Source: an uncultured Bacillota bacterium (GTDB lineage: Bacteria > Bacillota > Clostridia > Lachnospirales > Lachnospiraceae). From it: DNA of 64,000 bases. The position numbers were made by a program, and so were the translations under genes. Below, one piece after another: positions 1-64,000 of this stretch; positions within the stretch are counted from its first letter, which is position 1, and every line of letters starts with the position of its first letter. The stretch covers positions 44,482 to 108,481 of the forward strand of contig CASEXH010000010.1 of NCBI GenBank assembly GCA_949291945.1, given 5' to 3'. A model generated the notes under the pieces. The model was not told where the DNA came from and did no database searches. It saw only the letters and a program-made list of their open reading frames with translations.

Positions 1-365
1 CCGCAGCCCAAAGCCTTGGAATCGGCTCCTGCTATATTGGCGATATCATGGAAAACTATGAAATCCATAAAGAGCTCCTTAACCTGCCGGAATTTGTATT
101 CCCTGCTCTTATGCTGGTATTCGGTTATCCCACACCTCAGCAGCAGGAAAGAGAAAAGCCAAGGAGAACTCCCCTTGACTTTATTGTACATGAAAATACC
201 TATCCCCGGTTTTCTCCGGAAGAAATCCGTGAAAGCATCGCAGATTTAAAAGGAGAGGATTTTGATTCCTGGATGGAACGGTTCTGCAAACGGAAATATC
301 AGGCAGATTTTTCTCTTGAAATGTCCCGCTCTGTGGCCGCTGCCCTGAAAAATTTCCAGGAGTGA
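1..365 (+). CDS. Nitroreductase family protein (NfsA/Frp-like), 5'-truncated by the window edge
   Basis: The frame is open from base 3 and reads AAQSLGIGSCYIGDIMEN...LPEFVFPALMLVFGYP...KPR...HENTY, typical of a nitroreductase C-terminal half. Confidence 0.85.
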   Translation, partial: AAQSLGIGSCYIGDIMENYEIHKELLNLPEFVFPALMLVFGYPTPQQQEREKPRRTPLDFIVHENTYPRFSPEEIRESIADLKGEDFDSWMERFCKRKYQADFSLEMSRSVAAALKNFQE

Positions 366-401
366 CCCGGTATCAAAAATATGGATGGATATATTCTGCT
401 C

Positions 402-1220
402 TTAATATCCTGCCTTCAGACAGCCCATTCCTTCTCCTACCCAGCCGCCGGAGAGAAGGTGGGCTTTCATATTTTTCTGAAGGGATGTTTCCTCCGGAAG
501 GTCTTCCAAAGGAATGTCTCTTCTTTTAAACACCCATTCCATAAACTCCCTGCTGTCCTTATAGACCTCTTCCACAGTAAACATTTCCTGAAATTTCAGG
601 ATCCTGGAATTTTCCCCCAGAAGTTCTTTTAATGCCGGGCTCAGCAGCCAGGAACAGCACTTATAAGGAACCTTATCCCAGGATGGGACCTGTTTTTCAA
701 AAAATGTTTTTGCACTGGAAAGAGACCCTTTGATCTTCTCCGAATCCAGGATTGCATCAGAGGGAATGTGGATGGATATATACCTTTCACCATTCTTCTC
801 TTCCACTTTTTCATATTCCAGTTCTCCCAGGCGGAAAAGCTGGAGAGAAAGCTGTCTTCCGGTCCAGAAGTCCCGGTCAAAACCATAAACGCCGTAGCTG
901 GCCTTATGCTCTTCCACAAATCTGGTAAAGCATTTCATGGTATCCTCAAAGATTTTCCCTTCGATCCCCTGTTCCAGATACTTTCCCCAGGATATCACAG
1001 CAGCCTTTAACATACAGTAAAGGATCTTCAGTCCCCGGGGATCCTCTCCTATGGATCTCTTCAGATTTTCCCTGGCTTTTTCCCAGTTTTCTGCCTCCGT
1101 AAGTTTCCGGATATCCTTATCTGCCCGGGAAAATTCCTGTTTTTCTTCCATTGCCAAAACAGCTTCTTCTACTTCTTTCTGCAGTTCGATACGGCTGCAG
1201 ATCTCTTTCAGGCTCTCCAT
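402..1220 (-). CDS. Acyltransferase-domain protein (NAT_N + GNAT-like C-terminal domain family)
   Basis: 272-aa ORF with motifs FRLGELEYE, IHIP, CCSWLLSP and FQEMF. Family recognised from memory. Confidence 0.6.
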   Translation of the reverse strand: MESLKEICSRIELQKEVEEAVLAMEEKQEFSRADKDIRKLTEAENWEKARENLKRSIGEDPRGLKILYCMLKAAVISWGKYLEQGIEGKIFEDTMKCFTRFVEEHKASYGVYGFDRDFWTGRQLSLQLFRLGELEYEKVEEKNGERYISIHIPSDAILDSEKIKGSLSSAKTFFEKQVPSWDKVPYKCCSWLLSPALKELLGENSRILKFQEMFTVEEVYKDSREFMEWVFKRRDIPLEDLPEETSLQKNMKAHLLSGGWVGEGMGCLKAGY

Positions 1221-1260
1221 ACATTTCTCCTTAGCGTTTTTAATTTATGGTATCGGCACT

Positions 1261-1662
1261 CTATGCACCCTGCCTTTTTTCTTCCAAATTCCTTAAATGT
1301 TCTTCTGCTTTTCTCATATCACGGTCATAATTTTCAATTTTCTGATTCAGCCGGTCCAAAGATTCCTGCATTTCTTCCATCCGTGATATTAGCTGGTCTC
1401 TCTGATCCACCAGAATATTTTTTCTGGCTTCCAGGGTTGCATCCCCCTGTTGGAAAAGATCCACATACTCGATAAGGGCCTCAATCTGTACCCCGGCCTT
1501 TCTCATACACTTCATCAACTCCACCCAGCCGCAGGAAGCTTCGTCATAATTGCGGATCCCACTTTTCGTCCTGGGCACCGGGGGAATCAGTCCGATTCTC
1601 TCATAATACCGAAGAGTGTCCTGTGAAATATCATATTTCTTACTGACTTCCGCTATAGTCAT
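1261..1662 (-). CDS. MerR-family transcriptional regulator (AdhR-like)
   Basis: MerR HTH MTIAEVSKKYDISQDTLRYYERIGLI, a KCMR cysteine and a C-terminal coiled coil. Confidence 0.92.
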   Translation of the reverse strand: MTIAEVSKKYDISQDTLRYYERIGLIPPVPRTKSGIRNYDEASCGWVELMKCMRKAGVQIEALIEYVDLFQQGDATLEARKNILVDQRDQLISRMEEMQESLDRLNQKIENYDRDMRKAEEHLRNLEEKRQGA

Positions 1663-1698
1663 AAGTCTTCATCCTTTCTTTTGAATACTTCTGATATA

Positions 1699-1729
1699 AG
1701 GATATAACCTGTAGCCGGCTCTAAGTCAA
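1699..1729 (-). promoter_or_regulatory. MerR-type promoter with a 19-bp spacer and dyad operator
   Basis: Minus strand: TTGACT (1729-1724), 19-bp spacer, TATCCT. The imperfect dyad CTTAGAG-CCGG-CTACAGG overlaps the spacer. Confidence 0.7.
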
Positions 1730-1982
1730 GGATTTTCTTACAAAAGAAGTAAGACACAGCCAAACTGGACTGTGCCCTGCCTTTTATTAATTACTTTATC
1801 GGCATCTTAAGGTATCATACTATAGATCATAAATCAACACCTTCTTGTGCTGCAAATTCCCATACTGTATCTTCCTCACCGCTATCCCACGAATTATACT
1901 TTCTTTCCATTCATCTCACTTTTCTTATTGCCCGCCAGGTGCTATAATTGCACTATACATTAAGAAAGGCAGGTAACCGATT

Positions 1983-2258
1983 ATGAAACAATGCATGGAC
2001 GCTCCCAACCTTCACCGGCGCATGAAGAAAATCATGGGACAGTTAAATGCTATAGACAAAATGATCGATGAGGATGTTCCCTGTGAAGATATCCTGATAC
2101 AGATAAACGCCGCAAAAAGTGCCCTGCACAAGGTAGGGCAGGTAGTCCTGGAAGGCCATTTAAACCACTGCGTCCGGGACGGTATCGAACATGGCGATGC
2201 AGACAAAACTATCGCAGAATTTGCCAAGGCCATCGAGCATTTCTCCCGAATGTCCTAA
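1983..2258 (+). CDS. CsoR/RcnR-family metal-sensing repressor
   Basis: RMKKIMGQL...PCEDILIQINAAKSAL...GHLNHCV carries the Cys-His-Cys metal ligand pattern. Confidence 0.9.
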   Translation: MKQCMDAPNLHRRMKKIMGQLNAIDKMIDEDVPCEDILIQINAAKSALHKVGQVVLEGHLNHCVRDGIEHGDADKTIAEFAKAIEHFSRMS

Positions 2259-2412
2259 TCCCGTCCTGATAAACGTTTTTATAGACGTACGGAAAAAGTC
2301 TCCGAAAAGAGTCGGCACAAAACTCTTTTCAGAGGCTTTTCTTATTATATGATGTTGGGGGCAAAAGCCCCCAACTATGATACCTACGGATTGCTACGTG
2401 CTGCGCACTCTC

Positions 2413-4146
2413 TCATTCTTCCCCGGGCATCTTCCATGCATGGTGATCTGTATGAAGGAGATGGTGGGCTATTTCAGAAAGGGGGGCTTCCAGGTAATCC
2501 TGGTAGCATTTGGTCACGGAAGGATTCTCATGTGAAAAACGCAGATTGTTTACTTTATCCAGCCCGTAAAGCACCGTGTTTCTCACTTCAGACAATTCTT
2601 CTCCATCCTTGATAGGCTGCCCTCCGCCGCCAGTGCAGCCCCCGGGACAGGCCATGATCTCCACAAAGTCATATTTCACCTTTCCTTTGCGGATGGCCTT
2701 CATCAGCTTCCTTGTATTGCCCAGTCCGCTGGCCACCGCTACCCGGATGGTCTGTCCTGCCAGATTGAATTCTGCCTCTTTCCATCCTTCCATTCCCCTG
2801 ACCTTTTTAAAAGAGTCCGGATCCGGGTTTCTTCCTGTCACCAGATAATAAGCAGTACGCAGAGCTGCTTCCATGACACCGCCGGTAGCTCCGAAAATAA
2901 CACCTGCCCCTGTTCCGGTTCCCAGAGGGGTATCGAATTCTTCCTCTTCCAGTCTGGAAGGATCAATGTGTTCAGAACGGATCAGGCGGACAACCTCTCT
3001 GGTAGTCAGCACTGCATCTACATCCTGCCCGGCGCCAGCGTCATTCATCACCGGAATATCACATTCCTGTTTTTTCGCAATGCAGGGCATGATAGACAGG
3101 GAAAAGATCCTGGAGGGATCCACTCCCAAAAGCTGGGCATAATAGGATTTTGCCACTGCCCCAAACATCTGCTGGGGAGATTTTGCGCTGGACAGCTGGT
3201 CCACCATATCCGGATACTGGGATTTCATAAATCTTACCCAGCCGGGGCAGCAGGATGTAAACATGGGATATCTTTCCAGATCGCCTTTTTTCAATCTTTC
3301 CAAAAATTCACTGCCCTCTTCCATGATGGTCAGGTCTGCGCTGAAATTGGTATCGAAAATATAATCAAACCCGATCTGCCGCAGAGCAGCTACCAGTCTT
3401 TTAACGGTTGCAAACTCCCGGGACAGGCCGAAAGACTCTCCCCAGGAAGTGCGGACTGCCGGAGCAAGCTGAACCACTGTGATTTTTTCTGGATCTGCCA
3501 GGGCATCCAGGACCTTACGCCGGTCATCTCTTTCCCTTAATGCTCCTACCGGGCAATGGGTAATGCACTGGCCGCAGAGAGCACAGTCTGATTCATCAAT
3601 CTTCCTGTTTCTGGAAACATCTACCGTTGTCCTGGATCCGGTTCCTGCCACATCCCAGATATTCAGGTTTTGTATCTTATCACAGACCTGCACACAGCGC
3701 ATACACTTGATACATTTTCCCGCATCACGGATCAGAGGAAATTCCATAGGCCACCGGGACCTGGGCAGTTCAATCTCAAAGGGCAGATCCAGGATCCCCA
3801 GATCATTGGAAATGGTCTGAAGGCTGCAGTTGCCGCTCCGCACACAGGTGGCGCATTTGCAGTCATGCTGTGACAGAATCAGTTCCACGTTATTTCTCCG
3901 GCTCTCCCGGACTTTGGGACTGTTGGTAAACACTTCCATACCATCCCACACTTCATTGTTGCAGGCAGTCACCAGCTTTGCGCAGTTCTTTACCTCTACC
4001 ACACAGACACGGCAGGCGCCGATTTCATTAATATCTTTCAGAAAGCACAGGGTTGGAATCCGGATCCCGGCCTGGGACGCAGCGTCTAAAATAGTGGTTC
4101 CTTCCTTTACTTCCACGTTTTTTCCGTTTATCGTCAGTTTTACCAT
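2413..4146 (-). CDS. hydA: [FeFe]-hydrogenase group A catalytic subunit
   Basis: H-cluster motifs FTSCCPGW, MPCIAKKQE and EIMACPGGCTGGGGQP, plus N-terminal 2Fe-2S, His-ligated 4Fe-4S and 2x4Fe-4S motifs. Confidence 0.97.
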   Translation of the reverse strand: MVKLTINGKNVEVKEGTTILDAASQAGIRIPTLCFLKDINEIGACRVCVVEVKNCAKLVTACNNEVWDGMEVFTNSPKVRESRRNNVELILSQHDCKCATCVRSGNCSLQTISNDLGILDLPFEIELPRSRWPMEFPLIRDAGKCIKCMRCVQVCDKIQNLNIWDVAGTGSRTTVDVSRNRKIDESDCALCGQCITHCPVGALRERDDRRKVLDALADPEKITVVQLAPAVRTSWGESFGLSREFATVKRLVAALRQIGFDYIFDTNFSADLTIMEEGSEFLERLKKGDLERYPMFTSCCPGWVRFMKSQYPDMVDQLSSAKSPQQMFGAVAKSYYAQLLGVDPSRIFSLSIMPCIAKKQECDIPVMNDAGAGQDVDAVLTTREVVRLIRSEHIDPSRLEEEEFDTPLGTGTGAGVIFGATGGVMEAALRTAYYLVTGRNPDPDSFKKVRGMEGWKEAEFNLAGQTIRVAVASGLGNTRKLMKAIRKGKVKYDFVEIMACPGGCTGGGGQPIKDGEELSEVRNTVLYGLDKVNNLRFSHENPSVTKCYQDYLEAPLSEIAHHLLHTDHHAWKMPGEE

Positions 4147-5978
4147 TTTTCAATCCTGCCTCCTTTCAGAATACCAAATCCAAAGTGGTCACAGCGGATA
4201 CATCTTCTGGCTTCCTGACAGGCCTCCTCGCAGGTCATTCCTTCTTCAATCAGTTCAAAGTCCTTGATCCTCTCAGAAGCCTGACGGACCTTCATATTTA
4301 CTCTGGCGCAGCTGCGGTTATCATCCAGACGTACTCTGGGGATTTCCACATCTGTGGAGATCACATGGTTGTATCCCAGGAATTCATCGATATTGGCTGC
4401 TGCCACCTTGCCTGCGGCGATTGCCCGGATGACTGTGGCCGGTCCGGTAACACAGTCGCCTCCTGCAAAGACGCCGGTAATATCTTTGGTCTTTACGCCG
4501 CTCCAGCTCATAGCCTCGATAACCCCCCGTTTCACCGGAATTCCCTGTTTTTCAAATTCTTTTGATTCAATGCCCTGACCAATGGCTACGATCACAATAT
4601 CACAGCCAAGACGCACAGGAGCTTTTGTAGATACCATAGGAACCGGTCTTCCATGTTTCATGGGGCCGATGATCTGAGGCTGCACCCACAAAGCTGACGC
4701 TCGGCCCTGGTCATCTACTTCAATCCTTAATGGTGCATGAAGATCCAAAAGTTCACAGCCCTCTTCAATGGCTCCTTCGATCTCCTCTTCCATAGCAGTC
4801 ATGTCTACCCGACGTCTCCGATAAGCGATCCGCACCCGTTTTGCTCCCAGGCGCACCGCAGACCGGGCTACATCCATGGCTACGTTTCCGCCACCTATAA
4901 CGACGATTTCCTTTCCTGTGAAATCCGGCATCTCGTCGTCTCCGATTTCCCGGAGAAGTTCCACAGCGGAGATGACGCCTTGGGCTTCTTCCCCTTCAAT
5001 GCCAATCTTTCTGTCAATATGTGCTCCAATGGCAATATAAACTGCATCATACTCTTCTCTTAAATCTGCGATATTTGGATCCTCTCCCACTGTTACCTCT
5101 GTCTTTACATGAATACCCAGACTTAAGAGATGGTTGATCTCCCGGTCCAGTTCCTCTCTTGGCAGACGGTAATTGGGGATTCCATAGCGGAGCATACCGC
5201 CCAGTTTCTTTCTCTGCTCAAAGATCGTCACCTCGTGTCCCATAAGGGTGAGATAATAAGCCGCACTGATACCTCCCGGGCCACCGCCTATAACAGCTAC
5301 CTTCTTTCCTGTAGCCACCGCCGGTACAGGAAGGGGAACATCGCCTGCATGATCTACTGCAAATCGTTTCAGTCCACGGATATTAACCGGATCATCTACC
5401 ATGGTCCTGCGGCACCGTACCTCGCAGGGATGTTCACAGATCAGGCCGCAGACTGCAGGAAGGGGATTATCTTTTCGGATCAGCCGCACCGCATCCCCGT
5501 ATCGGCCCTCTGCTACCAAAGCTACATAACCGGGAATATCCACTCCCGCCGGACATTGGGATACACAGGGAACCGGCTGGTTCAGCTCAAATTTACATCT
5601 TCCTCTTAAAACATGTTCCTCAAAATCATCTCTGAATCCGCGGATTCCTTTTAAAACCATTCTGGCAGCTTCATAGCCGATGGCGCAGTCTGCGGAATAA
5701 AAAATATTCCGTGCAGTTTTTTCGATAAGATCGATCACGGAAAGGTCCGCCTGTCCGTCCAGGACCTGCTCCATCAGCTTCTGGAGCTGACCCAGTCCTA
5801 CCCTGCAGGGCACACACTTTCCACAGGACTGGGCATGACAAAGTTTCAAAAAAGACGAGGCCAGATCCACAGGACATAGTCCGGGAGGACTGGCGCTGAT
5901 CCGTCTTTCCAGGTCTTTATACAGTTCTTCTACTGTCGCCTGGGCTTTGTTCTGTGTAATAATACTTAATCTGCTCAA
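4140..5978 (-). CDS. NAD(P)-binding GltD/SudA-like flavoprotein with an N-terminal NuoF-type 4Fe-4S domain; hydrogenase partner subunit
   Basis: Motifs SCGKCVPC...C, CVSQCP, CGLICEHPCE, GGGPGG, GGGNVAMD and C-terminal RCIRC. A TTG start at 5978 follows RBS GAGGAGG (the ORF-track start at 6158 is too far upstream). The stop overlaps the hydA start. Confidence 0.9.
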   Translation of the reverse strand: MSRLSIITQNKAQATVEELYKDLERRISASPPGLCPVDLASSFLKLCHAQSCGKCVPCRVGLGQLQKLMEQVLDGQADLSVIDLIEKTARNIFYSADCAIGYEAARMVLKGIRGFRDDFEEHVLRGRCKFELNQPVPCVSQCPAGVDIPGYVALVAEGRYGDAVRLIRKDNPLPAVCGLICEHPCEVRCRRTMVDDPVNIRGLKRFAVDHAGDVPLPVPAVATGKKVAVIGGGPGGISAAYYLTLMGHEVTIFEQRKKLGGMLRYGIPNYRLPREELDREINHLLSLGIHVKTEVTVGEDPNIADLREEYDAVYIAIGAHIDRKIGIEGEEAQGVISAVELLREIGDDEMPDFTGKEIVVIGGGNVAMDVARSAVRLGAKRVRIAYRRRRVDMTAMEEEIEGAIEEGCELLDLHAPLRIEVDDQGRASALWVQPQIIGPMKHGRPVPMVSTKAPVRLGCDIVIVAIGQGIESKEFEKQGIPVKRGVIEAMSWSGVKTKDITGVFAGGDCVTGPATVIRAIAAGKVAAANIDEFLGYNHVISTDVEIPRVRLDDNRSCARVNMKVRQASERIKDFELIEEGMTCEEACQEARRCIRCDHFGFGILKGGRIEKW

Positions 5979-6003
5979 TGAAAGATTCCTCCTCTCTTCT
6001 GAT

Positions 6004-6158
6004 AAAAAAGGGCGGCATTTATCGCTTATCCGATAAATGTCGCCCAGACGTCCGGCTTCTCTATCAGCTCTTGCCACATCATGGTACTCCATTTTATACG
6101 TCAGCAGCAAAAACCCTTTATTTAAATTCAACATATCACATTCAATGCCTTCTGTCAA
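6004..6158 (-). promoter_or_regulatory. Sigma-A promoter and 5' leader containing an intrinsic terminator (attenuator) ahead of the hydrogenase operon
   Basis: TTGACA (6158-6153), 17 bp, TATGTT (6135-6130). A 15-bp stem (6010-6024 / 6031-6045) is followed by T6 on the minus strand, ending ~25 nt before the TTG start. Confidence 0.7.
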
Positions 6159-6231
6159 TTTAATTTTTATAATAATATTTTCTTAATTAAGCATTCTATC
6201 TCTCTATTTTCACAAAAATTCCCCATCCCAC

Positions 6232-7761
6232 TTATAGCTTTAATGATATTCCTGTGCTCTCAGCAGCTTTCAAAAGCTCTCCTTCCAGAAGCAGTTCCCG
6301 AACAGCTTCTATGTACGGTTCTAAAGCCACATCTTCTTTCAATGCCGGCATAACCTGGCGGATTTTCTTATATACGGCCTCCAGAGCAGGAGAAGATTTC
6401 ATCTCCGGATAAAATTCCTTTGCCTGGGCAGCGCAGATCAGTTCTATGGCAAGGATATATTGTCCAAGCTGAACACAGTCATATGCTTTTTTGGCCGCAT
6501 TATACCCCATACTTACATAGTCTTCCTGATTTGCGCAGGTCACAACATTGTCTACTACTGCCGGGGCAGACAGAAGCCGCATTTCTCCGATCAGACCGGC
6601 AGAAGTGTACTGAATCATCATCAGGCCGTCATTAAAATCCGCATCAGCATTCAGAAAAGGAGGTAATTCGCTGACATGACGGTTTACCAGACGGTCTGTC
6701 CTTCTCTCCGACATTTTTGCCAGGTCTGTAAGGGCAATGCACAGAAAATCTGAAGCCATTCCCAGATAGCTTCCGTCTGCATTGCATCCCATAACTGCCT
6801 CTGCCTGTCCATTTTCTTCAAAGATAAGAGGATTATCCACAGAAGAATTCAGTTCGATATCGATAGTTGACAGGCCGTCAGAAAGAGCTTTCTTCACAGC
6901 GCCGTGAAGCTGCGGGATACAGCGCAGGGACAGTGCGTCCTGCACCCGATAGTCTTTATACTTTTCGATAATCTGGCTTCCCTTCAGGAGATTCCGGATA
7001 TTTTCTGCTGTTTTTATCTGTCCTGGATGAGGCCTTGCCAGCATAAGTCTCTCATCCATGGCCATAACTGTTCCTTTCAGCATTTCCAGAGAAAAGGCTC
7101 CTGCAATATCTGCTGTTTTTGCAAGGATTACAGCATCATAGTAAGCCAGACATGCCAGCGCCGTTACAGATGTAGTTCCTGACACAAGGGTAAGACCTTC
7201 TTTTGCCCCAAGGACAACCGGCTTTAAGCCGGCCTTTTCCAGAGCCTCTTTTCCGGGGCAAAGCTCCCCTTTGTACCATGCCTTTCCCTCCCCGATCAGC
7301 ACCATACCGATATGAGCTTCCAGTCCAATGTAGCCCACCGATCCGTGTTTGGGAACTCTTGGAAAGATTCCCCGGTTCAGACATTCCCGCAGAAGTTCCA
7401 GAGTTTCCAGCCGAAATCCAGTATGGCCGCTTCCAAAATGGAGCAGCATAATAAACATCATAGCTCTTACCCCTTCTTCTTCAAGAGGTTCTCCTACAGA
7501 TACCGTATGGGCCAGGATATGATTTTTCTGGATCTTTACCCTTTCTTCTTCCGGAACAAATTTTCTGCAGTTGTCTCCAAGCCCTGTGGTAATTCCATAA
7601 ATTGCCTTTCCTTCCCGGCTGAACCGTTCTACATGGGTCCTGCACCGGCTGACTCTGTCCTTATATTCCTGAGAAAACTCCACTTTTGCGTGATGTCTTG
7701 CTACCTTTATCACCTGTTCCAGTGTGTTCTTTTCTTCCAAAATTACAGTCTTCATTTCCAA
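6232..7761 (-). CDS. HAL/PAL-fold ammonia-lyase family protein lacking the MIO-forming Ala-Ser-Gly
   Basis: Family motifs IYGITTGLG, QDALSLRCIPQLHG, DNPLIF and NQEDYVSMG are present. The MIO segment reads GSVGYIGLEAH instead of GSVGASGDLAPL. Confidence 0.88.
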   Translation of the reverse strand: MEMKTVILEEKNTLEQVIKVARHHAKVEFSQEYKDRVSRCRTHVERFSREGKAIYGITTGLGDNCRKFVPEEERVKIQKNHILAHTVSVGEPLEEEGVRAMMFIMLLHFGSGHTGFRLETLELLRECLNRGIFPRVPKHGSVGYIGLEAHIGMVLIGEGKAWYKGELCPGKEALEKAGLKPVVLGAKEGLTLVSGTTSVTALACLAYYDAVILAKTADIAGAFSLEMLKGTVMAMDERLMLARPHPGQIKTAENIRNLLKGSQIIEKYKDYRVQDALSLRCIPQLHGAVKKALSDGLSTIDIELNSSVDNPLIFEENGQAEAVMGCNADGSYLGMASDFLCIALTDLAKMSERRTDRLVNRHVSELPPFLNADADFNDGLMMIQYTSAGLIGEMRLLSAPAVVDNVVTCANQEDYVSMGYNAAKKAYDCVQLGQYILAIELICAAQAKEFYPEMKSSPALEAVYKKIRQVMPALKEDVALEPYIEAVRELLLEGELLKAAESTGISLKL

Positions 7762-7768
7762 TCTCCAA

Positions 7769-8797
7769 TCAATTCAGCAGTCTGTTGTTTTCATAACCCC
7801 CTTCCAGGGAAACGCTCATACGCTTTAAGCGTTGATAAACATCCTCTTCAAGCTCTGTAACATTCTGATTTCTTTCATCGACAGGCTTATTCCCGAAAAT
7901 TTCCCCGGGCACATAAACCTGTCCGCCTGGTTTTATAGGAGGACATTCTCTTACTTCCTGGGCAAGATGGTCCACCTGCTCTTTAAAATCTTCCAGATCC
8001 GTAAACATTTCTGTTGAAAAGGCAAGGAACAGATATCCCAGATCATACTCATCTTTTCCGGCTCTTCCCATCTTTGCTCCTACAAAAGCGCCTGTCAGGA
8101 TCTCCAGAGCGTAGCATAAGGCATAGCCTTTTGGGCCTCCAAAGGGCACTCCCGCTTCTGCCCGCTTTGGACCTGTGGTAAAATTCCCCGCTTTATCTAT
8201 GAAGGCATTTTCCGGCAAAGGACGGTTCTCTACCATTGCCTGCCGCACCTCTCCCCAGACTTTCTGGGATGTAGCAAAGTCAAAGATATACGGTTTTCCT
8301 CTGCCGCTTGGGAAAGAAAAGCATAAGGGATTCGTCCCGAATATACCTCTGGCTCCTCCATAAGGCGCAACACATGCAGGTCCCCCATTATTCGTAATCA
8401 TTCCCACCAGACCTTCCTGGGCAATTTTTCTGGCATAAGGAGTTACTCGTGAATACCTGCTTACATTTTTCAGAGCTACAATTCCTACGCCGTACTCTTT
8501 TGCAGCCTCAATGGCAAGATTGGTCCCATATAAAGCAGCAATATGTCCCAGTTCTCCATTGCCGTCTATCTGGGCATAACAACCGTTTTTCCTGAGCAAC
8601 TTCATATCTCCCGTTCTTCTGGAAAGTCCTGCATCCACAGTCAGAAATTTAGATATCCCATGGGTCTTATGTCCTTCCAGCTCAGACTCCAGATAATCTG
8701 ACACCATAAAATCTGCATATTCTCCGCAGATCCCTCGAATCTCCAGAGACTTTGTCATTAGTTCTTTTATTTCTTCTATTTCTACGGTCACTGTCAT
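7769..8797 (-). CDS. Ldh_2-family oxidoreductase (DpkA/ComC/AllD-like)
   Basis: Motifs GHKTHG, GTNPLCFSFP, FDFATS and PFGGPKGYAL. Confidence 0.9.
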   Translation of the reverse strand: MTVTVEIEEIKELMTKSLEIRGICGEYADFMVSDYLESELEGHKTHGISKFLTVDAGLSRRTGDMKLLRKNGCYAQIDGNGELGHIAALYGTNLAIEAAKEYGVGIVALKNVSRYSRVTPYARKIAQEGLVGMITNNGGPACVAPYGGARGIFGTNPLCFSFPSGRGKPYIFDFATSQKVWGEVRQAMVENRPLPENAFIDKAGNFTTGPKRAEAGVPFGGPKGYALCYALEILTGAFVGAKMGRAGKDEYDLGYLFLAFSTEMFTDLEDFKEQVDHLAQEVRECPPIKPGGQVYVPGEIFGNKPVDERNQNVTELEEDVYQRLKRMSVSLEGGYENNRLLN

Positions 8798-8822
8798 ATC
8801 CTGTACATCCCTCCCTCAGCTT

Positions 8823-9245
8823 CTATTTTTCCTCTGCACTGTCCAGGATTTCTATCAGTCCCCTGTCGGCATCCACCAGAATTCTGTCGCCGTCTTTTAC
8901 CTCCTCATAGAAGGCGGGATCCACCCGATCTACCATAGGAATTTCCATGATGATAGCGCTGGATACCAGTACAGTTTCCGGATACTGGATGATCATGGCA
9001 GCCGGAGAATTGTTTTTCTGGTTTAACTGATAAAGTCCGTCTGCCTGTACTACAGAGCTTCCCTTGCCTCCGGGAAAAATCAATACTTTATGGGCTACGG
9101 ATTTTCCTTCCAGATCATGGGCTTTCTCTATAACCTTTCCTGTAGCCGGATCTATGAGATAAAACATGATATTGTCTTTTGACACAACTGCCTCTGCTTC
9201 CGCTCGTCCCTCTGAAATCTTATGACATTGAAATACTTTTCCCAT
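8823..9245 (-). CDS. Aconitase X small (swivel) subunit, DUF126
   Basis: Motifs GRAEAEAVVS, GKSVAHKVLIFPGGKGSS and SAIIMEIPMVD; adjacent to the large subunit. Confidence 0.9.
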   Translation of the reverse strand: MGKVFQCHKISEGRAEAEAVVSKDNIMFYLIDPATGKVIEKAHDLEGKSVAHKVLIFPGGKGSSVVQADGLYQLNQKNNSPAAMIIQYPETVLVSSAIIMEIPMVDRVDPAFYEEVKDGDRILVDADRGLIEILDSAEEK

Positions 9246-9246
9246 C

Positions 9247-10455
9247 TTATTTTACCTCCCCTGTAAGTGCTGCCTGTATACATGTATCAAGGTCCCGTAT
9301 AACAAAATGGATACCTCTCCGCTGAGGATAGTAGGCGCATTTCGGTGATTCTGTGATACCCACCTTTCCTGTAAGATGTCTCCAGCAAGGCTGATCCGGG
9401 CAGCTGTCCGGCACGATAAATCCTCCTGCATCAGTAATGATCTCATCCAGCCCCATCCGGACTGCCATCTCTTTCACATGACTGGAGGTCAGGATCCACA
9501 TTTCTTTTTTCAACGTTTTCCCTTCTACTCGTTCCGCAATATATTTCACTTCTTCCAGAGTAAAATGAGGACAGCCAAACATTGCAAAATCAATTTCCCG
9601 GTTTCCTTCCAGTGAAATTTCTTTCAGGATTTCTTCTTTATCCTCATTGGTGATCACTACTTTTCGTACAGGTTCTTTCCCCCCGAAAGCCGTCTCAAGA
9701 TCCGGTGCTTCCGGAGTATAGCCTACGATATGATACATTCCATAGGCACCTGAAGTATTTAACTGAGCTCCCAGATTTCTCAGAGCCTCTTTTGTAATAG
9801 TTTCCTTTGGAAAACCGGTAAACACCGGAACTCCCTCGCCGATCTTCTTCCCCAGCATACCAATCATATGATAGTCGAAGGGGGTTTTTACATCGGCCTG
9901 TATCTCTACCAGGACAGTTCCTCTTCTGTTTTCGTCCAGAAGCAGCCCGTATTCCGGCACATATCCGGTTATAGCCGCACACAGAGCGCTGTTTGCCCCT
10001 TCCCGGTTGGTCCTGGCCCCCCAGACAGCATTTGCGTAGGGCGTTGCGCTGGATTCTGAAAAAGCGATCACCTCTTTATAATTTGGCACATTTGTATCTA
10101 TGTAGGGCGTACAGTTGTAACTAAGCTGAGCCCCCAGAGCTTTATAGGCATTGTGGGTGCGCTGCATCAAGTCTGCAAATTCCGGTGCGACCATATTTCT
10201 GTTTTTAAAAAATTCCAGACAAAATCCCGGATTCACTGTAGGAGTCACACGACATCTGGCGCCCCCTTCCAGCATTTTTTCTGCAAACCACAGATCTGCT
10301 TCCTGATTTGAAAGTGCAACATGAGCTCTGGTGATAGGCACCATCCGCTCTGCACCGAAGGATTCTCCGATGGCCACCTGGATCTTCATAGCATAGGCAG
10401 TTCCTTTTCCATATTTTCCGTCCAGCATATCCTGCTGATGTTGTGTAAGCTCCAT
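9247..10455 (-). CDS. Aconitase X catalytic (large) subunit, DUF521
   Basis: Motifs TPTVNPG, YNCTPY, AFSESSA, WGARTNREG, ALCAAITG, FGCPH and DSC. Confidence 0.92.
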   Translation of the reverse strand: MELTQHQQDMLDGKYGKGTAYAMKIQVAIGESFGAERMVPITRAHVALSNQEADLWFAEKMLEGGARCRVTPTVNPGFCLEFFKNRNMVAPEFADLMQRTHNAYKALGAQLSYNCTPYIDTNVPNYKEVIAFSESSATPYANAVWGARTNREGANSALCAAITGYVPEYGLLLDENRRGTVLVEIQADVKTPFDYHMIGMLGKKIGEGVPVFTGFPKETITKEALRNLGAQLNTSGAYGMYHIVGYTPEAPDLETAFGGKEPVRKVVITNEDKEEILKEISLEGNREIDFAMFGCPHFTLEEVKYIAERVEGKTLKKEMWILTSSHVKEMAVRMGLDEIITDAGGFIVPDSCPDQPCWRHLTGKVGITESPKCAYYPQRRGIHFVIRDLDTCIQAALTGEVK

Positions 10456-10479
10456 TTGATTACCTCCTGTAAAATTTTT

Positions 10480-10860
10480 CTATAATTTCACAATGGCTCC
10501 TACTTCTATTTTCATACCTCCCCACAGTTCCAGGGCAACGCCGCTTCTGGCCGGAGGGCATTCTGTTCCGAAAAACTCTTCGTAAATTTCATTCATAGCG
10601 TCAAAGTCTTTCATGGTAGACAAAAACACATCGCATTTCACCACATCCTCCATAGAAGCTCCCAGCTCTTCCACAATCAATTTCAGATTGCCAAGGGCTC
10701 TCCTTGTTTCTTCCTGGATGGTTCCATGGATGATTTCTCCCGTTTCAGGATCCAGGGCGATCTGACCCGAAACAAAAGCAAATCCCCCTGCTATAGCTAC
10801 CTCTGCCACCGGACCGCCAAAAACTTTCATTCCTTTAGGGGTAAATACTTCTTTTTTCAT
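10480..10860 (-). CDS. RidA/YjgF/UK114-family protein
   Basis: Motifs FVSGQIALDP, VVKCDVFL, DFDAMNEIY and PPARS. Confidence 0.92.
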   Translation of the reverse strand: MKKEVFTPKGMKVFGGPVAEVAIAGGFAFVSGQIALDPETGEIIHGTIQEETRRALGNLKLIVEELGASMEDVVKCDVFLSTMKDFDAMNEIYEEFFGTECPPARSGVALELWGGMKIEVGAIVKL

Positions 10861-11025
10861 CTTACAAGACTCCTTTCATTTTTTCTGTCAATGTCTTTAC
10901 TATATTTTTATCAGGTTCTTGTCGGAAAACTGTCTGACCGGAAGGATTTTTTATCCTGAGAAAAAGGAAGCAGCCTTTTTCCCAAAAAAAGACTGGTGCA
11001 TAAACTGCATCAGCCTTTTTATTTT

Positions 11026-13908
11026 TTATTCTTCTAATCTTTTCAGCTCTTCTCTCAGGAAATCACTGCCAAGCCTTTTTGCTAGCTTCTCAGAAATTTC
11101 TCTATGTTTTGCCCCCTCTTCTGCATCTCCTGCGGCTTCCAGAACAATTCCGATACACCGCTCTGCTTTCGCCTCTCCCCAGACAGAGCCTACTTTTGCA
11201 AAATATTCTTTAGCTATATATGCATATTGCTCCGCTTTTTCAAACTCTCCCAGATGATACAGAGCAAAGCTCATATCTGAGTAAAAAATCCCTGTCTCTC
11301 CGTATATTTTGTATTCCTCTCCCAGATGGATGGCCTGTTCCAGATATCCGCAGGCCTCCTGCCATTTTTTTTGCCGTATATAGCACAGTCCCATATTGTG
11401 ATAACAAGCAGAAAGCTCCTTTAAATATTTCGCCTTTTTTTCCTCTCTGCCGCCCAGGTAATTAATAGCCTCCTGGTAAAGTTTTTCCGCTTCTGCATAC
11501 TCACCGTTCTTTACCTTGGAAGTTGCCAGATAGCGCAGCAGCATACATTCCTCTTCTATGTGATGATGGGTGCAGTCTTTCATAAATATCATGCAGGTAT
11601 CGATAACATCCTGCATAAAGCCATTCTGTCCGGTCAGATCTCCGTACAAAATCAGCTGCAGATAATTATAAAACATATAGTCTCTGTCCTGCAGTTCTCT
11701 TGCCAGTTCCAGGCTTTTTTCCACATGTTTCTTTCCCTGGCTGCTGTCTGCTACAAACATTTCATATCTTCCCAGCAGATACTCTATGCGCATACGTATG
11801 GGGGCAAGCTCTGGCTTCTCCTCCTGCTGTTCTTTGATTTCCTCTGCCAGAAGTACCAGTTCATCCTCACGGGCATAATAACCGTCTATATTTCCGCTGA
11901 AGACAGCTTTTCTCGCCAGCATAGGATATAGAGCATATGTAATAGTATAAAAAGGTTCCAGGTATTTGACTTTATACTCATATGTTTTATATAAATTTCC
12001 GCACTGTTCATAATGATACAAAACCAGAGAACAGATTTCCAGATCCGGAGTTTCTCTGTATCTTTCTTCATAAAACCGTGCGATATAAGCATGATACATA
12101 TTCCTTTTTTCTTCAGACAGAGATTTGTATACATACTCATGAAGGATCTGATGGCGGAATCCATACCGAATTTCTCCTTTTGACCATTTTTCACAGAGGA
12201 TCTTTTTCTCCAGCAATGGCTCCAGGATCTGCCGCAGCTGTCCGTCTTCCAGGCCGAAAATCTGGTTGATCTCCTGAAGAGACGCCGGAAGAGAAAAAAT
12301 AGACAGAATATCCAGTAGTGTACGCTCCCGTCTGGACAATCTGAGAAGACGGCTTTGGAGCACATTGGAGGTTTTGTCAGTAAAGCCTTCCCAGGCATCC
12401 CCTTCATCAAAAAGCCGCAGAGATTCCATAAAAAACAAAGGATTTCCCTGGGTCTTTTCATATATTTCCCGGGCCAGTACAGGATCTTTCTCCAGGCCGC
12501 TTCCTGACTGGCTGATGATTTCCTGTGTTTCCGCAAAAGTAAAAGGCTTCAGGATGATTTCTTTTAAAAGGCCCCTGCCGATCAGAGGGATCTTGAAATT
12601 TTTTATAGCATCTCCATCCTCTTCTCTGTATGCGGCCATGACCAGAAGATTTCCATGGCCCATACGAAATAAAAGATTACTCATAAGACGTACGCTCATT
12701 GGATCCATCCACTGGATATCGTCAATGAGCAGAAGAATCTTCTTATTCCGGAAATTTTTAGATAAATATCGGAAAACCGACTCTGTTAAAACTTCAAACC
12801 TGGTCATCAGAAAACGAAGATCCGTATCTGTGTGATTCTGAAGTATATCAATGGGGGAGTCTACCGTCAGTCCATTTATTTTGCAGTATTCTGCCACAGC
12901 TTCCATAATGCCGTACCAGGCCATCAAATAGAGCTCTTTTTCTGTCTCGCAGCAGTTCCAGGAAAAGACCAGATAATCTGACTTTTCAAACATCCTGTGG
13001 ATCTGCTCCAGCAGCATACTTTTCCCAATACCCGGCTCACCGGTTATCAGGTAAGATACCTGGCTTCTTTCATCACTTTCTTCATTAGCAAAGACCTTGA
13101 AATAAATATCATAGAGGATATCTGTCCTTCCGAAAAAATAATCTTTTGTCTTTAGATCAGGAAGTTTCAGACTCTTCTTCATGCCTGAAATCTTCTCAAA
13201 AAGATTTTTTGTCTCTTCTTCCGGCTCTTCTCCCACTTCTTTTTTCAAAAACTCTCTCAGTTTCTGATAAAGCTCTACAGCAACCGAATATCTGCCGGCT
13301 TCTGCCATTTTCTTCATAATGCAGCGGTAGATCTCCTCGTCCATCCATTCCTGCTGCAAGAATATCCGTCCGCTTTCTTCCAGAAATTCCGGTTCTTCTC
13401 CTGGTTTCAACTCCATGATCTTCAGCTGCAGAGCTTTTATATAATCCCGTCTGCGCCTGAGTCTTTCGCCCTCTGCCCAATCCTCAAATTCATAGCAGTT
13501 TTTCACATAAAAAAACTGCAGAAATTCTCCTCTGACTTTTTCCAGCAAGTTTTCTCTTGTATCCTGTTCAATATCAATGCTGATATCTCTTTCCCTGTTC
13601 AATGCGATCCTGCTGTTTCCCTCTATAATAAGAATATCCTGTCCCAAAACCTTTCGTATATTATAAAGAGCATCTCTTAAGTTCTTTCTTGCAGTAGTTT
13701 CGCTGGAATCTGCCCATAAAACTCCAATAGCCTGGGTCCTGGTTATCTGATTATTTACACACAGGTAATAGAACAGGCCTTCAACCTTTTGATAGGGAAA
13801 ACTAACCTCCTCGCCTTTATGCCGAACCGCAGGAGTACCCATAAGCCAGACTTCTACGTCATGTTGCCATTTCTGTTCTCCTCTCTGAGATGTGTATTCT
13901 GTATTCAT
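11026..13908 (-). CDS. Large SARP/STAND-type activator (wHTH-BTAD, AAA ATPase, TPR sensor)
   Basis: N-terminal LRDALYNIRKVLG and BTAD region, Walker A GEPGIGKS, Walker B LLIDDIQW, GNPLF motif and C-terminal TPR-like helices. Confidence 0.85.
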   Translation of the reverse strand: MNTEYTSQRGEQKWQHDVEVWLMGTPAVRHKGEEVSFPYQKVEGLFYYLCVNNQITRTQAIGVLWADSSETTARKNLRDALYNIRKVLGQDILIIEGNSRIALNRERDISIDIEQDTRENLLEKVRGEFLQFFYVKNCYEFEDWAEGERLRRRRDYIKALQLKIMELKPGEEPEFLEESGRIFLQQEWMDEEIYRCIMKKMAEAGRYSVAVELYQKLREFLKKEVGEEPEEETKNLFEKISGMKKSLKLPDLKTKDYFFGRTDILYDIYFKVFANEESDERSQVSYLITGEPGIGKSMLLEQIHRMFEKSDYLVFSWNCCETEKELYLMAWYGIMEAVAEYCKINGLTVDSPIDILQNHTDTDLRFLMTRFEVLTESVFRYLSKNFRNKKILLLIDDIQWMDPMSVRLMSNLLFRMGHGNLLVMAAYREEDGDAIKNFKIPLIGRGLLKEIILKPFTFAETQEIISQSGSGLEKDPVLAREIYEKTQGNPLFFMESLRLFDEGDAWEGFTDKTSNVLQSRLLRLSRRERTLLDILSIFSLPASLQEINQIFGLEDGQLRQILEPLLEKKILCEKWSKGEIRYGFRHQILHEYVYKSLSEEKRNMYHAYIARFYEERYRETPDLEICSLVLYHYEQCGNLYKTYEYKVKYLEPFYTITYALYPMLARKAVFSGNIDGYYAREDELVLLAEEIKEQQEEKPELAPIRMRIEYLLGRYEMFVADSSQGKKHVEKSLELARELQDRDYMFYNYLQLILYGDLTGQNGFMQDVIDTCMIFMKDCTHHHIEEECMLLRYLATSKVKNGEYAEAEKLYQEAINYLGGREEKKAKYLKELSACYHNMGLCYIRQKKWQEACGYLEQAIHLGEEYKIYGETGIFYSDMSFALYHLGEFEKAEQYAYIAKEYFAKVGSVWGEAKAERCIGIVLEAAGDAEEGAKHREISEKLAKRLGSDFLREELKRLEE

Positions 13909-14066
13909 GCTTTCACCCTGACTTCCCGCTGCAATCTCTAATACATTCTCGTACTTTCATATGTAAAATACTATATCATAAAATAAGTACCTCTGCAAAG
14001 TCTAAAAAGCGTCGGAAACTTATTCCTCAGTTTCCATATATCCCTTTGATTTCGCCCAAAATCCTC

Positions 14067-14117
14067 TTGACCTGTATACCCCTATGGGTATATTATACAT
14101 ATACCCCCATATGTATA
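14067..14117 (+). promoter_or_regulatory. Promoter with two tandem palindromes (CsoR-type operator)
   Basis: TTGACC -35 at 14067. Palindrome TATACCC-CTAT-GGGTATA at 14075-14092 and TATACATAT-ACCCCC-ATATGTATA at 14094-14117. Confidence 0.75.
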
Positions 14118-14138
14118 TTTTAAGAAAGAAGGAGCGCT

Positions 14139-16010
14139 ATGATTTCATCTATGAAAGACTTGTTTCTCAATGAAACAAAAAGAAGCATTTTATTTCTTGT
14201 GATCTCCGGTCTCTCTCTGCTGATCAGTTTTCTGGAGCCGGAAGGTATTCTTTTTAACACAGCCTGGATCGCCATTCTTCTCTGCGGGATCCCAATCATC
14301 AAAGAAGCCATAGAAGGCCTTGTCACACGGTTTGACATTAAAGCAGACGTATTAGTATCTCTGGCTCTGATCGCTTCAGTGATCATTGGAGAGATCTTTG
14401 CTGCCGGCGAAGTGGCTTTTATCATGCAGATCGGTTCTCTTTTAGAAGAACTTACTGTAGCCAAGGCAAGGGCTGGTATTGAAAAGCTGGTACACCTTAC
14501 CCCTTTAACTGCACGAAAGATCCTAAACGGCAAAGAAATCATCCTGCCGGCTAAAGAGGTGGCTGTCAATGATGTACTCCGGGTTCTTCCGGGAGAGACT
14601 ATCCCTGTAGACGGGGTAATCCTATCCGGAGAGACCTCCGTGGATCAGGCCGTTATGACAGGAGAATCTCTTCCGGTGGACAAAGGTCCGGGAGACGAGG
14701 TATCCAGCGGAACGGTCAACCAGTTCGGTTCTTTTGATATGAAAGCTTCCAGAGTAGGGGAAGACAGCTCTATCTGGCGGATGATCCGTCTGGTCCAGTC
14801 TGCTGATGCCGGAAAGGCCAAGATCGTAAGGCTGGCAGACCGGTGGGCCACCTGGATCGTGGTCATCGCTCTGACTGCCGCAGCTCTTACCTGGCTGATA
14901 TCCGGCCAGATCATCCGGGCTGTGACCATACTGGTAGTCTTCTGTCCCTGTGCCCTGGTACTGGCCACTCCCACCGCCATCATGGCGGCCATCGGAAATG
15001 CTACAAAGCATGGTTTCCTGGTAAGAGAAGGCGACGCTCTGGAGCGCCTGGCTCAGGTCTCTCAAGTTGCCTTTGACAAGACAGGAACCCTCACTTATGG
15101 AAAACCTCAGGTAGCGGCTGTAGAAAGTTTCTCACCGGATATTTCCTCTGAAAAACTATACCGTCTTGCCGCCGAAGCTGAGCTTCGTTCAGAACACCCC
15201 CTTGGCAAAGCAGTAGTCCAGGGATACAAGCAGTCTTATCCTGAAACCGCACCTGAAGCTCCCCAATCCTTTTCCATGCTCCCGGGCAAAGGCGTAAAAG
15301 CCATGGCAGATCACGTGGAGGTGCTGGCAGGCAATCCCTCTCTCCTGGAGGAGAATCAGATTTCCATACCTCAAAAAGCCCTGGATTCTGCAGCAGGCTA
15401 TATACAAAAGGGCTGCACTCTTATTTATCTGGGAATTGAAAAAAGGTTCGGAGGATTTGCGGCCCTTTGGGATACCCTGAGGGAAACTGCTCCTGAAATG
15501 ATCAGCAGGCTGAAACAGCTTGGCCTCACTCCCGTACTTATGACCGGGGATCATGAAAATGCTGCCAGGACCATTGCTGATCAGCTGCATATTGATAAAG
15601 TCCATGCCGGCTGTCTCCCGGAGGATAAGCTCAATTACATAGCCTCTTCCCAGGGAAAAAAAGAAATGGTATGTATGATCGGAGATGGCATCAACGATGC
15701 TCCTGCACTGAAAAAAGCCCATGTGAGCATTGCCATGGGCGGAGTGGGAAGTGATATTGCTGTAGACGCAGCCGACATTGCTCTGGTAAATGATGACATC
15801 AAGGAGCTTCCACATCTGGTTTCTCTGTCCAGAAAGATGATGACTACGATCAAATGCAATCTGGCATTCTCCATGACTTTGAATTTTGCAGCCATCATAC
15901 TGGCGATTACGGGGATCCTGAACCCCGTAGTAGGCGCTCTCGTCCACAATGCAGGATCTGTGCTGGTGATCATAAACTCCAGCCTGCTGCTGACCTATAG
16001 GAAAAAATAA
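14139..16010 (+). CDS. Heavy-metal-translocating P1B-type ATPase
   Basis: Motifs TGES, CPC, DKTGT, SEHP and GDGINDAP; no N-terminal metal-binding domain. Confidence 0.95.
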   Translation: MISSMKDLFLNETKRSILFLVISGLSLLISFLEPEGILFNTAWIAILLCGIPIIKEAIEGLVTRFDIKADVLVSLALIASVIIGEIFAAGEVAFIMQIGSLLEELTVAKARAGIEKLVHLTPLTARKILNGKEIILPAKEVAVNDVLRVLPGETIPVDGVILSGETSVDQAVMTGESLPVDKGPGDEVSSGTVNQFGSFDMKASRVGEDSSIWRMIRLVQSADAGKAKIVRLADRWATWIVVIALTAAALTWLISGQIIRAVTILVVFCPCALVLATPTAIMAAIGNATKHGFLVREGDALERLAQVSQVAFDKTGTLTYGKPQVAAVESFSPDISSEKLYRLAAEAELRSEHPLGKAVVQGYKQSYPETAPEAPQSFSMLPGKGVKAMADHVEVLAGNPSLLEENQISIPQKALDSAAGYIQKGCTLIYLGIEKRFGGFAALWDTLRETAPEMISRLKQLGLTPVLMTGDHENAARTIADQLHIDKVHAGCLPEDKLNYIASSQGKKEMVCMIGDGINDAPALKKAHVSIAMGGVGSDIAVDAADIALVNDDIKELPHLVSLSRKMMTTIKCNLAFSMTLNFAAIILAITGILNPVVGALVHNAGSVLVIINSSLLLTYRKK

Positions 16011-16109
16011 TTCTGGCCATCTGCCGGGGCTTTGGGCTGCAAAAAATACCGCCGGAAATTTACTAATACAATTCCCGGCGGCAGTACCTGTCCCAAAATA
16101 TATATCCGG

Positions 16110-16877
16110 TTATTTCCGGTTTTTCTGATAGATGATATACAGTCCCTTCAGCAGCAGGTTATCATCTAAAATCACTTTTCTCCGGCAATGAGGAACGATC
16201 CTTTTAGCCAGTCCGCCAGTAGCGACGACTGTAGCCGTCTCTCCCAGTTCTTCCTCCAGCCGGTCAATGATTCCGTCCATAGCTGCCGCTGCACTGTAGA
16301 TCACACCGCTTTTCATACATTCTGTTGTGTTCTTTCCAATAATGTGTTCCGGAGCCTCCAGGCTGATGCCGCCAAGCTGGGAAGCATGGGCCGTCAGAGA
16401 ATCCAAAGATACTCCGATACCCGGATAAATCATACCGCCAATATAGTTTTTATTCCGGTCAATAACACATACCGTATTGGCGGTACCCAGGTCAAAAATC
16501 AGCAAAGGCACCGGATATTCGGCAATCCCCGCCACAGAGTCCACCACCAGATCACTTCCCAGCTGAGCCGGGTTGTCAATCCGGATATTCAAGCCTGTCT
16601 TAATACCCGCTCCCACGATCAGGACTTCCTTTTTCAGTATTTTTTCTACTGCCAGCTTTGCCGCCCTGGTCACCTGGGGAACCACAGAGGAAATAATCCC
16701 TCCTTCCAGCTGTTCCTGCCGGATATGGTAAATGTCCAAAACATTTTTGATATCAATGGCATATTCCAGTTCTGTCTTGGTATGGACAGTGGAAAGGCGC
16801 TCCACAAACAGACATTCTCCCTTCTGGATACAGCCAATGACAATATTTGTATTTCCGATATCAATCGCTAAAATCAT
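16110..16877 (-). CDS. coaX: Type III pantothenate kinase
   Basis: Motifs LAIDIGNTN, SSVVP, GSDL, DLGTA and ATGG. Confidence 0.95.
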   Translation of the reverse strand: MILAIDIGNTNIVIGCIQKGECLFVERLSTVHTKTELEYAIDIKNVLDIYHIRQEQLEGGIISSVVPQVTRAAKLAVEKILKKEVLIVGAGIKTGLNIRIDNPAQLGSDLVVDSVAGIAEYPVPLLIFDLGTANTVCVIDRNKNYIGGMIYPGIGVSLDSLTAHASQLGGISLEAPEHIIGKNTTECMKSGVIYSAAAAMDGIIDRLEEELGETATVVATGGLAKRIVPHCRRKVILDDNLLLKGLYIIYQKNRK

Positions 16878-17562
16878 AAGTAAAACCTAATCTTTCCCTG
16901 ATATTCTTTTTCATCAGCACACGGCCGATAAAGAAGGTAAGGATCCCTGCCACAATGGCTTCAGGAACTCCATTGATTCCAATAATAGATAAGATGAATC
17001 CGTATACAGCCTGGACAGCCACCTCATTGGCCGCCGCATAAGCTTCTCTGAAAAACAGAAAGATCATGTTCATGACCAGCAAAGTATTCACCAGTGCGCC
17101 TGAAATTCCCGCCAGGATCAGTCCCAGATTGGAAACTCCCTTGCTTGTCCCGAACTTTTTCACTCCCTTGTAGACAAAGTAGGGAACCACTCCTACCAAT
17201 ATCCTGGGAACGAAGCAGATAAGGATGCTTCCGATCCCGCCGCTGAACTCTCCAAGATTATAAAAGGGTGTAAAAACAAAAGATGTGACGGTAGGGTTCA
17301 TCGTGTTGTTAATGAAGCTGGTAAGGCCGAAAAGAAATCCCAGACCCGCTCCTTTCTTTGGTCCCAGAAGCAGAGATGCCAGTATAACGGGGATGTGGAT
17401 AATCGTGGCTCTTGTAAATCCCAGAGGGATATATCCGAGAAAAGGGGTAAAAGCCATGATCACAATGATCGCCCCGAAAATGGCGGTCTGCACCATACTT
17501 CTGATCTGTCGTCTGTTATCTCCAGGCGTCCGCCTGGCTGCTGTGTTCTGATAATGATTCAT
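16861..17562 (-). CDS. panT: ECF transporter S component, pantothenate (PanT-like)
   Basis: Motif TPFLGYIPLGFTRATIIHIPV; located between coaBC and coaX. Confidence 0.8.
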   Translation of the reverse strand: MNHYQNTAARRTPGDNRRQIRSMVQTAIFGAIIVIMAFTPFLGYIPLGFTRATIIHIPVILASLLLGPKKGAGLGFLFGLTSFINNTMNPTVTSFVFTPFYNLGEFSGGIGSILICFVPRILVGVVPYFVYKGVKKFGTSKGVSNLGLILAGISGALVNTLLVMNMIFLFFREAYAAANEVAVQAVYGFILSIIGINGVPEAIVAGILTFFIGRVLMKKNIRERLGFTYDFSD

Positions 17563-17655
17563 AATTGCCTCCTTGTTATCGTTCTTTTTTGAGATACAAT
17601 ACTTTTGGCACAGAAATCTCTTTCTGCTCTTGTTCTTTAAGGTTCAGGCCTGATT

Positions 17656-18855
17656 TTACGCCTGTGCCATGTTCTTTAAAATCTGGTCCAGAATTTTTAA
17701 GGCTGCCTCCTCCTTTAACATTTTTTCAAGTGAAACTTCCTCATTTTCTGTGATCATGGTGATCACATTGGTATTTCCGGCAAATCCTGCTCCTTCTACC
17801 TTGAGATTGTTGGCCACGATCATGTCCAGATTTTTGTTTTTCAGTTTTTTCCTGGAATTTTCCAGCATATTCTCTGTCTCCATAGAAAATCCGCAGAGAA
17901 ACTGTCCCTGTTTCTTATGCTCTCCCAGATATTTGAGAATATCCCTGGTCCTTTCCATCTCCAGGGAAATATCCTCTCCCTGTTTCTTCACCTTTTCCTG
18001 GCTGACAGTTTTGGGCCGGTAGTCCGCCACTGCCGCTGCTTTGATGATAATATCCTGTTCTCCTGCACGGCTGGTCACTTCCTGGAACATATCCTCTGCA
18101 GTTACCACAGGAACCACTTCTACAAATTCCGGCGGCGTAATCGCTGCAGGACCCGACACCAGGGTAACCTGAGCCCCTCTCAGCATGGCCATCTTTGCCA
18201 GAGCATAGCCCATTTTCCCGGATGAATGATTGGTAATGTACCGCACCGGATCTATGGGTTCCTGAGTAGGTCCTGCAGTGACCAGAACCTTCTTTCCCTC
18301 CAGATTTTTCGGGAAAGCAATCTCCTTTAAGATATACTGGAGAAGCAGCTCCGGTTCCGGCATTTTGCCCTGACCGGTATCTCCGCAGGCCAGATAACCG
18401 GAAGCCGGACTGATCACCTCACAGCCATAGTGCTCCAGTGTCTTCAGATTATCCTGAACGATGGGATTCTCGTACATCTGGGTGTTCATAGCCGGCGCAA
18501 AGATTATTTTGCAGCGGCAGGCCATCACTGTGGTGGTCAGCATGTCATCGGCAATGCCATGGGCGATCTTCCCGATTATATTGGCCGAAGCCGGAGCCAC
18601 CATAACCACATCTGCTTTTTTTGCCAGTGCCACATGTTCCACATTGTACTGAAAGTTCCTGTCGAAAGTATCGATCAGGCACTTATTTCCCGTCAGAGTC
18701 TCAAAAGTAATGGGATTAATGAAGTTCTCTGCGTTTTTTGTCATCAGCACGTGTACGTCTGCATGAAGCTTTTTCAGGGCGCTGGCAAGGGAAGCGATCT
18801 TGTATGCGGCAATGCTTCCTGTCACTGCCAGCACAACTGTTTTACCTTTCAGCAT
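17656..18855 (-). CDS. coaBC: Phosphopantothenoylcysteine decarboxylase/synthase
   Basis: Motifs TGSIAAYK, PAMNTQMY, TAGPTQEPIDPVRYITNHSSGKMG and AAVADY. Confidence 0.97.
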   Translation of the reverse strand: MLKGKTVVLAVTGSIAAYKIASLASALKKLHADVHVLMTKNAENFINPITFETLTGNKCLIDTFDRNFQYNVEHVALAKKADVVMVAPASANIIGKIAHGIADDMLTTTVMACRCKIIFAPAMNTQMYENPIVQDNLKTLEHYGCEVISPASGYLACGDTGQGKMPEPELLLQYILKEIAFPKNLEGKKVLVTAGPTQEPIDPVRYITNHSSGKMGYALAKMAMLRGAQVTLVSGPAAITPPEFVEVVPVVTAEDMFQEVTSRAGEQDIIIKAAAVADYRPKTVSQEKVKKQGEDISLEMERTRDILKYLGEHKKQGQFLCGFSMETENMLENSRKKLKNKNLDMIVANNLKVEGAGFAGNTNVITMITENEEVSLEKMLKEEAALKILDQILKNMAQA

Positions 18856-18918
18856 AAATTTACCCCTTTTCCTTTTTTTGTGAACTGCCCGCTTGGGGCT
18901 GGTTCCGTTTCCGTTACA

Positions 18919-19959
18919 TTATAGGGGATTCCTGTAAAAAAAGCAATTCTTTTTGGTTTCCGCCTGGGGCATACTTCCCTCCCTCTTTCCTGATCCGTCA
19001 AACAGATGGCAGGCTACTTCATGCCCCTCTCCGATGGTCTTCCGTACAGGACGTTCTTTCCTGCACAATTCCCTGCAAGATTCGCAGCGGGTCTGGAAAG
19101 GACAGCCCGGAGGCATATCCAGAGGGCTGGGAATCTCGCTGTCCATTGGCTCTATCTTTTTATAAAAGTCCATCTTCGGATCAAAAATGGAATCAATCAA
19201 AGTACGTGTATAAGGGTGTTTTGCCTTTTCCACTTCCCCTCCGGGAATGATCTCCACAATATTTCCCAGATACATGACGGCGATCTGATGGGCAAAGGAG
19301 TGGATCAGTCCCAGATCATGGGCAATGAATCCGATGGCAATATTATTTTCTTTCTGCAGCCTGCAGACCAGTTGGATAATGGTTTTCTGCACAGACACAT
19401 CTAAGGCACAGGTGGCTTCATCCATGATGATCAGTTCCGGTTCCAGAGCAATAGCCCGGGCAATGGCGATCCTTTGGCGCTGTCCGCCAGACATGCTGTG
19501 GGGAAAGCGGTCTGCGAAATCTCCGGGAAGGTCCACTGCTTCCAGAAGCTCCCGGGCCTTCTCCTCCTTCTCGGAAGCTTTGATCCGGCCAAAGTTCATA
19601 AGGGGTTCGCATAAAATATCCCGGATGCGCATCTTAGGATTAAAAGACCCGTTAGGATCCTGGAAGACCATCTGGATATGCTGACGGGTCTGGCGCAGTT
19701 CCTCCCCTTTCATTTTTGTCAGGTCCTTTCCCCTGAAGAGAATCTCTCCCTCTGTGGGAATGTCCAGCCGGACCACAAGACGCATAAATGTAGATTTTCC
19801 GCAGCCGGACTCTCCGATCAGCCCCAAAGTTTTCCCTTTGTAAAATTTCAGATTAACGTCGTTGCAGGCGGTCAGCACTCTGCCCCCTGAAGCAGGAAAA
19901 CGGCGGGTCACATGTCTTGCCTCCAGCAGCAAGTCCTTTTCATCAAACATAACGCTCAC
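18919..19959 (-). CDS. Peptide/nickel ABC transporter ATP-binding subunit
   Basis: GESGCGKS, MSGGQRQR, DEAT, HPYT and a C-terminal Cys motif. Confidence 0.93.
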   Translation of the reverse strand: MSVMFDEKDLLLEARHVTRRFPASGGRVLTACNDVNLKFYKGKTLGLIGESGCGKSTFMRLVVRLDIPTEGEILFRGKDLTKMKGEELRQTRQHIQMVFQDPNGSFNPKMRIRDILCEPLMNFGRIKASEKEEKARELLEAVDLPGDFADRFPHSMSGGQRQRIAIARAIALEPELIIMDEATCALDVSVQKTIIQLVCRLQKENNIAIGFIAHDLGLIHSFAHQIAVMYLGNIVEIIPGGEVEKAKHPYTRTLIDSIFDPKMDFYKKIEPMDSEIPSPLDMPPGCPFQTRCESCRELCRKERPVRKTIGEGHEVACHLFDGSGKREGSMPQAETKKNCFFYRNPL

Positions 19960-20725
19960 CTCCCAGAGAAGGAACCGCCTCTAAAAGTTCCTGTGTATAA
20001 ATGCTGCGGCCACCTTTCAGGATCTGATCCCGACTGCCGGTATCTGCGATCTGTCCCTCTTTCATCACCAGGATCTGATCGGACATATAGGCTGCAACTC
20101 CTAAATTGTGAGTAACCATAATAATACTTGTCCCCCACTCCTCCCGCAGTTCTATCATCTGTCTTACGATCTGGGCCTGGGTAGTCACGTCCAGCGCAGA
20201 AGTAGGCTCATCTGCCAGCAATAGCTTTGGCTGAAAGGTCATAGCCATGGCAATGCCCACCCGCTGCCGCATACCGCCGGAAAGCTGGAAGGGATAAGAT
20301 TTCATAATATTGTCGCTGCTTGGCAAGCGCATACGGTCGAGCATTTCCCGCCCTTTCTCCCAAGCCGCTTTCCTGCTGATCTTTTCGTGAGTGCGGATAT
20401 ATTCCACAAAGACACTGCCGATTTTTCTGATAGGATTCAGCATAGCGCCGGAATCCTGAAAGATCATAGACATGTCTGTACCCCGGAGATTTCTCCACTC
20501 TTCCGCTGTGTTGTCCAGCAGGGATTTTCCTTCAAATAGGATGTCTCCCCCTGTAATCTTTCCCCCTCCCGGCAGCAGGCCGAGCACTGCCCGGATCACG
20601 GTGGTTTTCCCTGAGCCGGACTCGCCTACGATAGAGGCAATCTCGCCTTTTTTGAGGGTCATACTGAAATTATTAACCGTAGGGCGGTCTCCGTAGGATA
20701 TGGTAACATTTTTTATCTCAAGCAT
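19943..20725 (-). CDS. Peptide/nickel ABC transporter ATP-binding subunit
   Basis: GESGSGKT, LSGGMRQR and DEPTSALD. Confidence 0.93.
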   Translation of the reverse strand: MLEIKNVTISYGDRPTVNNFSMTLKKGEIASIVGESGSGKTTVIRAVLGLLPGGGKITGGDILFEGKSLLDNTAEEWRNLRGTDMSMIFQDSGAMLNPIRKIGSVFVEYIRTHEKISRKAAWEKGREMLDRMRLPSSDNIMKSYPFQLSGGMRQRVGIAMAMTFQPKLLLADEPTSALDVTTQAQIVRQMIELREEWGTSIIMVTHNLGVAAYMSDQILVMKEGQIADTGSRDQILKGGRSIYTQELLEAVPSLGGERYV

Positions 20726-20736
20726 AAAATCCCCTC

Positions 20737-21564
20737 CTACTCATCTTTTGGATCCAGGACATCCCGAAGGGCGTCTCCCAGAAGATTAAAGACAACTACT
20801 ACAATGAAAATCGCCGCTCCCGGAAAAATCATCATCCAGGAAGCATTCTGGATATACTGGCGGCCTTCGTTGAGCATCAGGCCCCATTCAGGCGTAGGCG
20901 CCTTAGCGCCGAAGCCAAGGAAGGAAAGCCCTGCCAGTTCCAGCATCATACCTCCGATATCTGTGGCGGCGGTAATGACCAAAGTGGGGATAACGTTGGG
21001 GATCATATATTTCCGCAGTATATAAAGAGTCCTGGAACCTGTGATCACGGCGGCGGCCACATAATCCCGGTTCCGGATCTTCAGCACCAGGCTCCGGGCA
21101 AGTCTGGCATATTTTGTCCAGCTTACCAAGGCCACTGCGATCACCGCATTCCTAATGCTGGCTCCCAGGACGCCGGCAATGGCCATAGCGAAAACCATCC
21201 CCGGGAAAGATACCATCAGGTCTGCGATACGCATGATCACAGTATCTATCCAGCCGCCGAAATAGCCGGCCAGAACACCCAGGACTGTTCCCAGCACAAA
21301 AATAAGGATCACTACAGAGAAAGCCGCCACAAGACTGGTCCGGGCTCCATATATCACCCGGGTAAAAATGTCACGCCCCAGTTTGTCAGTTCCGAAAATA
21401 TGCTCTCTGCCGGGAGGCTTTAGAGCGTCCCCCAGCACAGCCTCTGAAGGGCTGACCCCTCCTGTGATGACCGGGGCAAAAACAGCCGTAAGGATGATCA
21501 AAAAGGCGAGGAAAGCAAAGAAACAAAAGGACTTGTTTTTTATGATAAAATTTCTGATTTTCAT
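20737..21564 (-). CDS. Peptide/nickel ABC permease (DppC/NikC-like)
   Basis: FGTDKLGRD, EAA-like loop and LSFLGFG. Confidence 0.92.
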   Translation of the reverse strand: MKIRNFIIKNKSFCFFAFLAFLIILTAVFAPVITGGVSPSEAVLGDALKPPGREHIFGTDKLGRDIFTRVIYGARTSLVAAFSVVILIFVLGTVLGVLAGYFGGWIDTVIMRIADLMVSFPGMVFAMAIAGVLGASIRNAVIAVALVSWTKYARLARSLVLKIRNRDYVAAAVITGSRTLYILRKYMIPNVIPTLVITAATDIGGMMLELAGLSFLGFGAKAPTPEWGLMLNEGRQYIQNASWMMIFPGAAIFIVVVVFNLLGDALRDVLDPKDE

Positions 21565-21570
21565 TCTTCT

Positions 21571-22509
21571 CTACCACCTTTCTTTCATTCTTGGGTCAAC
21601 CAGGTTATAGGAAATATCCACCAGCAGATTAACCACCATATAGATCAGAGAAATCCATAAGACATACCCCTGAATCAGGGGATAATCGTATGCGGTTATG
21701 GCAGATACCGCCAGATTTCCCAGGCCGGGATAGGTAAAGATAACCTCCACCACAGCGGTTCCCCCCAATAGAGAGCCGAGGGACAGTCCCAGCATAGTCA
21801 GCAGAGGCAGCAGGGAATTGGGGAATACATTGAGCCACAGGATCTTCCACTCCTTCACTCCCCTGGCTCTTGCTCCCACAACATAATCCTGGCTCAGCTC
21901 CTCCAGAATTGCAGTCCGCACCTGACGGGTATACTTGGCAGACATGGCAAACGCAAGGGTGACTGCCGGAAGTATCATACTTTGAAAGTCCCCTCCCGAA
22001 CAGACTACAGGCAGAAGCTTCAAACGAACGCAGAAAAACAGCATCAGCAGCAGACCTACCCAGAAATTCGGCATGGATACACCAAAAAACGTGAGGCCCC
22101 GCAGACCGTAATCCACAAGACTATTTTTGTGAGTGGCCTGTATCATACCGAGAGGTACGGCTATCAAAAGCATCAGGATCATAGAAAAAATGGACAGCTT
22201 CAGCGTAGGCCAGAGCCGATTCAAAAGTAAAGTGGAAACAGAGTTGTTATAGGCATAAGATGTGCCGAAATCTCCATGAAGACATCCTGTCAGCCAGTCA
22301 AAATACTGGACCAATACAGGCCGGTTCAGACCCATAGCCTCCCGTGTCTGCTGGATGACCTCTTCGCTTGGTACAACTCCGGAAGCCGCATACATGGTAC
22401 GCACCGGATCGCCAGGTGCCAGGTAAGTGATCAAAAATGACAAAAAACTGATTCCCACGGCTACAAGGATCATCTGGATCAGTCTTTTTCCTAAGTATTT
22501 TGCAGTCAA
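21571..22509 (-). CDS. Peptide/nickel ABC permease (DppB/NikB-like)
   Basis: PGDP, GDFGTSY, VSMPNFW and DYPLIQG. Probable TTG start at 22509 after GAAAGGAG. Confidence 0.92.
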   Translation of the reverse strand: MTAKYLGKRLIQMILVAVGISFLSFLITYLAPGDPVRTMYAASGVVPSEEVIQQTREAMGLNRPVLVQYFDWLTGCLHGDFGTSYAYNNSVSTLLLNRLWPTLKLSIFSMILMLLIAVPLGMIQATHKNSLVDYGLRGLTFFGVSMPNFWVGLLLMLFFCVRLKLLPVVCSGGDFQSMILPAVTLAFAMSAKYTRQVRTAILEELSQDYVVGARARGVKEWKILWLNVFPNSLLPLLTMLGLSLGSLLGGTAVVEVIFTYPGLGNLAVSAITAYDYPLIQGYVLWISLIYMVVNLLVDISYNLVDPRMKERW

Positions 22510-22604
22510 AATTTTCTCTCCTTTCTGCACAGGCAGTTCCTGGAAAGGGCAATCTGCATTTCCCGGAAAAGCATGGCTTTTCCAGGAAAACTGTGATCAC
22601 CTTA

Positions 22605-24269
22605 TCAGGACTGGGCCGCAGGATATATTTCATTGGTAAGCCAGTAATAATCTGCCGTATGGATCGCTGCGCCGCCGATAGTAGCGTTTCTGGAGATCAT
22701 AGAGCTGTTATAATAGCCGTGAACAACCACAGCCGCATCATCAAGAAGGATCTGCTGCATCCTCTGGATAATGTCACGGCGCTCATCTTCATCAAAAGTA
22801 GTGCTCAGCTGATTGTATAATTCATCATATTCATCATTCTGATAGCCGCAGTAATCAGAGCCTGAGTCAGAACACCATGCAGCCAGATATTCTGTAGGAT
22901 CTCCGGTGCCTACGGTGGTCCAGTTGGATCCGTTTAAGTCAAAATCACCGGACTGGTAGCTGTCCCACTGACGGGCAGAATCTCCCAGTTCCAGATCAAC
23001 CCCGATGCCGATTTCCGCAAGCTGCTGTTGAATGGCTTCTGCAAAATCATCCAGGCAGCGGTTGGAATAGGTCACATAATGAAGGACCACTTCCTGTCCG
23101 TCCAGTTCCCGGGTTCCGTCACCGTTAGTATCCACAATTCCCGCTTCGTCCAGAAGCTGTATTGCCGCCTCCTGGTCATAGGGATAAGGATCCGTCAGAT
23201 TCTCATACCCATAGTCCAGATTGGAAGGCAGGACCGAATAGCCGGAAGTATACAATCCGCCTACTGTAACAGAACACATTGTCTCGTCGTCCAGAGCCAT
23301 CAGCACTGCTTCACGGAGAGTCTTATTAGACAGCAGCCTGCCCTCAGACATATTCATGTGAGCCAGGCCGGTGCGGACACTGCTGGCAATGGTAACGGTA
23401 AATTCAGGGTTCTCCCGAAGAGTATTCAGGTCACTGATATTTGTCACGTTTTCAGCCAGATCCAGCTGGCCGGACTGAAGGGCCATAGCCTTTGCAGAGG
23501 CATCTCCCATATACAGCAGCTCAACAGATTCAAAAGGCACCTCACCGTCCCAGTAATATTCATTTGCTGCCATGGTATAGCCCACCTCTTCCTGAAAATC
23601 AGCAGCCACATAAGGGCCGGTTCCGATGGGGCTGTGATCATAATCTGTGGTATGTTCCACGTCCAGAATAGCCATAACCGGATAAGCCAGATTTTTGGTC
23701 AGATCCACATACGGGGTTGTGGTCCGGATGGTCAGATTTCCCGTCTCATTGTCGGCAATGATCTCTGCATCTGTTTCCAGATAAACCTGGGGAGCCGATG
23801 AGCCATTGGGGCCTTCTTCAAATAACCGTTCAAAACTTGCTTTCACAGCTTCCGGAGTCAGGTCGCAGCCGTCAGAAAACTTCACGCCTTCCCGGATATG
23901 AAACACCCATTCTGTATGATCATCATTAACTGTATAAGTATCGCACAGGGTATTGACCACATTCATAGAGTTGTCGAATTTAAACAGACACTCTCCCACC
24001 CCATAGCGGGAAAGATTCCAGGCACAATTTATTTCTGCGGCAGGATCAAGACCGCCGCCGCTGTAGTTCTGTATCCCAAAGGTCATCGACCTGCCCCCGG
24101 AACTGTCCTGTTCTGTCTCATAGGCTTCCTGGTTCACTTCATCCTCCCGGTTTCCCGAACCAGTTCCGGCGGTGCTTGCAGATTCTGTACTTTCTCCCCA
24201 GCATCCGGTCATACTGGCGGCGATCAGCAGGGAGGACAGCAGTAATGAAAATACTTTTTTCGCTTTCAT
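22605..24269 (-). CDS. Peptide/nickel-family substrate-binding lipoprotein
   Basis: Lipobox MTGC, LREGVKFSDG-like segment (IREGVKFSDG) and PIGTGPY. ATG at 24269 after GAGG. Confidence 0.9.
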   Translation of the reverse strand: MKAKKVFSLLLSSLLIAASMTGCWGESTESASTAGTGSGNREDEVNQEAYETEQDSSGGRSMTFGIQNYSGGGLDPAAEINCAWNLSRYGVGECLFKFDNSMNVVNTLCDTYTVNDDHTEWVFHIREGVKFSDGCDLTPEAVKASFERLFEEGPNGSSAPQVYLETDAEIIADNETGNLTIRTTTPYVDLTKNLAYPVMAILDVEHTTDYDHSPIGTGPYVAADFQEEVGYTMAANEYYWDGEVPFESVELLYMGDASAKAMALQSGQLDLAENVTNISDLNTLRENPEFTVTIASSVRTGLAHMNMSEGRLLSNKTLREAVLMALDDETMCSVTVGGLYTSGYSVLPSNLDYGYENLTDPYPYDQEAAIQLLDEAGIVDTNGDGTRELDGQEVVLHYVTYSNRCLDDFAEAIQQQLAEIGIGVDLELGDSARQWDSYQSGDFDLNGSNWTTVGTGDPTEYLAAWCSDSGSDYCGYQNDEYDELYNQLSTTFDEDERRDIIQRMQQILLDDAAVVVHGYYNSSMISRNATIGGAAIHTADYYWLTNEIYPAAQS

Positions 24270-24383
24270 ACTTTTTACCTCTTCTTTCTTTTGCAATTTC
24301 ATTCAATCTGGCGGTTCTCTGCCCTACCTCTCGCACTCAAAATTTTATTCTGCGGGACAGTTCGAAGAACTTTCCTATAGAAT

Positions 24384-24412
24384 AAAAAAGACCGTAACTA
24401 TATGTTACGGTC
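24384..24412 (-). terminator. Leader terminator between the cobalamin aptamer and the SBP gene
   Basis: GACCGTAAC-N5-GTTACGGTC followed by T6 on the minus strand. Confidence 0.8.
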
Positions 24413-24530
24413 GGCAGGATATCACATAAAAAGCAGCAGAGATAGAAAAGTACAAAAGCGTATAAATTCCCTGATGCCGGTTTATTAATGAGCACTCCCA
24501 TCGTCCGTAAGAAGCTCAAGGTAAAAGGAT

Positions 24531-24690
24531 AAGCAGGTCTCCTGACTTATGCTCAACGCTCGCCGTGCCTTCCCAAGGCCTGAACCTCAGTGACATCATA
24601 CGGTCTGCTCACAATCACAGTGACGGGATCGTTTCGGATTCTCACCGAATTCCCATTTAATCCATCTCTGGAACTTTTCCTCTGGCATAT
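24531..24690 (-). ncRNA. Cobalamin (B12) riboswitch
   Basis: Minus strand: GGGAATTCGGTGAGAATCCGAAACGATCCCGTCACTGTGA...CACTG...GGGAAG...AGTCAGGAGACCTGC (B12 box). Confidence 0.93.
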
Positions 24691-24854
24691 GTGGCCAAAT
24701 TATGAATTTGTCGTTTATAACCATAACATTCCCCTACCTTACTGTCAAGCTTTTTCCCGCCAAAGCAAAAAGTTCCTAATTTTCTTTTATTTTTGTTGAC
24801 AAACTGGTGTTTTTGCACATATAATACTTTTAATAACTTTTTCACATGTATAAA

Positions 24855-25125
24855 ATGCAGTGACAAGGAGGAGTACATAATCGCCGGATGTCCAGAGAAG
24901 AGACGGCTGGTGAAAGTCTTTGTGAAGGGATTATGGAAGGTAGCCTTCGAGCAGTGGACCGAACCATGATATACCAAGTATCATGCAGTAGACTCCAACG
25001 TAATTTCCACGTTACAGGAAAGCAGTATAGTTTCTTCTGTACTGGCTGAGTGCAGAGAGTGATTCTCTGAAATTAGGTGGTAACACGGATCAATTCGCCC
25101 TAAGCTTTATGCTTAGGGCATTTTT
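24855..25125 (+). ncRNA. T-box riboswitch, Val (GUA) specifier
   Basis: Stem I with AGAGA and GGTGAAA boxes and specifier loop GGAAG-GTA-G (24940-24942). T-box AATTAGGTGGTAACACGG at 25071-25088. Terminator GCCCTAAGC/GCTTAGGGC plus a T-rich run. Confidence 0.9.
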
Positions 25126-25208
25126 ATTCTGAAGGAAATTTTTTCGGGTTTTCCTATAGGATAAATAGCAGAAGGCGTTCTTGAAAAAAGAGACAGGAGG
25201 TATCTCAT

Positions 25209-26930
25209 ATGAAACAGATCACAGGAAACAAATTGTTCGTAAAAGCCTTGAAGGAAGAAGGGGTAGAAGTTCTTTTCGGCTATCCGGGAGCGACCACGAT
25301 TGACATCAGTGATGAACTGTATAAGCAGAATAATATCGATATCGTCCTTCCCCGCCATGAGCAGGCTCTGGTCCATGAAGCAGACGCTTATGCAAGGACT
25401 ACGGGAAAGGTAGGCGTATGTCTTGTTACCAGCGGCCCCGGAGCTACCAATGTAGTTACCGGATTGGCTACTGCCAACTATGACAGCGTGCCTCTTGTAT
25501 GCTTTACCGGCCAGGTAGCCAGATACCTGATTGGAAACGACGCTTTCCAAGAAGTGGATATCGTAGGCATTACCAGAAGCATTACCAAATATGGAGTAAC
25601 TGTAAGAAGACGTGAAGATCTGGGACGTATTATCAAAGAGGCCTTCTACATCGCCCGCACTGGCCGTCCCGGTCCGGTTCTTGTTGATCTCCCCAAAGAT
25701 GTGATGTGTGAACTGGGAAGCCCGGAATATCCCAAAACCGTAAATATCCGTGGGTATAAGCCTAACACCAGCGTTCACATCGGACAGCTGAAAAAAGCCA
25801 TTAAGGTCCTGCAGAAAGCAAAACGTCCTCTGTTTCTGGCAGGCGGCGGAGTAAATATCGCCAGAGCAGATGAAATTTTCACCCAGGTAGTAGAAAAGAC
25901 CCAGGTGCCTGTAGTAACGACAATTATGGGCCGGGGAGCCATTCCCACTGACCATCCTCTTTTTGTAGGAAATCTGGGAATGCATGGAGCCTATGCTGCC
26001 AATATGGCCGTAAGCAACTGCGATGTACTCTTTTCTATCGGAACCAGATTTAATGACCGTATCACCGGAAAGCTTCATGCTTTTGCTCCAAATGCTCAGA
26101 TCATCCATATCGATATTGATACAGCCTCTATCTCCAGAAATATCCAGGTGGATATCCCTATTGTAGCCGACGCAAAAGAGGCGATCACAAAAATGGCGGA
26201 ATATGTAACTGAGCAGAATACAGATAAATGGCTGGGGCAGATCCAGGCCTGGAAGGAAGAACATCCACTGAATATGAAAGACCGGAAACTTATGAGCCCT
26301 CTGGATATTATAAGTGAAATCAACCGGCAGTTTGAGGAAGCCATCATTGTCACGGATGTTGGTCAGCATCAGATGTTGGTAACTCAGTACGCAGAGCTTA
26401 ATAATAAAAAGCATCTGGTTACCTCCGGGGGCCTGGGAACTATGGGATACGGACTTCCGGGAGCCATCGGGGCCAAAATCGGAAATCCTGACATTCCGGT
26501 AATCGCTATTTCCGGCGACGGCGGCATGCAGATGAATATCCAGGAAATGGCTACTGCAGTTCTGGAGGAGCTTCCTGTAATACTGTGCATCTTTAACAAT
26601 GAATATCTGGGTATGGTGCGCCAGTGGCAGAAACTGTTTTACGGTAAACGATACTCCATGACAAATCTGAAGTCAGGCGCCCTTTCCCGCCGCACAAACG
26701 GGGAAGAATTTCCATCAGAATATGTCCCTGATTTTGTGAAGCTGGCAGAGAGCTATGGAGCCAAAGGCATCCGGGTAATGAATAAGGAAGAGATCGCCCC
26801 GGCTTTTGAAGAAGCGAAAAAGAACACCAAGGCGCCTACCATCATTGAATTTATCATCGACCCGGAGGAAATGGTATATCCTATGATCAAACCGGGCGGA
26901 ACCTTAGAAGATATGATTATGGATTGTTAG
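25209..26930 (+). CDS. ilvB: Acetolactate synthase large subunit
   Basis: FGYPG, RHEQ, TSGPGATN, SGGLGTMG, GDGG and NNEYLGMVRQWQ. Confidence 0.97.
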   Translation: MKQITGNKLFVKALKEEGVEVLFGYPGATTIDISDELYKQNNIDIVLPRHEQALVHEADAYARTTGKVGVCLVTSGPGATNVVTGLATANYDSVPLVCFTGQVARYLIGNDAFQEVDIVGITRSITKYGVTVRRREDLGRIIKEAFYIARTGRPGPVLVDLPKDVMCELGSPEYPKTVNIRGYKPNTSVHIGQLKKAIKVLQKAKRPLFLAGGGVNIARADEIFTQVVEKTQVPVVTTIMGRGAIPTDHPLFVGNLGMHGAYAANMAVSNCDVLFSIGTRFNDRITGKLHAFAPNAQIIHIDIDTASISRNIQVDIPIVADAKEAITKMAEYVTEQNTDKWLGQIQAWKEEHPLNMKDRKLMSPLDIISEINRQFEEAIIVTDVGQHQMLVTQYAELNNKKHLVTSGGLGTMGYGLPGAIGAKIGNPDIPVIAISGDGGMQMNIQEMATAVLEELPVILCIFNNEYLGMVRQWQKLFYGKRYSMTNLKSGALSRRTNGEEFPSEYVPDFVKLAESYGAKGIRVMNKEEIAPAFEEAKKNTKAPTIIEFIIDPEEMVYPMIKPGGTLEDMIMDC

Positions 26931-26942
26931 GAGGACGGGAAA

Positions 26943-27452
26943 ATGGAAAAAGGAATGAAAAAAAGATGGATCTCTTTATATGTAGAAAATCAGGTAGGTG
27001 TGCTGTCCAAAATTTCCGGGCTTTTTGCCGGAAAGAGCTATAACCTGGACAGTCTGACAGTAGGTACCACAGAAGATCCTACCGTCTCCCGTATGACTAT
27101 TGCCACTGTCAGCGATGACGAGACCTTTGAACAGATTAAAAAGCAGTTAAACCGTATGGTAGAGGTTATCAAAGTCATTGATTTTACCGATATTTTTATC
27201 CGGATGAAGGAAATCCTCTATATCAAGGTAAAAAAATGCACCCCTGCAGACAAGGTGGAGCTTTTCCAGATTGCAGAAACCTTTAAAGCCAGAGTCATAG
27301 ATTACGGAAAGGACAGTCTCCTTCTGGAATTTGTCCAGACTGCAACCAAAAATGATGCTGTTATCAAGCTGATCAAAGAAGAATTTAAAACCATTGAAGT
27401 TGTCCGGGGCGGAAGCGTAGGTATTGAATCCATCAGCATGATGGAACGCTAA
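26943..27452 (+). CDS. ilvN: Acetolactate synthase small subunit
   Basis: ACT domain VENQVGVLSKISGLFAGKSYNLDSL. Confidence 0.95.
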   Translation: MEKGMKKRWISLYVENQVGVLSKISGLFAGKSYNLDSLTVGTTEDPTVSRMTIATVSDDETFEQIKKQLNRMVEVIKVIDFTDIFIRMKEILYIKVKKCTPADKVELFQIAETFKARVIDYGKDSLLLEFVQTATKNDAVIKLIKEEFKTIEVVRGGSVGIESISMMER

Positions 27453-27580
27453 TCAGCCGGCAAAAAGAAAGAACCGGGATATGAAAGGAATCTACCGCTT
27501 CATACCTCGGTTCTTTTTTAGCTGGTTTTTATTCTCTTGTTCTTTTTTCTGCATCTTAGTATTCCGCCGTTTCCATCAAA

Positions 27581-27721
27581 TTAAAATCTTGAATGAAAAT
27601 CGCCGGAGCAAACGCAATGCAGGTTTGCAAAATACTCTGCGTTATCTTCCACATATTTTGCAAGACGCTCGATAAAAGAAAGTTTCTTTGTTACATTATT
27701 GTCATTCATCATTTTTTTCAT
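27581..27721 (-). CDS. Small hypothetical protein (46 aa)
   Basis: ATG at 27721 preceded by AAGGAG at 9 nt; lies alone in an intergenic gap. No family recognised. Confidence 0.4.
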   Translation of the reverse strand: MKKMMNDNNVTKKLSFIERLAKYVEDNAEYFANLHCVCSGDFHSRF

Positions 27722-27852
27722 AATTCTTATCTCCTTTTCCAAATCTGCTGTTTTCTTTGTTACAACCATATGCTATCATGTAAACAGGGTTATTTTTAGA
27801 TAGTATATTGACAGTTTTTAGGTCAAAATTGACATTTAAAGGAGTTTTTTCT

Positions 27853-28737
27853 ATGAAACAGGCCATTTACGAGCACCTCTATGATTTGGAAAATACCAAT
27901 ATTGCCATTCACTATTACACCAACAGAGGCTCCTATTTTCCTGCCCACTGGCATCCTGCTATTGAACTGATCTATATCCTCAACGGTACAGCGGAGATTC
28001 TTGTGGGAGGCGTGAAACATACTCTTGTCCCCGGAGAATTTATTGTAATAGATTCTAATCAGATTCATGAGTCCCAGTGCGCCCTGGCCTCTATGGTAGT
28101 GGACGTCCATGTGTCCAGAGATTTCCTGGAGTCCTATATAGAAGAACCTGTTCTTCCTGGGATTGACTGTATGCGTGACACTTTAAAAAAGGAACAGCTT
28201 CCTTATTATTTGGAAATATGCAGTCTGTTCAAAAAACTGGTTCCCATGTATATCCAGCATCCTACTGCCATGGGGCTTGGCAGTGATGCGATTGTTATGG
28301 AAATTCTTTTTCATCTGCTCAATTACTTCACCCATCCTCAGCCAGTCTCTCAGATACCAGGTACTGCCAAAAACCAGGAACGACTTCAGGAAATCCTTTT
28401 ATATGTAGAAGAAAACTATCAACATCCCATTCTTCTGGAAGATATCGCAGGAGAATTCGGTCTGAACCGGGAGTACTTCTGCCGCTTTTTCAAACAGCAG
28501 ATGGGAATCAACTTTACCCGGCACGTAAATCAGGTACGGATATCTCATATCCATCATGAACTGGTATCCACTGAAGATCCTATTATGGAAATCATAGACC
28601 GGAACGGTTTTACTAATTACAAACTTTTTCACAAGCTTTTCCGGGAAATATACGGCTGTACTCCCAGAGAAGCCCGTCAGGAAGCCAGAGAAGCCATGGA
28701 AAAGGCTTCCCATCTAAGGCAGCCATCTGAAAATTAA
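27853..28737 (+). CDS. AraC-family regulator (cupin + HTH)
   Basis: Cupin HWHPAIELIY and AraC HTH EYFCRFFKQQMG...GF...F.KLFREIYGCTP. ATG at 27853. Confidence 0.93.
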   Translation: MKQAIYEHLYDLENTNIAIHYYTNRGSYFPAHWHPAIELIYILNGTAEILVGGVKHTLVPGEFIVIDSNQIHESQCALASMVVDVHVSRDFLESYIEEPVLPGIDCMRDTLKKEQLPYYLEICSLFKKLVPMYIQHPTAMGLGSDAIVMEILFHLLNYFTHPQPVSQIPGTAKNQERLQEILLYVEENYQHPILLEDIAGEFGLNREYFCRFFKQQMGINFTRHVNQVRISHIHHELVSTEDPIMEIIDRNGFTNYKLFHKLFREIYGCTPREARQEAREAMEKASHLRQPSEN

Positions 28738-28829
28738 GTCTTCTTTTATTCTTTTTTCATGAAAAACACAAATTTTCCACATTTATATTGTAAAATCTAA
28801 GAAACATCATTTTGAGGAGAGTTACAGAC

Positions 28830-29411
28830 ATGAAAAAAGAAAATCGAAAACTTGCCCAGCAGCGCCGGGCCCAGGAAAGGAAAAAACAGGAAAAGGTAAG
28901 AAAATTGAAAAAATTTCTGGCCTGGTTTATTCCAAGCATTCTGATCCTTCTTCTGGTCATTGTTCTGGTGGCAGATGCCGTAAGAAATTCCGGTTCTGAG
29001 GATTCTCAGGAAACGGAAAGCACCGAGAGTACTTCTGATACCAGTTCAGAGGATAGCAGTTCCGAAGACAGCAGCACAGAAGACTCCCAGGAAAGCGATA
29101 CTTCCGGCACCTCCACCCTTTCTACAGATACCTCCCTGACTGTGGAGGACGGAGATACTGTCAACATCGACTATGTAGGTTCCATTGACGGAGTAGAGTT
29201 TGACGGCGGCAGCACTAATGGACAGGGCACAGATCTGACCATCGGCTCCGGACTTTATATTGACGACTTTGAAGAGCAGCTCATCGGATCCCATCCGGGA
29301 GATACCGTGGAAGTAAACGTTACCTTCCCGGATGACTATTCTTCCGAAGATCTTCAGGGACAGGATGCCCTTTTTGAGGTGACCATTAACGGCATCTATC
29401 AGAACGATTAA
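28830..29411 (+). CDS. Membrane-anchored FKBP-type PPIase (trigger-factor-like domain)
   Basis: Basic N-terminus, one TM helix, Ser/Asp/Glu linker, then GDTVNIDYVGSIDGVEFDGG...IGSGLYIDDFEEQLIG. Confidence 0.88.
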   Translation: MKKENRKLAQQRRAQERKKQEKVRKLKKFLAWFIPSILILLLVIVLVADAVRNSGSEDSQETESTESTSDTSSEDSSSEDSSTEDSQESDTSGTSTLSTDTSLTVEDGDTVNIDYVGSIDGVEFDGGSTNGQGTDLTIGSGLYIDDFEEQLIGSHPGDTVEVNVTFPDDYSSEDLQGQDALFEVTINGIYQND

Positions 29412-29428
29412 CTGTAAAACGAAAATCA

Positions 29429-29475
29429 GGAAAATCCCCCGGATAAAGGCTGGAAACTTTATCCGGGGGATTTCC
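29429..29475. terminator. Bidirectional intrinsic terminator
   Basis: AAATCCCCCGGATAAAG / CTTTATCCGGGGGATTT inverted repeat between convergent genes. Confidence 0.8.
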
Positions 29476-29564
29476 TTTGTTTTTATTTATTTTGCAGGAC
29501 ACTCATGATACCAGCATACTTTCTATGGAAAGTATGACCGTTGATCCGGTCTCCTGGTATCATC

Positions 29565-30425
29565 TTATTTAATAGCTCCCTCTACCATACCATGCATGAT
29601 CTGTTTCTGTGCAAACAGGAAGATAATGACCATAGGAATGATAGCCAGCAGTGCTGCTGTCAGGATCAGATCCCATTGTTTTACATAGGAACCTACAAAT
29701 GCCTGCACTGCAACGGGAAGAGTTTTCACTCTTCCATTCTGCCCCAGCATAAGGGAAGGCAGCAGATAATCGTTCCAGATCCACATACCGTTCAGAATGG
29801 TGACTGTGGTGATAACCGGTTTCAGCAGAGGGAAGATGATTCTGAAGAAGATTCCCTCCGGAGAACAGCCGTCAATATTGGCAGCCTCTTCCAGCTCATA
29901 TGGGATATTCTTAATAAAACCGGTGAGGATAAACACCGTCATGGCACCGCCGAATCCACAGTATGCAAATACAATTCCAGGTATAGACTGGAGCATGGAA
30001 ACTCCGATAAACTCTCCCACGTCACGGAAAGTAGAGATCAGAGGCAGCATAACTACCTGGAAAGGAATAATCATAGAAGCAATAAATACCATATAAATTG
30101 CCGTGGACCATTTTGTCTTATTCCGGCAGATGACCCAGGCGGCCATACTTCCGAATAATGCCAGAAGAACCAGAGAAATCACAGTAATAGCCAGTGAAGT
30201 TCCAAAAGCATACCAGAAATTAAAGTTTGAGTTATTGATTACATTGGACAGGTTCGTGGTCCACTGTGAAAAACTTGCTCCGATAAAAGAAATCGGACTT
30301 GCAACAATATCATTGGCATTTTTGAAGGAGTTCATTAATACCAGATAGAAAGGAAACAAAGTGTAGACTGCAACAAAAATCGCAACTACTGTAATTACGA
30401 CAGAAATCACTGTTTTCTTCTTCAT
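29565..30425 (-). CDS. Carbohydrate ABC permease (MalG-type)
   Basis: IPYELEEAANIDG, GMWIWNDYL. Confidence 0.93.
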   Translation of the reverse strand: MKKKTVISVVITVVAIFVAVYTLFPFYLVLMNSFKNANDIVASPISFIGASFSQWTTNLSNVINNSNFNFWYAFGTSLAITVISLVLLALFGSMAAWVICRNKTKWSTAIYMVFIASMIIPFQVVMLPLISTFRDVGEFIGVSMLQSIPGIVFAYCGFGGAMTVFILTGFIKNIPYELEEAANIDGCSPEGIFFRIIFPLLKPVITTVTILNGMWIWNDYLLPSLMLGQNGRVKTLPVAVQAFVGSYVKQWDLILTAALLAIIPMVIIFLFAQKQIMHGMVEGAIK

Positions 30426-31495
30426 TACATTTCAACCTCCTTCTTATTTGATATACGTACCTGCACCAGAGATACTACTGCAAGAATGATAAAGAAGAAC
30501 ACTGCTTTGGCCTGACCCATAGCATAATTGTCCTTGGATATAGCCGTGTTATAAATGTTCAGCGCCAGCATCTGGGTACCGTTGGTCAGATAACTTCCCA
30601 TAAAGTCGGCAACAGAGCCGGAACCATTTGTCAAAGCCATATTCACATCGAACTGCTTGAAGGCCGATGTCAGCGTCAGGAAGGTACAGATGGTAATGGT
30701 TGATGCGATCATTGGAATTTTAATCTTAAACAAGGTTTGAATCCGGTTAGCACCATCTATCTGCGAAGCTTCCAGCACATCTTTTGGCACCTGTGTAAGG
30801 CCGGTAATGTAAATCAGCATGATGTAACCTGCATACTGCCAGATGTAAACTACGATGATACCTGCAAAAGCAGTGCTTGTAGTAGACAGGATCGATGCCT
30901 GGTTTCCGGATATTTTCTCTGTAATTTCGGTAAGAACGTTATTAAATACAAATTGCCAGATGTAACCGAGAACAATACCGCCGATCAAGTTTGGCAGGAA
31001 ATAGGAAGCCCTGAAGAATCCCAGACCTTTCAAATTTGAAGTACACAGAAGGGCCAGAAGAAATCCCACAACATTCACCAGGATCATATTAAATACCACA
31101 AAGAGAATCGTAATCAGGATTGACCAGATAAAACTCGGCTCATTAAACATAGTGGTATAATTCTCCAAGCCGATAAATTTATTAAAGCGAATACCATTCC
31201 AATCCGTAAGAGAATAGAAAACACCTAAAACCAGCGGAATGATCACTGTTACAGCAAAAGTAAATAAAAGCGGGAACAAAAACAATACATTAATAATCTT
31301 TCTGTGATTTTTCACAGTCGGATAGAGATATGCCCCGACAATAATAGCTACCGCTCCAATAATCAGCATAGGTCCGCGGAATGTCAATGGGCTTCCTGTA
31401 AAATCCAGGATCAATGCTCCCACCAGAAGACAAACGCCGCCAATCAGAAGAATCAGAGATAAAATCCTCCTGCCTGCAGTGCTTTGAGTACTCAT
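30425..31495 (-). CDS. Carbohydrate ABC permease (MalF-type)
   Basis: YSLTDWNG, FIGLENY, EASQIDGA. Confidence 0.93.
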   Translation of the reverse strand: MSTQSTAGRRILSLILLIGGVCLLVGALILDFTGSPLTFRGPMLIIGAVAIIVGAYLYPTVKNHRKIINVLFLFPLLFTFAVTVIIPLVLGVFYSLTDWNGIRFNKFIGLENYTTMFNEPSFIWSILITILFVVFNMILVNVVGFLLALLCTSNLKGLGFFRASYFLPNLIGGIVLGYIWQFVFNNVLTEITEKISGNQASILSTTSTAFAGIIVVYIWQYAGYIMLIYITGLTQVPKDVLEASQIDGANRIQTLFKIKIPMIASTITICTFLTLTSAFKQFDVNMALTNGSGSVADFMGSYLTNGTQMLALNIYNTAISKDNYAMGQAKAVFFFIILAVVSLVQVRISNKKEVEM

Positions 31496-31598
31496 GCACT
31501 ACTCCTCCTTTCTCAAATCAAGGTCAAGATAGAGAAAGAACGGGCAGCGGATGAAGACCGCCACCCGTTTTTTCTTTTACCTGGTATAGTTTTATCTA

Positions 31599-32918
31599 TC
31601 AGCCTGCATATGCACTCTGCAGTACCTGCTGCATTGTAGATACAAATCCGTCTACATCCAGGTTCCCTGCTGCAAAGTCACCGAATACCTGTCCTGTGTA
31701 GTTCTGTGCCAGACCTTCTGTCATCTCCAGCCAATGCCATGCAGAAGTTTTTTCTGCATTCTGGTAATCTGTAATTGTCTGTGCAAACGGATCGCTTGCC
31801 ACATATTCGCAGGATTTGAATGGGCTGATAAAGCCAGCCTCTTCAACCAGAATCTGCTGAGCTGTAGACTCAGAACACCACTGAATAAAATCAAGAGCAG
31901 CATCTACATTTTCGCTTTCACTGTAGATGGACCACCAGGACGGAGCGTTTGTCAGGATCGTATCAATTCCTTCCTCAAAAGTATACGGAATCATGCCGAC
32001 TTCAAAGTTTCCGGCTGCTTCATAAGCATCTGCATCGGCGGAAGTCATAGTAGCTCCGATCCAGGAACCCTGGGTAACAAAAGCATATTTGCCGGAAGCA
32101 AAGTTCAGGATCTGCTGATCGTATGTACCGGATACCAGCAGAGACGGATCTGAATACTCCTGGAAAAGCTGTACCATCTCAGCAAAGTCTGTCATACGGT
32201 CTGTATCAATCTGTCCGCCGTCATTCAACATATCAATATAGGTTGTATCGTCCCGGTCAAGACCTGCATCCAGGTAGTTTGCAAAAAGGTGGTTTCCTGT
32301 AGACCAATACAGGGAAGCAACCTCAGCGCAATAACCCACTACTGCGGTAAGTCCCAGTTCATCTTTCTTTGCTTCCAATGTTTCAAAGGCCTGTCTCAGG
32401 GAATCCGGACCTGTGATAGAAGCCGGGTCAATGCCGGCCTGATCCAGAATGTTCTTGTTATAGCTCAAGCCGATAGCTTCTACTGTATATGGGAATCCGA
32501 TGGTTCCATACTCTTCATCCACATATGCCTGGTCTGTATCAGAAACCCATGCCTGATCGCTCATATCTACCAGCATACCTTCCCAGTTTTCAAAATCAGG
32601 AATACTTCCATTTACAAAGATATCCGGCATATTGCCGCCCTGATAATAACCTTTCAGCGTACCCTGGATATCAACGCCGCCGCCCATGGACTCGATCTCC
32701 ACTTTCACGCCGGTTTCTTCTTCATAAACAGAAGCCAGTTTCTTTAACTGCTCGTCTACCTCAATCTTTCCGTTTACCAGACGAAGTGTTGTTCCGCTGG
32801 AAGATCCGGAATCTGAGCTTCCGGAATCGCTGCTTCCGCTGTCAGAGCCGCCTCCGCCGCAGGCTCCCAGTGACAGTACCATTGTTCCTGTCAGTAAAAG
32901 TGCTAATAATTTCTTCAT
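31599..32918 (-). CDS. Carbohydrate ABC substrate-binding lipoprotein
   Basis: Lipobox LGAC, GFPYTVEAIGLSYNK, FVTQGSW. Confidence 0.92.
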   Translation of the reverse strand: MKKLLALLLTGTMVLSLGACGGGGSDSGSSDSGSSDSGSSSGTTLRLVNGKIEVDEQLKKLASVYEEETGVKVEIESMGGGVDIQGTLKGYYQGGNMPDIFVNGSIPDFENWEGMLVDMSDQAWVSDTDQAYVDEEYGTIGFPYTVEAIGLSYNKNILDQAGIDPASITGPDSLRQAFETLEAKKDELGLTAVVGYCAEVASLYWSTGNHLFANYLDAGLDRDDTTYIDMLNDGGQIDTDRMTDFAEMVQLFQEYSDPSLLVSGTYDQQILNFASGKYAFVTQGSWIGATMTSADADAYEAAGNFEVGMIPYTFEEGIDTILTNAPSWWSIYSESENVDAALDFIQWCSESTAQQILVEEAGFISPFKSCEYVASDPFAQTITDYQNAEKTSAWHWLEMTEGLAQNYTGQVFGDFAAGNLDVDGFVSTMQQVLQSAYAG

Positions 32919-32953
32919 ACTTTTCCCTTCCTTTCTTTACACTTTTTGTTTTA

Positions 32954-34624
32954 TCAAATGGACCAAACCATGGCTTCCCAGGGTTTCATCTCCATTTTTC
33001 TGGCCAGTTCCTGTTTTTCATAATTTCCGATCAGTCTTTCAGATTTCTGCCAGGAAACTGATTCCGGCACCTGGAACGGCACTTTTTCATCAGACACATT
33101 GCATATAACGAGAAGTTTTTGTCCTTCGTACTCTCTTATATAGGCAAACACATAGGGATCCTCCGGTGCCAGCAGCTCATAATGCCCATATACAATAAGA
33201 TCCGACCATTCACTGGATCTGCGCAGGGCAATCAGCTTCCGGTAATAATGGAACACGGAATCCGGATCTGCCATTTCTTTTTCCGCATTGATCTCTGTAT
33301 AATTGGGATTTACCATGATCCAGGGAGTTCCCTCTGTAAATCCTGCATTTTTCTTATCATTCCACTGCATAGGAGTACGGGCATTGTCCCTGCTCTTGTA
33401 GGCAATACATTCCAGCAGCTCTTCCGGCTGGCGAAGTCCCGCCTCTGTAAGCTCATGATAAGCATTGATACTTTCCAGATCCCGATAATTTTCAATAGGT
33501 CCGAAGGGGCAGTTGGTCATTCCCAGTTCCTCTCCCTGATATACGTAAGGGGTTCCCTGCATCATATGCAGGATCGTCCCGATACATTTTGCAGACAGCG
33601 GAGAATCATCTCCCAGTCTTGAAACGATTCTTGGCTGATCATGGTTGCAGAAGTAGAGAGAATTCCAGGCAATATCTTCCAGTTCCCTCTCCCACTTGCT
33701 GAGATTTTCTTTAAGCTCCGGCAGTGAGATCCTTCTCTTACACCACTTATCTGACGGACCGGCATCCAGAGAAGTATGCTCAAACTGGAATACCATATTC
33801 AGCTCTGTGTTTTCTGCATTGGCATATTTTTTGGCTTCTTCAATGGTTACCCCCGCACATTCTCCTACGGTCATCAGATCGTATTTGGATAATACTCTCT
33901 GGTTCATTTCCTGAAGATATTCGTGAACATGGGGGCCATTGCAGGTACCATACATACAGTTTCCATATAAGCCGCCGTCTGTAGGTACATCAGGGAGTCC
34001 CTCTTTTTTTGAGATCATAGAAATTACATCCATACGGAATCCATCGATTCCTTTTTGGCACCACCAGTCCATCATGGCAAATATATCATCCCGGACTTTG
34101 GGGTTTTCCCAGTTCAGATCCGGCTGCTTTTTGGAAAAACAGTGGAGATAATACATCTGTGTCTCCTCATCCCACTGCCAGGCAGAGCCTGAAAAAGAGC
34201 TTCCCCAATTATTTGGTTCATGGCCATCTACTGCATCCCTCCAGATATAATAATCTCTTTTCGGGTTATCTCTGGAAGAACGGCTCTCAATAAACCATGG
34301 ATGCTCATCAGAAGTATGGTTTACTACCAGATCCATCACAATTCGGATTCCCCGGTCATGGGCAGCTTCCAGAAGTTCATCAAAATCCTTCATGGTGCCA
34401 AATTCTGTCATAATATCCTGATAATCAGAAATATCATAGCCATTGTCATCATTCGGAGATTTATAAACCGGACTGAGCCAGATTACATTAATTCCCAGTT
34501 CCTTCAGATAATCCAGCTTGGAGCGGATGCCTTTCAGGTCGCCGATACCATCTCCGTCACTGTCACAGAAGGACCTTGGATAAATCTGATAAACGACACT
34601 TTCTTTCCACCAAGTCTTAGTCAT
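32954..34624 (-). CDS. GH13 oligo-1,6-glucosidase / alpha-glucosidase
   Basis: YQIYPRSF, DLVVNH, GFRMDVI, VGE, NHDQPR and SRDNARTPMQW. Confidence 0.93.
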   Translation of the reverse strand: MTKTWWKESVVYQIYPRSFCDSDGDGIGDLKGIRSKLDYLKELGINVIWLSPVYKSPNDDNGYDISDYQDIMTEFGTMKDFDELLEAAHDRGIRIVMDLVVNHTSDEHPWFIESRSSRDNPKRDYYIWRDAVDGHEPNNWGSSFSGSAWQWDEETQMYYLHCFSKKQPDLNWENPKVRDDIFAMMDWWCQKGIDGFRMDVISMISKKEGLPDVPTDGGLYGNCMYGTCNGPHVHEYLQEMNQRVLSKYDLMTVGECAGVTIEEAKKYANAENTELNMVFQFEHTSLDAGPSDKWCKRRISLPELKENLSKWERELEDIAWNSLYFCNHDQPRIVSRLGDDSPLSAKCIGTILHMMQGTPYVYQGEELGMTNCPFGPIENYRDLESINAYHELTEAGLRQPEELLECIAYKSRDNARTPMQWNDKKNAGFTEGTPWIMVNPNYTEINAEKEMADPDSVFHYYRKLIALRRSSEWSDLIVYGHYELLAPEDPYVFAYIREYEGQKLLVICNVSDEKVPFQVPESVSWQKSERLIGNYEKQELARKMEMKPWEAMVWSI

Positions 34625-34647
34625 GCAAATAGCTCCTCCTTGTTTAG

Positions 34648-34659
34648 TTTAGCGCTAAA
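34648..34659. promoter_or_regulatory. LacI-family operator
   Basis: Perfect palindrome TTTAGCGCTAAA with a central CG, just upstream of the GH13 RBS and divergent from the LacI gene. Confidence 0.65.
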
Positions 34660-34914
34660 TCTGCTAAGATTTTATACCTTTTTTCTACTTGAGTCAATAT
34701 TATTTTGCATTTTTTATATATTTCACATGTTTTTCTTAGTTATTTTGTATGTTTTGTACATCACTTTTATTTTTTCGTTTATTTGCCAGATTGATTTTTC
34801 TATTCCCTTTGTTAAAATTAAAGAATGAAAAATCATGAACAAAAAAATGCCTGTGTTTATCTTTAAGTTTTATTAAACCTTACAGGTAATTTTTTTCAGA
34901 AAGTTGGTGAATAA

Positions 34915-35943
34915 ATGAGCGAAGTGCGATTAAAAGATATTGCGGAAAAAGCCGGTGTAAGCATTATGACCGTTTCCAATGTGATCAATGGAAAACATGA
35001 CCGTGTGTCTGCCAAAACCATCGCCAAGGTCAATGCTCTTATAGAAGAGTATGGTTATATGCCAAATTTAAGCGCTCGTTCTTTAACTAATAAAGTTTCC
35101 CATATTATCGGAATCATCATATCGCCTTTCCACGGCGGCGAAGAAATCAATCACCTGGAAAATCCATATATCAGCGCCATGTTGGGGACCATTGAGATGG
35201 AATTACGCAAAAACGGATATTTTACCATGCTCCGTTCTGTTACAAATAAGTCCGATATACTTTCCCTGATCAAAAACTGGAATGTGGATGGGATCATCTT
35301 CCTCTATCCTGAGGCTATGGAATATATCCAGTCTTTTAAAGAGCTGCTGAAATGTCCTATTGCGATTTTTGACTGCGATCTGAAAGTTCCTGATATTATC
35401 AATGTTTCTACAGATGACTGGCATGGCCTGTATCTGGCTACAAGATATATGATCAGCCATGGTCATACACATATCGCCTTTGTATCCGATCCGGAAAATA
35501 ATCCTCTGATCTCAAGAAGATTTGAAGGATACCGTGCCGCTCTGAAAGAATGCGGCATTCCTTTCCGCCCGGAATATATTTATCCCTATTCCCCCACCTA
35601 TGAAGGTGGTATTGAAGCAGGAAAGGCCATTGCTCTGTCCGAAAATGAAATAACGGCAGCGGTGACCACTGCCGATATAGCTGCGATTGGAGTTATGGAA
35701 GGTGCCAGGCTTGGCGGATACCGAATACCTGTGGATCTGTCCGTCATGGGCTATGATGATCTGCCTATCTGTCAGTATACGACACCCAAGCTGACTACGA
35801 TCTCTCAGCATCTTGACCGGAAAGCCCGCCAATGTACCCAGCTTCTTCTTGAAAAAATAAAAACCGGAACGACAAGTACGCCTTCCAAGATTATCGTTGG
35901 AGTAGAACTGGTAGAACGTCAGTCTGTCATCTCTCTGTTTTAA
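34915..35943 (+). CDS. LacI-family regulator
   Basis: LKDIAEKAGVSIMTVSNVING, GYMPNLSARSL, DLSVMGYDD. Confidence 0.95.
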   Translation: MSEVRLKDIAEKAGVSIMTVSNVINGKHDRVSAKTIAKVNALIEEYGYMPNLSARSLTNKVSHIIGIIISPFHGGEEINHLENPYISAMLGTIEMELRKNGYFTMLRSVTNKSDILSLIKNWNVDGIIFLYPEAMEYIQSFKELLKCPIAIFDCDLKVPDIINVSTDDWHGLYLATRYMISHGHTHIAFVSDPENNPLISRRFEGYRAALKECGIPFRPEYIYPYSPTYEGGIEAGKAIALSENEITAAVTTADIAAIGVMEGARLGGYRIPVDLSVMGYDDLPICQYTTPKLTTISQHLDRKARQCTQLLLEKIKTGTTSTPSKIIVGVELVERQSVISLF

Positions 35944-37852
35944 CGATACGGGCAAAGATTTTTTTCTTTGCCCGACTTACCGAGAAGAAGCAGATAGCTG
36001 CAAAAAGTACCAGTACAAACAGGGCGCTCCACACATTTATCCGGATCAAATCCTCCTGCATAACTTCTCCCAATGCCCTGACGGAAAAGTAGGAGGATAT
36101 GGTCATCAGCAGGAAGGGGCAATAATAAGCAAAACAGATTTCATTTCTCACAGCCTTTCCCAATGTTTTCCGGGATATCCCCATTTTCTCCAAAATCTCG
36201 TATCTTTCCCTGTCCTCATAGGCTTCATTCCCGATCTTCAGGAAAATAATGCTCCCCGCCGCCAGCATCAACGTAACAAACATGAAGATACACAGAGAAT
36301 AGGTCACACGGATATAGCTGTCTTCATTTAAGGAATCCTCCGTATAGCTGACTCCCGTCATGCCCTCTTCTCCCTGCTGGACAAGCTCCTGGAGCCAGGG
36401 TCTGGAGGCATCTATATTGCTGGGGTTTTCCAGACGATAATTATAGATATAGAGCAGACTGCCCTGGCTTTTCAGTTCCTCGAAGGTTGTGTCCGACACT
36501 ATATAGGCCTCTGCATAGGTCTGGAGCTTTCCAAGATACGGAGTTGTGGTAACGTCCACCTCCTCATAGGTTTTCTCTCCGATATTTACATCTGCAGGTT
36601 CATTGGTGCCTGCCAGGCTGAAAAGAATCTCATGGGAAAGACCAACCACCTGGTCATCTTCCAGTTCCTTATATGGGAATTCCAGCCCGGCTCTCTCGGC
36701 GCCTTCTTTCACCTGGGAGTAAGGAGCCAGAACATACATTGTCTGGTTATATTTTGTGTGAAACATTTCTGAAGGCAGGTTTAAAAGGGTATATTCATTC
36801 CAGTATTCCACAGGATTTTCCTCTTCAATCCCCTGTAAAATTTCCTCCCCGTCCAGCGTCCCGTCATAGTTCACTACCTGACAGGAATAGACCTGATCAA
36901 AATTCTCCATTCTGTCGTACCGCTGTTTCAGAGCAATAGACAGGGCCATTAAAGTCACGGAACAGATCATCAAAACAGTCACCATAGCATAAGTCCGATA
37001 GTTCTTTTTTATCCGGAAAGCCAGATTATTGATCCACAGTGTTCTTTCTTTCCGGTAAAGGAATTTTTTACTTCTGGTAAGGAGTCTGAGGATCGCCGGT
37101 ATCAGCCCGGAATAGAGGAGATAAACCCCTAATATGACCAGGACTACCGCCTGTATCATACGCACAAGTCCCTGAGGTCCCCCTGTGTCCAGGGCGGCCA
37201 GATATCCCATAATGAGAGCTGCTGTTCCAGCCAGTATCCTGAGAGCAGTGATCACTTTATTTTCCTGACGAATTTCTTTTTGTCTGGCTCCTGACAGCAG
37301 ATTCAGCACGCTGCTGTTTTTAAGGGTATGGCAGCCTTTCAGGATCATAAATCCATAAATGATCAGGAACATTCCTCCTGTATTCAGTACCGGCTGAAGA
37401 GAGAAAGAAAACTCCACATCAACGCTGATCTCTGACAGTTTTAACAACAGCATCTGAAACAATTTTGAAAATAAAATGCCGAAGACCAGCCCAAAGATCA
37501 GTGAAAACAGTCCTACCATAGCGGATTCCAGGGCATACATCCTGCTGATCCGTTTATTGTCCAGTCCTATAAAAATATAAATGCCGATCTCTTTTTTCCT
37601 CTGGTTCAAAAACACATTGGTGGCATACCAGATAAAGAAGAAAAGAAAGACTGCAAACACCACGGAAGCTGCCTGGATTACAGTATCGATCAGATCCTTC
37701 CGGAATTCCATCAGCACATCCATAGCCTGGGAATAGATAACATTCTGAAAGTTAAAGAAAATAAACACAGAGAAGGACAAAGACAGGACCAATACCCCGA
37801 ATTCCCGCACACTTCTCTTAAAATTCCCCATTGCCAGCCGGAAAAGACTCAT
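35927..37852 (-). CDS. BceB-type (FtsX-like) antimicrobial-peptide resistance permease
   Basis: Ten-TM pattern with a large extracellular domain; RKKEIGIY and YEILEKMG. Confidence 0.88.
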   Translation of the reverse strand: MSLFRLAMGNFKRSVREFGVLVLSLSFSVFIFFNFQNVIYSQAMDVLMEFRKDLIDTVIQAASVVFAVFLFFFIWYATNVFLNQRKKEIGIYIFIGLDNKRISRMYALESAMVGLFSLIFGLVFGILFSKLFQMLLLKLSEISVDVEFSFSLQPVLNTGGMFLIIYGFMILKGCHTLKNSSVLNLLSGARQKEIRQENKVITALRILAGTAALIMGYLAALDTGGPQGLVRMIQAVVLVILGVYLLYSGLIPAILRLLTRSKKFLYRKERTLWINNLAFRIKKNYRTYAMVTVLMICSVTLMALSIALKQRYDRMENFDQVYSCQVVNYDGTLDGEEILQGIEEENPVEYWNEYTLLNLPSEMFHTKYNQTMYVLAPYSQVKEGAERAGLEFPYKELEDDQVVGLSHEILFSLAGTNEPADVNIGEKTYEEVDVTTTPYLGKLQTYAEAYIVSDTTFEELKSQGSLLYIYNYRLENPSNIDASRPWLQELVQQGEEGMTGVSYTEDSLNEDSYIRVTYSLCIFMFVTLMLAAGSIIFLKIGNEAYEDRERYEILEKMGISRKTLGKAVRNEICFAYYCPFLLMTISSYFSVRALGEVMQEDLIRINVWSALFVLVLFAAICFFSVSRAKKKIFARIVKTER

Positions 37853-38604
37853 TCCTGATCACCTCCCATAGAGGCCAGCATAGCCATGATCTCATCATAA
37901 AATCCTTTCCTGTTCTCCTGACGGTTGAGACAGCACTGGATCCTGCCGTCTTTGAGAAAATACACCTGTTTGGCATAGCTGGCGCAGTAGGCATCGTGGG
38001 TTACCATGACGATAGTGGCCTTTCCCGCCTCGTTGGCAGCCTTGAGACAGCAGAGCAGATCCCGCCCGGATTTAGAGTCCAAAGCCCCGGTAGGCTCGTC
38101 GGCAAAGAGGATCCTGGGATTAGTGATCAATGCTCTGGCGCTGGCCGCCCGCTGCTTCTGTCCGCCGGAAAGCTGGTAAGGATATTTTCCCAGATGGGAC
38201 TCCAGGCCGAAGACTGCAGCAGTTTCTCTCACCCGCTTTAAGATTTCTCCTGTCTTTACTCCGTTAAGGGACAGAGGAAGGGCGATGTTATCCTGGAGCG
38301 TCATATTATCCAGCAGATTATAATCCTGGAAAATAAAGCCGATCTTGTCTCTTCTCACCTGAGAAAGCTCCTTGTTTTTCATATCTACAATATTCTCTCC
38401 CTCCAGAAGGATCTCTCCTCTGGAAGGTTTATCCAGGGTGGAAAGCATGTTCAGTAGAGTGGTTTTTCCTGCGCCGCTGGGACCCATGATCCCGATAAAA
38501 TCCCCCTGGAAAATGTCCAGGCTGATATCCCGCAGCACCCAGGTCTGGTAACCTCTGCGGCCGTAGCTTTTTGATAGATTTCGGATTTCCAATATTTTGT
38601 TCAT
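37849..38604 (-). CDS. BceA-type ABC ATPase
   Basis: GPSGAGKT, YPYQLSGGQKQR, DEPTGALD. Confidence 0.92.
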   Translation of the reverse strand: MNKILEIRNLSKSYGRRGYQTWVLRDISLDIFQGDFIGIMGPSGAGKTTLLNMLSTLDKPSRGEILLEGENIVDMKNKELSQVRRDKIGFIFQDYNLLDNMTLQDNIALPLSLNGVKTGEILKRVRETAAVFGLESHLGKYPYQLSGGQKQRAASARALITNPRILFADEPTGALDSKSGRDLLCCLKAANEAGKATIVMVTHDAYCASYAKQVYFLKDGRIQCCLNRQENRKGFYDEIMAMLASMGGDQE

Positions 38605-38711
38605 TTCTATATTACCTCCTGTCTGTATATCAGAATAGCAGAGAGGCCGCTAAAAATCCTTACATCTGCCTGACAGTTTCTGACCCTTTCTAACATTTCT
38701 GAAAGATACCT

Positions 38712-39707
38712 TTATAAAAACAAGTGCTCTGAAAGATCCTGAAACCGAAGCTCAAACCGGCTCCCCATCCCCGGTTCGGAAATGACCCTGATCTCTATAT
38801 GAAGGAGTTCGCAGATTTCTTTAACAAAATACAGACCCATTCCTGTAGAACGGTAATCCCCTTTCCGGTGATTTCTTCCCACAAAGCCTTTCTGGAAAAT
38901 ATAAGGCAGATCCTGAGAAGCAATCCCCAGTCCATTATCCTTCACATACAAAACGGCGCATCCCTGTTCTTCCTGTATAGCTTTAAAAGCAAGGATGGGA
39001 TACTGACTCCGGTATTTTACCCCGTTTTGTATCAGCTGATCCAGAAGATAGACCAGCCATCTTTTATCTGTATATACCTGGATTTTCCCTACTTCTTCCT
39101 CTATCTGAAAATTATGATGTATGAGAAAATAGGACTGATTTTTCAGGGCTTCTCCCAAGGCTTCTTTCAGAAAAATCTTTTCGAAACGGACGTCATGTTC
39201 CGGACGGTGAAGCTTGCTTCCAAGCACCACTGTATGGATCAGGCTTTCCAACCTGGCAATGCTGTCCTTCATCTGGCGGCTGGCTTCCCGGTCCTGATTC
39301 CGTTCATTGACCAGCTTTAAAGCCGCCAGGGGAAGCTTCGCCTCATGGGTCCATTTCCCGATATAATCGGTCAGATCCTCCTGTTCCCTGAGCAACCTCC
39401 GGGTTTCCTTTTGGTGCTCTTCTTCCTTTTCTTTTATATATGCGGCTGTTCTTTTTCCAAAGAGTTTTTCCTGTTCTTCAAACGTCAGAGAAATCCTTCC
39501 TTCCAGGTAGTCCCCTGCCTTTTTCCAGCGGAAAAAGTCCCATAAAAAGCCTCCGAAAGCTCCCGCTAAAAGGAGCAGGTTCAGGTACAGAAGATCCTGA
39601 AAATAAAGGTAGGAGGCACATAAAAAAGCCAGATAAAAATCCATAAAGCACCACAGAAAAAGCAGGATCAGAAAGATTCCTGCCCTGTCTTTTAAATAGT
39701 CTTTCAT
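38712..39707 (-). CDS. BceS-type intramembrane sensor histidine kinase
   Basis: Two closely spaced TMs, WTHEAKLP, QLIQNGVKY, DNGLGI and GMGLY. Confidence 0.9.
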   Translation of the reverse strand: MKDYLKDRAGIFLILLFLWCFMDFYLAFLCASYLYFQDLLYLNLLLLAGAFGGFLWDFFRWKKAGDYLEGRISLTFEEQEKLFGKRTAAYIKEKEEEHQKETRRLLREQEDLTDYIGKWTHEAKLPLAALKLVNERNQDREASRQMKDSIARLESLIHTVVLGSKLHRPEHDVRFEKIFLKEALGEALKNQSYFLIHHNFQIEEEVGKIQVYTDKRWLVYLLDQLIQNGVKYRSQYPILAFKAIQEEQGCAVLYVKDNGLGIASQDLPYIFQKGFVGRNHRKGDYRSTGMGLYFVKEICELLHIEIRVISEPGMGSRFELRFQDLSEHLFL

Positions 39708-40384
39708 TCCAGATAATACCCCTTTCCCTTCTTTGTATGGATACAGGAAATCCCCGGTGCAAAATCAGCGATCTTTGCCCGAAGCCTGGATACCAGCACC
39801 GTAAGAGAAGCATCTGTCACATACTCATCTGTGCTCCAGAGGTACTCCATAAGCTGCTCTCTTTCCACAATTTTTCCCCGGTTATCTGCCAGCAGTCCCA
39901 GGATCTTGTTCTCCGATCTGGTCAGTTCTGCCGTCTGCCCCTGATATGCCAGATTGCCCTGTCCCCGGTCATACAGAAGCCCTTCCGCCAGATATTCCCG
40001 GTCGATAGCTGTATATTCATAGGCCCTTCGCAGCAGGGACCGTATTTTCACCAAAAGCAGCTCTCCGTCAAAAGGTTTTTCCACATAATCATCTCCCCCT
40101 GACACCATAGCCATGACCTTATCGCTGTTCTGATCTCTGCTGGAAAGGAAAAGGATGGGCACCCGGGACAGCTTCCGGATCTCCTTTGCCCAGTAAAATC
40201 CATCATAAAAAGGCAGGTTGATATCCATAAGGATCAGATCTGCCTGCCTTTTCCTGAATTCTCTGTCCACAGCCTGAAATTCTTCCAGATATTCTGCATC
40301 AAAGCCCCATTTCCGGCAAAGCCTCACTATTTCTTCCGCCAGGGTCAGGTCGTCTTCTACAAGTAAGATTTTCATATTCATCAC
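39704..40384 (-). CDS. BceR-type OmpR-family response regulator
   Basis: MDINLPFYDGF, GGDDYVEKPF and a C-terminal wHTH. Confidence 0.92.
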   Translation of the reverse strand: MMNMKILLVEDDLTLAEEIVRLCRKWGFDAEYLEEFQAVDREFRKRQADLILMDINLPFYDGFYWAKEIRKLSRVPILFLSSRDQNSDKVMAMVSGGDDYVEKPFDGELLLVKIRSLLRRAYEYTAIDREYLAEGLLYDRGQGNLAYQGQTAELTRSENKILGLLADNRGKIVEREQLMEYLWSTDEYVTDASLTVLVSRLRAKIADFAPGISCIHTKKGKGYYLE

Positions 40385-40447
40385 CTGGCAATATTGTAAC
40401 CTGTTTACAGAAAAATTTCGATATAAATTTCCAACCTTGCAAAAATG

Positions 40448-41851
40448 TTAGATTTCCTCCCCATCTTTCGGAAGCAAAATCTTCACCAGAAATCCTCCCC
40501 GGGGAGAGTGATCCAACACCACCTTTCCTCCATGGGCCTGGGCGATCTGCCTTACGATCAGCAGTCCCAGGCCGTGGCGCTGCTCCCCGGTGCTGCTGTC
40601 ACAGACCATATAGTGAGGCGCACTCCGTATAGACCGGAGTTCTTCTTCAGTAACCCCCACCCCATCGTCTGAGACGATCAGGGCATACATTTGCGCCTCT
40701 TCTTTTACTTCCACTCCAATGGTACAGCCCCTGGGATTGTGTACCTGAGCGTTGGTGATCAGATTGGATATGGCCCGTTTCAGAAGGTCCGGGTCCCCGT
40801 CTATCATCATAGGCCCTGTATCCTCCTCCGTGTTCCAGACAATAGGGTAATCCGCCGCATTGTCCAGGTTCAGAAAATCTACCGCCACTGTTCTGGCAAG
40901 AGCCACCAGATCTGTCCTCTGCCGCTTTACAGGCTGGACATTATATTCCAGTTTGGAGGCCAGATTCAGATCATTGATGAGATTTTTCATCCGTATACTC
41001 TGCTGCCGGATGATCCCGGCCTTTTGTCTGGCTTCTTCAGGGAGACCGGTGTCTTCCTCCAGAGTACTGGCGTGACCCATGACCATAGAAAGCGGCGTCC
41101 GGATATCGTGGGATACTCCGGCGATCCAGTTGGCTCTGGCTGTTTCTTTCTTCCGCAGGGCGTAATTCTGGGTCTTGAGCTTTTCTGACACCCGGTTAAT
41201 AGAAGCCGCCAGCTGAGACATGAGACCTTTTTCCGGAATATACACTTCCTTCTGTTCCCCCAGGGCCTCAATTCCCTGGACAATGGGCTTTACGGAACGG
41301 ATAATACCGGAGGTTGCCACTGCATAGACAATAATGATAAAGACCAGGTTAAAAGCCAGGAATTCCAGAATCATATAGCCGAAATTCCGGATCAGCTCAT
41401 AGTCAAAAGTGGGCCACATGAGCTTAAAATATCGGTCCTTTGGAAATCCAAGGAACAGAAGGTTCTCTCCCTGAGGGGATACTGTGGTGGGATAATCCTG
41501 GATATATCCCCGGACTGCCCAGGATATTTCTCCCAGGGTGTAATGCCTCGGGATCTCCTGAGGCAGGTCCGGAGTGGACCAGATCACATTTCCTGTATTA
41601 TTCTCCACCAGGATCCCCCAGGCTCCCGCCTGTTCCAGAACCTTCTCTCCTTCCTCGGAAAGAACATAGCTTCCATCCTCAGAAAGACTGAGAGCTGCTG
41701 CAACCTCCTCCGCCTGCAGCCATCCGCTGGAATCCCGCCCCTGATTCCAGGTTATGATCATCAAAAATAACAGGTTCAGCAGGACTCCAAGAACAATCGA
41801 AATGATCAATATAGAACAGAATTTCCGGATCAGTTTTGTGGTGCTGTTCAT
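40448..41851 (-). CDS. Sensor histidine kinase (LanK-like)
   Basis: SHDIRTPL, NLITNA, DDGVG, GLGL. Confidence 0.9.
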   Translation of the reverse strand: MNSTTKLIRKFCSILIISIVLGVLLNLLFLMIITWNQGRDSSGWLQAEEVAAALSLSEDGSYVLSEEGEKVLEQAGAWGILVENNTGNVIWSTPDLPQEIPRHYTLGEISWAVRGYIQDYPTTVSPQGENLLFLGFPKDRYFKLMWPTFDYELIRNFGYMILEFLAFNLVFIIIVYAVATSGIIRSVKPIVQGIEALGEQKEVYIPEKGLMSQLAASINRVSEKLKTQNYALRKKETARANWIAGVSHDIRTPLSMVMGHASTLEEDTGLPEEARQKAGIIRQQSIRMKNLINDLNLASKLEYNVQPVKRQRTDLVALARTVAVDFLNLDNAADYPIVWNTEEDTGPMMIDGDPDLLKRAISNLITNAQVHNPRGCTIGVEVKEEAQMYALIVSDDGVGVTEEELRSIRSAPHYMVCDSSTGEQRHGLGLLIVRQIAQAHGGKVVLDHSPRGGFLVKILLPKDGEEI

Positions 41852-41854
41852 TTC

Positions 41855-42556
41855 CTACTCCTTTACCATCAGTTTATATCCCAGCCCCTTTACCGTGATC
41901 AGGGACACCGGTTTCGATGGGTTTTCTTCAATCTTCTCCCGTATCCGGCGAATATGGGCCATAAGAGAGTTTTCATATCCATAGGGATTATCTCCCCACA
42001 CAGCCTGGCACAGCATATCTATGGTCACGATCTTTCCTCCGTTCCGGTAAAGAGCCGACAGAAGGGCAAATTCCTTTGCCGTAAGAGGCAGCTGTTCCTC
42101 TCCTTTGATCACCTGGGCTCGCTCAAAATCAATACTGCATCCTGCCAGCCGAACCACAGGCTGTTCTTCCTTATAACACCTCCTGAGGATTACTCCTATA
42201 CGAAGGGTCAGTTCCTTTGGTAGAAAAGGTTTTACAATATAGTCATCCGCTCCCAGGCCCAGCCCCAGAAATTTATCTTCCTCCTCCCCTCTTGCGGTTA
42301 GAAACAGCACAGGAATGTCTGATCCTTCCCGAATCTTCTCAAAAAGCCCAAACCCGTCCCCATCAGGCAGCATCACATCCAGCACCGCCATTTCCGGCGT
42401 CCATTCCTGAAAAACTTCCAGAGCCTCCTTTACTGAAGCCGCTCTGCGTATATTCCGGTACCCTTCTTTGACCAGGATCCCCTCTACCATAGACAGCAAT
42501 TCCGGCTCATCATCTACCAAAAGTATCTTTTTATTCTTTAAATATTCCAGATCCAT
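41855..42556 (-). CDS. OmpR-family response regulator (LanR-like)
   Basis: LDVMLPDGDG, GADDYIVKPF, HIRRIREKIE. Confidence 0.92.
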   Translation of the reverse strand: MDLEYLKNKKILLVDDEPELLSMVEGILVKEGYRNIRRAASVKEALEVFQEWTPEMAVLDVMLPDGDGFGLFEKIREGSDIPVLFLTARGEEEDKFLGLGLGADDYIVKPFLPKELTLRIGVILRRCYKEEQPVVRLAGCSIDFERAQVIKGEEQLPLTAKEFALLSALYRNGGKIVTIDMLCQAVWGDNPYGYENSLMAHIRRIREKIEENPSKPVSLITVKGLGYKLMVKE

Positions 42557-42777
42557 AAATTCTCCTCATTGCTTCCATAATTCTCTGGGCTCTGTCCCAT
42601 CAGTCAAAATCGAGAATATTTATACATTTTATTGCTCAGTCTGCGCCGCTTTGAGCCTATAGTCTCAAAGCTATGCTCGACAAATTCGCATAAAATGTAT
42701 TGGGACAGCGTACAGCCCCGGGAAGCCTCTTATATAGTACCACATATCTTGCACCTGTGTATCTCTTCCGGTTAAAA

Positions 42778-42832
42778 TGTAAGGTAAATGTAAGGCAGGG
42801 AGAATGTTGCCGTAAGGTTGCTGTTTTATACT
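42778..42832 (+). promoter_or_regulatory. OmpR-type direct repeats upstream of lanF
   Basis: TGTAAGG at 42778 and 42789 and CGTAAGG at 42811 (11-bp phase), followed by a -10-like TATACT at 42827. Confidence 0.65.
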
Positions 42833-42862
42833 GAGAATCAGCAAACGAAAGGAGCAAAAGAA

Positions 42863-43618
42863 ATGAATATTATCGAAACCCATAATCTCACAAAAAGATA
42901 CCGGGATTTTACCGCAGTAAATAAGCTGAATATGCATGTGAAGAAGAGCCAGGTCTACGGATTTCTCGGTCCAAACGGAGCGGGAAAATCCACCACCATG
43001 AAAATGTTCCTGGGACTTACCCGTCCCACCAGCGGGGATTTTCAGATAAAAGGCCTTTCCTATCCCAAAGACCGGATGGAGATCCTGAGACAGACGGGAG
43101 CTTTCATTGAATCTCCCACCTTCTACGGAAATCTCACCGGAGAAGAAAATCTGGAGATTATCCGCAGGATCCTGAAGCTGCCAAAAGCCAGCGTCCGGGA
43201 CGCTCTGGAGCTTACTGGTCTCTATGAATTCCGGAAACGGCTGGCCAGTAAATATTCCCTGGGTATGAAACAGCGGCTGGGGCTGGCGGAAGCTCTCCTG
43301 GGAAGGCCCCCTGTACTGATCCTGGATGAGCCCACCAACGGCCTGGACCCGGCAGGGATACATGAGATCCGTACCCTGATCCGGTCCCTGCCTCAAAAGT
43401 ATAACTGTACGGTGCTGGTCTCTTCTCATCTTCTCTCAGAGATCGAACTGATGGCTGATGATATCGGGATCCTGAACCATGGCCGCCTCCTCTTTGAAGG
43501 AACCCTTCCGGAACTGAAAGAGCAGGCCGCCCAGATGGGCTACCCCACAGACAATCTGGAAGACACTTTCCTGGCTATGATCCAGGAAGACAATCTGAAA
43601 CGAGGTGACAGAAAATGA
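42863..43618 (+). CDS. Lantibiotic-immunity ABC ATPase (LanF-like)
   Basis: GPNGAGKS, E-loop FIESP, YSLGMKQRL and DEPTNGLDP. ATG at 42863. Confidence 0.88.
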   Translation: MNIIETHNLTKRYRDFTAVNKLNMHVKKSQVYGFLGPNGAGKSTTMKMFLGLTRPTSGDFQIKGLSYPKDRMEILRQTGAFIESPTFYGNLTGEENLEIIRRILKLPKASVRDALELTGLYEFRKRLASKYSLGMKQRLGLAEALLGRPPVLILDEPTNGLDPAGIHEIRTLIRSLPQKYNCTVLVSSHLLSEIELMADDIGILNHGRLLFEGTLPELKEQAAQMGYPTDNLEDTFLAMIQEDNLKRGDRK

Positions 43619-44343
43619 TCCTTGCATTAGAAAGGAAAAAAATAAAACGCACCGGTCTTTTGCCTGCTTTTCTCGCCGGAGCTCTGGCTGTCTCAGCCTT
43701 TCCGGTGATCAATATGGCCTTCCGGACAGATCTGTTTATCAGCCAGGACCTACCCCCTGTGGACATTCTTCTCAATGGAAACTGGGATATGGCAGCTACT
43801 TTCCACTGTTTCCTGGCCATATTAGGGGCCTGTATCCTTTACCACACTGAATTTGCCAACCGGGCCATAGAAAAACTTTACATGCTGCCGGTAAACCAGG
43901 GAAAAGTCTTCTTCTGTAAGAACCTGCTTCTCCTGCTGCTGTTTCTTCCGGTATTCCTTATTGAAGACTTTTTTTTCCTCTTCTGTGCATGGCACTGGTT
44001 TCCCGGAAAAGACCCAGGTGTGGAAATACTTCTTAGAAATACGGCTTTTTCCTTGGCAGCCATCCTTCCGGTCCTGGTTTTGTCCACACTGATCGCTTCA
44101 CTGGCGAAAAACATGTGGATCTCCCTTGGGATCGGAGTCATCGGTATGTTTCTGGGGCAGATGACCGTATCTTATGATGCTCTGTTCTCCAAAGTCTATA
44201 CCTTCTGCCTGCCCTACCGGTGCCTGACCTCTTCTGCCCGGGCAGAAGATATTTTTCAGATCCTGGGGATCTGCGCCGCAGAGACCGTAATTTTCGCAGT
44301 TATAAAACTTTTTCTCATTAAGATCAGGAGGCAGCCTGTATGA
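43615..44343 (+). CDS. Lantibiotic-immunity permease (LanE-like)
   Basis: LERKKIKRT N-terminus and ~6 TMs; translationally coupled to lanF. Confidence 0.8.
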   Translation: MILALERKKIKRTGLLPAFLAGALAVSAFPVINMAFRTDLFISQDLPPVDILLNGNWDMAATFHCFLAILGACILYHTEFANRAIEKLYMLPVNQGKVFFCKNLLLLLLFLPVFLIEDFFFLFCAWHWFPGKDPGVEILLRNTAFSLAAILPVLVLSTLIASLAKNMWISLGIGVIGMFLGQMTVSYDALFSKVYTFCLPYRCLTSSARAEDIFQILGICAAETVIFAVIKLFLIKIRRQPV

Positions 44344-45107
44344 ATTTACTTACCATTTTTTCCATAGAACTGAAAAAAATACGCAGGACCCATATTGTCT
44401 GGGTCCTGCTGATCCCGCTGATTTTATTATGGATTCCTGCTGTATTAAACGTTGACTCTAACTTTTCCAACGCCGCCGGACTTTCCCCGGAAATGAATTT
44501 TTTCTTTCAGATGTATCTGGGCATGTCCTGGTTTCTGTATCCCGCCAGCCTGGTAGTAATCACCGTCATGCTGAACCAGCTGGAGCGGACCAATCAGGGT
44601 ATCTTGAAAATGCTGTCTCTGCCGGTATCTGCTGCTGAGCTGTGTCTGGGCAAGTTTCTGGTCCTGCTGCTTTTGTCCGCTTTTCAGATGGTTTGCATGG
44701 CAGCCCTGTATTATCCTGCGGCAGCTATAGCTTCCCACAGCGCCGGCTATGACTTTATCCTTCCTCTGTCCACAGTGCTGTATGAGACTCTGGTCATCTA
44801 TATCAGCTCCATACCTATGGCGTCCTTTTACTGGCTTATTGCCGTATGTATCCGGACTTCTGTATTTTCTGTAGGGATCGGCCTGGCAACCATTGTGCCC
44901 ACCGTGCTTTTCATCAACTCAAAGCTCTGGTTTGCCTACCCTATGTGCTATCCCTATTACATCATGGCCCAGCTGCTGGAACAGCCTCAGACACAGGTGT
45001 ATAACCTGTCTATAGACCTGTGTCCCCTGGTTCCCGTAGCTGTGGCTGTAACTCTTGTGTGCCTGATCCTATCCTGCCTGTGTTTCGGCAGATCAGAAAG
45101 GAGGTAA
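44340..45107 (+). CDS. Lantibiotic-immunity permease (LanG-like)
   Basis: IELKKIRRT, ~6 TMs and W.AYP.CYP; coupled to the upstream gene. Confidence 0.8.
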   Translation: MNLLTIFSIELKKIRRTHIVWVLLIPLILLWIPAVLNVDSNFSNAAGLSPEMNFFFQMYLGMSWFLYPASLVVITVMLNQLERTNQGILKMLSLPVSAAELCLGKFLVLLLLSAFQMVCMAALYYPAAAIASHSAGYDFILPLSTVLYETLVIYISSIPMASFYWLIAVCIRTSVFSVGIGLATIVPTVLFINSKLWFAYPMCYPYYIMAQLLEQPQTQVYNLSIDLCPLVPVAVAVTLVCLILSCLCFGRSERR

Positions 45108-45113
45108 TCTTTT

Positions 45114-45398
45114 ATGAAAAAAATAATTACTTTTGTCAGTCTGGTAATGGTCTTCCTGCCCTGGACCATTTTTCCCCTGCGGACCAATCCCTGGGCTCTT
45201 CAGTCTCCGGCAGCGGAGATCATTGTTTACAGCTACGCCGCCTTTATGATCTTCTCCGCAGTATTTACCACTGTGGCTTATGTTAAAGGCAAGGTAAAAA
45301 ACAAAGTCATGCAGATCGCCATGGTGATCAATGACATCTACGGCTTCACCGCTCTGTGTCTGCTGGTTCTGGCTGTAAATACGGCTATTGGGGGATAA
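45114..45398 (+). CDS. Small 3-TM membrane protein
   Basis: 94 aa with three hydrophobic segments; RBS AGGAGG; 6 bp after lanG. Confidence 0.75.
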   Translation: MKKIITFVSLVMVFLPWTIFPLRTNPWALQSPAAEIIVYSYAAFMIFSAVFTTVAYVKGKVKNKVMQIAMVINDIYGFTALCLLVLAVNTAIGG

Positions 45399-45414
45399 GG
45401 CTTTATAAAGAAAA

Positions 45415-47196
45415 CTACAGCAGTTCTAAAATCTGCTTTTTTAAGTAGCGGCCTACCACATTGGCAAAGTTGGAGAGATCCCGGATATAGGCAAAGTCCT
45501 TCCCGAAAATCTTTTTCTCTGCAGCCAGATCCTCCTCTTCCCCGGCAAAGACACCTAGCACGGCGATCTTCCGGTTTCTCAGCTTTCGGACTTCCCCTGC
45601 GGTATCCCGAAGGGCAAAGTCCAGACAGTATGGTTCTTTCTCCGGTTTTTTTGCCCCGGGAAGAGTATAGCCGGGATTCTGGCTTCCTGCCATAATATCG
45701 TTGGGCCTGCCGTCGCTTAAAAGGATCAGGATCTTATTTTCTTCCTTTCTCTGGTCCAGCCCTGCGGCGGCAGCCTTTATCGCCAGTCCGTCCCGGTTGT
45801 TGGCGGAACCGTAAAATTCAAAGATCCTCTGGTCCAGCTCCCGGTCTTCGTCAAAGTCCCGGAAAAGAGTCAATACTGTATAAGCCCCCAGGGTGCAGAA
45901 CCCGGTGACCTGATGGGGGATCCCGGCAATGCTGAGAGCTGCGCTTAAGATATAGCCCTGAAGAGCCACCTGACTCTGTCTGCCCTGCTGGGAACCGCTG
46001 GCATCGATCAGAATCTCCACAGCAAAGTCCGTATCTTCTCTCCGGATCTCTCTGGAAAAAAGCTTCCGGTTCCGTGTCCTGCCCAGATTCCACAGTTTGT
46101 TCACCTGGATACGTCCGTATTCACTGGAAAGAGTCTCTTTTTCCGATCTGGTAAGAAGAGCCCGCTTCAGCGTATTAGCCAGGGTCTGGATATTCTGCCT
46201 GGTGATCAGCTTTGTGCTCTCCAGGACCCGGAGATTTTCTCTTCGTACCTTTTTCACATACTCTCCTCTTGTGCTGTCTTTTCCATATCCATGCAGGATT
46301 CCCCTGGTGATGTGAAGGCGGCAGTCCTTGTGTGTCCCTGTGCAGACCTGCTGCTGAAGTTCCCGCAGAGCTCTGGCAGGGATGCAGCTTTCTCCATAAC
46401 TGCGGATAATATATTCCTCCATTTTATCAGAAGACTCCCTGTCCAGAAGGATCATAGAAGATCTGGGCTTTTCTCTCTTCCCATTGTCCTGAGGATCTAC
46501 ATGGCCGCTGAAGATATTTACCGGCGCTTCTTCCTCTGCTTCCCGCTCCTCTTCCCGGGCTTTTTCCTTATCTGTATATTCCTTCATATCCTGGTCTGAA
46601 CTCTTCAGTTCCCGGTCCAGGCCTTTGAAATCCTGGGCCAGTCTGTTTTCATAAGCTTCCCAGTAGATCTCTTCCAGACATTGACAAATATCCTCCACAG
46701 AATCTGTATCCTCTATGGCGGCGATCCTATCCAAGATCTTCTCCGGTCTTCCCTGGAACTTTTCTCCATAGAGAGCTTTCCTCAGATAGCAGTTTTCCAG
46801 ATAACCCCAGTCTGTATGAGTAAGGCGGAGGCTGTCCTTTTCCAGGGTATCCTGAAAGGCTGTTTTTCTCAGGTTCTCCACCCCGGGCCGCTCCCTCACC
46901 GCCTTTTTCCACACAGCGCTGTCAATACAGAGACCACCCAGAGCTTCCAGCACAGAAGGGATCATACCCTGATAGACTTTTTGGGCAAAAAAGGTCTGAT
47001 ACTTCTCTGTATCAAAATATTTCCGGAAGATTCCCTGGGCTACAGCCTCATAAAGGGCTATATAAGGAGACTTTTCCCAGGCTTTTACGTCCGCCGCCAT
47101 ATCCAGTTCATAATCCCCGCTTACTGCCCAGAGCAGGTTCTCCACCCGGCTCTGGATATCAAATACCCCATTTTCTCCTGTTTTTCTTTCATTCAT
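45415..47196 (-). CDS. VWA-domain protein (NorD/CobT-like)
   Basis: MIDAS motif DASGS, NRDG, LSDGRP. Confidence 0.85.
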   Translation of the reverse strand: MNERKTGENGVFDIQSRVENLLWAVSGDYELDMAADVKAWEKSPYIALYEAVAQGIFRKYFDTEKYQTFFAQKVYQGMIPSVLEALGGLCIDSAVWKKAVRERPGVENLRKTAFQDTLEKDSLRLTHTDWGYLENCYLRKALYGEKFQGRPEKILDRIAAIEDTDSVEDICQCLEEIYWEAYENRLAQDFKGLDRELKSSDQDMKEYTDKEKAREEEREAEEEAPVNIFSGHVDPQDNGKREKPRSSMILLDRESSDKMEEYIIRSYGESCIPARALRELQQQVCTGTHKDCRLHITRGILHGYGKDSTRGEYVKKVRRENLRVLESTKLITRQNIQTLANTLKRALLTRSEKETLSSEYGRIQVNKLWNLGRTRNRKLFSREIRREDTDFAVEILIDASGSQQGRQSQVALQGYILSAALSIAGIPHQVTGFCTLGAYTVLTLFRDFDEDRELDQRIFEFYGSANNRDGLAIKAAAAGLDQRKEENKILILLSDGRPNDIMAGSQNPGYTLPGAKKPEKEPYCLDFALRDTAGEVRKLRNRKIAVLGVFAGEEEDLAAEKKIFGKDFAYIRDLSNFANVVGRYLKKQILELL

Positions 47197-48082
47197 CAAA
47201 CACATCGCCCCTGTCCCAGGTTCCGGGTATCCTGGTCATGACCAGATCCCCGATCAGCTCTCTTTCAAAGGTATCAAAGGTCTTGTTGGTAATCCCCATA
47301 TCAATGGCTTCCCGAGGCGTCAGGCCTCCCCGTACCAGACGGAGGGCGCCGATCAGTCCTCTCATATCCACTGCCTTTGTGGATATCTCTCCATTCTGGG
47401 CCTTCAGCTGAAGATCCAGGAAAAGACCTGCAAACTGCTCCCTGGCCTCCCTGTGGATCCCCGGGAAAAGGTTTTCCAGAATCTGATACATCCGTTCCAT
47501 CGTGAGGGAAGGCATATGGATCACCATAAACCTGGATACCAGGGCCTCATTTAATTCCTTGGTCCCGGCGTATCCGTAATTCATGGTGGCAATAAATCTG
47601 GCGGCAGGGTGGAGAGAAATCCTGTCATACCCGGGGACGTCCAGGGTTCTGCGGAAATCCAGAACCTGATGGAGTACAGAAACTGCATCGCTTTTCGCCA
47701 TATTGATCTCGTCCAGGATCCCGAAGCCGCCCCATCTGGCGCACTGATAAATAGGGCCTTCCCGGAGCTTTACCTCATTATCTACAAAGGTGTCCGTTCC
47801 GATAAGGCTGCTGCTGTCTGTATTTACATGAAAAGAAATGTCATAAATGGGTCTCCCGAAGATCCAGGCCAAATTTTCCGCCAGCACATTTTTCCCCGTG
47901 GCCTTATCCCCGCAGAGAAGAAGGTTCTCCCCCTCCAGAAGAGCTGTCACCGCCCGGTTTAAGATCTCTGTTCCGTAAAAGGCCATAGAAGGCCTGGTAA
48001 CCCGGGATTTTGCCTGCCCCTCCACCGGATAGGTATTTTTAAATTCTTCCACTCTTTTTTGTAAGCTTTCTTTTAATTCCAT
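47189..48082 (-). CDS. MoxR-family AAA+ ATPase (NorQ/CbbQ-like)
   Basis: GDKATGKN, LDEINMAK, ATMN and ALVSRF. Confidence 0.9.
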   Translation of the reverse strand: MELKESLQKRVEEFKNTYPVEGQAKSRVTRPSMAFYGTEILNRAVTALLEGENLLLCGDKATGKNVLAENLAWIFGRPIYDISFHVNTDSSSLIGTDTFVDNEVKLREGPIYQCARWGGFGILDEINMAKSDAVSVLHQVLDFRRTLDVPGYDRISLHPAARFIATMNYGYAGTKELNEALVSRFMVIHMPSLTMERMYQILENLFPGIHREAREQFAGLFLDLQLKAQNGEISTKAVDMRGLIGALRLVRGGLTPREAIDMGITNKTFDTFERELIGDLVMTRIPGTWDRGDVFDE

Positions 48083-48220
48083 GATCCGCCTCCTCTTCCT
48101 GCGTATAAAATTTTCATATTCTCCGTGTCCAAAAGGTATCTTCCTGTTATGTTCTCAGTATACCAGAAAAGGCGTCCAAAAACTGTCACAAAACAGCTTT
48201 TTGGCGCCTTTTCTTTATCA

Positions 48221-48808
48221 TTATACGTGAGCTTTCCACATACACTCTGTAATTTTCATCTCTGTAAAAACTGCCTCAAAGGAAGAATCTTCAGGGCTGC
48301 AGGCATAGATCCCGAAGGAAATCTCCCCTGCCCCTTCTTCCAGATGGCAGATCCGCATCTGCTTAAAATTCTCTCCGTCGCCGGAACATTCTACACAGTA
48401 GTCAGACTCTCTTCTGCTCAGACGGTACCACATGGTCTTTATGGAAGCGTCAATGTCTGTAGTGGCCCAGTCAGAATACCCGTGATTTGTCACTACACTG
48501 CCCAGTCTCTGATATTCTTCATTTTCATATTCCACGGAAGCTTTCAGCCAGTTTTCACTGTTCTGGTAGAGCACCACGCCGCACTGATCAAAACGATGTT
48601 TGCTGGGAAACCGGGTTTTTACCACAAAGGAAAAATATTTTTCACTGGTCTTCATCTGAAGCACCGGGGCATTATCATTCTGAAACCCGTAATAAGTCCT
48701 CTGCCAAAGATCGGTTCCCGGTTCTGTGGTGATCCGTATTTCTCCATCCTTTATCTCATAGTTTTTTGGTTCTCTTGTCCAGATCAGATTTTCTTTTTTA
48801 AATTCCAA
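48221..48808 (-). CDS. DUF1349 (ConA-like) domain protein
   Basis: TDLWQRTYYGF, FDQCG, WLKASVE and GIYACSP. Probable TTG start at 48808 after AAAGGAG. Confidence 0.85.
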   Translation of the reverse strand: MEFKKENLIWTREPKNYEIKDGEIRITTEPGTDLWQRTYYGFQNDNAPVLQMKTSEKYFSFVVKTRFPSKHRFDQCGVVLYQNSENWLKASVEYENEEYQRLGSVVTNHGYSDWATTDIDASIKTMWYRLSRRESDYCVECSGDGENFKQMRICHLEEGAGEISFGIYACSPEDSSFEAVFTEMKITECMWKAHV

Positions 48809-48860
48809 AGTTCTCTCTCCTTTCAGGCTCTCTGCCGCCTGTTTGCTCTGTCTTCTTTTT

Positions 48861-49484
48861 TTATAAACTTTTGTTCTTCTTATACTGTGCTTCCTGTGCT
48901 TTCCAGTAAGCATGATCCTTATCTGTGATGGGGCGGATCACTCTGCAGGGATTTCCTGCCGCTACTACGCCGGAGGGGATATCTTTCGTCACCACAGATC
49001 CGGAACCGATAACTACATTGTTTCCAATAGTAACTCCCGGGTTGATCACAGTATTTCCTCCTACCCACACGCTGCTGCCGATCCGGATCTTCTTTCCGTA
49101 TTCCAGCTGGGTATTCCGTACTTCCGCATCTACAGGATGTCCTGCAGTATAGACAGAAACCCTTGGGCCGAAAAACACATTGTTGCCGATATTTACCTCA
49201 CAGACATCCAGAATGATACAGTCATAATTGGCGTAAAAATTTTCACCTACTGAAATGTGACAGCCGTAGTCGCAGCGGAAAGGGGGCTCGATCCAGAAAT
49301 TTTCTCCGGTCTTTTTCAGCAGTTCCTGGAAATATCCCCGGATCTGTTCCCTGTCCTCTCTGGAAGCTGTTGAAGCTGTGTTGATCAGCCAGGTAAGCCG
49401 TCTTGCTTTCTGATTGTCTGCTCCCAGTTCCGGGTCATTGGCAATATAGAGCTGCTCTGATAACATTAATTCTTTCTCTGTCAT
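48861..49484 (-). CDS. Sugar O-acetyltransferase (maltose/galactoside family)
   Basis: IEPPFRCDYG, hexapeptide repeats and GNPCRV. Confidence 0.93.
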   Translation of the reverse strand: MTEKELMLSEQLYIANDPELGADNQKARRLTWLINTASTASREDREQIRGYFQELLKKTGENFWIEPPFRCDYGCHISVGENFYANYDCIILDVCEVNIGNNVFFGPRVSVYTAGHPVDAEVRNTQLEYGKKIRIGSSVWVGGNTVINPGVTIGNNVVIGSGSVVTKDIPSGVVAAGNPCRVIRPITDKDHAYWKAQEAQYKKNKSL

Positions 49485-49915
49485 AGTTTTGTCCTCCATT
49501 TTTCTTCTACTGCTCTTTCAAACATTCCGGCAAAATAATATTCCGTTATATCCGGCACCCTTATAAACTCCGGAAGATTATTATAACTATTATATTAATC
49601 AAGTCAAGAACCTTTTCTGTTTATTCATAACTTCTTCACAATTCTTTTGAAATTTCAACACACTTTTTTCACAAATCCACGGTATAGTAATAATCAAACA
49701 AAGGCAGTTACCTTTTTTATATAGATAGACTTTTTTCTTTTTCATATGCCAGGGAGAAATCCCTGGCCCTCCTTTTTTATACGCAAAAAACTGCACCGGA
49801 AGGAAATCGGTTGGCCCTCACAACGGATCCCGCCTTTTCCCCGGTGCAGTTTTCTTATGTTCAATCTCTGATCTTCTTCTGATCATTTTCGGATTATCTT
49901 TTGTATATCTGATCA

Positions 49916-50365
49916 TTATGCTATGTGGCTTTTCAGCTCGGCAATCTCTTTTTTCATCTTCTCCATATCATCAATAAGAAAGTTGACTTTTATCTGATAT
50001 GCCAGCTGGACATCTGTGACTTTATTGTTTTCATCAAGCTTGTTTACTAGGTTGCAGTAATTTTCCGCCAATAACGTAATGTTTTTATCTGTAACGTTTT
50101 CTATGTGCATCTTAACCTCAGTCAGTTCTTTCTGGGTCTCTGCACTTATCTTTTGTATCGCAGACACTTTTTCTTCCAGGCCTGTCACTTTTCCTTCTAT
50201 GCCTGAGGTTTTGTCTTCCAAGCCCAATATTCTGCTTTCCAGGCCTGACATTTTGTCTTCCATTCCTGTCATTCTGTTTTCCAGGCCCGTTAATTTCTGT
50301 GTGACAGGTTTTAACTTCTCGTCCAGCATGCCTGCGATTGCTGTCAATAATTCACCCTCTGCCAT
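49916..50365 (-). CDS. Hypothetical coiled-coil protein with heptad repeats
   Basis: RBS AGGAGG; six G[LMI]E.K/R.. heptads. Confidence 0.75.
   Translation of the reverse strand: MAEGELLTAIAGMLDEKLKPVTQKLTGLENRMTGMEDKMSGLESRILGLEDKTSGIEGKVTGLEEKVSAIQKISAETQKELTEVKMHIENVTDKNITLLAENYCNLVNKLDENNKVTDVQLAYQIKVNFLIDDMEKMKKEIAELKSHIA
50161..50287 (-). repeat. Degenerate 21-bp tandem repeat, about 6 units
   Basis: GGCCTGGAAAACAGAATGACA, GGAATGGAAGACAAAATGTCA, GGCCTGGAAAGCAGAATATTG, GGCTTGGAAGACAAAACCTCA, GGCATAGAAGGAAAAGTGACA, GGCCTGGAAGAAAAAGTGTCT. Confidence 0.75.
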
Positions 50366-50482
50366 AAGCTCCTCCTTTCCTGTCGTATTTATGCAGCAGC
50401 CCGGCTCTTGGTCAGAACAGATAAACCGGGCTGCTTCATCTATAGACAGTCTATCACAATTATCGGCAGGGGTAAAGAATTT

Positions 50483-52084
50483 TTACTCCTGTTTCAGAAG
50501 AGCTTTCATATCCTCTTCCGGTGTAGTTACAGGTCCTATCTGATAATTTTCCACCAGATAGTTCAGGATATCCTGAGAAAGGAACGCCGGAAGGGTTGGG
50601 CCCAGGCGGATGTTCTTAATTCCCAGATGAAGAAGAGTCAGCAGGATACATACGGCTTTCTGTTCATACCAGGACAGTACAAAGGACAGAGGAAGTTCAT
50701 TGACCGAACAGCCAAAGGCCTGGGACAGGGCCACAGCAATCTGGATGGCACCGTAAGCGTCATTACACTGTCCCATATCGATCAGACGGGGGATACCGTC
50801 AATGTCTCCCAGATCCAGATCGTTAAACCGGTATTTTCCACAGGCCAGTGTTAATACCACTGTATCCGCCGGCGTCTGTTTTACAAATTCTGTATAATAA
50901 TTTCTTCCCGGTCTGGCACCGTCGCAGCCTGCCACCAGGAAAAAGTGACGGATCTTTCCGGCTTTTACAGCATTTACGATCGCTTCCGCCTGGGAAAGGA
51001 GGGCATTGTGTCCAAAGCCGGTAGTAACTGTTTTTCCTCCGTTTATACCTGTAAATTCTCTGTCTTCCGGGAATCCTCCCAGCTCCAGAGCTTTCTGGAT
51101 CACCGGTGTAAAGTCTTTGTCCTCTCCTATATGGACGGTTCCCGGAAATCCTACCATCTCTGTGGTAAACACCCGGTCCCGGTAACTGTCTTTGGGAGGC
51201 ATGAGGCAGTTGGTGGTAAAGAGAATCGCTCCGGGAAGATTGTCAAACTCTTTTTTCTGGTTCTGCCATGCAGTGCCGAAATTTCCTTTCAGATGGGAAT
51301 ACTTTTTCAGCTCCGGATAGCCGTGAGCAGGAAGCATTTCTCCATGAGTATAGATATTGATCCCCTTATCCTTTGTCTGCTCCAGAAGCAGCTTCAGATC
51401 TTTCAGATCATGGCCTGTCACAACAATAAAAGGACCTTTTTCCACTTTCATGGATACTTTGGCAGGCGCAGGATCTCCATAGGATTCTGTGTTTGCCCTA
51501 TCCAGCAGGGCCATACACTTCAGATTGATCTCCCCCACCTTCAGAACTACCGGAAGGAGTTTTTCCACGGTATCTTCATAGCCCATTCTGAACAATGCCT
51601 CACAGAAAAACTCATCCACTTCCCGGTCCTGGTATCCCAGAACTCTGGCATGGTAGGCGTATGCAGCCATTCCCCGGATCCCGAAAAGGATCAGAGATTT
51701 TAAGGAACGGATATTTTCCTGGGCTTCCCAGATTTCTTTCATATCAAAATCATCGGTCTTGCCCCAGGGTGCCCCGCAGCTGCTGCACTGAGGCACCAGT
51801 CTTTCTTTTTCTTTTTTCACCGCTTGGATCTGTCTCTGAATAGCCTCATCATCAAAACTTACATTTGTCACTGTGGTAAACAGGCCTTCAATGAGTATCT
51901 TGTAAGTGTTTTCATCCGGTTCTGTGTCTCCTCTGGCAGCTCTGGCCAGTCCCACTAAAGCTCCTGTCAGTTCATCCTGAAGAGCCGCTGTGTCTGACTT
52001 TTTCCCGCAGACTCCTGCATTTCCCGTACAGGCAGTGCAGCCTGCTGTCTGTTCACACTGAAAGCAAAACATTTTGTTTTCCAT
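50483..52084 (-). CDS. hcp: Hybrid cluster protein (hydroxylamine / NO reductase)
   Basis: MFCFQCEQT...C...GVCGK, THGEMLPAH, TTNC, AGCDG, DMGQCND and SWYEQKA. Confidence 0.97.
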   Translation of the reverse strand: MENKMFCFQCEQTAGCTACTGNAGVCGKKSDTAALQDELTGALVGLARAARGDTEPDENTYKILIEGLFTTVTNVSFDDEAIQRQIQAVKKEKERLVPQCSSCGAPWGKTDDFDMKEIWEAQENIRSLKSLILFGIRGMAAYAYHARVLGYQDREVDEFFCEALFRMGYEDTVEKLLPVVLKVGEINLKCMALLDRANTESYGDPAPAKVSMKVEKGPFIVVTGHDLKDLKLLLEQTKDKGINIYTHGEMLPAHGYPELKKYSHLKGNFGTAWQNQKKEFDNLPGAILFTTNCLMPPKDSYRDRVFTTEMVGFPGTVHIGEDKDFTPVIQKALELGGFPEDREFTGINGGKTVTTGFGHNALLSQAEAIVNAVKAGKIRHFFLVAGCDGARPGRNYYTEFVKQTPADTVVLTLACGKYRFNDLDLGDIDGIPRLIDMGQCNDAYGAIQIAVALSQAFGCSVNELPLSFVLSWYEQKAVCILLTLLHLGIKNIRLGPTLPAFLSQDILNYLVENYQIGPVTTPEEDMKALLKQE

Positions 52085-52103
52085 TTGTTCTTTCTCCTTT
52101 TTC

Positions 52104-52841
52104 TTATTCCTCTATAATATTTCCGTCAGTGGAAATCACCGCTACACTCCAGGGGATAAATTTTCCGCTGTCTTTTAAAGCTGTCTTTACCGCATGTTCC
52201 AGTCCCCCGCAGCAGGGAACTTCCATCCGGACGATCTTCACGCTTTTAATCTCATTGTTCCTGATAATCTCTGTAAGTTTCTGAGAATAATCCACACTAT
52301 CCAGTTTTGGACAGCCAATCAGGGTTATATGGTCTTTCATAAAATGTTCATGAAAAGCCCCATAAGCATAAGCTGTACAATCCGCTGCGATCAGCAGCTT
52401 TGCCCCCTGAAAGTACGGTGCATTTACAGGAGCCAGCTTGATCTGGACCGGCCACTGTCTGAGCTGGGAAATGGCTGGAGCGGCTCCTGCTTCCCGTACA
52501 TTGCTCTCTCCTTTGGGCTGGATGGCTCTGGACTGGCTTACGGGACATCCCTTAGGCATCTCCATACCCTGGCTCTGGTTCTTTTTCTGAAATTCCGCCT
52601 GGATTTTCTGCTTATTTTCCATAACCGCCTTTTCATCATAAGGGGCCGCCTCCCTTTCTTCAAAGGAAATAGCTCCTGCGGGGCAAGCCGGCAGACAGTC
52701 TCCCAGACCGTCACAGTAATCCTCCCGGAGAAGTTTTGCCTTTCCCTCTATCATGCCGATAGCGCCTTCATGGCAGGCATCGGCGCAAAGGCCGCAGCCG
52801 TTACATTTTTCTTCGTCTATGTGAATGATCCTTCTCTTCAT
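52104..52841 (-). CDS. 4Fe-4S dicluster protein typical of clostridial hcp loci
   Basis: CNGCGLCADAC and CDGLGDCLPACP, QWPVQIKL, AADC, GCPKLD and MEVPCC. Confidence 0.9.
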   Translation of the reverse strand: MKRRIIHIDEEKCNGCGLCADACHEGAIGMIEGKAKLLREDYCDGLGDCLPACPAGAISFEEREAAPYDEKAVMENKQKIQAEFQKKNQSQGMEMPKGCPVSQSRAIQPKGESNVREAGAAPAISQLRQWPVQIKLAPVNAPYFQGAKLLIAADCTAYAYGAFHEHFMKDHITLIGCPKLDSVDYSQKLTEIIRNNEIKSVKIVRMEVPCCGGLEHAVKTALKDSGKFIPWSVAVISTDGNIIEE

Positions 52842-53010
52842 ACTGCGCTCTCCCTCTTTTCTCTGTTATGCTGACTGATCTGCTGCATTTTCTCATACAT
52901 CTCATCTCCTACGCACTGTCTGGCATACTGGCACCATTGTACACAGCTGAGTTTATCATTGTAGGCTATAAAAAATCGCAGTGATCACATTTTACTTCTG
53001 TATCTCCCTT
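52838..53010 (-). pseudogene. Frameshifted, 5'-truncated remnant of a small Cys-rich protein gene
   Basis: ...DTEVKCDHCDF shifts frame at the A6 run (52970-52975) into AYNDKLSCVQWCQYARQCVGDEMYEK...SAV*. The TGA overlaps the ATG of the next gene. Confidence 0.55.
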
Positions 53011-53080
53011 GACTTTACGGCCTTATTATAGTATTTTAAGCACAACATGTATGTTTGTTTTCAAACAAGGAGATGATTTT

Positions 53081-53755
53081 TTGAAAAAATATTTATTTAT
53101 ACTGAAGAACTGTCCTTTTTTCTCGGGAATGTCAGAAGAAGAGATTCTTTCTATCCTGAATTGTATAGACGCAAAAGTACTCTGCAAAGAAGCCAATGAA
53201 TATATATTACGTGCCGGAGACAGCACCACGGCCATGGGCCTTGTACTGAAAGGTTCTGTTCTGGTAGTACAGGAAGATCTGTGGGGACATCGAAATATCA
53301 TGTCTAAAATAGAAGAAGGTGATTTTTTCGCAGAGCCTTACGCTGCCACTCCCGGCTCTGTTCTGAACATCAATGTAATCGCCTGCAGCCACTGTGAGAT
53401 CATGTTGCTGAACATCAACCGGCTCCTGTCCGTATGCCCTACCGCCTGCGAGCACCACAATAAACTGATCCGGAACCTGGTGGCTGTGCTGGCAGGTAAG
53501 GTATTGCTCTTTAACGAAAAAATCACCCATATGAGTAAGAGGACTACCAGAGAAAAGCTTTTATCCTATCTTTCCTCAGAGTCTATAAAGCAGGGAAAAC
53601 TTTCCTTTGATATTCCCTATGACAGACAACAGCTGGCGGACTATCTCTGCGTGGAAAGAGCCGCCATGTCTGTAGAACTGTCAAAGCTGCAGAAAGCGGG
53701 GCTGCTGAAAACAAAGAGAAATCATTTTGATCTTTATGAGATACTCGGTTCTTAA
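53081..53755 (+). CDS. Crp/Fnr-family regulator
   Basis: cNMP-binding fold and HTH QQLADYLCVERAAMSVELSKL. TTG start after AGGAG; divergent from the hcp operon. Confidence 0.92.
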   Translation: MKKYLFILKNCPFFSGMSEEEILSILNCIDAKVLCKEANEYILRAGDSTTAMGLVLKGSVLVVQEDLWGHRNIMSKIEEGDFFAEPYAATPGSVLNINVIACSHCEIMLLNINRLLSVCPTACEHHNKLIRNLVAVLAGKVLLFNEKITHMSKRTTREKLLSYLSSESIKQGKLSFDIPYDRQQLADYLCVERAAMSVELSKLQKAGLLKTKRNHFDLYEILGS

Positions 53756-53769
53756 AAGCCGCTGATTTT

Positions 53770-53840
53770 CAAGGGCAATTCTTTCACTTCCGTCCCATTC
53801 ACGGGAACAGGAAGTTGAAGATAATTTTCCTGATACTTTC
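53770..53840 (-). pseudogene. C-terminal scrap of a large serine recombinase
   Basis: Minus strand reads SIRKIIFNF, then after a 1-bp shift (P)VPVNGTEVKELPL, matching the remembered C-terminus of rumA-targeting recombinases. Confidence 0.6.
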
Positions 53841-53880
53841 TCATAATAAAAACATGAGAGCGTTTATCTCCATCATTATA

Positions 53881-53918
53881 TTGAAATCTCCGTCATTTTA
53901 GAGTAAAATGACGGAGAT
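53881..53918 (+). promoter_or_regulatory. fic promoter overlapped by a perfect 14-bp inverted repeat
   Basis: TTGAAA, 17 bp, TAAAAT; IR ATCTCCGTCATTTT-AGAGT-AAAATGACGGAGAT at 53886-53918. Confidence 0.7.
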
Positions 53919-53941
53919 AAATCGGAAATGAGGTAGATAAT

Positions 53942-54988
53942 ATGCGGTTATTTGATTATAAAAAGGAACCGAAAAAACTTTTGACACCGGAGATCGTACA
54001 GATGGTTTCCATCATCCATGAACACAAAGGGAAACAAGAATTATTTCTGGAGGCCAATATTGATGAATTGAAAACCCTTCTTGAAGTTGCATTGATTCAA
54101 AGTACGGGTGCTTCCAACCGTATCGAAGGTATTTATACAACGGATAAGCGACTGGAGGAACTGGTAAGCCAGAAGGCAGAACCTAGAAACCGTTCCGAAC
54201 AAGAAATTGCAGGCTATCGGGAAGTGCTTGCTACCATTCACGAAAGTTACGAATACATTGTTCCCCGCCCCAACCTGATTTTACAGCTACATCGGGATTT
54301 GTATTCTTACTCTCAGAAAGCTACTGGCGGGAGTTATAAAAATGCGGATAATGTCATTGCTGAAACAGATGCAGAAGGACATCAAAAGGCACGATTCGTT
54401 CCGGTTCCGGCATTTCAGACTGCAGAAGCGATGGAGGAACTTTGCAGGGAATTCTGGGAAGCCTGGGAAGCTGACCATATTGATAAACTTCTTCTGATTC
54501 CCATGTTTATTCTAGATTTTCTCTGTATCCATCCCTTTAATGACGGGAATGGACGCATGAGCCGCCTGCTGACCCTTTTGTTGTTCTATAAAGCCGGATA
54601 TATTGTCGGGAAGTACATCAGTATGGAAATGCTGATTGAAAAAACTAAAGAAACCTATTATGAAGCGTTGCAGGCAAGTTCAGCCGGCTGGCATGAAAAT
54701 GAGAATAGCTACGAACCTTTTGTGAAATATTATCTTGGCATTACGCTGAAAGCATACAATGAATTTGAAAGTCGTGTGGAGCATTTGAAAAACCGCACAC
54801 TTTCCAAGCCAGAGCGAATCAGAGCTATGATCGACCAGAAGGTTGGAAAAATCACAAAAAAGGAAATCCTGGATGCCTGCCCTGACATCAGCAAAACGAC
54901 GGTAGAACGTACTCTGACGGATTTAGTTAAGAGTGGTTACATTGCCAAAGTAGGTTCGGGACCGGCTACCGGATATGTCAGAATCTAA
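53942..54988 (+). CDS. Fic-family protein with a C-terminal wHTH
   Basis: Fic motif HPFNDGNGRMSR, N-terminal inhibitory-type SNRIEG and a C-terminal HTH. Confidence 0.93.
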   Translation: MRLFDYKKEPKKLLTPEIVQMVSIIHEHKGKQELFLEANIDELKTLLEVALIQSTGASNRIEGIYTTDKRLEELVSQKAEPRNRSEQEIAGYREVLATIHESYEYIVPRPNLILQLHRDLYSYSQKATGGSYKNADNVIAETDAEGHQKARFVPVPAFQTAEAMEELCREFWEAWEADHIDKLLLIPMFILDFLCIHPFNDGNGRMSRLLTLLLFYKAGYIVGKYISMEMLIEKTKETYYEALQASSAGWHENENSYEPFVKYYLGITLKAYNEFESRVEHLKNRTLSKPERIRAMIDQKVGKITKKEILDACPDISKTTVERTLTDLVKSGYIAKVGSGPATGYVRI

Positions 54989-55170
54989 GTTATAGAATTT
55001 TATCTATGAGGAAGATAATTCCCGTTACATCGCAGTCATACATTTACATTTCGGTGTATGGCTGCTTTTATTTTGCCGGGAAAGGAACAGATGCAAATAA
55101 AATTAGCATTGTCTGAAAAGCCATCAGCAGCACAGAGTTTTCCAGAACTCATTTCCGATTGAGATGGAAA

Positions 55171-55329
55171 CTATTCTTCTGTTGAAGTGTCTACCAAGTC
55201 CAATCCGACACTATTCTCTGTTTCAACGGATTTATCATTTGCATAATCAGTAGAATCAGAACCGCAAGCAGACAAAGTTCCCACTAATATCGCAACAAAA
55301 AGTGCCGTTTGTACCAATCATTTTATCAT
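55171..55329 (-). pseudogene. Lipoprotein pseudogene
   Basis: RBS GAGAGG, then MIK*LVQTALFVAILVGTLSACGSDSTD...STEE*: lipobox LSAC with an in-frame TGA at codon 4. Confidence 0.6.
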
Positions 55330-55349
55330 TATCCACCTCTCAAAATGAT

Positions 55350-56669
55350 TTATTCCTGCGAAACCGGCGGCACTTCACCAAATAAAATATTAAGTTCATC
55401 AATAGTTCCAGCTTTTTCCCACTGTGCCATACCATGTTTCCATACCAAGCTATCAGCGGTAAGCTGTCCTGCGGTTGCCATCTGTGCCAACACAGAAATG
55501 TTAAACGGTCCAGTCGCTTGTCCGTTGACCGCTACATGATATGCTACAGTAGGAATTGGAGGAGGTATAGCACCGGGCGTTGTCTGCTGATTGATGCCAC
55601 TCATCATATTGTTCATAGCACCCGCAATGTTCTGGCCCACGGCGCCGCCAACGGCCATACTTGCCATCATAGCTGCCATATTAAAGCCCTCTCCACTGCC
55701 ACTCAGATTTACATCACCCGCACCATTTGCCCCCATCTGTCCAAAAGCCTGTGCGCCAGCAACACCGACCTCTGCCTGTTTTTCAACTTGGAAAGCACCA
55801 ATATTGGCGGTTTGTGTTTGCTTGTGCATAGCATACTGGCCTTCCTCACGCTGGATACGAAGGCGCTCCACATAATCCTGTGTCTCAGCCTCGATTCTTG
55901 CTGCCGCAATGTCCTTTGTAACCGCCATAAGCTGACGGTAACCTTCACTGGATTTGTCAATCTCGATGGCACCAATATCCACCCCTGACACCAAAACACC
56001 GAAGGTTTCTTTCAGTCGTTCGCTGATATCATACTCCACAACATCATTAATTTGTGCTGTTTTGGTTTCAATCTGAATGACCGGAATGTTGTTGGCGGCG
56101 GGAGCATTGGCGACCGCATCTTTTACATATCGATATACTGTATCTCGAATCTGCTTTTGAAAATCATTCAGATCAAATGTATTTAGCCGGTTAAGCTTGA
56201 TGAACTCACGGTAGTCCCTAATTTGAAAACTAATAGTACCTCTGACAGCAAGAGGAACACCAAAATCGGAAAACCTAGGATCATATACATCAAAGAATGG
56301 TACACCAAATTTCACTTGAATGATGCGGGTAAGGTTGATAAAGTAAACCTCAGCCTGAAATGGTGTTCCCCCTTCATATGCAAGTCCAATAATGCTAGAC
56401 AGAACAGGGAGATTGGCTGTTTTGATGTTCTGATCAAAGGGGCCTTCGATGAAATCCTGCATCACACCATCTTTCTGTTTGTAAACAAAAACTGCAACTT
56501 CTCCGTCTTTAACCCGCAGGGAAGACCCCCAGCGAATCGAGTTTTCTCGCTGTCTGCTTCCTTCCTGAACGCCAGATGGATGCCACTTCCAAATCAGATA
56601 TGATGGTTCATCACAACGTATCTCGTCCATCAAACCGCCCTTGCGGTTATTTTTATCAAACAATCCCAT
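55350..56669 (-). CDS. SPFH/band-7-like (YdjI-type) protein with a C-terminal GYF_2 (DUF4339) domain
   Basis: GSSLRVKDGEVAVFV, FQAEVYFINL, VPLAVRGTISF; C-terminal YHVAVNGQATGPF...LVWKHGMAQWEKA. ATG at 56669 after AGGAGG. Confidence 0.8.
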   Translation of the reverse strand: MGLFDKNNRKGGLMDEIRCDEPSYLIWKWHPSGVQEGSRQRENSIRWGSSLRVKDGEVAVFVYKQKDGVMQDFIEGPFDQNIKTANLPVLSSIIGLAYEGGTPFQAEVYFINLTRIIQVKFGVPFFDVYDPRFSDFGVPLAVRGTISFQIRDYREFIKLNRLNTFDLNDFQKQIRDTVYRYVKDAVANAPAANNIPVIQIETKTAQINDVVEYDISERLKETFGVLVSGVDIGAIEIDKSSEGYRQLMAVTKDIAAARIEAETQDYVERLRIQREEGQYAMHKQTQTANIGAFQVEKQAEVGVAGAQAFGQMGANGAGDVNLSGSGEGFNMAAMMASMAVGGAVGQNIAGAMNNMMSGINQQTTPGAIPPPIPTVAYHVAVNGQATGPFNISVLAQMATAGQLTADSLVWKHGMAQWEKAGTIDELNILFGEVPPVSQE

Positions 56670-56682
56670 ATCGGAACTCCTC

Positions 56683-57789
56683 CTATTCTGTTGCACTACT
56701 ACTGTCTGGTTCTTCTCCATTCAATATACGATTGAATTCATTAATGTTTTCCTTAGCAGCATCTAATCCAGATTGCACACCCTCTTTAAAGCCCTTGCCA
56801 ACCCCATTATCGTTATCTTCACTATCAGACGGTTCATCATTTGCTTTATCAATATCTGGAGTTGGCGTGAACTCTATATCTACCCCATTTTTCCCAGCTT
56901 CCTCAAGTATCTTTTCCACCCAGTATTCCCGTTCGATATCCCATTTTCGCTCCATCTCCACATCATAACGCTGATAGTCTATAGAATCAGCAATCCTCAA
57001 GGCATGCGCATATTCACCATGATCCAATGCTTGTCGAACATCTAGAACAATGTTATCTAATCGCTCAATTTCTTTTTCTTCCTTTTTTGGTTCAGTTATC
57101 GCAAGTGAAACAAGAATGACAATCCATACTACAGGTACCCAGCCAAGCATGAGTACCCACTTAATAATGCCTTTTTTCTTTGATTTTTTGATCTCTACGT
57201 TACAACTATCATAAAGCGCCTGAATTTCCGTAAATACGTTATCTGCGGAGTAACTTCTTTTGGCCTTTTCATATACCTGCTGAACTTTTGAAAACCAAGC
57301 GGCGTTTACTTCTTTTTCACTCTTAGATACATCGGTGTTAGCAGAGTCATATGTCCGCATATTCATGTTTGAGGTTGCAAGAATCATAAATTCAAGCATA
57401 TCTTCTTTCGTGCTAGGAACGGAAAAACTTTTTATTAAACTAATTTTTTGCTCATCTGTTTTGGATATCCTTTGCTGTGCTTCTGCTGCTGCCCAAATGC
57501 CACGAGGTTTTTCATATTCCCGCCTTGATTCAATAGCCTCAAGTTTCAAAGCAAATTCCTTTACCACACTGGATGCTTTTGCTCCTCGCAATTCATAACC
57601 ACATGCGGGACAATTTAATTCAAATGCCTTTAGGACTTCACCGCAATTAGGACATTTGTACAGTTTTCCTGCAAACTCCTGTTTTCGTTGCATATATCCT
57701 GTATTTTCATCTGTCACTGGGCAACCACACTTCTGACAGAATTTTGCGTCTTCGAGAAGTTCTTGTCCGCAGTTAGTACAAAACGCCAC
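56683..57789 (-). CDS. Double zinc-ribbon membrane protein
   Basis: CTNCG...FCQKCG and CPNCG...CPACG motifs, one TM (WVLMLGWVPVVWIVILVSLAIT) and an acidic C-terminal domain. Confidence 0.85.
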   Translation of the reverse strand: MAFCTNCGQELLEDAKFCQKCGCPVTDENTGYMQRKQEFAGKLYKCPNCGEVLKAFELNCPACGYELRGAKASSVVKEFALKLEAIESRREYEKPRGIWAAAEAQQRISKTDEQKISLIKSFSVPSTKEDMLEFMILATSNMNMRTYDSANTDVSKSEKEVNAAWFSKVQQVYEKAKRSYSADNVFTEIQALYDSCNVEIKKSKKKGIIKWVLMLGWVPVVWIVILVSLAITEPKKEEKEIERLDNIVLDVRQALDHGEYAHALRIADSIDYQRYDVEMERKWDIEREYWVEKILEEAGKNGVDIEFTPTPDIDKANDEPSDSEDNDNGVGKGFKEGVQSGLDAAKENINEFNRILNGEEPDSSSATE

Positions 57790-57808
57790 CGATATTCCTC
57801 CATCACCA

Positions 57809-58312
57809 TTACAGTTTATTTTTACCTATACAGTCCAAGATTACATCATATAGTTCTTTCATTCGCTGATATGAACACTCACCTAAGTTCCTTAGCCCAT
57901 AAAACTGTCGGCATTGGAGTGGCTCAATCTCAAACCTCGAATGGAAATCACTACTTGTTCCTACATAACACGGTTGAACAGCATCCTGCGGAAAAATCCT
58001 ATCATTTTTGAATTGTCGTTGGTCTGCGGTTATATCCACAATATATAAATCATCAACAACAAGCCACGAATGACCGAAAATATTCTCAAAACCATCATAT
58101 CGGTATGTACCATACACACATCTACAGCTAATGCTTTGCTCTGAAACATTATCCATCAAGTATTGTGCCAACAACTCAGGAGTATCTCCACAACAAGCAT
58201 TTGGGAAATCCGAAAACGGTTGTTTCTGGAATAGTCGGTTCTCATGCGCTATTTCTATTCCACGACGAAAACGAGAAGCCAGATATTTAATTTCCCTAAT
58301 CTCCATATCCAT
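57809..58312 (-). CDS. Hypothetical protein with a papain/transglutaminase-like Cys-His-Asp pattern
   Basis: FPNACCGDTPELLAQYL...GHSWLVVDDLYIVDITADQ. Confidence 0.65.
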   Translation of the reverse strand: MDMEIREIKYLASRFRRGIEIAHENRLFQKQPFSDFPNACCGDTPELLAQYLMDNVSEQSISCRCVYGTYRYDGFENIFGHSWLVVDDLYIVDITADQRQFKNDRIFPQDAVQPCYVGTSSDFHSRFEIEPLQCRQFYGLRNLGECSYQRMKELYDVILDCIGKNKL

Positions 58313-58318
58313 TCCCCT

Positions 58319-58531
58319 TTAATCGCTATCTGATTTTACAGCATCGCAAATATCTCCGATGTTACAATCCAAATATTCACAAATACGCAACAAAACCGAA
58401 AGAGCCACTTCCTCATTTCTGCGCAGCTTCGTCATGGTTCCTGTAGCGATATTCAAATCTTTTCGGAGTGTAGCCGGAGAAATTTCATTCTCAATTAAGC
58501 GTATCCATAACTTTTTATAACTTATTTTCAT
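58319..58531 (-). CDS. Cro/C1-type (Xre, HTH_26) transcriptional regulator
   Basis: MKISYKKLW...LRKDLNIATGTMTKLRRNEEV...LLRICEYLDCNIGDI. Confidence 0.9.
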   Translation of the reverse strand: MKISYKKLWIRLIENEISPATLRKDLNIATGTMTKLRRNEEVALSVLLRICEYLDCNIGDICDAVKSDSD

Positions 58532-58738
58532 AGCACACTTTTTCTAAATCCACATTTTGACTCTCTCAAGATCTATTATATGTATTATCGCTTTAGAAAT
58601 CAAGATAATTCAATAATTAATAAGCATTTTTTCGCAACTTCTTGCGAATATTCAAAAAGAAAACGCCCATCCGAAAAAGATTTCTCGCAGATGAGCGTAT
58701 TATTAGTATTTCCCAAGAGAACTGAACAGAGATGAGCC

Positions 58739-58915
58739 TTAAATCATACCAAAATACTTCAGTGCTTCTGTAATTGCTGTTTCCTTTTCCGGCGGGCATT
58801 TCGGCTGTCTGGCGTTCTTAGACTTCGACCTGTTGTAGTTCTTGCGCTCAATAATGCCATATTTCTGTTTAATCTGGGCGATGTAAAGAGAGGAAACCTT
58901 TAAGCCGGTCTGCTA
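58739..58915 (-). pseudogene. Element-derived rlmD C-terminal extension cut off by a premature TAG
   Basis: The in-frame continuation after the TAG at 58915-58913 reads QTGLKVSSLYIAQIKQKYGIIERKNYNRSKSKNARQPKCPPEKETAITEALKYFGMI*. Confidence 0.75.
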
Positions 58916-60208
58916 CAACACATGTTCTTTGATCTGACCGTATGTGGCGCCCTTCTGGAATCCGGACATATCCATATCTTCCAGTGAGAACTCCACACGC
59001 ACTTTCTTCGAGTCAATTTCTCCCTTGGAAAGCAAGACAACTGTCTCTATCCCCTCCGTGTGAGGAAACATATCCACTCCCTGAATCAGTTTTACCTGCC
59101 ACCCTTCTTTTATGAGCAATTCCAGATCTCTTTTCTGGGTTTCCGGATTGCAGGACACGTATACGATCTTTTCCGGCTTCATGGCGGACACTGCCTGCAA
59201 AAATTCCGGCGTGCTCCCGGCCCGGGGCGGATCCATAAATACTACGTCAACCCTTTCTCCCCTGGCAGCCATCTTTCCTATAAAATCCGTGGCGTCGGCG
59301 CAGAGAAACCGGGCATTCTGGATCCCGTTTTCTTTTGCATTTTCCCAGGCGCATTTCACAGCGCTGTTGTTCCGTTCCACCCCCATCACCTTTTTAGCCA
59401 TGGATGCTGCAGACAGACCGATGGTTCCTACCCCGCAGTAGGCGTCTAACACTGTCTGGCTTTTATCCAGGCCCGCCGCCTCTATGGCAGTTTTATAAAG
59501 GATTTCTGTCTGCACCGGGTTGATCTGGTAAAAGCTGGATCCGGAAATCCGAAACTGAATGCCACAGAGAGTATCCCGGATGTAACCCTTGCCATATAGG
59601 ATCTTTTCCTTATATCCCAGAACGGCGCTGGTAGACCGGTCATTGATATTCTGGACAAGGGTAGCGATCTTGGGGCACAGCTGCCGCACCCTTTTTCCAA
59701 AGGCTTTTGCTCCGGGAAGGACCGGAGAAGCTGTTACCAGTACGGCCAGGACCTGATCCTCCGCAAGACTATGGCGGACCAGGATATGGCGGACCAGTCC
59801 TGTCTTTTTATCTTCATCATAGACCGGATACTTAAATTCCCGTACAGCCTTTCGCACAGCTTCTATGGCCTCATCCAGAGCCGGCTGATGTAAGAGACAG
59901 GTCTCTACAGGAATCACCCAATGGGATCCCTGGGCATAGATTCCGCTTTTCACCTGTCTGCCTTGAGTATAAGTAAAGGTAGAGATTGCTTTATTCCGGT
60001 AATGCCATGGATTTTCCATGCCGATAATAGGCTGGGGCTTTCCGAAGTTTCCCAGGAGTTTCTTTATTTTTTTCTGTTTTTTCCGAAGCTGCTCCTCATA
60101 GGGCAGGGTAAGCATGGGACAGCCTCCGCAGCCCTGCTCTTGCAGAAGACAGGAAAACTGCTGCTTTTCTGTATCTGCCTTTTTCATGTATTTATCTTTA
60201 ATTTCCAA
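58913..60208 (-). CDS. rlmD: 23S rRNA (uracil-5)-methyltransferase RlmD/RumA family, with a chimeric 3' end
   Basis: CGGCPM, SFYQIN, DAYCGVG, DPPRAG, YVSCNPET and VDMFPHT...ETV. Confidence 0.93.
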   Translation of the reverse strand: MEIKDKYMKKADTEKQQFSCLLQEQGCGGCPMLTLPYEEQLRKKQKKIKKLLGNFGKPQPIIGMENPWHYRNKAISTFTYTQGRQVKSGIYAQGSHWVIPVETCLLHQPALDEAIEAVRKAVREFKYPVYDEDKKTGLVRHILVRHSLAEDQVLAVLVTASPVLPGAKAFGKRVRQLCPKIATLVQNINDRSTSAVLGYKEKILYGKGYIRDTLCGIQFRISGSSFYQINPVQTEILYKTAIEAAGLDKSQTVLDAYCGVGTIGLSAASMAKKVMGVERNNSAVKCAWENAKENGIQNARFLCADATDFIGKMAARGERVDVVFMDPPRAGSTPEFLQAVSAMKPEKIVYVSCNPETQKRDLELLIKEGWQVKLIQGVDMFPHTEGIETVVLLSKGEIDSKKVRVEFSLEDMDMSGFQKGATYGQIKEHVL

Positions 60209-61142
60209 GTTTGTCCCTCAGCTTTTCCCCGATTTCTTTATACACCGGCACTTCTACCTGATACTCTTCTCCCAGCCGGACCACCTGATAAATCAGTCCG
60301 TCTACCTCCGACTGTTTTCCTGCCGCTATATCCCGCTGCATGGAGGCAGTAGCTGTAGGCGCCAGATCGTCCATGATCTTCAGATTAATTTCTACCATAT
60401 TTTTTGGAAGTTCCACACCCATAGCAGAAGCGATCCTCTGGATTTCTTTTATCAGCTCTATAAAAGTTTCTCTCTTCTCTCCTCCCGGCTGCATCGCTTC
60501 AGAGGAAACCTCCCAGCAGGCTCCTACGGCGGCCATTGGGGAAACAAACGAGAATTTTTCAAGGGCATCCCGTTCTATATTGGAAGACAGCACCGGAAGG
60601 ATCTGGGACTCTTTCAGATCTGCCTCTATTTTTTTCAGCACAGGCATAACGTTTTTCACCGTTTCCTCTGGAGTTCCTTTTCTCAGCCCATAGACCACAC
60701 GGAAGATCTTTCCTGACATCAGGATCTTTCCCGGTTCTTTGATCTGGGAGGCAATGTAGATACAGCCATCTGTGACTGTCATGTCCGGCAGCCTTTCCTG
60801 GAGTTTTCCGCCGGTCCCGTAAATATTTAAGATAGGGATCACCACTGTATGATCATCTGCAATCCTTTTTATAAAATCCGCAGCCTCCTCAAGAGAATAT
60901 CCTTTTACGCATACAAAAACCACGTCCGGAACTTCCCGGTATTCTTCCATGGAACAGGCCTTTATCGGAGCCAGAAAATCTTCTTCCCCCAGCTGGATCT
61001 CCAAGCCGCTAGATTTCATAGCTTCCAGATGTCTGCCTCTGGCAATCAGCGTCACATCTTTTCCGGCTCTTGTAAGATAGCCTCCTATAGGGCCTCCGGT
61101 TCCTCCCGCTCCTAAGACTAGGTACTTTAACTGTTTCTCCAT
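60198..61142 (-). CDS. panE: Ketopantoate reductase family protein
   Basis: LGAGGTGG, VCVKGY, ILNIYG and ASMQRD...SEVD. Confidence 0.8.
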   Translation of the reverse strand: MEKQLKYLVLGAGGTGGPIGGYLTRAGKDVTLIARGRHLEAMKSSGLEIQLGEEDFLAPIKACSMEEYREVPDVVFVCVKGYSLEEAADFIKRIADDHTVVIPILNIYGTGGKLQERLPDMTVTDGCIYIASQIKEPGKILMSGKIFRVVYGLRKGTPEETVKNVMPVLKKIEADLKESQILPVLSSNIERDALEKFSFVSPMAAVGACWEVSSEAMQPGGEKRETFIELIKEIQRIASAMGVELPKNMVEINLKIMDDLAPTATASMQRDIAAGKQSEVDGLIYQVVRLGEEYQVEVPVYKEIGEKLRDKLGN

Positions 61143-61282
61143 CTCTTTTTCCTCCTGTCAAACACTGAATGTTCTTTCCCATTTTACCACACTGGCCTTC
61201 TGTTTTCCATGAGATTCCGCAGCAGAACAGATCTTGAAAAAATTTCTATATTTTTCGCCAAACCTATTGACAAGTACAACTG

Positions 61283-61327
61283 CTGTATATATACTGTACT
61301 TATCAAATAAGAACAGTATATATACAG
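61283..61327. promoter_or_regulatory. YtrA-type long inverted-repeat operator
   Basis: CTGTATATATACTGT-N15-ACAGTATATATACAG perfect 15-bp arms, just downstream of a TTGACA and upstream of the GntR gene. Confidence 0.75.
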
Positions 61328-61348
61328 TAAGTACACCGAGGTGAAAAG

Positions 61349-61723
61349 ATGAACATTATTTTAAGCAGCAGCAACAGTCAGCCCATCTACGAGCAGATCG
61401 TCACTCAGATCAAGGCCATGATCATGAGCGGCGAATTAAAGCCAAAAGATCCTCTCCCCTCTATCCGGGGTCTGGCCAAAAGCCTCCATGTCAGCGTTAT
61501 TACCGCCCAGCATGCTTACGAGGACCTTCAAAGAGATGGTTTTATTGAAACCGTGGCAGGCAAAGGAACCTTTGTCGCCGCTCAGAATCAGGATTTTATC
61601 CGGGAGGAACATCTCCGTATAGCAGAAAAGAAGCTGATGGAGGTGGCCAATATCGGGAAAGAATATCATATTTCCTGCGACCAGATGATCCAGATTCTTC
61701 AGATGTTTTATGAGGAGGAATAA
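61349..61723 (+). CDS. GntR-family regulator, YtrA subfamily
   Basis: QPIYEQIVTQIK...LPSIRGLAKSLHVSVIT...GKGTFV; 124 aa. Confidence 0.93.
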   Translation: MNIILSSSNSQPIYEQIVTQIKAMIMSGELKPKDPLPSIRGLAKSLHVSVITAQHAYEDLQRDGFIETVAGKGTFVAAQNQDFIREEHLRIAEKKLMEVANIGKEYHISCDQMIQILQMFYEEE

Positions 61724-61724
61724 T

Positions 61725-62594
61725 ATGGAACCAATTTTGTCAGTGGATCAGCTTACAAAAAAATACAAAGATTTCACTCTGGATCACATAAGCTTTCAGA
61801 TTCCCAGAGGTATGATCGTGGGAATGATCGGAGAAAACGGCGCCGGGAAAACCACTACTCTGATGTCTGTTTTTGAAATGATCTCTCCGGACAGCGGCCA
61901 GATCCGTCTTTTTGGCAGAAACTGGCGGGAAAACCGGAAAGAAAATCTCCAGAAAGTAGGCCTTGTCATGGACGGACTAAATCAAAATCCCCGTCTCTAC
62001 TGCAAAGATCTGGAAAATATCTACAAAAGAGTCTACAAAAACTGGGACAGCAGATTATTCTATCAGTATCTGAAACGTTTTTCTCTTCCACTAAACAAAA
62101 AAATCAAAAGCTCTTCAAAGGGCATGCTGGTAAAGCTGAATTTTGCCCTGGCTCTGTCCTATCACCCTGAGCTTTTGATCTTAGATGAAGCTACTTCAGG
62201 GCTGGATCCTGTTATGCGGGATGAGATCCTGGAACTTCTCCAGGAATTTGTCATGGATGAAGATCACTCTGTGCTGATCTCTTCCCATATCACCAGCGAC
62301 CTGGATAAGATTGCAGACTATATTCTTTTTCTCCATCAGGGAAAACTTCAGTTTTTCCGCTCCATGGAAGAAATTGAGAACAACTATGGGGTCCTTCACT
62401 GCCGGAAAGACTTTCTCCAGGTTCTCTCTCCGGAAGACTATGAGTCCTATATGCCGGAGGATTTTTCCTGCAAAGTACTGATCAGAAACAAGCAGGCCCT
62501 TCTTGGCCGGTTTCAGGATCTGGTCATGGAACGGGCCACATTAGAAGATTTTATGTTATTTTCCACAAAGGGGGTATTACCATGTCAGGATTAA
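61725..62594 (+). CDS. ABC ATP-binding protein (YtrB-like)
   Basis: GENGAGKTT, SSKGM, DEATSGLD and SSHI. Confidence 0.9.
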   Translation: MEPILSVDQLTKKYKDFTLDHISFQIPRGMIVGMIGENGAGKTTTLMSVFEMISPDSGQIRLFGRNWRENRKENLQKVGLVMDGLNQNPRLYCKDLENIYKRVYKNWDSRLFYQYLKRFSLPLNKKIKSSSKGMLVKLNFALALSYHPELLILDEATSGLDPVMRDEILELLQEFVMDEDHSVLISSHITSDLDKIADYILFLHQGKLQFFRSMEEIENNYGVLHCRKDFLQVLSPEDYESYMPEDFSCKVLIRNKQALLGRFQDLVMERATLEDFMLFSTKGVLPCQD

Positions 62595-63232
62595 TTTATC
62601 GGGATATCATTACCCAGATCCGCCGTTCTTTTCTTGGAAATATTATACCGGACATACTGTTTTTCTTTATGTTTCTCGTACTGTTAGGAAAATATAGATT
62701 CAGTCCGATGACCATCGTTCTTCTCTATCTCCCTACCCAGACCTCTATCATTCCGATTACATTAAAAGAGGCGGACTCCAGCTATAAAGGCCGGATGCTT
62801 TCCATGACCTTTCCATTTTCCAAAAGAGAACTGGTCCTTTCCAGATACCTTTCCTGCTGCCTGTATCAGCTTTACGGCATCGGGGTTATGATTCTTTTCC
62901 TTGTGCTGCATTTCCTTATATACAGGACCTACAGTCCTGCTGTCTATCTGGGGATCTTTGCAGGCGGCCTTCTGATCGCTTTATTTATGACGCTGATCAA
63001 TGTGATGGTATCTTTTGTTGGAAATATCAATATTTCTACGATCTTCTATATCGTTTTTGTTTTACTGGCAGCAGCTGCCTATATCCTGTATCTTTTTCTG
63101 GATATAGATCCACTGGATCTGCTCATTCTTCCACTTCCTCTTCTGTGGGGGATCGCAGTGGGGATCGTGGCAGTCACAGGGATCATCTCCTACAGTGTCT
63201 CTATGAAGGCTTTTATCAGAAGCTGCCGCTAG
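62582..63232 (+). CDS. ABC-2 type permease
   Basis: About 6 TMs and P.SKRELVLSRY. Confidence 0.8.
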   Translation: MSGLIYRDIITQIRRSFLGNIIPDILFFFMFLVLLGKYRFSPMTIVLLYLPTQTSIIPITLKEADSSYKGRMLSMTFPFSKRELVLSRYLSCCLYQLYGIGVMILFLVLHFLIYRTYSPAVYLGIFAGGLLIALFMTLINVMVSFVGNINISTIFYIVFVLLAAAAYILYLFLDIDPLDLLILPLPLLWGIAVGIVAVTGIISYSVSMKAFIRSCR

Positions 63233-63350
63233 CATTGGCTTCTTCTCTGCCTATTATCTCGGCCAGCTCACGGCATTGCTGTTCGCTGTCCGTTGCCGGT
63301 CGGATGCCCGCTCGTGCAAACAGGTTGGTCGTCCGACCGGCGTATCGCAC

Positions 63351-63410
63351 AAAATACCGCTGCACCACGCCTTTTCATGCTGTGGTGCAGCGGCATTTTT
63401 ATGACAGACA
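63351..63410. terminator. Bidirectional terminator
   Basis: AAAATACCGCTGCACCAC / GTGGTGCAGCGGCATTTT inverted repeat between convergent genes. Confidence 0.7.
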
Positions 63411-64000
63411 TTTCTTTATAAATCTATCTGCGATCCCGCAGACCTCCTCTGTCCAGAATTCAGCGCCTCCGTGATCCGCTCCCCGGATCAGGTACAGGCA
63501 GGCTTCTTTTCCCGTTTCTTTCAGTCTTCTATACAAATTTACACTCTGGCGGGTATTCACGATCCGGTCCTTGGTCCCATGGAAGATCAACACCGGAGGA
63601 AGGTCCGTGTCTTCTGTAATATTGCATTCCACAGACAGTTTCCGGCACAGATCCGGCCGTTCCTTCAGATTCACGCCCCCCATTTCCATGCCCTCAGGGC
63701 TGTCCGGCATATGATGATTGATGGTAGTGGGATTACTGTCTTTCAGCATAACACTGACAGAACCATAATAGTTTAAAATCCCCTTCGCTGAGGCTGATAT
63801 TCCCGGATACAAATTGGTTGCCTGATCATCATCCTGAAGGATTCCTGCAAACATAGCTGTATGGCCTCCGGAGGAATCCCCTCCTATTACAATCTTCTCC
63901 GGATCGATCTGATAATTTTTGCTGTTTTTCCGCATAAAGCGGACAGCGTTCCTGGCGTCCAGAGCCTGGGCCGGGAAAGAGGCCTGTCCCGAATGCCGGT
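63399..64000 (-). CDS. Alpha/beta-hydrolase (carboxylesterase), 5'-truncated by the window edge
   Basis: Nucleophile elbow GDSSGG, FHGTKD and ADHG. The frame stays open to the window end (RHSGQASFPAQALDARNAVRFMR). Confidence 0.88.
   Translation of the reverse strand, partial: RHSGQASFPAQALDARNAVRFMRKNSKNYQIDPEKIVIGGDSSGGHTAMFAGILQDDDQATNLYPGISASAKGILNYYGSVSVMLKDSNPTTINHHMPDSPEGMEMGGVNLKERPDLCRKLSVECNITEDTDLPPVLIFHGTKDRIVNTRQSVNLYRRLKETGKEACLYLIRGADHGGAEFWTEEVCGIADRFIKKCLS

Follow-up and report, generated by a model that had tools for sequence, protein, structure and literature searches.

The leader of a hydrogenase operon on the minus strand of the window, by which we mean the whole 64-kb stretch of DNA analysed here, is very probably a ZMP/ZTP riboswitch, and its sequence and predicted folding point to a transcriptional ON switch for the gltD-like and hydA genes that follow it. 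Searched against Rfam at gathering thresholds, as proposed in a preliminary description of this region, the whole window gave a match to RF01750 (the pfl motif) that covers model positions 1–86; its score of 44.6 bits exceeds the gathering score, which is 39. The preliminary description had recognised no riboswitch class in this leader; a full-model match above the gathering score, found also in 16 of the 20 orthologous leaders tested, overturns that statement. Its broader proposal of a switch for a hydrogenase operon appears to stand in so far as the leader reads as a ligand-responsive attenuator, that is, a riboswitch, with a promoter of its own, and falls in so far as the class already has a name. 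NAD(H), metals and amino acids had been suggested as ligands. Considering that the leader belongs to RF01750, the likely ligand is instead ZMP or ZTP; ligand binding and the direction of switching are what we infer for this particular copy from its sequence.

Architecture of the leader

The elements of the leader and the genes around it, all of which lie on the minus strand, are the following.

6232..7761 (−): upstream neighbour, a gene of the aromatic-amino-acid/histidine ammonia-lyase family, read from 7761 to 6232 (PF00221)
6153..6158 (−): −35 hexamer TTGACA (consensus scan)
6130..6138 (−): extended −10 element TGA-TATGTT, with TG at 6138–6137 and TATGTT at 6135–6130 (consensus scan)
6035..6118 (−): ZMP/ZTP aptamer, full-length match to RF01750 (Rfam covariance model)
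6107..6116 (−): 5′ strand of P1, GGGUUUUUGC, with its partner at 6074–6065 (Rfam alignment)
6098..6102 (−): 5′ strand of the pseudoknot, GACGU in J1/2, with its partner ACGUC at 6051–6047 (covariation)
6081..6092 (−): P2 hairpin AUGG-AGUA-CCAU (Rfam alignment and covariation)
6065..6074 (−): 3′ strand of P1, GCAAGAGCUG (Rfam alignment and covariation)
6057..6064 (−): variable linker joining both aptamer subdomains (alignment of orthologues)
6042..6056 (−): P3 hairpin GCC-GGACGUCUG-GGC, with GCC at 6056–6054 pairing with GGC at 6044–6042 (Rfam alignment)
6010..6045 (−): predicted terminator hairpin, with 5′ arm 6045–6031, loop 6030–6025 and 3′ arm 6024–6010 (folding)
6004..6009 (−): U6 tract of the terminator (sequence)
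5988..5994 (−): ribosome-binding site GAGGAGG (sequence); a site of the GGAGG type is equally spaced in homologous loci
4140..5978 (−): gltD-like FeS flavoprotein gene, 612 aa, TTG start at 5978 (Pfam PF10589, PF14691 and PF07992; NCBIfam NF009410)
2413..4146 (−): hydA, catalytic subunit of an [FeFe] hydrogenase, 577 aa (Pfam PF02906, PF02256 and PF13510; TIGR02512; NF040763)

The promoter carries a 17-nt spacer between TTGACA and TATGTT and agrees with the consensus at 10 of 12 positions, which places the predicted transcription start near 6123–6121 (about 6122). Some 77 nt of leader precede the terminator hairpin. The arms of this hairpin are GGGCGACAUUUAUCG (6045–6031) and CGAUAAAUGCCGCCC (6024–6010), closed by the loop GAUAAG; the stem of 15 positions contains one A·C mismatch, has a predicted free energy of −20.9 kcal/mol and forms part of the minimum free energy structure of the leader. 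Together with the U6 tract, it has the form of an intrinsic terminator as judged from sequence, namely a GC-rich stem-loop followed by a run of U, and the end of the U6 tract lies 25 nt from the TTG start codon (5978–5976). G6045 and, after it, the 3′ strand of P3 (6044–6042) open the 5′ arm of the terminator, so that the P3 hairpin and the terminator share these nucleotides. The promoter, the leader, the hairpin with its T6 run and the distance of about 25 nt to the start codon had all been located correctly, on the minus strand, in the preliminary description. The same applies to its helices: the GACGU/ACGUC helix is the pseudoknot of the class, the AUGG-AGUA-CCAU hairpin is P2, and the GGC...GCC helix abutting the terminator is P3, whose 3′ strand is the start of the 5′ arm of the terminator.

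Taken singly, these signals differ in weight. Promoter-like matches in the 2-kb region number two against 2.9 expected, so the promoter match alone is at chance level, and, owing to the A·C mismatch in its stem, the hairpin escaped a simple scan for terminators. The fold of the whole leader was better than 200 of 200 shuffles (z = −3.44), and the promoter, aptamer and terminator occur in register in 18–19 of 19 orthologous leaders.

Assignment to the ZMP/ZTP class

The score of the window copy lies only 5.6 bits above the RF01750 threshold, and its deviations from the consensus are a G in place of A before CUGRCG, a U·U opposition in P1b and the changes G41A/A45G in the extension of P1. Among the 20 orthologous leaders tested, the 16 at or above the gathering score reach 40.1–60.5 bits, and in each the match lies directly upstream of the gene pair. 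With a covariance model built from the orthologous copies, the window aptamer scores 87.2 bits. When positions 5900–6300 were compared with Rfam at E values of up to 10, the only matches besides RF01750 were sub-threshold noise: RT-9 (20 bits against 46), snoRNAs and miRNAs.

The L3 motif of the class, CCGNNCGYCUGGGC, is present as GCCGGACGUCUGGGC at 6056–6042, and outside the pseudoknot positions all 19 sequences carry CCG..CG.CUGGGC unchanged. Loop L3 holds the 3′ strand of the pseudoknot (6051–6047) and the conserved U6046 and G6045, both of which are likewise present and invariant in 19 of 19 sequences. In solved ZTP structures, a U of L3 pairs with ZMP and a G, stacked on P3, forms the pocket floor (bioRxiv 10.1101/521930). 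Comparison at the sequence level suggests that U6046 is the ZMP-pairing U and G6045 the pocket-floor G.

Compared with characterised members of the class, such as those of Clostridium beijerinckii pfl and Thermosinus carboxydivorans, the leader has in common the P1-J1/2-P2 subdomain, the variable linker, P3, the J1/2-L3 pseudoknot, the CCGNNCGYCUGGGC motif and a terminator that competes with P3 and the pseudoknot. The linker at 6057–6064 differs among orthologues in both sequence and length, and a variable linker has been described for the class (PMC7337938). It differs in its pseudoknot, which is GACGU/ACGUC against the class consensus GGCG/CGCC, a compensated change from G-C to A-U, and in the G that stands where the consensus has A before CUG. 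It also differs in its targets, a GltD-like flavoprotein and an [FeFe] hydrogenase here against purH, fhs, pfl, glyA as well as folD in the class. The RNA element itself is ordinary: it belongs to a well-characterised class, uses a standard terminator platform and can be found by current Rfam-based annotation.

Conservation and covariation

Scanning one genome per GTDB species yielded 292 flavoprotein relatives, of which the 80 best loci were examined. The closest relatives among those 80 are chicken-gut "Candidatus Blautia" metagenome-assembled genomes, at 96–99% identity, and the window can therefore be assigned to a gut Lachnospiraceae genome. Using our own covariance model, we detected the aptamer in 23 of the 80 loci (best 80 of 292) as well as in the window, exactly one copy per locus and every copy directly upstream of the gltD-like gene; the preliminary description had treated an unconserved leader as grounds for abandoning the switch. 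The carriers are all Lachnospiraceae and are confined to a clade in which HydA is at least 78% identical. Three of the 23 copies (L022–L024) are eroded. Upstream of orthologues lacking a ZTP aptamer, no other known RNA family was found in 20 loci.

The covariation analysis, likewise suggested beforehand, was carried out on 19 good, non-identical sequences. Standard pairs occupy 94.5% of the cells in these 19 sequences, against 37–50% when the partners are slid by 1–3 columns, and double changes occur in 13 of 24 pairs. In P1/P1b, 91% of cells are paired and 9 of 12 pairs show double (compensatory) changes, while P2 is paired in 94.7% of cells and its closing pair covaries: 13 sequences have G-C and 6 have A-U. 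The pseudoknot is paired in 98.9% of cells and covaries at three of its five pairs in the 19 sequences, with the variants GACGU/ACGUC, GACGG/CCGUC, GGCGA/UCGCC and GAUGG/CCAUC. Given that the alignment was fitted to the nested helices of the model and that the pseudoknot lies outside this model, its covariation constitutes an independent check.

The flanking signals are conserved as well. A promoter of the form TTGAC(A/C/G)-N17/18-TAnnnT, ending 5–15 nt before the aptamer, was found in 18 of 19 orthologous leaders, and 17 of these 18 promoters carry the TGn extension. An equivalent terminator hairpin, starting in the GGGC of P3 and with predicted energies of −16 to −22 kcal/mol, occurs in all 19 orthologues, followed by a run of at least four T in 18 of them; the exception, L003, has the interrupted run TTGTTTGTT.

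Proposed mechanism

In the published design of the class, the pseudoknot and P3 form the antiterminator, the terminator of the ligand-free RNA displaces P3 and ZMP blocks this displacement, resulting in an ON switch (PMC7337938; bioRxiv 10.1101/521930). The overlap between terminator and P3 in the leader matches this expression platform. Transcription would start near 6122 at the TG-extended promoter of the sigma-A type, and in the nascent RNA P1-J1/2-P2 would form first and P3 next, after which J1/2 and L3 could join in the GACGU/ACGUC pseudoknot. In the ligand-free RNA, the 3′ strand of P3 (GGGC, 6045–6042) would be displaced by the terminator's 3′ arm (6024–6010), and RNA polymerase would halt at the 15-bp hairpin with its U6 tract, 25 nt short of the start codon. 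Accumulating ZMP or ZTP, as a signal of 10-formyl-tetrahydrofolate shortage, would bind at the interface of P3 and the pseudoknot, where ZMP may pair with U6046 and stack on G6045, locking P3 and the pseudoknot in place. Strand invasion would then be blocked, and the polymerase would read through into the gltD-like and hydA genes.

Transcripts of the region

The RNA data are assembled contigs of gut metatranscriptomes (chicken and others), which carry neither strand nor local depth. In four metatranscriptomes, the contig depth of the operon is about 8–38 against 0–9 for the lyase gene. Contigs that run from the open reading frame through the terminator end at 6094 (X26), 6095 (X29), 6059 (X31) and 6244 (X25), and in X26 a separate contig of low depth resumes at 6135, the break bracketing the predicted transcription start and the −10 element. 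The leader upstream of the hairpin is thus part of the mRNA, and read-through transcripts exist in vivo; the preliminary description had regarded a transcription start downstream of the hairpin as evidence against the switch. RNA abundance changes near the predicted promoter, and for the start site and for termination the assembled contigs are suggestive rather than decisive. The contig reaching 6244 indicates that transcription runs on from the lyase gene to some extent or that DNA was carried over. The contigs X27 and X28 look DNA-like, and a second set of RNA runs was uninformative.

Alternative explanations

Two readings deny the leader its role as a switch for the operon behind it. One holds that the hairpin and U6 tract merely end the lyase operon, the promoter and aptamer matches being incidental or vestigial and the hydrogenase being expressed by leak-through or from another signal. 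No separate intrinsic terminator was found between the stop codon of the lyase gene (6232) and the promoter, nor any other one before the hairpin, and this reading could also draw on a promoter-like match that is, alone, within chance, on the single RNA contig that covers 6244 to the open reading frame and on the loci L022–L024, where the aptamer is eroded and the terminator kept. Nevertheless, we consider it very improbable. The lyase gene is the upstream neighbour only in the window and in L005; in other loci this position is taken by genes for a P-type ATPase (in either orientation), an alpha/beta hydrolase, a phosphoglycerate mutase or an FtsQ-like protein, or by folD, and the unit is conserved with covariation even behind an unrelated upstream gene or one that lies on the opposite strand. 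Since the upstream neighbours vary among genomes, the unit of promoter, aptamer and terminator belongs to the gltD-like/hydA operon, and it accompanies the hydrogenase genes behind these other neighbours, which answers the suspicion, voiced in the preliminary description, that the hairpin serves the lyase genes only. In addition, the RNA depth of the operon is several-fold greater than that of the lyase gene, the breaks in the X26 and X29 contigs fall around the promoter, between 6094 and 6135, and any read-through transcript from the lyase gene would also include the full aptamer. Transcripts that run on from the lyase gene are probably ended by the riboswitch terminator as well; this double function agrees with the riboswitch reading and does not compete with it. 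The other reading takes the region as coding, either for an N-terminal extension of the flavoprotein or for a leader peptide that controls the terminator. There is indeed a frame open from 6158 to 4140 that enters the flavoprotein gene from TTG 6158 or ATG 6092. No ribosome-binding site precedes ATG 6092, however, all 80 homologous loci (best 80 of 292) share the same start, M/L-SRLSIITQN, behind GGAGG, in-frame stops occur upstream of the start in 17 of 18 orthologous leaders, and the substitutions follow RNA-pair covariation rather than a codon-like pattern. Given the in-frame stops and the single common start of the orthologues, a coding or leader-peptide function of 6158–5978 was ruled out; the open frame upstream of 5978 is, on this comparison, non-coding and coincidental, and we regard protein coding here as extremely improbable.

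A further possibility accepts the riboswitch and changes its ligand: the leader could be a specificity variant of the ZTP fold that senses another compound suited to a hydrogenase operon, for instance a purine/imidazole intermediate or a redox cofactor. Specificity variants exist in the guanine and guanidine riboswitch classes, and a variant would fit the atypical gene association, the modest score of 44.6 bits and the substitution of G for the consensus A ahead of CUGRCG in 19 of 19 hydrogenase-linked copies. This substitution was considered as a marker of altered specificity and ruled out, because copies that precede the canonical target fhs (L083, L107 and L129) carry it too. Moreover, the motif of L3 does not vary, including its ligand-pairing U and the G of the floor, scores among relatives of this operon rise to 60.5 bits, fhs-linked aptamers score 65–77 bits with a model built solely from hydrogenase-linked copies, and fhs-fchA-folD adjoins the unit in two genomes. 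We therefore judge a change of ligand to be quite improbable and retain ZMP/ZTP as the likely effector of the leader.

An unusual target for the class

The targets published for ZTP riboswitches comprise purH, fhs, pfl, glyA, folD and related genes of purine and folate metabolism (PMC2864571; PMC7266159), and the gltD-like and hydA genes fall outside this documented regulon (PMC2864571). To place the association among other copies of the class, metagenome contigs were scanned with an 18-base pattern, which gave 120 loci, 27 of them credible by covariance model; the pattern yields chance matches in high-GC contigs, and the sample of 27 is biased towards low-GC copies. None of these 27 credible copies has a GltD-like protein or HydA nearby. 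The first downstream open reading frame of 23 of the 27 encodes Fhs in nine cases, PFL in three, PurE in three and SHMT in two, besides FolD, PurH and a few others. Within the 64-kb window, tblastn detected no Fhs, FolD, FchA, PFL, SHMT, PurE or PurH.

Full-text searches found no link between a ZTP riboswitch and a hydrogenase, a listing in a supplementary table of the earlier class papers still being possible, and the searchable part of the supplements to Weinberg et al. 2010 does not mention a hydrogenase-associated copy. Nor did a literature search find a group A2-type hydrogenase reported as riboswitch-controlled.

The regulated operon

In the first gene product, two 4Fe-4S domains, one of the NuoF type and one of the DPD type, are combined with a GltD/NfnB-like FAD/NAD(P) module. 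HydA scores 317 bits with PF02906 and 787 bits with NF040763, for which the cutoff is 765, and its H-cluster motifs L1–L3 are intact (TSCCPGW, MPCIAKKQE and EIMACPGGCTGGGGQP). The start of hydA overlaps the stop of the gltD-like gene (by 4 nt plus 3 nt), and the two genes are translationally coupled. The same pair with overlapping stop and start occurs in every locus whose contig continues beyond the first gene, 78 of the 80 (best 80 of 292).

The closest solved relatives of the flavoprotein are 9bov_A, a 1178-aa chain named 'molybdopterin oxidoreductase'; 9n5u_A, an NfnA chain; 8oh5_C, a 1172-aa formate-dehydrogenase-like chain; and 4ylf_B and 5jca_L, the GltD-like large subunit of NfnAB. It aligns with the GltD-like modules of these structures (4ylf, 5jca, 8oh5, 9n5u and 9bov) over about 400–460 residues, with E values of 1e-76 to 1e-104. 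In NfnAB and the larger bifurcating complexes, the partner of this module is NfnA or a HydB/C-like module, whereas here it is a hydrogenase. The resemblance of the flavoprotein to the GltD-like module of NfnAB, which we take to be the NADPH-binding part of that enzyme, suggests by analogy that the hydrogenase is NADP(H)-linked. The NCBIfam label attached to NF040763 is 'NADH-dependent [FeFe] hydrogenase, group A6'.

The operon resembles HydDB group A2 ('glutamate synthase-linked') in its group A HydA with complete H-cluster motifs, whose gene overlaps that of a GltD-like, NAD(P)-binding FeS flavoprotein. It departs from that group in that the gltD-like gene lies upstream of hydA, where the HydDB rule looks downstream, in an extra NuoF-type 4Fe-4S domain of the GltD-like partner, which has of NuoF this C-terminal domain only, and in the group A6 label of its HydA. 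The role of GltD-linked group A2 hydrogenases is listed as undetermined (PMC5037454), and a 2026 preprint describes GltD-linked hydrogenases as "functionally uncharacterised" and present in 17% of gut bacterial species (bioRxiv 10.64898/2026.06.24.733704).

Possible physiological implications

The value of the finding lies in the controlled operon rather than in the RNA. GltD-linked [FeFe] hydrogenases are common in gut Firmicutes. Associations between riboswitches and genes have repeatedly been used for assigning functions to unknown proteins. ZTP is an alarmone for deficiency of 10-formyl-tetrahydrofolate, and FolD interconverts methylene-tetrahydrofolate and 10-formyl-tetrahydrofolate using NADP(H). 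As a tentative proposal, ZTP control might make the GltD-linked (group A2-type) [FeFe] hydrogenase part of the response to folate and one-carbon stress. If this were true, the riboswitch would provide the first functional handle on the GltD-linked hydrogenase class.

A rationale can be offered as speculation. An NADP(H)-linked hydrogenase could conceivably serve as an H2-evolving redox valve, in which re-oxidation of NADPH lets FolD supply or spare 10-formyl-tetrahydrofolate, a role we consider possible and somewhat doubtful. Electrons of NADPH would be dumped as H2, and FolD would thereby be pulled towards 10-formyl-tetrahydrofolate or kept from draining that pool. The transfer of electrons from NADPH to H2 runs uphill, except where H2 stays low or reduced ferredoxin is oxidised alongside.

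The combination of a conserved ZTP switch and a hydrogenase occurs in a clade of chicken-gut and human-gut Lachnospiraceae that includes the cultured Lientehia hominis NSJ-141. In L010 and L011, the genes fhs-fchA-folD, the promoter with the ZTP riboswitch and the gltD-like-hydA pair follow one another in this order on one strand. The conserved switch, together with the neighbouring fhs-fchA-folD genes of some genomes, leads to a testable hypothesis, namely that H2 metabolism by the GltD-linked enzyme is tied to the balance of 10-formyl-tetrahydrofolate and NADPH.

Genomic surroundings and possible origin of the hydrogenase-linked riboswitch

In two loci from related genomes, L010 and L011, genes of folate metabolism, fhs, fchA (FTCD_C) and folD, precede the operon on the same strand, in the order fhs-fchA-folD, directly followed by the promoter, the ZTP riboswitch and the gltD-like-hydA pair. 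The fhs gene is incomplete in both, being cut by the locus end.
L010:63-2769, operon strand, fhs, fchA, folD
L011:6-2657, operon strand, fhs, fchA, folD

ZTP aptamers were also located upstream of fhs in four metagenome loci, and these scored 65–77 bits with the covariance model built from the hydrogenase-linked copies alone. A duplicated fhs riboswitch of a Lachnospiraceae genome may have been the source of the hydrogenase-linked copy.
L177:8404-8486, ZTP aptamer upstream of fhs
L156:1386-1469, ZTP aptamer upstream of fhs
L142:10089-10172, ZTP aptamer upstream of fhs
L197:4447-4530, ZTP aptamer upstream of fhs

On the other side of the operon, a further riboswitch starts ~60 nt past hydA in four loci of relatives. 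The two-gene operon thus ends there, and a separate unit under riboswitch control begins.
L010:6622-6814, cobalamin riboswitch
L011:6625-6826, cobalamin riboswitch
L017:4426-4627, cobalamin riboswitch
L013:6620-6738, FMN riboswitch

In seven loci from Robinsoniella, Lactonifactor and Murimonas genomes (L036-L038, L040, L041, L043 and L064), the gltD-like/hydA pair is immediately preceded by a second, distant hydrogenase (about 620-2930). One of its two proteins is a HydA with ~39% identity; the other matches the flavoprotein only over residues 35-145, the N-terminal NuoF-type region.

Leaders with eroded or absent ZTP aptamers

Partial aptamers precede the gltD-like/hydA operon, here ~85% identical, in three further loci. 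The terminator and the 3' half of the aptamer are retained, P1 and P2 are eroded, and the pseudoknot carries an A.C mismatch (GACGG vs CCGCC). These elements do not reach the Rfam threshold and score 22–32 bits with our own covariance model; they look like decaying or re-purposed riboswitches.
L022:120-203, partial ZTP aptamer
L023:2802-2880, partial ZTP aptamer
L024:2794-2877, partial ZTP aptamer

In L016, L019, L021 and L029, the leader of the orthologous operon has no ZTP aptamer at the corresponding site, ~130 nt before the start of the gltD-like gene (position 3001, or 273 in L021). L019 and L029 have a TTGACA-17-TAAGGT promoter and, within ~15–20 nt of it, a GC-rich hairpin with a T run behind it; in L019, this hairpin reads CCAGGGGGGAG-CGATT-CTCTCCTGG, then T7. 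L016 and L021 have a similar hairpin with an interrupted T run. No family matched in an Rfam scan of the L016, L019 and L021 leaders. The hairpin is a predicted leader terminator of an unnamed kind, different from the ZTP type.

Upstream region and other elements in the window

No intrinsic terminator was found between the ammonia-lyase gene and the hydrogenase promoter (window 6159-6231, minus strand). The first terminator that transcription from the lyase gene meets is that of the riboswitch, so lyase read-through transcripts would come under ZTP control too.

Several ORFs lie upstream of the lyase gene. Judged from their translations alone, they resemble an Ldh_2-type dehydrogenase, a RidA-like protein and an aconitase-X-like pair in two parts; the 960-aa ORF that comes next resembles a large transcriptional regulator. 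Together they may form a catabolic cluster that has nothing to do with the riboswitch.
7769-10860, minus strand, ORFs upstream of the lyase gene
11026-13908, minus strand, 960-aa ORF

Elsewhere in the window, the Rfam search identified two elements adjoining back to back in opposite orientations.
24851-25105, plus strand, T-box leader (111.8 bits)
24515-24693, minus strand, cobalamin riboswitch (110.9 bits)

Follow-up and report, generated by a model that had tools for sequence, protein, structure and literature searches.

A MIO-less relative of histidine ammonia-lyase from gut Blautia is a probable trimethylamine-lyase of histidine betaines

A gene from a gut Blautia, located at 6232..7761 on the minus strand of the window (the whole 64,000-nucleotide stretch of contig CASEXH010000010.1 analyzed here), encodes what is, by profile and fold, a full-length PF00221 lyase resembling histidine ammonia-lyase (HAL), in which the Ala-Ser-Gly tripeptide that gives rise to MIO has been replaced. 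On balance, we favor its interpretation as a MIO-independent C-N lyase, most likely one that frees trimethylamine (TMA) from ergothioneine, hercynine or a ring-modified derivative. The active site has lost its capacity for MIO and kept the residues for catalysis and substrate binding, the gene is under purifying selection, and it recurs in characteristic gene contexts. From these observations we infer which group is expelled, which compound is the substrate and what the neighboring aconitase X (AcnX) and Ldh_2 genes contribute.

Sequence and active site of the lyase

PF00221 covers the open reading frame end to end (profile search, E 1e-162). Translation from the TTG at 7761 gives 509 amino acid residues, numbered accordingly here; the likely start is the ATG at 7755, because a GGAG lies 7 nt upstream of it and the resulting 507-residue product has the same length as the orthologues. 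The hutH model TIGR01225 matches with 512.2 bits, under its equivalog cut-off of 539.15. NCBIfam holds no ergothionase model, and a true ergothionase orthologue likewise matches only hutH, also below the cut-off. The AlphaFold model (pLDDT 82.6) superimposes on HAL 7tqr with TM 0.87-0.92 and is uninformative about pocket detail, with pLDDT <50 in the active-site loops 54-62, 139-143 and 401-415.

Residues were mapped by HMMER alignment to Pseudomonas putida HAL (1eb4/1b8f) and by MAFFT; all features in this section lie on the minus strand. The former MIO loop, GSVGYIGLEAH (7312..7344), is three residues shorter than its counterpart: GSVG-ASG-DLAPLAH has become GSVG-YIG-LEAH, with Tyr144-Ile145-Gly146 in place of Ala142-Ser143-Gly144, the following Asp145-Leu146-Ala147 deleted and a new Glu148 at the position of Leu149. 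The MIO pocket is altered as well. Asn195 is replaced by Ser194 (7180..7182), Tyr280 by Leu277 (within 6922..6942), and Phe329-His330 by Ala328-Asp329 (6775..6780). Retained are the catalytic base Tyr53 as Tyr55 (7597..7599), the HAL-type imidazole-binding switch Ser82-His83 as Ala84-His85 (7507..7512), the carboxylate binders Gln277 and Arg283 as Gln274 and Arg280 (6922..6942), the equivalent of Asn313, and Glu414 as Glu413 in an NQEDY motif whose Tyr replaces His416 (6517..6531). The sequence-only reading had already pointed to this loop, to the three pocket substitutions and to the retained Tyr, His83, Arg283 and Glu414 equivalents, and the alignments bear it out on every one. Its conclusion that the protein is not a HutH also stands: with Ala-Ser-Gly gone, and with a sub-cut-off TIGR01225 score, the alignments support a lyase that cannot form MIO. 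The gene lies outside any hutH-hutU-hutI operon within the window.

That reading had further placed a Tyr (MIQYT) at the position of the ergothionase specificity Lys. Alignment with ergothionase confirms it: a Tyr occupies the place of Lys384, a residue reported to be indispensable for use of the thione substrate, and the Asn or Gln of hercynine-type lyases is missing too. We count the absence of these residues against our preferred reading. Since most genuine HALs with Ala-Ser-Gly carry the same Tyr, it is not diagnostic, and the specificity argument built on it carries no weight.

Relationship to known MIO-less lyases

HAL homologues that lack MIO act as trimethylammonia-lyases (10.1101/2025.08.13.670108; 10.64898/2026.04.22.720169), recognized by a fold without the MIO tripeptide in which the catalytic Tyr and the binders are kept (10.1101/2025.08.13.670108). 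The lyase combines a PF00221 fold without the tripeptide with the catalytic Tyr and both carboxylate and imidazole binders, and most likely is one of these enzymes, which have been described in other bacteria before. The novelty that had been suggested for it is doubtful, as such lyases are established and ergothioneine catabolism by Blautia producta has been published (Feng et al., JACS 2025, doi 10.1021/jacs.4c09350; cited in 10.64898/2026.04.22.720169, PMC13405746).

Treponema denticola ergothionase (6s7j) resembles the lyase in having the HAL fold without MIO, the catalytic Tyr, the Gln/Arg/Asn set and His83/Glu414, in the changes Asn195 to Ser and Tyr280 to Leu, and in an acidic residue introduced into the former MIO loop. 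However, the two are only ~30% identical; the ergothionase loop is GE-GD with a one-residue deletion, whereas that of the lyase is GY with a three-residue deletion and Glu at 149; and ergothionase retains Phe329, which is Ala in the lyase. Bit scores and a separate clade in the tree show that the lyase is not orthologous to the T. denticola ergothionase clade, in which position 384 is Lys in 118 of 126 sequences, Asn in seven and Asp in one. Lys384 is likewise missing from the MIO-less trimethylammonia-lyases Swoo_3913 of Shewanella woodyi and SO_3299 of S. oneidensis, which use histidine betaine and N(pi)-methyl-histidine-betaine and for which a role in supplying anaerobic metabolism has been proposed. 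The closest relatives in sequence and fold are HutH enzymes (P. putida 1b8f; Thermoplasma acidophilum 7tqr), which share the residues that bind the substrate skeleton but have Ala-Ser-Gly, Asn195, Tyr280 and Phe329, all replaced in the lyase. The replaced and shortened loop, the changes at 195, 280 and 329, the retained catalytic and binding residues and the Ser and Leu in common with 6s7j all point to a TMA-lyase.

In such an enzyme, a histidine-type substrate would be held by Gln274, Arg280 and Asn through its carboxylate and by His85 and Glu413 through its imidazole. Tyr55 would take the beta-proton, and the N-alpha leaving group, most likely trimethylamine, would be expelled without an electrophilic cofactor, yielding (thio)urocanate and TMA. 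The space freed by MIO, Asn195, Tyr280 and Phe329 would be relined by Tyr144, Glu148, Ser194, Leu277 and Ala328 and could accommodate trimethylammonium, a bulky cation. The AcnX Fe-S hydro-lyase and Ldh_2, with RidA, might then act on the acrylate product ahead of the urocanase pathway.

A conserved clade in gut Clostridia

Of the 120 closest homologues, 118 share the motif GSVGY[LIV]xLExH; the central residue of the former tripeptide is Ile, Leu or Val in all family members and never the Ser of Ala-Ser-Gly. Active-site residues are invariant in all 33 diverse members compared, and Ser/Ala82-His83 and Glu414 are invariant throughout this GY clade; by comparison, position 414 is Gln in three representatives with MIO that were included in this alignment, and one of the three also carries Leu at 83. 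Between the lyase and its Blautia orthologues dN/dS is 0.05-0.06. This strong purifying selection indicates that the MIO-less state has been selected and is not decay. The missing cofactor would fit a remnant of a histidine ammonia-lyase that is inactive or just slow, or a protein that serves in binding or regulation, but the low dN/dS, the invariant active site and a large clade with conserved operon contexts make this highly improbable.

His83 and Glu414 argue for an imidazole substrate. Their invariance disfavors the cyclic amine or proline betaine proposed in the sequence-only reading. Similarly, ring-opening of ectoine or hydroxyectoine and an aspartate- or glutamate-betaine (dicarboxylate) substrate were considered and rejected, as they found no support and the same two residues speak for imidazole.

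The GY clade is a large, uncharacterized-looking group of Clostridia that is common in human gut metagenomes: one scan gave 263 confirmed stretches containing it, from Blautia, Oscillibacter and their relatives. Its genes are currently annotated as HAL/PAL/TAL ammonia-lyase or histidine ammonia-lyase. A literature search on the clade, MIO-less lyases, AcnX with a lyase and other betaine lyases returned nothing clade-specific; the published B. producta ergothioneine catabolism may already have characterized the clade. A neighbor-joining tree, rooted with a sequence carrying Leu83 and Gln414, joins the GY clade with the ergothionases, whereas pairwise scores place the lyase nearer to HAL (334 bits to 7tqr, 203 to 6s7j). 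MIO may have been lost once or independently in the two clades.

Ergothioneine is a protective dietary antioxidant, and TMA from gut bacteria is oxidized to TMAO, a cardiovascular risk marker. If the lyase is a betaine TMA-lyase, surveys of T. denticola- or Burkholderia-type ergothionases alone would underestimate the degradation of ergothioneine and hercynine in the gut, and the motif GSVGY-x2-LE-x-H would offer an easy way to tell GY-clade genes from true hutH. Ergothionase has been judged rare in gut bacteria on the grounds that a BLAST search with the Burkholderia enzyme gave only "histidine ammonia-lyases" (PMC13405746).

Gene contexts of related lyases

We carried out a context census of 25 non-redundant (90%) groups of lyases of the window subtype. 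A transporter is adjacent in 22 of them (SSF in 15, BCCT in six, DUF401 in one), and a further partner of the Fe-S, Mo or hydride-transfer type is nearby in 15. In about ten groups no redox partner was found in the retrieved DNA, which for some loci covers a short stretch; at least seven have a transporter and a regulator alone. An MttB-family methyltransferase of the quaternary-amine type, without an amber codon, is encoded inside the lyase operon of B. producta, B. celeris and B. hominis. BCCT transporters, XDH-type Mo enzymes and BTAD regulators are associated with ergothionases and GY-clade members alike. At one locus (L112), a GY-clade member, a Lys384 ergothionase, an XDH-type Mo enzyme and a BCCT transporter share one operon; at two others (L024 and L025), a GY-clade member takes the place of ergothionase in the Mo-enzyme/BCCT module. 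Oscillibacter has GY-clade members next to ergothionase orthologues, and ergothionases adjoin at L004, L041 and L106.

The BCCT neighbors, the MttB gene and the operons shared with ergothionase and Mo enzymes, together with the common Ser and Leu, lend indirect support to the quaternary-amine, TMA-releasing part of the sequence-only reading. No BCCT, SSF, MttB or Mo-enzyme gene occurs in the window, which we count against it. A histidine betaine is suggested as substrate by nearby urocanase genes: hutU-hutI-FTCD comes immediately after a paralogous lyase-AcnX cluster of a MAG (L030), hutU lies 9 kb from the lyase orthologue of B. producta DSM 2950, and no Ala-Ser-Gly-type HAL is present among loci L001-L030.

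Which histidine betaine is used is less clear. There is a fair case, though short of an even chance, that the lyase is a gut-type ergothionase producing thiourocanate and TMA, with AcnX and Ldh_2 as a reductive thiourocanate desulfhydrase that yields urocanate and H2S. This would be the Blautia pathway that has already been published. B. producta consumes ergothioneine by way of thiourocanate (10.64898/2026.04.22.720169) and is reported to employ a reductive desulfhydrase. The only lyase cluster found in strain DSM 2950 (= ATCC 27340), L021 at 3,725,144-3,746,664 of CP039126.1, has two GY-type lyases and holds an 81% orthologue of the window lyase, with hutU nearby. Blautia is absent from the organism-named minority of the best 120 homologues of T. 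denticola-type ergothionase, the partners in 15 of 25 contexts would suit a product in need of desulfurization, and clade members stand where ergothionase would be, next to the Mo enzyme, at L024 and L025. Against this stand the absent Lys384, the groups without a redox partner and the AcnX role in C-S cleavage, which is pure inference.

Somewhat less probable is a lyase for hercynine or another ring- or S-modified histidine betaine that feeds urocanate-type products into the regulon of a true ergothionase. The lack of Lys at the thiolate-binding position agrees with this, the presence of an ergothionase in the same operon (L112) or beside the lyase (L004, L041, L106) suggests complementary rather than redundant specificity, and a transporter and a regulator alone would suffice if urocanate were the product. 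However, plain urocanate leaves the recurrent Fe-S and Mo partners unexplained, and ergothionase paralogues of the Asn type, the hercynine-lyase signature of Swoo_3913, coexist in Oscillibacter. There, one locus (L004) has a clade member alongside Lys-, Asn- and Asp-type paralogues, so that the obvious substrates may already be covered, a point against our preferred reading as a whole.

We regard it as unlikely that the amine removed is not quaternary or is activated in some other way (N-methyl- or N,N-dimethyl-histidine left by MttB, or ring-activated histidine losing ammonia), or that the substrate is a betaine of proline or an aromatic or aliphatic betaine that has no imidazole ring. MIO-less HAL mutants are reported to turn over 5-nitrohistidine, some sub-clades lack MIO and retain Asn195, Tyr280 and Phe329, one Blautia operon contains two lyase subtypes and the MttB-family demethylase, and B. 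producta and Acidaminobacter encode M20 and S9 peptidases close to the lyase. But BCCT neighbors indicate quaternary amines and the His83-Glu414 pair indicates imidazole, and we know of no precedent for such an enzyme.

A 180-residue protein, "c3", was considered as a partner enzyme and dismissed because it follows the SSF transporter, not lyase or BCCT contexts; it has no match in Pfam, NCBIfam or PDB. In a 315-residue Fer4 protein, a C-terminal 2x[4Fe-4S] domain is the only recognizable part.

The operon in the window

The window operon, also on the minus strand, is a reduced version of the DSM 2950 cluster from the same genus, without its transporter, second lyase, second AcnX pair and MttB gene. 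Its first gene encodes a RidA-family protein (10480..10860; profile match), confined to the Blautia cluster of the window type. It is followed by the large subunit of a type II AcnX (9247..10455; profile match and alignment), the small (swivel) subunit with the catalytic Ser retained in GKGSSV (8823..9245) and an Ldh_2-family NAD(P)-dependent dehydrogenase (7769..8797; profile match), which has 78-94% identical orthologues at the same position in Blautia loci and whose stop codon lies 13 nt ahead of the likely lyase start. Upstream of the operon is a BTAD-AAA_16-TPR (SARP/AfsR-like) transcriptional regulator (11026..13908; domain match); regulators built in the same way lie beside the lyase cluster at L030 (42% identical) and beside a Sedimentibacter ergothionase cluster (L111).

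The AcnX large subunit has the three cluster cysteines (Cys115 and those of GCPH and DSC), Glu-Ser-Ser, Lys361 and Tyr365 aligned. The phosphate-binding loop of TkAcnX, Gly48-Val49-Ser50 (PMC8184944), is deleted in the alignment to 7cnr, and we rejected an identity as mevalonate-5-phosphate dehydratase (type IIb). In the cis-3-hydroxyproline dehydratase AtAcnX, Asp203 and Thr72 bind the ring nitrogen (PMC8184944); the former position is deleted here and the latter is Val. Ldh_2 scores lower against Pip2C/Pyr2C reductase (99 bits) than against sulfolactate/malate dehydrogenases (162 bits); its nearest solved relative is L-sulfolactate dehydrogenase. For both reasons we also rejected a route from cis-3-hydroxyproline to proline through AcnX, Ldh_2 and RidA in which the lyase would open a cyclic amine.

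Speculatively, the AcnX pair and Ldh_2 may process the (thio)urocanate product. A bolder and rather doubtful extension would make the GY clade a second MIO-less lineage, as yet uncharacterized and widespread in gut and sediment Clostridia, acting on a histidine betaine other than the ergothionase and hercynine-lyase substrates; the AcnX pair with its hydride-transfer enzyme would then represent a third AcnX function, for example Fe-S-dependent (thio)urocanate processing or desulfurization, within a new gut route to TMA and possibly H2S. Lyase-linked AcnX genes could offer a way into the still-unassigned bacterial AcnX subclasses. AcnX orthologues 86-88% identical to those of the window are also found at loci without any lyase gene, where the neighbors are TRAP transporters, a LarA-type isomerase or a 2-hydroxyacid dehydrogenase; thus, the AcnX module is not strictly tied to the lyase.

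Loss of the MIO loop in a conserved HAL-fold lyase

The open reading frame at 6232-7761 (minus strand; 509 aa from TTG) encodes a HAL-fold lyase covered over its entire length by Pfam Lyase_aromatic (E 1e-162). The likelier start is the ATG at 7755, since it lies 7 nt from an upstream GGAG and gives a product of 507 aa, as in the Blautia orthologues. The curated hutH model scores the protein at 512 bits, just under its cut-off of 539. The nearest solved structures are genuine HALs (T. acidophilum 7tqr, 334 bits; P. putida, about 275 bits); the score against T. denticola ergothionase (6s7j) is 203 bits. An AlphaFold model with 33 family members as input (pLDDT 82.6) recovered the HAL fold (TM 0.87-0.92); its active-site loops are poorly modelled and do not inform on the pocket.

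Residues were mapped by alignment to P. putida HAL and by a MAFFT alignment that included HAL and ergothionase. Both alignments bore out the sequence-only reading that the MIO loop is lost: GSVG-ASG-DLAPLAH of HAL is GSVG-YIG-LEAH here, with Ala-Ser-Gly changed to Tyr-Ile-Gly, three residues deleted and one Glu added. Without the central Ser, methylidene-imidazolone (MIO) cannot form. The substitutions listed in that reading (Asn195 to Ser, Tyr280 to Leu and Phe329 to Ala, P. putida numbering) were all found by alignment, as was the retention of Tyr53, Ser/Ala82-His83, Gln277, Arg283 and Glu414; Asn313 is also kept. By contrast, among the cluster representatives aligned for the family survey below, three that bear MIO carry Gln at 414, one of them with Leu at 83. 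The lyase keeps the residues listed in Shewanella studies as binding the histidine carboxylate and both imidazole nitrogens (10.1101/2025.08.13.670108), whereas the altered residues are those surrounding the amine and MIO. T. denticola ergothionase shares Asn195Ser and Tyr280Leu with the window lyase, and its former MIO loop likewise contains acidic residues. The Tyr guessed to match its specificity residue, Lys384, does occupy that position, but is uninformative because most ASG-containing HALs have it too.

Judged by its conservation, the altered loop is not a product of decay: GSVGY[LIV]xLExH occurs in 118 of the 120 closest homologues, the active-site residues are invariant across 33 family members down to 60% identity, and dN/dS against Blautia orthologues is 0.05-0.06.

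The GY clade

For a family survey, 50%-identity cluster representatives were searched exhaustively with HMMER and the best 150 were examined. About two dozen carry the Tyr-plus-deletion loop (the GY clade), and the remainder are ordinary ASG HALs. Throughout the GY clade the catalytic Tyr is retained, along with the carboxylate binders and His83/Glu414, whereas positions 195, 198, 280, 329 and 416 vary between sub-clades. The window subtype (Ser195, Thr198, Leu280, Ala329, Asp330, Tyr386, Tyr416) forms a clean group in the tree. Hosts of the clade are Blautia, Oscillibacter, Fimivivens, Hominicoprocola, Sporomusa, Sedimentibacter, Alkaliphilus, Maledivibacter, Acidaminobacter, Wukongibacter and Terrisporobacter, and the closest relative of the window lyase (92%) is from Candidatus Blautia avicola. 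One metagenome scan returned 263 confirmed stretches, many from human gut.

Established TMA-releasing MIO-less HAL homologues are ergothionase, histidine betaine lyase and N(pi)-methyl-histidine betaine lyase (10.1101/2025.08.13.670108). By the sequence criteria examined, the window protein appears to work as these enzymes do; it differs from the ergothionase clade at the specificity residue and is not orthologous to it. The sequences would be compatible with MIO having been lost either once or twice between the GY and ergothionase clades. Surveys restricted to T. denticola- or Burkholderia-type ergothionase, such as that of gut ergothionase in PMC13405746, would miss the GY clade. Its members, common in gut metagenomes, bear the annotation histidine or aromatic amino acid ammonia-lyase. 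Feng et al. 2025, the key study on B. producta ergothioneine catabolism, may well describe a B. producta cluster orthologous to the window operon; literature searches, whose scope did not extend to its contents, found no paper on the GY clade.

Gene contexts and probable substrate

Neighbours were scored by BLAST and Pfam in 112 fetched loci, 106 of which have a window-subtype lyase and form 25 groups at 90% identity. A transporter adjoins the lyase in 22 groups (SSF 15, BCCT 6, DUF401 1), a sigma-54 activator is present in 14 and an AcnX (aconitase X) pair in six. BCCT carriers transport quaternary ammonium or sulfonium compounds, with few exceptions such as ectoine. A protein of about 180 aa (c3; L018 9428-9970, with equivalents in 16 groups) lies nearly always 3' of the SSF gene but does not occur where the transporter is BCCT; it has no match in Pfam, NCBIfam or PDB and may be a transporter accessory protein. 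Also recurring beside the lyase, in 11 groups, is a 315-aa Cys-rich protein with a C-terminal 2x[4Fe-4S] ferredoxin domain (L017 6328-7287); its Cys-rich N-terminal region (CNCKC..., CNCDGYCCYP) is without assignment.

The lyase orthologue of B. producta DSM 2950, B. celeris and B. hominis (79-81% identical) stands last in a longer operon: SSF, c3, a GY paralogue (45% identical), AcnX-a, AcnX-b, an MttB-family methyltransferase without amber codon, Ldh_2 and lyase. Urocanase lies 9 kb downstream in B. producta, and in the MAG locus L030 a paralogous lyase and both AcnX pairs are followed directly by urocanase, imidazolonepropionase and formiminotransferase. A motif scan of loci L001-L030 found no ASG-type HAL. 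Genes for M20 and S9 peptidases occur repeatedly near the lyase cluster and urocanase or in between (L021 of B. producta DSM 2950, 14337-20165; L019 4374-7587), a possible hint that histidine-containing dipeptides or N-acyl-histidines also feed the pathway.

Ergothionase orthologues with Lys384, 67-82% identical to 6s7j, occur in Sedimentibacter (L111 6415-13219) and an Anaerosphaera-like contig (L112 6438-14681), in a conserved operon of 2Fe-2S, FAD and Mo subunits of a xanthine-dehydrogenase-family enzyme, ergothionase and BCCT. A BTAD-AAA-TPR regulator precedes it in Sedimentibacter, and a GY-clade lyase follows it in the Anaerosphaera-like contig. In two further loci (L024, L025) the Mo-enzyme/BCCT module comes with two GY lyases and lacks ergothionase. 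In Oscillibacter, an SSF gene on one side and two ergothionase paralogues on the other enclose a GY lyase, AcnX and a dehydrogenase of 3-hydroxyacyl type; a Lys384 ergothionase with Mo enzyme lies next to them. The island in Oscillibacter sp. GMB15532 (L004 1928-18501) has four MIO-less HAL-fold lyases, one of GY type and the others of ergothionase type (residue 384 Lys, Asp and Asn), and looks like a multi-substrate histidine-betaine catabolic island; it also holds the SSF transporter and a BTAD regulator.

These contexts tie the GY clade to quaternary-amine uptake, an ergothioneine module and the urocanate pathway. We consider the lyase to be probably a TMA-lyase for a histidine-derived betaine. 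Together with the gene contexts, the retained carboxylate and imidazole binders and the altered amine and MIO residues best support an elimination of E2/E1cB type, in which Tyr55 would abstract the beta-proton and trimethylammonium would leave without cofactor help, Tyr144 and Glu148 possibly forming a cation-binding wall in place of MIO. As the betaine, ergothioneine would fit the Mo-enzyme association of GY lyases, their frequent redox partners and the reported use of ergothioneine by B. producta via thiourocanate and a reductive 'thiourocanate desulfhydrase', but Lys384 is missing. Hercynine or another derivative would fit the co-occurrence of GY lyases with Lys384 ergothionases, although Asn-type ergothionase paralogues alongside the GY clade in Oscillibacter speak against hercynine. 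The Mo enzyme of the two ergothionase operons is a candidate agent of reductive thiourocanate desulfurisation.

The AcnX module

The window operon, preceded by a BTAD-AAA_16-TPR regulator, reads RidA, AcnX large, AcnX small, Ldh_2 and lyase, with gaps of 0-25 nt. The two-subunit AcnX (8823-10455, minus strand) retains the three cluster cysteines, Glu-Ser-Ser, Lys, Tyr and the catalytic Ser. The missing phosphate loop speaks against an archaeal-type mevalonate-5-phosphate dehydratase, and the lack of Asp203 and Thr72 against a cis-3-hydroxyproline dehydratase. With the landmark residues of both characterised activities absent, it falls in the bacterial subclasses left unassigned by Watanabe et al. 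and could represent a third AcnX function. Non-polar residues where the proline nitrogen would sit suggest a substrate without a 2-amino group, for example an enoate or 3-hydroxy acid.

Lyase-free contexts hold orthologues of 86-88% identity, with TRAP DctPQM transporters and GntR regulators, with a nickel-pincer (LarA-type) isomerase, or with a D-2-hydroxyacid dehydrogenase and an IlvD/Edd dehydratase; the substrate of the module is thus probably a free organic acid, which cells can also import. A hydride-transfer enzyme lies beside AcnX in five of six context types, and two loci (L028, L030) show none. A role of the module in processing thiourocanate is attractive but unproven; uptake of thiourocanate by other gut bacteria has been reported.

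Other genes of the window

A gap of 73 nt separates the lyase from the two genes immediately downstream (2413-6158, minus strand). They encode a NuoF/GltD-like NAD(P)-binding Fe-S flavoprotein of 672 aa and an NADH-dependent [FeFe] hydrogenase of group A6 (A6 match 787 bits, above cut-off), with a promoter-like TTGACA-17-TATGTT at 6158-6130. Ca. Blautia avicola likewise has both genes downstream of its lyase. Genes identified by eye flank the lyase region: a MerR-family regulator (1261-1662, minus), a CsoR/RcnR-like small protein (1983-2258, plus) and a P1B-type heavy-metal ATPase with CPC and DKTGT motifs in translation (14139-16010, plus). A housekeeping block on the minus strand (16110-24302) comprises type III pantothenate kinase, an ECF S-component and CoaBC, followed by the five genes of an Opp/Dpp-type ABC transporter (SBP_bac_5, two permeases, two ATPases).

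Follow-up and report, generated by a model that had tools for sequence, protein, structure and literature searches.

A cobalamin riboswitch-controlled ABC importer of the peptide/nickel family in a gut Blautia: a putative B12-repressed cobalt acquisition system

ABC importers of the NikABCDE family encoded behind B12 riboswitches are known from C. tetani and D. hafniense, where they were predicted to be specific for cobalt (Rodionov et al. 2006 J Bacteriol 188:317, as cited in Zhang et al. 2009, PMC2667541). As far as that citation describes them, these operons have in common with the gut Blautia locus analysed here a cobalamin riboswitch placed before a five-component importer of the peptide/nickel family, in a B12-making anaerobic Firmicute. 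A preliminary description of the Blautia locus, which treated its substrate as unknown, thus overstated the novelty of a system of which the locus is a clean yet largely ordinary example, predicted in 2006. Two differences can nevertheless be noted: the Lachnospiraceae clade has its own substrate-binding protein (SBP) signature (GGxYT, R415, W476, GYYN, and no His), and relatives of the Blautia operon carry accessory genes absent from the cited description.

Other known systems share parts of this arrangement. CbiMNQO (an ECF transporter) and Sinorhizobium meliloti CbtJKL (a BtuF-like ABC transporter) are both cobalt importers under B12 riboswitches and follow the same regulatory logic, with the same presumed role, but they belong to transporter families unrelated to the SBP_bac_5 importer of Blautia (CbtJ is BtuF-like, PMC7689651, not SBP_bac_5). 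Staphylococcus aureus NikA (SaNikA, or Opp5A), working with NikBCDE (Opp2BCDF), imports Ni-(L-His)2 (PDB 4ofj, 4xkr), and CntA binds Co-staphylopine (5yhe). The staphylopine system as a whole (CntABCDF, CntKLM and the exporter CntE) is a metallophore cycle, in which a cluster-C SBP/ABC importer is matched by a dedicated exporter; relatives of the Blautia operon carry a MATE exporter within or beside the operon, whereas the Blautia operon itself has no exporter. The methanobactin system is another metallophore cycle, with the MATE protein MbnM and the SBP_bac_5 protein MbnE.

The window (the whole stretch of 64,000 nucleotides that was analysed) contains a compact five-gene ABC operon of the PepT family, preceded by a promoter, a riboswitch and a terminator, as follows.

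24720-24748, minus strand: sigma-70-like promoter, TTGACA-17-TATGGT with an extended TG (pattern scan, 10/12 matches)
24515-24693, minus strand: cobalamin riboswitch aptamer (RF00174), classical form with P6 extension and B12 box (Rfam scan)
24381-24412, minus strand: intrinsic terminator, GACCGTAAC-loop-GTTACGGTC followed by a T-run (pattern scan)
22605-24269, minus strand: substrate-binding lipoprotein, SBP_bac_5, cluster C, NikA-like (reading frame open from 24302)
21571-22530, minus strand: permease of NikB/Opp2B type (NF045470 Opp2B, 382.3 bits, cut-off 350)
20737-21564, minus strand: permease of NikC/Opp2C type (NF045474 Opp2C, 327.3 bits, cut-off 300)
19943-20725, minus strand: NikD/OppD-like ABC ATPase without an oligo_HPY tail (domain and HMM matches)
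18919-19959, minus strand: NikE/OppF-like ABC ATPase with an oligo_HPY C-terminal domain (domain and HMM matches)

The aptamer, described as complete in the preliminary description, is so: the Rfam scan matches model positions 1-189 of 189, B12 box included, with 110.9 bits (gathering score 31.5, E 6.5e-27). The predicted transcription start lies some 8 nt past the -10 element. The terminator lies about 103 nt past the aptamer, upstream of the regulated genes and on the same strand, and constitutes the expression platform. Its hairpin (24412-24390; 9 bp, 5 GC) is followed by TTTTTTATT, and hairpin and tail together (24412-24381) match the leader terminator earlier placed at 24384-24412. Terminators are found in 27 of 32 orthologous leaders, mostly about 105-125 nt past the aptamer. 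As a candidate antiterminator only, the 3' arm of the terminator is able to base-pair with nucleotides 24606-24599 of the aptamer (-12.2 kcal/mol). A single conserved antiterminator was rejected, as the best partner is not the same throughout 21 leaders, lying now in the P6 region, now in that of the B12 box.

All five genes of the operon (18919-24269, minus strand) are intact and tightly packed, the NikE/OppF-like ATPase gene overlapping the NikD/OppD-like one by 17 nt. Domain searches find a complete five-component set (SBP_bac_5 binding protein, two BPD_transp_1 permeases and two ABC ATPases) and neither Peripla_BP_2/FecCD (BtuFCD) nor ECF architecture in the operon, in agreement with its first reading as a peptide/nickel-class importer. 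The SBP likely starts at the second ATG (24269) rather than at 24302, because a GAAGAGG ribosome-binding site precedes the former and homologues are 549-555 aa long; the lipobox Cys is residue 34 when counted on the long ORF.

To place the SBP within its family, we used HMM scores and Foldseek ranks, and its nearest solved proteins were also sought by sequence. Both permeases exceed the equivalog cut-offs of the NCBIfam "nickel ABC transporter permease" models (382.3 versus 350 and 327.3 versus 300 bits), while they reach at most 244 and 261 bits on oligopeptide/dipeptide models (243.8 on Opp4B, for example, where the cut-off is 450), below the cut-offs for Opp/Dpp peptide importers. The SBP is more diverged. 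Its best model is Opp5A_nikA (225.3 bits), below the equivalog cut-off of 600, and it also stays below the cut-offs of nickel_nikA (156.7 versus 393), CntA (110.7 versus 800), DppA (72.6 versus 1005) and OppA (55.9 versus 947). The nearest solved proteins are 3t66 and SaNikA by sequence, and 3t66, SaNikA, BsNikA and EcNikA by fold (AF2 model, pLDDT 93.4), but in sequence the lead of NikA over peptide binders (AppA or Lmo0135, for example) is only marginal.

SaNikA gives the best HMM match and ranks with the best matches in sequence and in fold, at an identity of only about 21% to the Blautia SBP. Residues conserved in the SBP clade alone (Y351, R415, W476, Y530, Y531 and W554) are Arg and aromatics, and no His or Cys is conserved across the clade. 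In terms of sequence conservation, no candidate for a metal-contacting His like that of EcNikA (His416) or NikZ (HH-prong) stands out in the clade. In SaNikA, the protein itself makes no contact with the metal (10.1101/2022.10.03.510666), and conserved Arg and aromatics, rather than a metal-binding His, would characterize the pockets of both proteins, as judged here from residue conservation; the clade appears to follow the pattern described for SaNikA. However, as no metal-coordinating His is conserved, the ligand of the SBP may also be purely organic. Further differences from SaNikA are that the gene for the Blautia SBP shares an operon with those for its permeases and that the operon is under B12 control, instead of nickel or other regulators, the presumed metal being cobalt.

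The link between riboswitch and operon is well conserved. Of 23 close Lachnospiraceae loci whose upstream DNA is available, 22 carry a co-oriented cobalamin riboswitch ahead of the operon. So do 14 of 19 orthologues taken from different genera (at the other five, none is present within 4.5 kb), and the association is therefore not due to chance. Sampling 300 genera of the family yielded the SBP in 19. All 19 have CbiD, versus 145 of the 281 SBP-negative genera (about 52%). Operons of relatives additionally encode a MATE exporter, an AstE-like deacylase, a PBP lipoprotein and LysR, with methyltransferases also within or beside them; in Anaerobutyricum, the deacylase is an AstE/AspA-type N-acyl-amino-acid deacylase located inside the operon. 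In addition, a ZntA/CadA-like P1B ATPase lies downstream of the operon in eight loci of relatives, and in one related genus a NiCo riboswitch and a CzcD-type exporter are found directly upstream. Elsewhere, in L024, a B12 riboswitch precedes a glycyl-radical enzyme gene.

These neighbourhoods bear on whether the operon could import peptides or acyl-amino acids and be switched on at low B12, for example sparing methionine when the B12-dependent methionine synthase stalls, the AstE-like deacylase freeing the amino acid. Peptide binding is ancestral in the family, AppA and Lmo0135 are close to the SBP in score, the Anaerobutyricum operon includes the deacylase, and B12 riboswitches do control B12-sparing functions, as the L024 case illustrates. 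We nonetheless consider such a role highly improbable: the permeases score better on nickel than on oligopeptide/dipeptide models, the operons of relatives have metal efflux genes and a NiCo riboswitch linked to them, and strict co-occurrence with de novo B12 synthesis would not be expected of a B12-sparing function.

The genome of the host carries hemA, hemB, cbiD and cobS, a gene content which indicates that it makes B12 de novo. Three cobalamin riboswitches were detected in this genome. One of the other two controls cbiM-cbiN-cbiQ-cbiO::cbiK, and none was found at the cbi cluster; thus, cobalt supply is a B12-regulated step. The only Peripla_BP_2 gene of the genome (contig C24) has no riboswitch, and no riboswitch-controlled BtuFCD is present in the genome. 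This last point would fit import of a corrinoid or of a building block (cobinamide, cobyric acid, a lower-ligand base or 5-aminolevulinate) through the large cluster-C pocket, and so would the common control of corrinoid uptake by B12 riboswitches, the aromatic, His-free putative pocket signature of the clade, and the heme binding reported for NikA (in Zhang et al., PMC2667541, as a cited property) together with the naming of HbpA, a cluster-C SBP, as a heme-binding protein. Corrinoid precursors and lower ligands, both listed in the preliminary description beside chelated cobalt or nickel, are however disfavoured as substrates, because the presence of CbiD in 19 of 19 genera indicates that the system tracks producers rather than salvagers, the genome (hemA, hemB, cbiD and cobS) would provide for its own ALA and corrin ring, the permeases group with the nickel clade, and what flanks the operon in relatives is metal exporter genes and a NiCo riboswitch rather than genes for cob/cbi salvage. 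We therefore regard this substrate class as quite improbable; corrinoid salvage is disfavoured by the same co-occurrence, and import of ALA or another tetrapyrrole precursor was discarded as the main reading given the presence of hemA and hemB. The other half of the original substrate proposal, an importer of chelated cobalt or nickel, stands as the best-supported reading.

Within this class, the metal has to be considered. Permeases which pass models named after nickel permeases, an SBP whose nearest solved relatives bind nickel, and the promiscuity of characterised NikA, NikZ and CntA for Ni, Co and Zn would all suit an importer of nickel, or of Ni/Co/Zn chelates broadly, that is only incidentally controlled by B12 (for instance balancing metals for the corrinoid- and nickel-dependent Wood-Ljungdahl machinery). 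On the other hand, repressing nickel uptake at high B12 has no regulatory logic, the system co-occurs in all 19 genera with de novo corrin synthesis, and a less diverged NikA-like paralogue without a riboswitch is encoded on contig C4 (Opp5A_nikA, 360 bits) and, going by its family assignment, would be available for nickel. A nickel or broad-range function thus appears unlikely. NikR_C has no match in the genome, and the operon is under a B12 riboswitch instead of nickel-responsive control.

We conclude that the operon is probably a B12-repressed cobalt acquisition system, with cobalt probably taken up as a chelate. This reading builds on what is observed: the RNA element, the terminator, the gene set, its family placement, the conserved link to the riboswitch and the co-occurrence with de novo synthesis. 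Transcription would begin at the promoter near 24720. When an adenosylcobalamin-type corrinoid is abundant, it would bind the aptamer, the terminator at 24412-24381 would form, and transcription would stop before the genes. When corrinoid is scarce, readthrough would allow the lipoprotein SBP, the two NikB/NikC-type permeases and the two ATPases to be made. The importer would then bring in the cobalt with which the cell makes its own cobamides anaerobically, acting alongside the ECF transporter CbiMNQO. Cobalt would probably enter complexed by a small organic chelator which fully wraps the metal, as in the Ni-(His)2 complex of S. aureus NikA.

Cobalt is the sole external input required by a de novo B12 producer, and gut Lachnospiraceae are probably important suppliers of cobamides. 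If the proposed function is correct, the way in which they compete for trace cobalt would be explained by a second route for this metal, of chelate type and subject to B12 feedback, and the SBP would offer a simple handle for finding the natural ligand. The value of the locus would lie in being a clean, minimal and well-conserved candidate for biochemistry, rather than in a new concept. Several points count against a cobalt function: the SBP falls far under the NikA cut-offs, with NikA only marginally ahead of peptide binders and no conserved metal-coordinating His; the genome already encodes CbiMNQO for cobalt; the window contains no gene for making or exporting a chelator; five of the 19 orthologues from different genera have no riboswitch within 4.5 kb; and the placement of the antiterminator pairing varies among orthologous leaders.

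The source of a chelator can be discussed from the accessory genes. The preliminary description had remarked that no metallophore synthesis genes are adjacent. This holds for the window, where no chelator synthesis or export genes were found and the operon consists of the minimal core only, without the accessory genes of its relatives; the relatives, however, carry the MATE exporter, AstE-like deacylase and methyltransferases. CntKLM-like or RiPP biosynthesis genes were not found (relatives with the MATE and AstE-like genes have no CntKLM), and a search for small ORFs that might encode a RiPP precursor in the Anaerobutyricum leader returned nothing convincing. A more speculative view, which we hold to be rather unlikely, is that the importer forms the uptake half of a "cobaltophore" cycle that gut Lachnospiraceae would run under B12 control. 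In this cycle, the AstE-like deacylase would process a small organic chelator together with SAM methyltransferases, the MATE protein would export it, and its cobalt complex would be recaptured by the Nik-type system, with the orphan PBP lipoprotein helping and LysR tuning the process; Blautia would retain the uptake half alone, pirating the chelators of its neighbours.

Finally, the third riboswitch of the genome (contig C5) stands before a MATE gene. This gene was considered as the missing exporter and rejected: the candidate is weak, with 22-28% identity to the operon-linked MATEs of relatives, and no riboswitch occurs within 1.5 kb of its orthologues from 29 other genera. A repeated element lies in the 540-nt spacer between the C5 riboswitch and the MATE gene, and its 111-aa ORF looks spurious.

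Every part of the preliminary description, which had reported a cobalamin aptamer, a leader terminator and a five-gene peptide/nickel-family ABC operon, proved correct. The corresponding features are as follows.

24748-24720, reverse strand: promoter TTGACA-17-TATGGT with extended TG, about 27 nt upstream of the aptamer
24515-24693, reverse strand: cobalamin riboswitch aptamer
24412-24381, reverse strand: terminator, a 9-bp hairpin (GACCGTAAC/GTTACGGTC) followed by TTTTTTATT, about 103 nt downstream of the aptamer
22605-24302, reverse strand: SBP_bac_5 substrate-binding lipoprotein (SBP; ORF open from 24302)
21571-22530, reverse strand: BPD_transp_1 permease
20737-21564, reverse strand: BPD_transp_1 permease
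19943-20725, reverse strand: ABC ATPase
18919-19959, reverse strand: ABC ATPase

The aptamer scores 110.9 bits in an Rfam scan of the whole window (gathering score 31.5); its alignment spans 189 of 189 model positions and includes the peripheral P6 extension as well as the B12 box. The five genes are intact, with very short or negative spacers, and the operon comprises these core genes only. As SBP homologues are 549-555 aa long and a GAAGAGG RBS precedes the second ATG of the SBP ORF (24269), this ATG is the likely true start; Cys34 (long-ORF numbering) is the last residue of the lipobox. A terminator is present in 27 of 32 leaders, mostly about 105-125 nt past the aptamer, and transcription attenuation therefore appears to be the conserved mode. 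The terminator 3' arm in the window can pair with aptamer nucleotides 24606-24599, a candidate antiterminator; the best partner of this arm varies from leader to leader among orthologues. Overall, the operon is very probably a B12-repressed, terminator-controlled Nik-type importer.

The window has other features too. A T-box leader for ilvB (111.8 bits; 24851-25105, forward strand) is divergent from the riboswitch promoter, and a ZTP riboswitch (44.6 bits) is located at 6035-6118 (reverse strand). Genes for coaBC, an ECF S-component and coaX (16110-18855, reverse strand) start 63 nt past the last ATPase gene; no terminator was detected in between, and a weak promoter-like site occurs at 18884-18857. 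B12-controlled transcripts may possibly read partly through into the CoA genes.

The association between riboswitch and operon is conserved. Many Lachnospiraceae MAGs carry SBP orthologues (75-99% identity), among them members of Blautia, Anaerobutyricum, Eubacterium and Oliverpabstia; identity reaches 99% in Candidatus Blautia merdipullorum and Ca. B. merdigallinarum. Rfam scans found a cobalamin riboswitch in the same orientation upstream in 22 of the 23 related loci having upstream DNA, among them that of Lachnotalea glycerini (SBP about 47% identity); the remaining locus is an orphan SBP. When one genome was sampled for each of 300 Lachnospiraceae genera, an SBP orthologue (44-64% identity) was present in 19 genera, with a riboswitch at most 4.5 kb upstream in 14 (of 19). 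Two loci (L046 and L052, genomes G171 and G039) contain tandem cobalamin riboswitches, one in the order riboswitch-LysR-riboswitch-SBP and the other riboswitch-PBP-like lipoprotein-riboswitch-SBP.

Both permeases exceed the NCBIfam cut-offs of the staphylococcal nickel-permease models (Opp2B, 382 versus 350; Opp2C, 327 versus 300) and score far lower with oligopeptide, dipeptide and glutathione models. The SBP is more diverged: its top HMM is Opp5A_nikA (225 bits versus a cut-off of 600), followed by E. coli-type NikA (157), Opp4A (148), CntA (111), DppA (73) and OppA (56). The nearest solved structures by sequence are 3t66 (Bacillus halodurans "nickel-binding protein") and S. aureus NikA (SaNikA), with the peptide binders AppA and Lmo0135 trailing slightly. 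Foldseek ranked 3t66, SaNikA, Brucella NikA and E. coli NikA highest for a confident AlphaFold2 model (mean pLDDT 93.4, built on 111 homologues). Comparing 36 SBP orthologues with 97 more remote members of the family, we found Y351, R415, W476, Y530, Y531, W554 and a few Asp/Asn conserved in the clade only, and no clade-conserved His or Cys. SaNikA holds Ni-(His)2 via Arg and aromatic contacts, the metal being untouched by the protein (10.1101/2022.10.03.510666); the SBP clade resembles it in conserving Arg and aromatic residues without His or Cys, a pattern that is suggestive only.

As to the cargo, the preliminary description had proposed chelated cobalt or nickel, a corrinoid precursor or a lower ligand. 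The genome carries hemA, hemB, cbiD and cobS and is a complete de novo B12 producer; no riboswitch precedes its cbi cluster. Its three cobalamin riboswitches lie upstream of the Nik-type operon, of cbiM-cbiN-cbiQ plus cbiO::cbiK (riboswitch at contig C16:114027-114233) and of a MATE gene; cobalt supply and insertion would therefore be under B12 feedback. CbiD was found in 19/19 SBP-carrying genera versus 145/281 SBP-less genera (relatives are not independent, although each represents a different genus), which fits B12 producers rather than salvagers. Metal-related genes adjoin several relatives' operons: a ZntA/CadA-like P1B ATPase with HMA domains lies downstream in eight related loci, and in one genus a NiCo riboswitch and a CzcD-type exporter are immediately upstream of the cobalamin riboswitch. 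Nickel could be served by a less diverged NikA-like system without riboswitch on contig C4; NikR was not found in the genome. De novo synthesis, the riboswitch targets, CbiD tracking, the metal-gene neighbours and this separate nickel route all point to cobalt, probably in chelated form, rather than to nickel, corrinoids, ALA or peptides. The earlier proposal is partly supported: its reading as an importer of chelated cobalt or nickel fits best, and a corrinoid precursor or lower ligand is disfavoured. We consider it somewhat more likely than not that cobalt, most likely chelated, is the physiological cargo.

Several side observations concern these loci. The ECF cobalt operon (L004:2714-4396, C16) ends in one 560-aa ORF fusing the CbiO ATPase and the cobaltochelatase CbiK, physically coupling cobalt import to corrin insertion. 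Locus L051 (275-3519, genome G292) reads AstE-like deacylase, SAM methyltransferase, NiCo riboswitch with CzcD-type cation-efflux gene, and cobalamin riboswitch with Nik-type SBP, apparently a compact island for cobalt import and export. On C4 (L040:4375-16527), two PepT-family ABC systems lie side by side, one SBP being closer to NikA (Opp5A_nikA, 360 bits). At their head is a 579-aa protein in which an AstE/AspA-like deacylase is fused to a SAM methyltransferase; the locus has no riboswitch, and a two-component system comes after the ABC genes. The window has a P1B heavy-metal ATPase lacking the N-terminal metal-binding domain (14139-16010, forward strand), 3 kb past the operon and sharing only about 30% identity with the HMA-bearing P1B ATPases that follow the operon in relatives.

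[quoted passage not shown] 2006, as cited by Zhang et al. 2009, PMC2667541), and the cobalt importers of a 2021 review (PMC7689651) are CbtJKL, CbiMNQO, NiCoT, HupE and CorA, with no tested Nik-type one among them. B12-riboswitch Nik-type cobalt importers are therefore a kind known as a prediction; going by that citation, the window operon would belong to it, in minimal form.

Related operons carry extra genes in several differing arrangements.

Between riboswitch and SBP (Anaerobutyricum): AstE/AspA-family (DoeB-like) deacylase and MATE transporter
Directly past the last ATPase, directly past the riboswitch, or under its own riboswitch (relatives): MATE
Past the last ATPase (11 loci; in one case under a separate riboswitch): type-I PBP-like lipoprotein, about 406 aa
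Between riboswitch and SBP, or downstream (relatives): LysR regulator

Beside Nik-type systems, the C4 locus of the window genome among them, AstE-like genes also form pairs or fusions with SAM methyltransferases. Low B12 would switch on an exporter and a small-molecule hydrolase together with the importer, which could amount to a secreted-chelator (metallophore) cycle. We propose this cycle in relatives as a hypothesis only; the staphylopine and methanobactin systems are formal precedents, and no biosynthetic core for a secreted chelator was identified. Any novelty would lie in this accessory-gene cycle, which is located outside the window. The Anaerobutyricum deacylase (L009:3774-4847) ends in a His-rich tail (…SHTHEHLQEKKH…) that could bind metal.

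The MATE gene under the genome's third riboswitch (L005:472-2629, contig C5) is probably not the exporter of such a cycle: it is a member of a different MATE subfamily, and no riboswitch precedes its orthologues in 29 other genera. It follows a 540-nt spacer containing a Pro/Gly-rich 111-aa ORF, with partial copies on contigs C12, C29 and C31, which might be part of a repeated element. An 872-aa PFL-like glycyl-radical enzyme at L024:3428-6409, which may be a B12-independent isozyme, is under the control of a second, divergent cobalamin riboswitch, and a methyltransferase-AstE-methyltransferase fusion comes after it. Finally, at L026:1539-4758 a cobalamin riboswitch lies ahead of a tetrapyrrole methylase and an ABC-2-type exporter-like pair, and two more follow within 7 kb, one before a MATE gene and the third before the Nik-type operon.

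Follow-up and report, generated by a model that had tools for sequence, protein, structure and literature searches.

A conserved HTH_26, zinc-ribbon and SPFH-GYF gene module on an immobile element remnant at rlmD of a Blautia species

Four of five co-directional genes on an island inserted at the 3' end of rlmD in a Blautia species constitute a conserved module. It comprises a core trio, encoding an HTH_26 regulator, a zinc-ribbon membrane protein and an SPFH-GYF protein, and an optional fourth member, a Cys-His-Asp protein. The genes lie in a window of 64,000 nucleotides (the whole stretch of DNA that was analysed) and represent a widespread, unstudied gene set on gut-bacterial mobile elements. 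In our estimation, there is about an even chance that they specify a membrane-anchored SPFH scaffold or stress module under Xre control, which would sense and buffer stress of the membrane or envelope and which mobile elements would spread as a self-contained unit.

Comparison by blastn with Blautia relatives in which the site is empty (L120-L123) delimits an insertion of 5.2 kb, an island remnant at window positions 53852..59034: synteny with L120 extends from 64000 to 59034 and picks up again at 53851. The gene order at the empty site is GntR-ApbA-rlmD-[75 aa + DUF4258]-Crp-Fer4-Hcp, with an rlmD product of 389 aa. In the window, rlmD carries an additional C-terminal tail (58743..59047, minus strand; similarity to L001-L004 starts at 59047), which is joined in frame at the codons for E-T-V-V, the junction lying inside GAGACAGTTGT (59037-59047). 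The same tail is common to the rlmD genes of L004, L010, L011 and L015 and to the serine recombinases of L001 and L014. Since rlmD ends at 389 aa in the empty-site relatives and the tail is fused to serine recombinases elsewhere, the sequence comparison identifies the tail as derived from the element. Both observations bear out the mobile-element origin that the preliminary description had proposed for an insertion at this position.

Insertion in the last rlmD codons with a replacement C-terminus supplied by the element is shared with the rumA/rlmD-targeting integrative mobilisable elements of Firmicutes, which use large serine recombinases; ICEs and IMEs of streptococci are known to target rumA (PMC5357655, PMC4701971). 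No description of the Clostridia element family or its SPFH module was found in the literature searched. Intact relatives of the element encode Mob_Pre, a primase, DUF5906 and a serine recombinase. In contrast, the window copy lacks any mobility gene: neither the inserted segment nor the rest of the window holds recombinase, relaxase or primase/replication genes, which makes the island a stranded remnant. The segment 53852-59034 is thus an immobile remnant of an integrative element, inserted in the last rlmD codons of a Blautia species, and the label 'mobile', applied earlier to this copy, has to be withdrawn.

Directly behind the rlmD tail, five minus-strand ORFs follow one another with intergenic gaps of 6, 19, 13 and 20 nt, in agreement with the coordinates and the 6-20 bp spacing given previously. 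A conserved 7-4-7 palindrome, TTCGCAA-CTTC-TTGCGAA (58631..58648), matches the form TTCGCAA-N4-TTGCGAA exactly in the window. In 61 of 65 related loci it precedes the HTH gene with two mismatches at most, and its columns are conserved at 90-99%. The inverted repeat noted earlier is therefore real, and its recurrence in so many loci places it beyond a chance match. A promoter-like site, TTGATT-17-TATAAT (58575..58603, minus strand), agrees with the consensus at 10 of 12 positions and would drive the operon; its -35 and -10 columns are kept across loci, 27 bp downstream of the palindrome. The palindrome and this -35/-10 pair are the best-conserved part of the region upstream of the HTH gene. The first gene (58319..58531, minus strand) encodes an Xre-type regulator of 70 aa with an HTH_26 domain (Pfam, 1.4e-17), for which the palindrome is a candidate operator. 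The protein is VanU-like, its score of 67.5 bits against the NCBIfam VanU model lying below the cut-off of 150, and its 90% cluster has 2517 members.

Conservation of gene order was scored in 56 loci with at least 2.5 kb of upstream sequence, drawn from 80 loci in 66 distinct clusters. The order HTH_26, zinc-ribbon transmembrane protein(s), SPFH-GYF holds in 54 of these, and the zinc-ribbon transmembrane protein adjoins SPFH-GYF in 55. The expectation that all five genes belong to one cassette is borne out for four, which recur in the same order elsewhere, and fails for the putative lipoprotein. This last reading frame is a short lipobox ORF of 52 codons (MIK*LVQTALFVAILVGTLSAC...; 55171..55329, minus strand), in which an L-S-A-C lipobox is present and codon 4 is an in-frame TGA (55318-55320). 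Among 126 loci searched by tblastn, two contigs of the same species alone, L016 and L017, contain it, and both have this TGA. Being species-specific and broken, it falls outside the conserved module.

The zinc-ribbon membrane protein (56683..57789, minus strand) has 368 aa and a GTG start after GGAGG. Pfam matches to DZR and Zn_Ribbon_1, together with hydropathy and charge analysis, predict a pair of zinc ribbons at the N-terminus, a helical cytoplasmic region that is conserved, a single transmembrane helix at residues 207-232 and an acidic outer tail of 136 aa, and we infer that the protein is a membrane anchor or sensor. Across 51 distinct zinc-ribbon partners, the N-terminal ~190 aa are conserved and the C-terminal part is hypervariable. 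The partners vary in length (210-716 aa), in the predicted number of transmembrane segments (0-5) and in copy number, are often present in several copies, and are joined at other loci by TM2 and DUF6591/DUF4839 zinc-ribbon proteins.

The SPFH-GYF protein (55350..56669, minus strand; 439 aa) is a predicted soluble scaffold. Its real start is the ATG that follows GGAGG; a longer ORF from 56720 overlaps the upstream gene. Pfam recognises the SPFH domain, at residues 58-255 of the long ORF, as Band_7_1 (PF13421; E 7.4e-23, 81.7 bits where the cut-off is 24). Behind it lie a long coiled-coil helix, a region rich in Gly, Ala and Met, a PPPIP motif and, at the C-terminus, a GYF_2 domain (9e-18). The combination of SPFH and GYF domains with flanking proline-rich stretches was noted in 2007 (PMC2034487), and the protein accounts for more than 8000 clusters at 90% identity. 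No 19-residue window exceeds a hydropathy of 1.6 (the maximum, 1.17, lies in the Gly/Ala/Met-rich region), so no transmembrane segment is predicted; like YdjI, the protein lacks the N-terminal anchor that flotillins, HflK/C and stomatin typically have (PMC8581546). An AlphaFold2 (AF2) model, with a pLDDT of ~80 in the SPFH part, aligns over 280-340 columns with chains of cage-forming family members, namely prohibitin, HflK/C, stomatin, flotillin, erlin and QmcA (E 1e-8 to 1e-5). The GYF_2 domain of the model matches the GYF domain of GltJ, the closest solved relative being PDB 7z3c.

By analogy of domains and topology, the closest known system is YdjG/YdjI (SamG/SamI) of B. subtilis, and the gene set most resembles this Bacillus membrane-stress module. 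In both, the gene of a soluble Band_7_1 protein directly follows that of a membrane protein bearing zinc ribbons at its N-terminus, a parallel that the preliminary description had drawn correctly. In B. subtilis, soluble YdjI is recruited to the membrane by YdjG/YdjH (PMC8581546, PMC9239133). It is important to point out that the resemblance to PspA-YdjGHI (SamGHI) is partial. Neither the window operon nor the gene tables of related loci contain pspA (PspA_IM30), and the window has a single membrane protein and no YdjH-like second one; the membrane proteins added at other loci are zinc-ribbon proteins, none of them of the YdjH kind. The Bacillus SPFH protein carries a zinc finger where the module has GYF_2 with PPPxP motifs, and a sigma-W promoter takes the place of the Xre regulator and palindrome. 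Moreover, the membrane partners of the module are hypervariable and often duplicated, and the module is found on mobile elements.

Two further comparisons are informative. The SPFH cage pairs (HflK/C-FtsH, QmcA-YbbJ/NfeD and stomatin-STOPP) share with the module an SPFH fold with a long helix, a membrane protein as operon partner and, possibly, a peptidase; STOPP cleaves stomatin. However, the SPFH protein of the module has no anchor of its own, its partner is a zinc-ribbon protein rather than NfeD, and its peptidase is optional, predicted to be cytoplasmic and of the Cys-His-Asp type rather than a membrane serine or AAA protease. In the ZnR-GYF switch of GltJ, from Myxococcus gliding motility, a zinc ribbon and a GYF domain cooperate on the cytoplasmic side of a membrane protein, and this bacterial GYF domain binds a proline-rich peptide (PMC11135422). 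In the module, by contrast, zinc ribbons and GYF reside on two proteins, and there is no link to MglA or motility genes.

Taken as a stress module, the genes most likely act as follows. The HTH protein would bind the palindrome and thereby set operon expression. Through its conserved N-terminal part in the cytoplasm, the zinc-ribbon protein would recruit the anchorless SPFH-GYF protein to the inner membrane face, much as YdjG/YdjH do for YdjI. There the SPFH-GYF protein would oligomerise into an SPFH ring or cage, perhaps helped by binding of its GYF domain to the flanking conserved PPPxP motifs. The variable outer part of the zinc-ribbon partner would set the signal that is sensed or the site of scaffold assembly. 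On the model of SPFH-protease pairs, the Cys-His-Asp protein, where present, would be a partner peptidase that processes the scaffold, the anchor or the repressor.

The genomic setting bears on a different role. Almost all copies of the module lie on integrative elements, immediately after the attachment site and headed by a small Xre gene, and the backbones and contexts include Mob_Pre/primase/serine-recombinase elements, a tyrosine-integrase element, a phage-like contig and chromosomal-looking settings. Both this strong association with mobile elements and the hypervariability of the surface-exposed partners are explained by a conflict function no less well than by housekeeping stress relief. 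The module could then be a conflict system on gut Firmicutes mobile elements, providing phage defence, abortive infection or the exclusion of superinfection or conjugative entry, with the variable zinc-ribbon proteins as sensors and the SPFH-GYF cage and optional peptidase as executors. Such a role, which we regard as unlikely overall, would also suit the pairing of a conserved scaffold with partners that are often multi-copy, the occurrence of the module as the sole cargo of an element of 6 kb that otherwise has only a serine recombinase, one locus adjoining AAA_21+RloB genes and IS110, and a zinc-ribbon and SPFH-GYF pair on the phage-like contig. In addition, the pspA-ydjGHI operon is reportedly induced by phage SPP1, as cited in PMC11153139. 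If true, this reading would describe a new kind of envelope-based system, in which exchangeable hypervariable zinc-ribbon proteins sense phage or conjugative attack and an SPFH cage serves as the common executing platform.

Several observations count against it. No PADLOC model matches the components in three module variants, and PADLOC-DB 2.0 returned no match for the five window proteins, as had been anticipated, or for the components of the L010, L001, L026 and L060 variants. The only PADLOC match near the module is the neighbouring gene inside the inserted segment (53942..54988, plus strand), which encodes a Fic-domain protein with a C-terminal winged helix (SoFic-like; Pfam Fic 1.4e-15, PADLOC SoFic 9.5e-39); Fic matches accompany the module in none of 80 metagenome loci. 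The module lacks a recognisable toxic effector, its peptidase is missing from ~88% of copies, and no paper tying such SPFH proteins to defence was found in the literature searched. Phage collections contain it rarely (three matches in IMG/VR; 1 of 50,697 phage records), and a distant counterpart from another phylum, in a Bacteroides finegoldii record, combines genes for HTH, Band_7_1+GYF_2 and zinc-ribbon proteins and lies among the housekeeping genes obgE, adk and hpt. The anti-phage role suggested in the preliminary description thus gained nothing specific.

The same description had cast the Cys-His-Asp protein as the effector. This protein (165 or 167 aa; 57809..58306 or 58312, minus strand) is predicted to be cytoplasmic and was characterised through its conserved residues, AF2 and Foldseek, and the Pfam matches of relatives. 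C41, H81, D93, D97 and Q98 are invariant in 25 family sequences, down to 23% identity, and the proposed Cys-His-Asp set is among them; the fold appears to resemble that of transglutaminases or papain. For the protein in the window, sequence searches of Pfam, NCBIfam and the PDB gave no match. Among 29 close relatives, 16 give weak Pfam matches to Transglut_core3 or Transglut_core (best for Transglut_core3 4.5e-5, below the cut-off), and one distant family member (L020:8986-9459) scores 26.9 bits for Transglut_core, above the cut-off of 23. The AF2 model (pLDDT 90.4) has SseI as its best Foldseek match in the PDB, below significance (E 0.026, probability 0.91, TM 0.31); further leads are vasohibin, protein glutaminase, NTAQ1 and PeiP, and all leads are Cys-His-Asp enzymes. 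With the transglutaminase-like superfamily (Transglut_core, Transglut_core3) the protein shares the residue order Cys, His, Asp and a His-Asp spacing of 12 residues, and the Pfam matches of its relatives are weak but recurrent. It differs in the lack of a sequence match, in fold matches with a TM of ~0.3 and in a family-specific signature, FPNACCGD ... GHSWL ... IVDITADQ. Together, the profile and fold matches, though weak, make this family, which has 1635 clusters at 50% identity, look like a divergent branch of transglutaminase-like cysteine peptidases without a Pfam model.

Within the module, the Cys-His-Asp protein is thus an optional accessory: it is present in ~12% of copies, occurs on either side of the core and is also found without the module, which makes it unlikely to be the system's effector. 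Its position matters for another explanation, namely that the genes form the element's own control circuit, relaying an envelope signal from the membrane state or from a helper mating apparatus to the Xre repressor, with the peptidase as an anti-repressor protease like ImmR/ImmA that controls excision or mobilisation. In the window type, the HTH gene comes first after the attachment site and the peptidase gene directly next; the operator-like palindrome is kept across loci, the family of Mob_Pre/primase/serine-recombinase elements shows high conservation of the module, and SamGH of B. subtilis is described as a stress-sensor signalling complex that is tempered by SamI and has a transcriptional output (bioRxiv 10.64898/2026.02.06.704340). 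A circuit of this kind is nevertheless very unlikely in our judgement: the same module occurs on unrelated backbones and even without a backbone, the peptidase is usually absent, most peptidase-carrying modules have its gene after the SPFH gene and not next to the HTH gene, and distant peptidase relatives lead other elements without an adjacent HTH gene.

The state of the window copy deserves separate mention, as it may be decaying. Besides the loss of recombinase, relaxase and primase from what is a dead element, the ribosome-binding site of the HTH gene is weakened in comparison with the consensus GAGGAGG, one contig of the same species (L017) has a split SPFH gene, and an in-frame TAG (58913-58915) breaks the rlmD tail in the window and in L016, where other loci have CAG or GAG. 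The nonsense codons of the tail and of the lipobox ORF are each seen in three independent assemblies. These features would be expected of a non-functional relic, carried passively in this genome since the mobility genes were lost, its ORFs intact only because the decay is recent. We hold this to be distinctly unlikely, however, as all four module ORFs are full length, the ribosome-binding sites other than that of the HTH gene are good, the promoter and palindrome are intact, and backbone-less copies of the module persist in other lineages.

The locus is built around a module of three genes, which encode an HTH_26 regulator, a zinc-ribbon membrane protein and a protein combining an SPFH domain (Band_7_1) with a GYF_2 domain. 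In the window they belong to a run of five ORFs, all on the minus strand at the positions of the preliminary description and separated by gaps of 6, 19, 13 and 20 nt. The run comprises the regulator (58319-58531, 70 aa, E 1.4e-17), the Cys-His-Asp protein (57809-58312, 167 aa, or 165 aa from a second ATG at 58306, the start used in relatives), the zinc-ribbon protein (56683-57789, 368 aa; DZR, Zn_Ribbon_1 and Zn_ribbon_3), the SPFH-GYF protein (55350-56669, 439 aa; Band_7_1 at 7e-23, GYF_2 at 9e-18) and a lipobox ORF (55171-55329) that reads MIK*LVQTALFVAILVGTLSAC..., a TGA being its fourth codon. The zinc-ribbon gene has a GTG start, 7 nt downstream of GGAGG. The longest SPFH-GYF reading frame begins at 56720 and overlaps the upstream gene; its start is the ATG at 56669, which is preceded by GGAGG and yields an N-terminus, MGLFDK, in agreement with all homologues.

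Gene order was surveyed in 80 metagenome loci, each encoding a relative of the SPFH-GYF protein (70-88% identity) and together forming 66 clusters at 97% nucleotide identity; 56 of the loci have at least 2.5 kb of upstream sequence. Among the 56, the zinc-ribbon gene is directly upstream in 55, an HTH_26 gene is present in 55, and both are found in 54; the trio thus recurs as a unit. The lipobox ORF, originally counted as a lipoprotein member of the cassette, carries an in-frame TGA and is without homologues in the related loci except those of the same species, and was rejected as a component of the system. The Cys-His-Asp gene lies within the operon in 10 loci (8 clusters, ~12%), either between the HTH and zinc-ribbon genes (L056, L057 and L114) or directly after the SPFH gene (L041, L058, L060, L061, L066, L094 and L111). 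These in-operon copies are diverged branches of their family, other branches of which are found without the module, one of them in a prophage-like region. Because it accompanies few modules, occupies two positions and also occurs module-free, the Cys-His-Asp enzyme is best described as a recurrent but optional accessory; an obligate partnership was rejected in view of the relatives at ~40% identity in MecA-like PBP/DUF6070 elements or the prophage-like region. The former (L021-L030, ~8800-16000) represent a different element, inserted either at this rlmD site or behind the recombinase gene of another element; its first gene encodes the Cys-His-Asp relative, and the next ones a MecA_N/PBP_dimer/Transpeptidase protein and three DUF6070 proteins.

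The inverted repeat reported upstream of the operon, TTCGCAA-CTTC-TTGCGAA, is present at 58631-58648. Of 65 loci, 61 have the palindrome ahead of the HTH gene, with a conserved TTGACA-17-TATAAT 27 bp further on; across loci, the palindrome and these promoter-like columns are the best-conserved part of the intergenic region upstream of the HTH gene. A terminator was considered and rejected, since the palindrome lacks a T-run after it on the transcribed strand and is kept as a unit upstream of the promoter. Rfam gave no match within 53700-59200 at E up to 0.1. Ahead of the HTH gene (58532-58560), the ribosome-binding site reads GAAAAAG in the window versus GAGGAGG in related loci, a degraded sequence that may lower expression of the regulator in the window lineage.

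The module occurs in a variety of genomic settings. It is found on Mob_Pre/primase/serine-recombinase elements inserted in rlmD or stacked behind the recombinase gene of a further element, in a region adjoining a tyrosine integrase, beside IS110, TnpV and AAA_21+RloB genes, and, as in the window, with no mobility gene at all. A compact element of ~6 kb adjoining a MatE gene (L061 8300-14416; L066) holds the HTH, zinc-ribbon, SPFH-GYF and Cys-His-Asp genes, two small ORFs and a serine recombinase with DUF4368; as it contains nothing else, the module is its sole cargo. A zinc-ribbon and SPFH-GYF pair without the HTH gene is found on a phage-like contig with a terminase nuclease domain, a connector and MazG (L124 4560-6612; also L038), a clade with ~62% identity to the window protein. 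Phages were rejected as the main origin of the module, with only three matches in IMG/VR and one among 50,697 GenBank phage records. A distant counterpart in Bacteroides finegoldii (L127, NZ_OY725907.1 55383-68579) has the same Band_7_1+GYF_2 architecture at 27% identity, with an HTH_3/HTH_26 gene upstream, a zinc-ribbon/TPR gene downstream and obgE, adk, hpt, pgeF and dinB as neighbours. The presence of this counterpart among housekeeping genes indicates that the trio existed before it became associated with these elements and is not limited to them; that the module serves the element's own regulation appears improbable. The Bacteroides operon also holds a YidD-domain protein; given the genes around it (obgE, adk, hpt, dinB and pgeF), its record, which bears the label 'plasmid 5', may be chromosomal sequence.

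SPFH-GYF homologues form more than 8000 clusters at 90% identity, the best 120 of which are all at least 84% identical, and one exact sequence is present in 279 index blocks. The protein is thus among the commonest uncharacterised mobile-element proteins of gut metagenomes; its homologues, in MAGs of Evtepia, Acutalibacter and Ruminococcus, are named only "SPFH domain-containing protein", and it has no match in PHROGs. Hydropathy analysis finds no hydrophobic anchor. In the AF2 model, pLDDT is ~80 in the SPFH part and low at the Gly/Ala/Met-rich residues 302-373. The model aligns over 280-340 columns (E 1e-8 to 1e-5) with prohibitin, HflK/C, stomatin, erlin, flotillin and QmcA, all of them cage-forming SPFH proteins, and its C-terminal domain matches the GYF structure solved for GltJ. 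PPPxP motifs on either side of the GYF domain are invariant. The SPFH+GYF architecture was listed by Balaji and Aravind in 2007, who also described proline-rich flanks and adjacent membrane proteins as frequent around bacterial GYF domains (PMC2034487), and binding of a proline-rich peptide has been demonstrated for one bacterial GYF domain (PMC11135422).

The zinc-ribbon partner has four CxxC motifs within residues 1-70 and a single TM helix at 207-232, preceded by KKSKKKG, which places the N-terminus in the cytoplasm and, by hydropathy and charge prediction, an acidic 136-aa tail outside. Among 51 distinct upstream partners in related loci, the ~190 N-terminal residues are conserved, comprising both ribbons and a helical stretch with KISLIxxFxxPxTKEDxLEFMILAxSN; beyond them the partners vary in predicted TM segments (0-5), length (210-716 aa) and copy number. 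A regex scan for proline-rich GYF ligands was positive in only one of the 51. A third zinc-ribbon protein, carrying DUF6591/DUF4839, is encoded after the SPFH gene in 22 of 62 loci.

The Cys-His-Asp protein has no match in Pfam, NCBIfam or PADLOC, neither a signal peptide nor a TM segment, and an exact look-up of the 167-aa sequence returned no record. Its close homologues fall into just 59 clusters at 90% identity, nearly all metagenomic. A profile search of 50% representatives, however, yields 1635 clusters at E up to 1e-3, of which 447 reach 1e-10 or better; stand-alone proteins of ~150-165 aa make up nearly all of them. C41, H81, D93, D97 and Q98, in the motifs FPNACCGD, GHSWL and IVDITADQ, are invariant down to 23% identity. 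The AF2 model, a confident one (pLDDT 90.4), has weak fold matches, the best with the SseI catalytic domain (E 0.026), followed by vasohibin, protein glutaminase, NTAQ1 and PeiP, all papain- or transglutaminase-type Cys-His-Asp enzymes; weak Pfam Transglut_core3 matches occur in 16 of 29 family members, and one distant member passes the Transglut_core gathering score. On the basis of these fold and Pfam matches we read the protein, with moderate confidence, as a predicted divergent transglutaminase-like cysteine peptidase. PDB sequence searches with two family profiles gave nothing significant, Foldseek against viral structures returned only uncharacterised proteins below significance, and the sole PHROGs match is phrog_26734, a family of unknown function. 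We file the protein as a sizeable family without a Pfam model, probably within a known superfamily.

The component domains and the pairing principle are already known; neither the module nor its element family was found in the literature searched. In B. subtilis, the soluble SPFH protein YdjI depends on the zinc-ribbon protein YdjG together with YdjH, both membrane proteins, to reach the membrane, and membrane-bound YdjI positions PspA (PMC8581546, PMC9239133); under the Sam nomenclature, SamG-SamH is described as a stress-sensor complex whose output is restrained by SamI (2026 preprint, 10.64898/2026.02.06.704340). The parallel drawn earlier with this locus survives in the zinc-ribbon/SPFH pairing, and the module resembles YdjG/YdjI by analogy of working. 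It differs in that it lacks pspA and ydjH, has a GYF domain in place of a zinc finger, and carries an Xre regulator and palindrome, whereas the Bacillus operon has a sigma-W promoter.

Beyond the observed anatomy, conservation and mobile-element history of the module, we infer a mechanism whose docking and cage steps are drawn from the YdjGHI, SamGHI and GYF-peptide precedents. The HTH protein would control the operon via the palindrome, a candidate operator; the conserved cytoplasmic part of the zinc-ribbon protein would dock the SPFH-GYF protein at the membrane, where the latter could form a ring or cage aided by GYF-PPPxP contacts, and the variable outer part of the partner would determine the input. 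The Cys-His-Asp protein, where present, might process one of the module proteins, as proteases do in other SPFH pairs; stomatin, for instance, is cleaved by its operon partner STOPP.

The most likely physiological role, with about an even chance in our judgement, is the handling of membrane or envelope stress. The main rival is a role in conflict, which would suit both the mobile-element niche and the hypervariable partners, but PADLOC found no known system among the components, as the preliminary description had expected, and a search of the literature for SPFH-based defence systems found nothing relevant; the anti-phage reading gains no support from either, and we consider it unlikely. As a membrane-stress system, the module would be a portable form of YdjG/YdjI, with a conserved scaffold versus exchangeable membrane partners. 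Very abundant and unstudied, it is made feasible to test by this split, and is tractable for studies of the recruitment of soluble SPFH proteins and of what these proteins sense. A role in defence or exclusion, if established, would give bacterial immunity a further class, one based on a membrane scaffold.

By sequence, the host of the window copy is a Blautia species, its housekeeping proteins sharing 90% clusters with chicken-gut Candidatus Blautia species. Most members of its rlmD 90% cluster are 389 aa long, and relatives with such an allele and an empty site (L120-L123) have the gene order GntR-ApbA-rlmD-[75 aa + DUF4258]-Crp-Fer4-Hcp. The window has the same flanks, with synteny from 64000 down to 59034 and again from 53851, so 53852-59034 is a 5.2 kb insertion. 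On its left side, rlmD runs in frame beyond its E-T-V-V codons into a tail of ~100 aa, which is also found behind rlmD in L004, L010, L011 and L015 and is joined at the identical E-T-V-V to serine-recombinase genes in L001 and L014. As it is shared by both kinds of fusion, the tail belongs to the element, in line with the earlier proposal, and its fusion to another element's recombinase gene suggests tandem stacking. A TAG at 58913-58915 interrupts the tail in frame in the window and in the same-species L016; the corresponding codon of other copies is CAG or GAG. Besides the five ORFs, the inserted segment contains an opposite-strand Fic gene; it has no recombinase, relaxase or primase, nor has the rest of the window downstream of it. 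Intact relatives extend further, into sigma/HTH genes, a DnaG-type primase, DUF5906, Mob_Pre and a large serine recombinase. The description of the cassette as mobile is therefore apt for its element-derived insertion but not for the window copy, a stranded remnant without these mobility genes. Simple decay of this copy, a reading compatible with the others, seems to us quite unlikely.

Several further features of the site were observed. The tail (58743-59047, minus strand) reads ...ETVVLLSK...TGLKVSSLYIAQVKQKYGIIERENYN...KCPPEKEAAITEALKYFGMI and is conserved in L001, L004 and L010-L015. The Fic-domain protein (53942-54988, plus strand), which has a C-terminal winged helix, matches PADLOC SoFic at 9.5e-39 and falls far under the NCBIfam SoFic cut-off; its gene and the module occur together only in the window species. 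Just upstream of the Fic gene, near the right junction, lies an inverted repeat whose 15-nt arms match perfectly around a 3-nt loop (ATCTCCGTCATTTTA / TAAAATGACGGAGAT, 53886-53918), and the empty-site L120 has a similar repeat. The SPFH-GYF gene of L017, a metagenome contig of the same species, is broken into two ORFs of 179 and 251 aa (1953-3210), which could be real decay or an assembly error. The interval from rlmD to Crp/Fer4/Hcp is a variable hotspot among related genomes: L120 (9157-9470) carries a displaced duplicate of the rlmD 3' end, along with a 75-aa/DUF4258 gene pair, and L126 (3545-10311) has AAA_21+RloB genes, TnpV, IS110 and a further copy of the module adjoining Crp.
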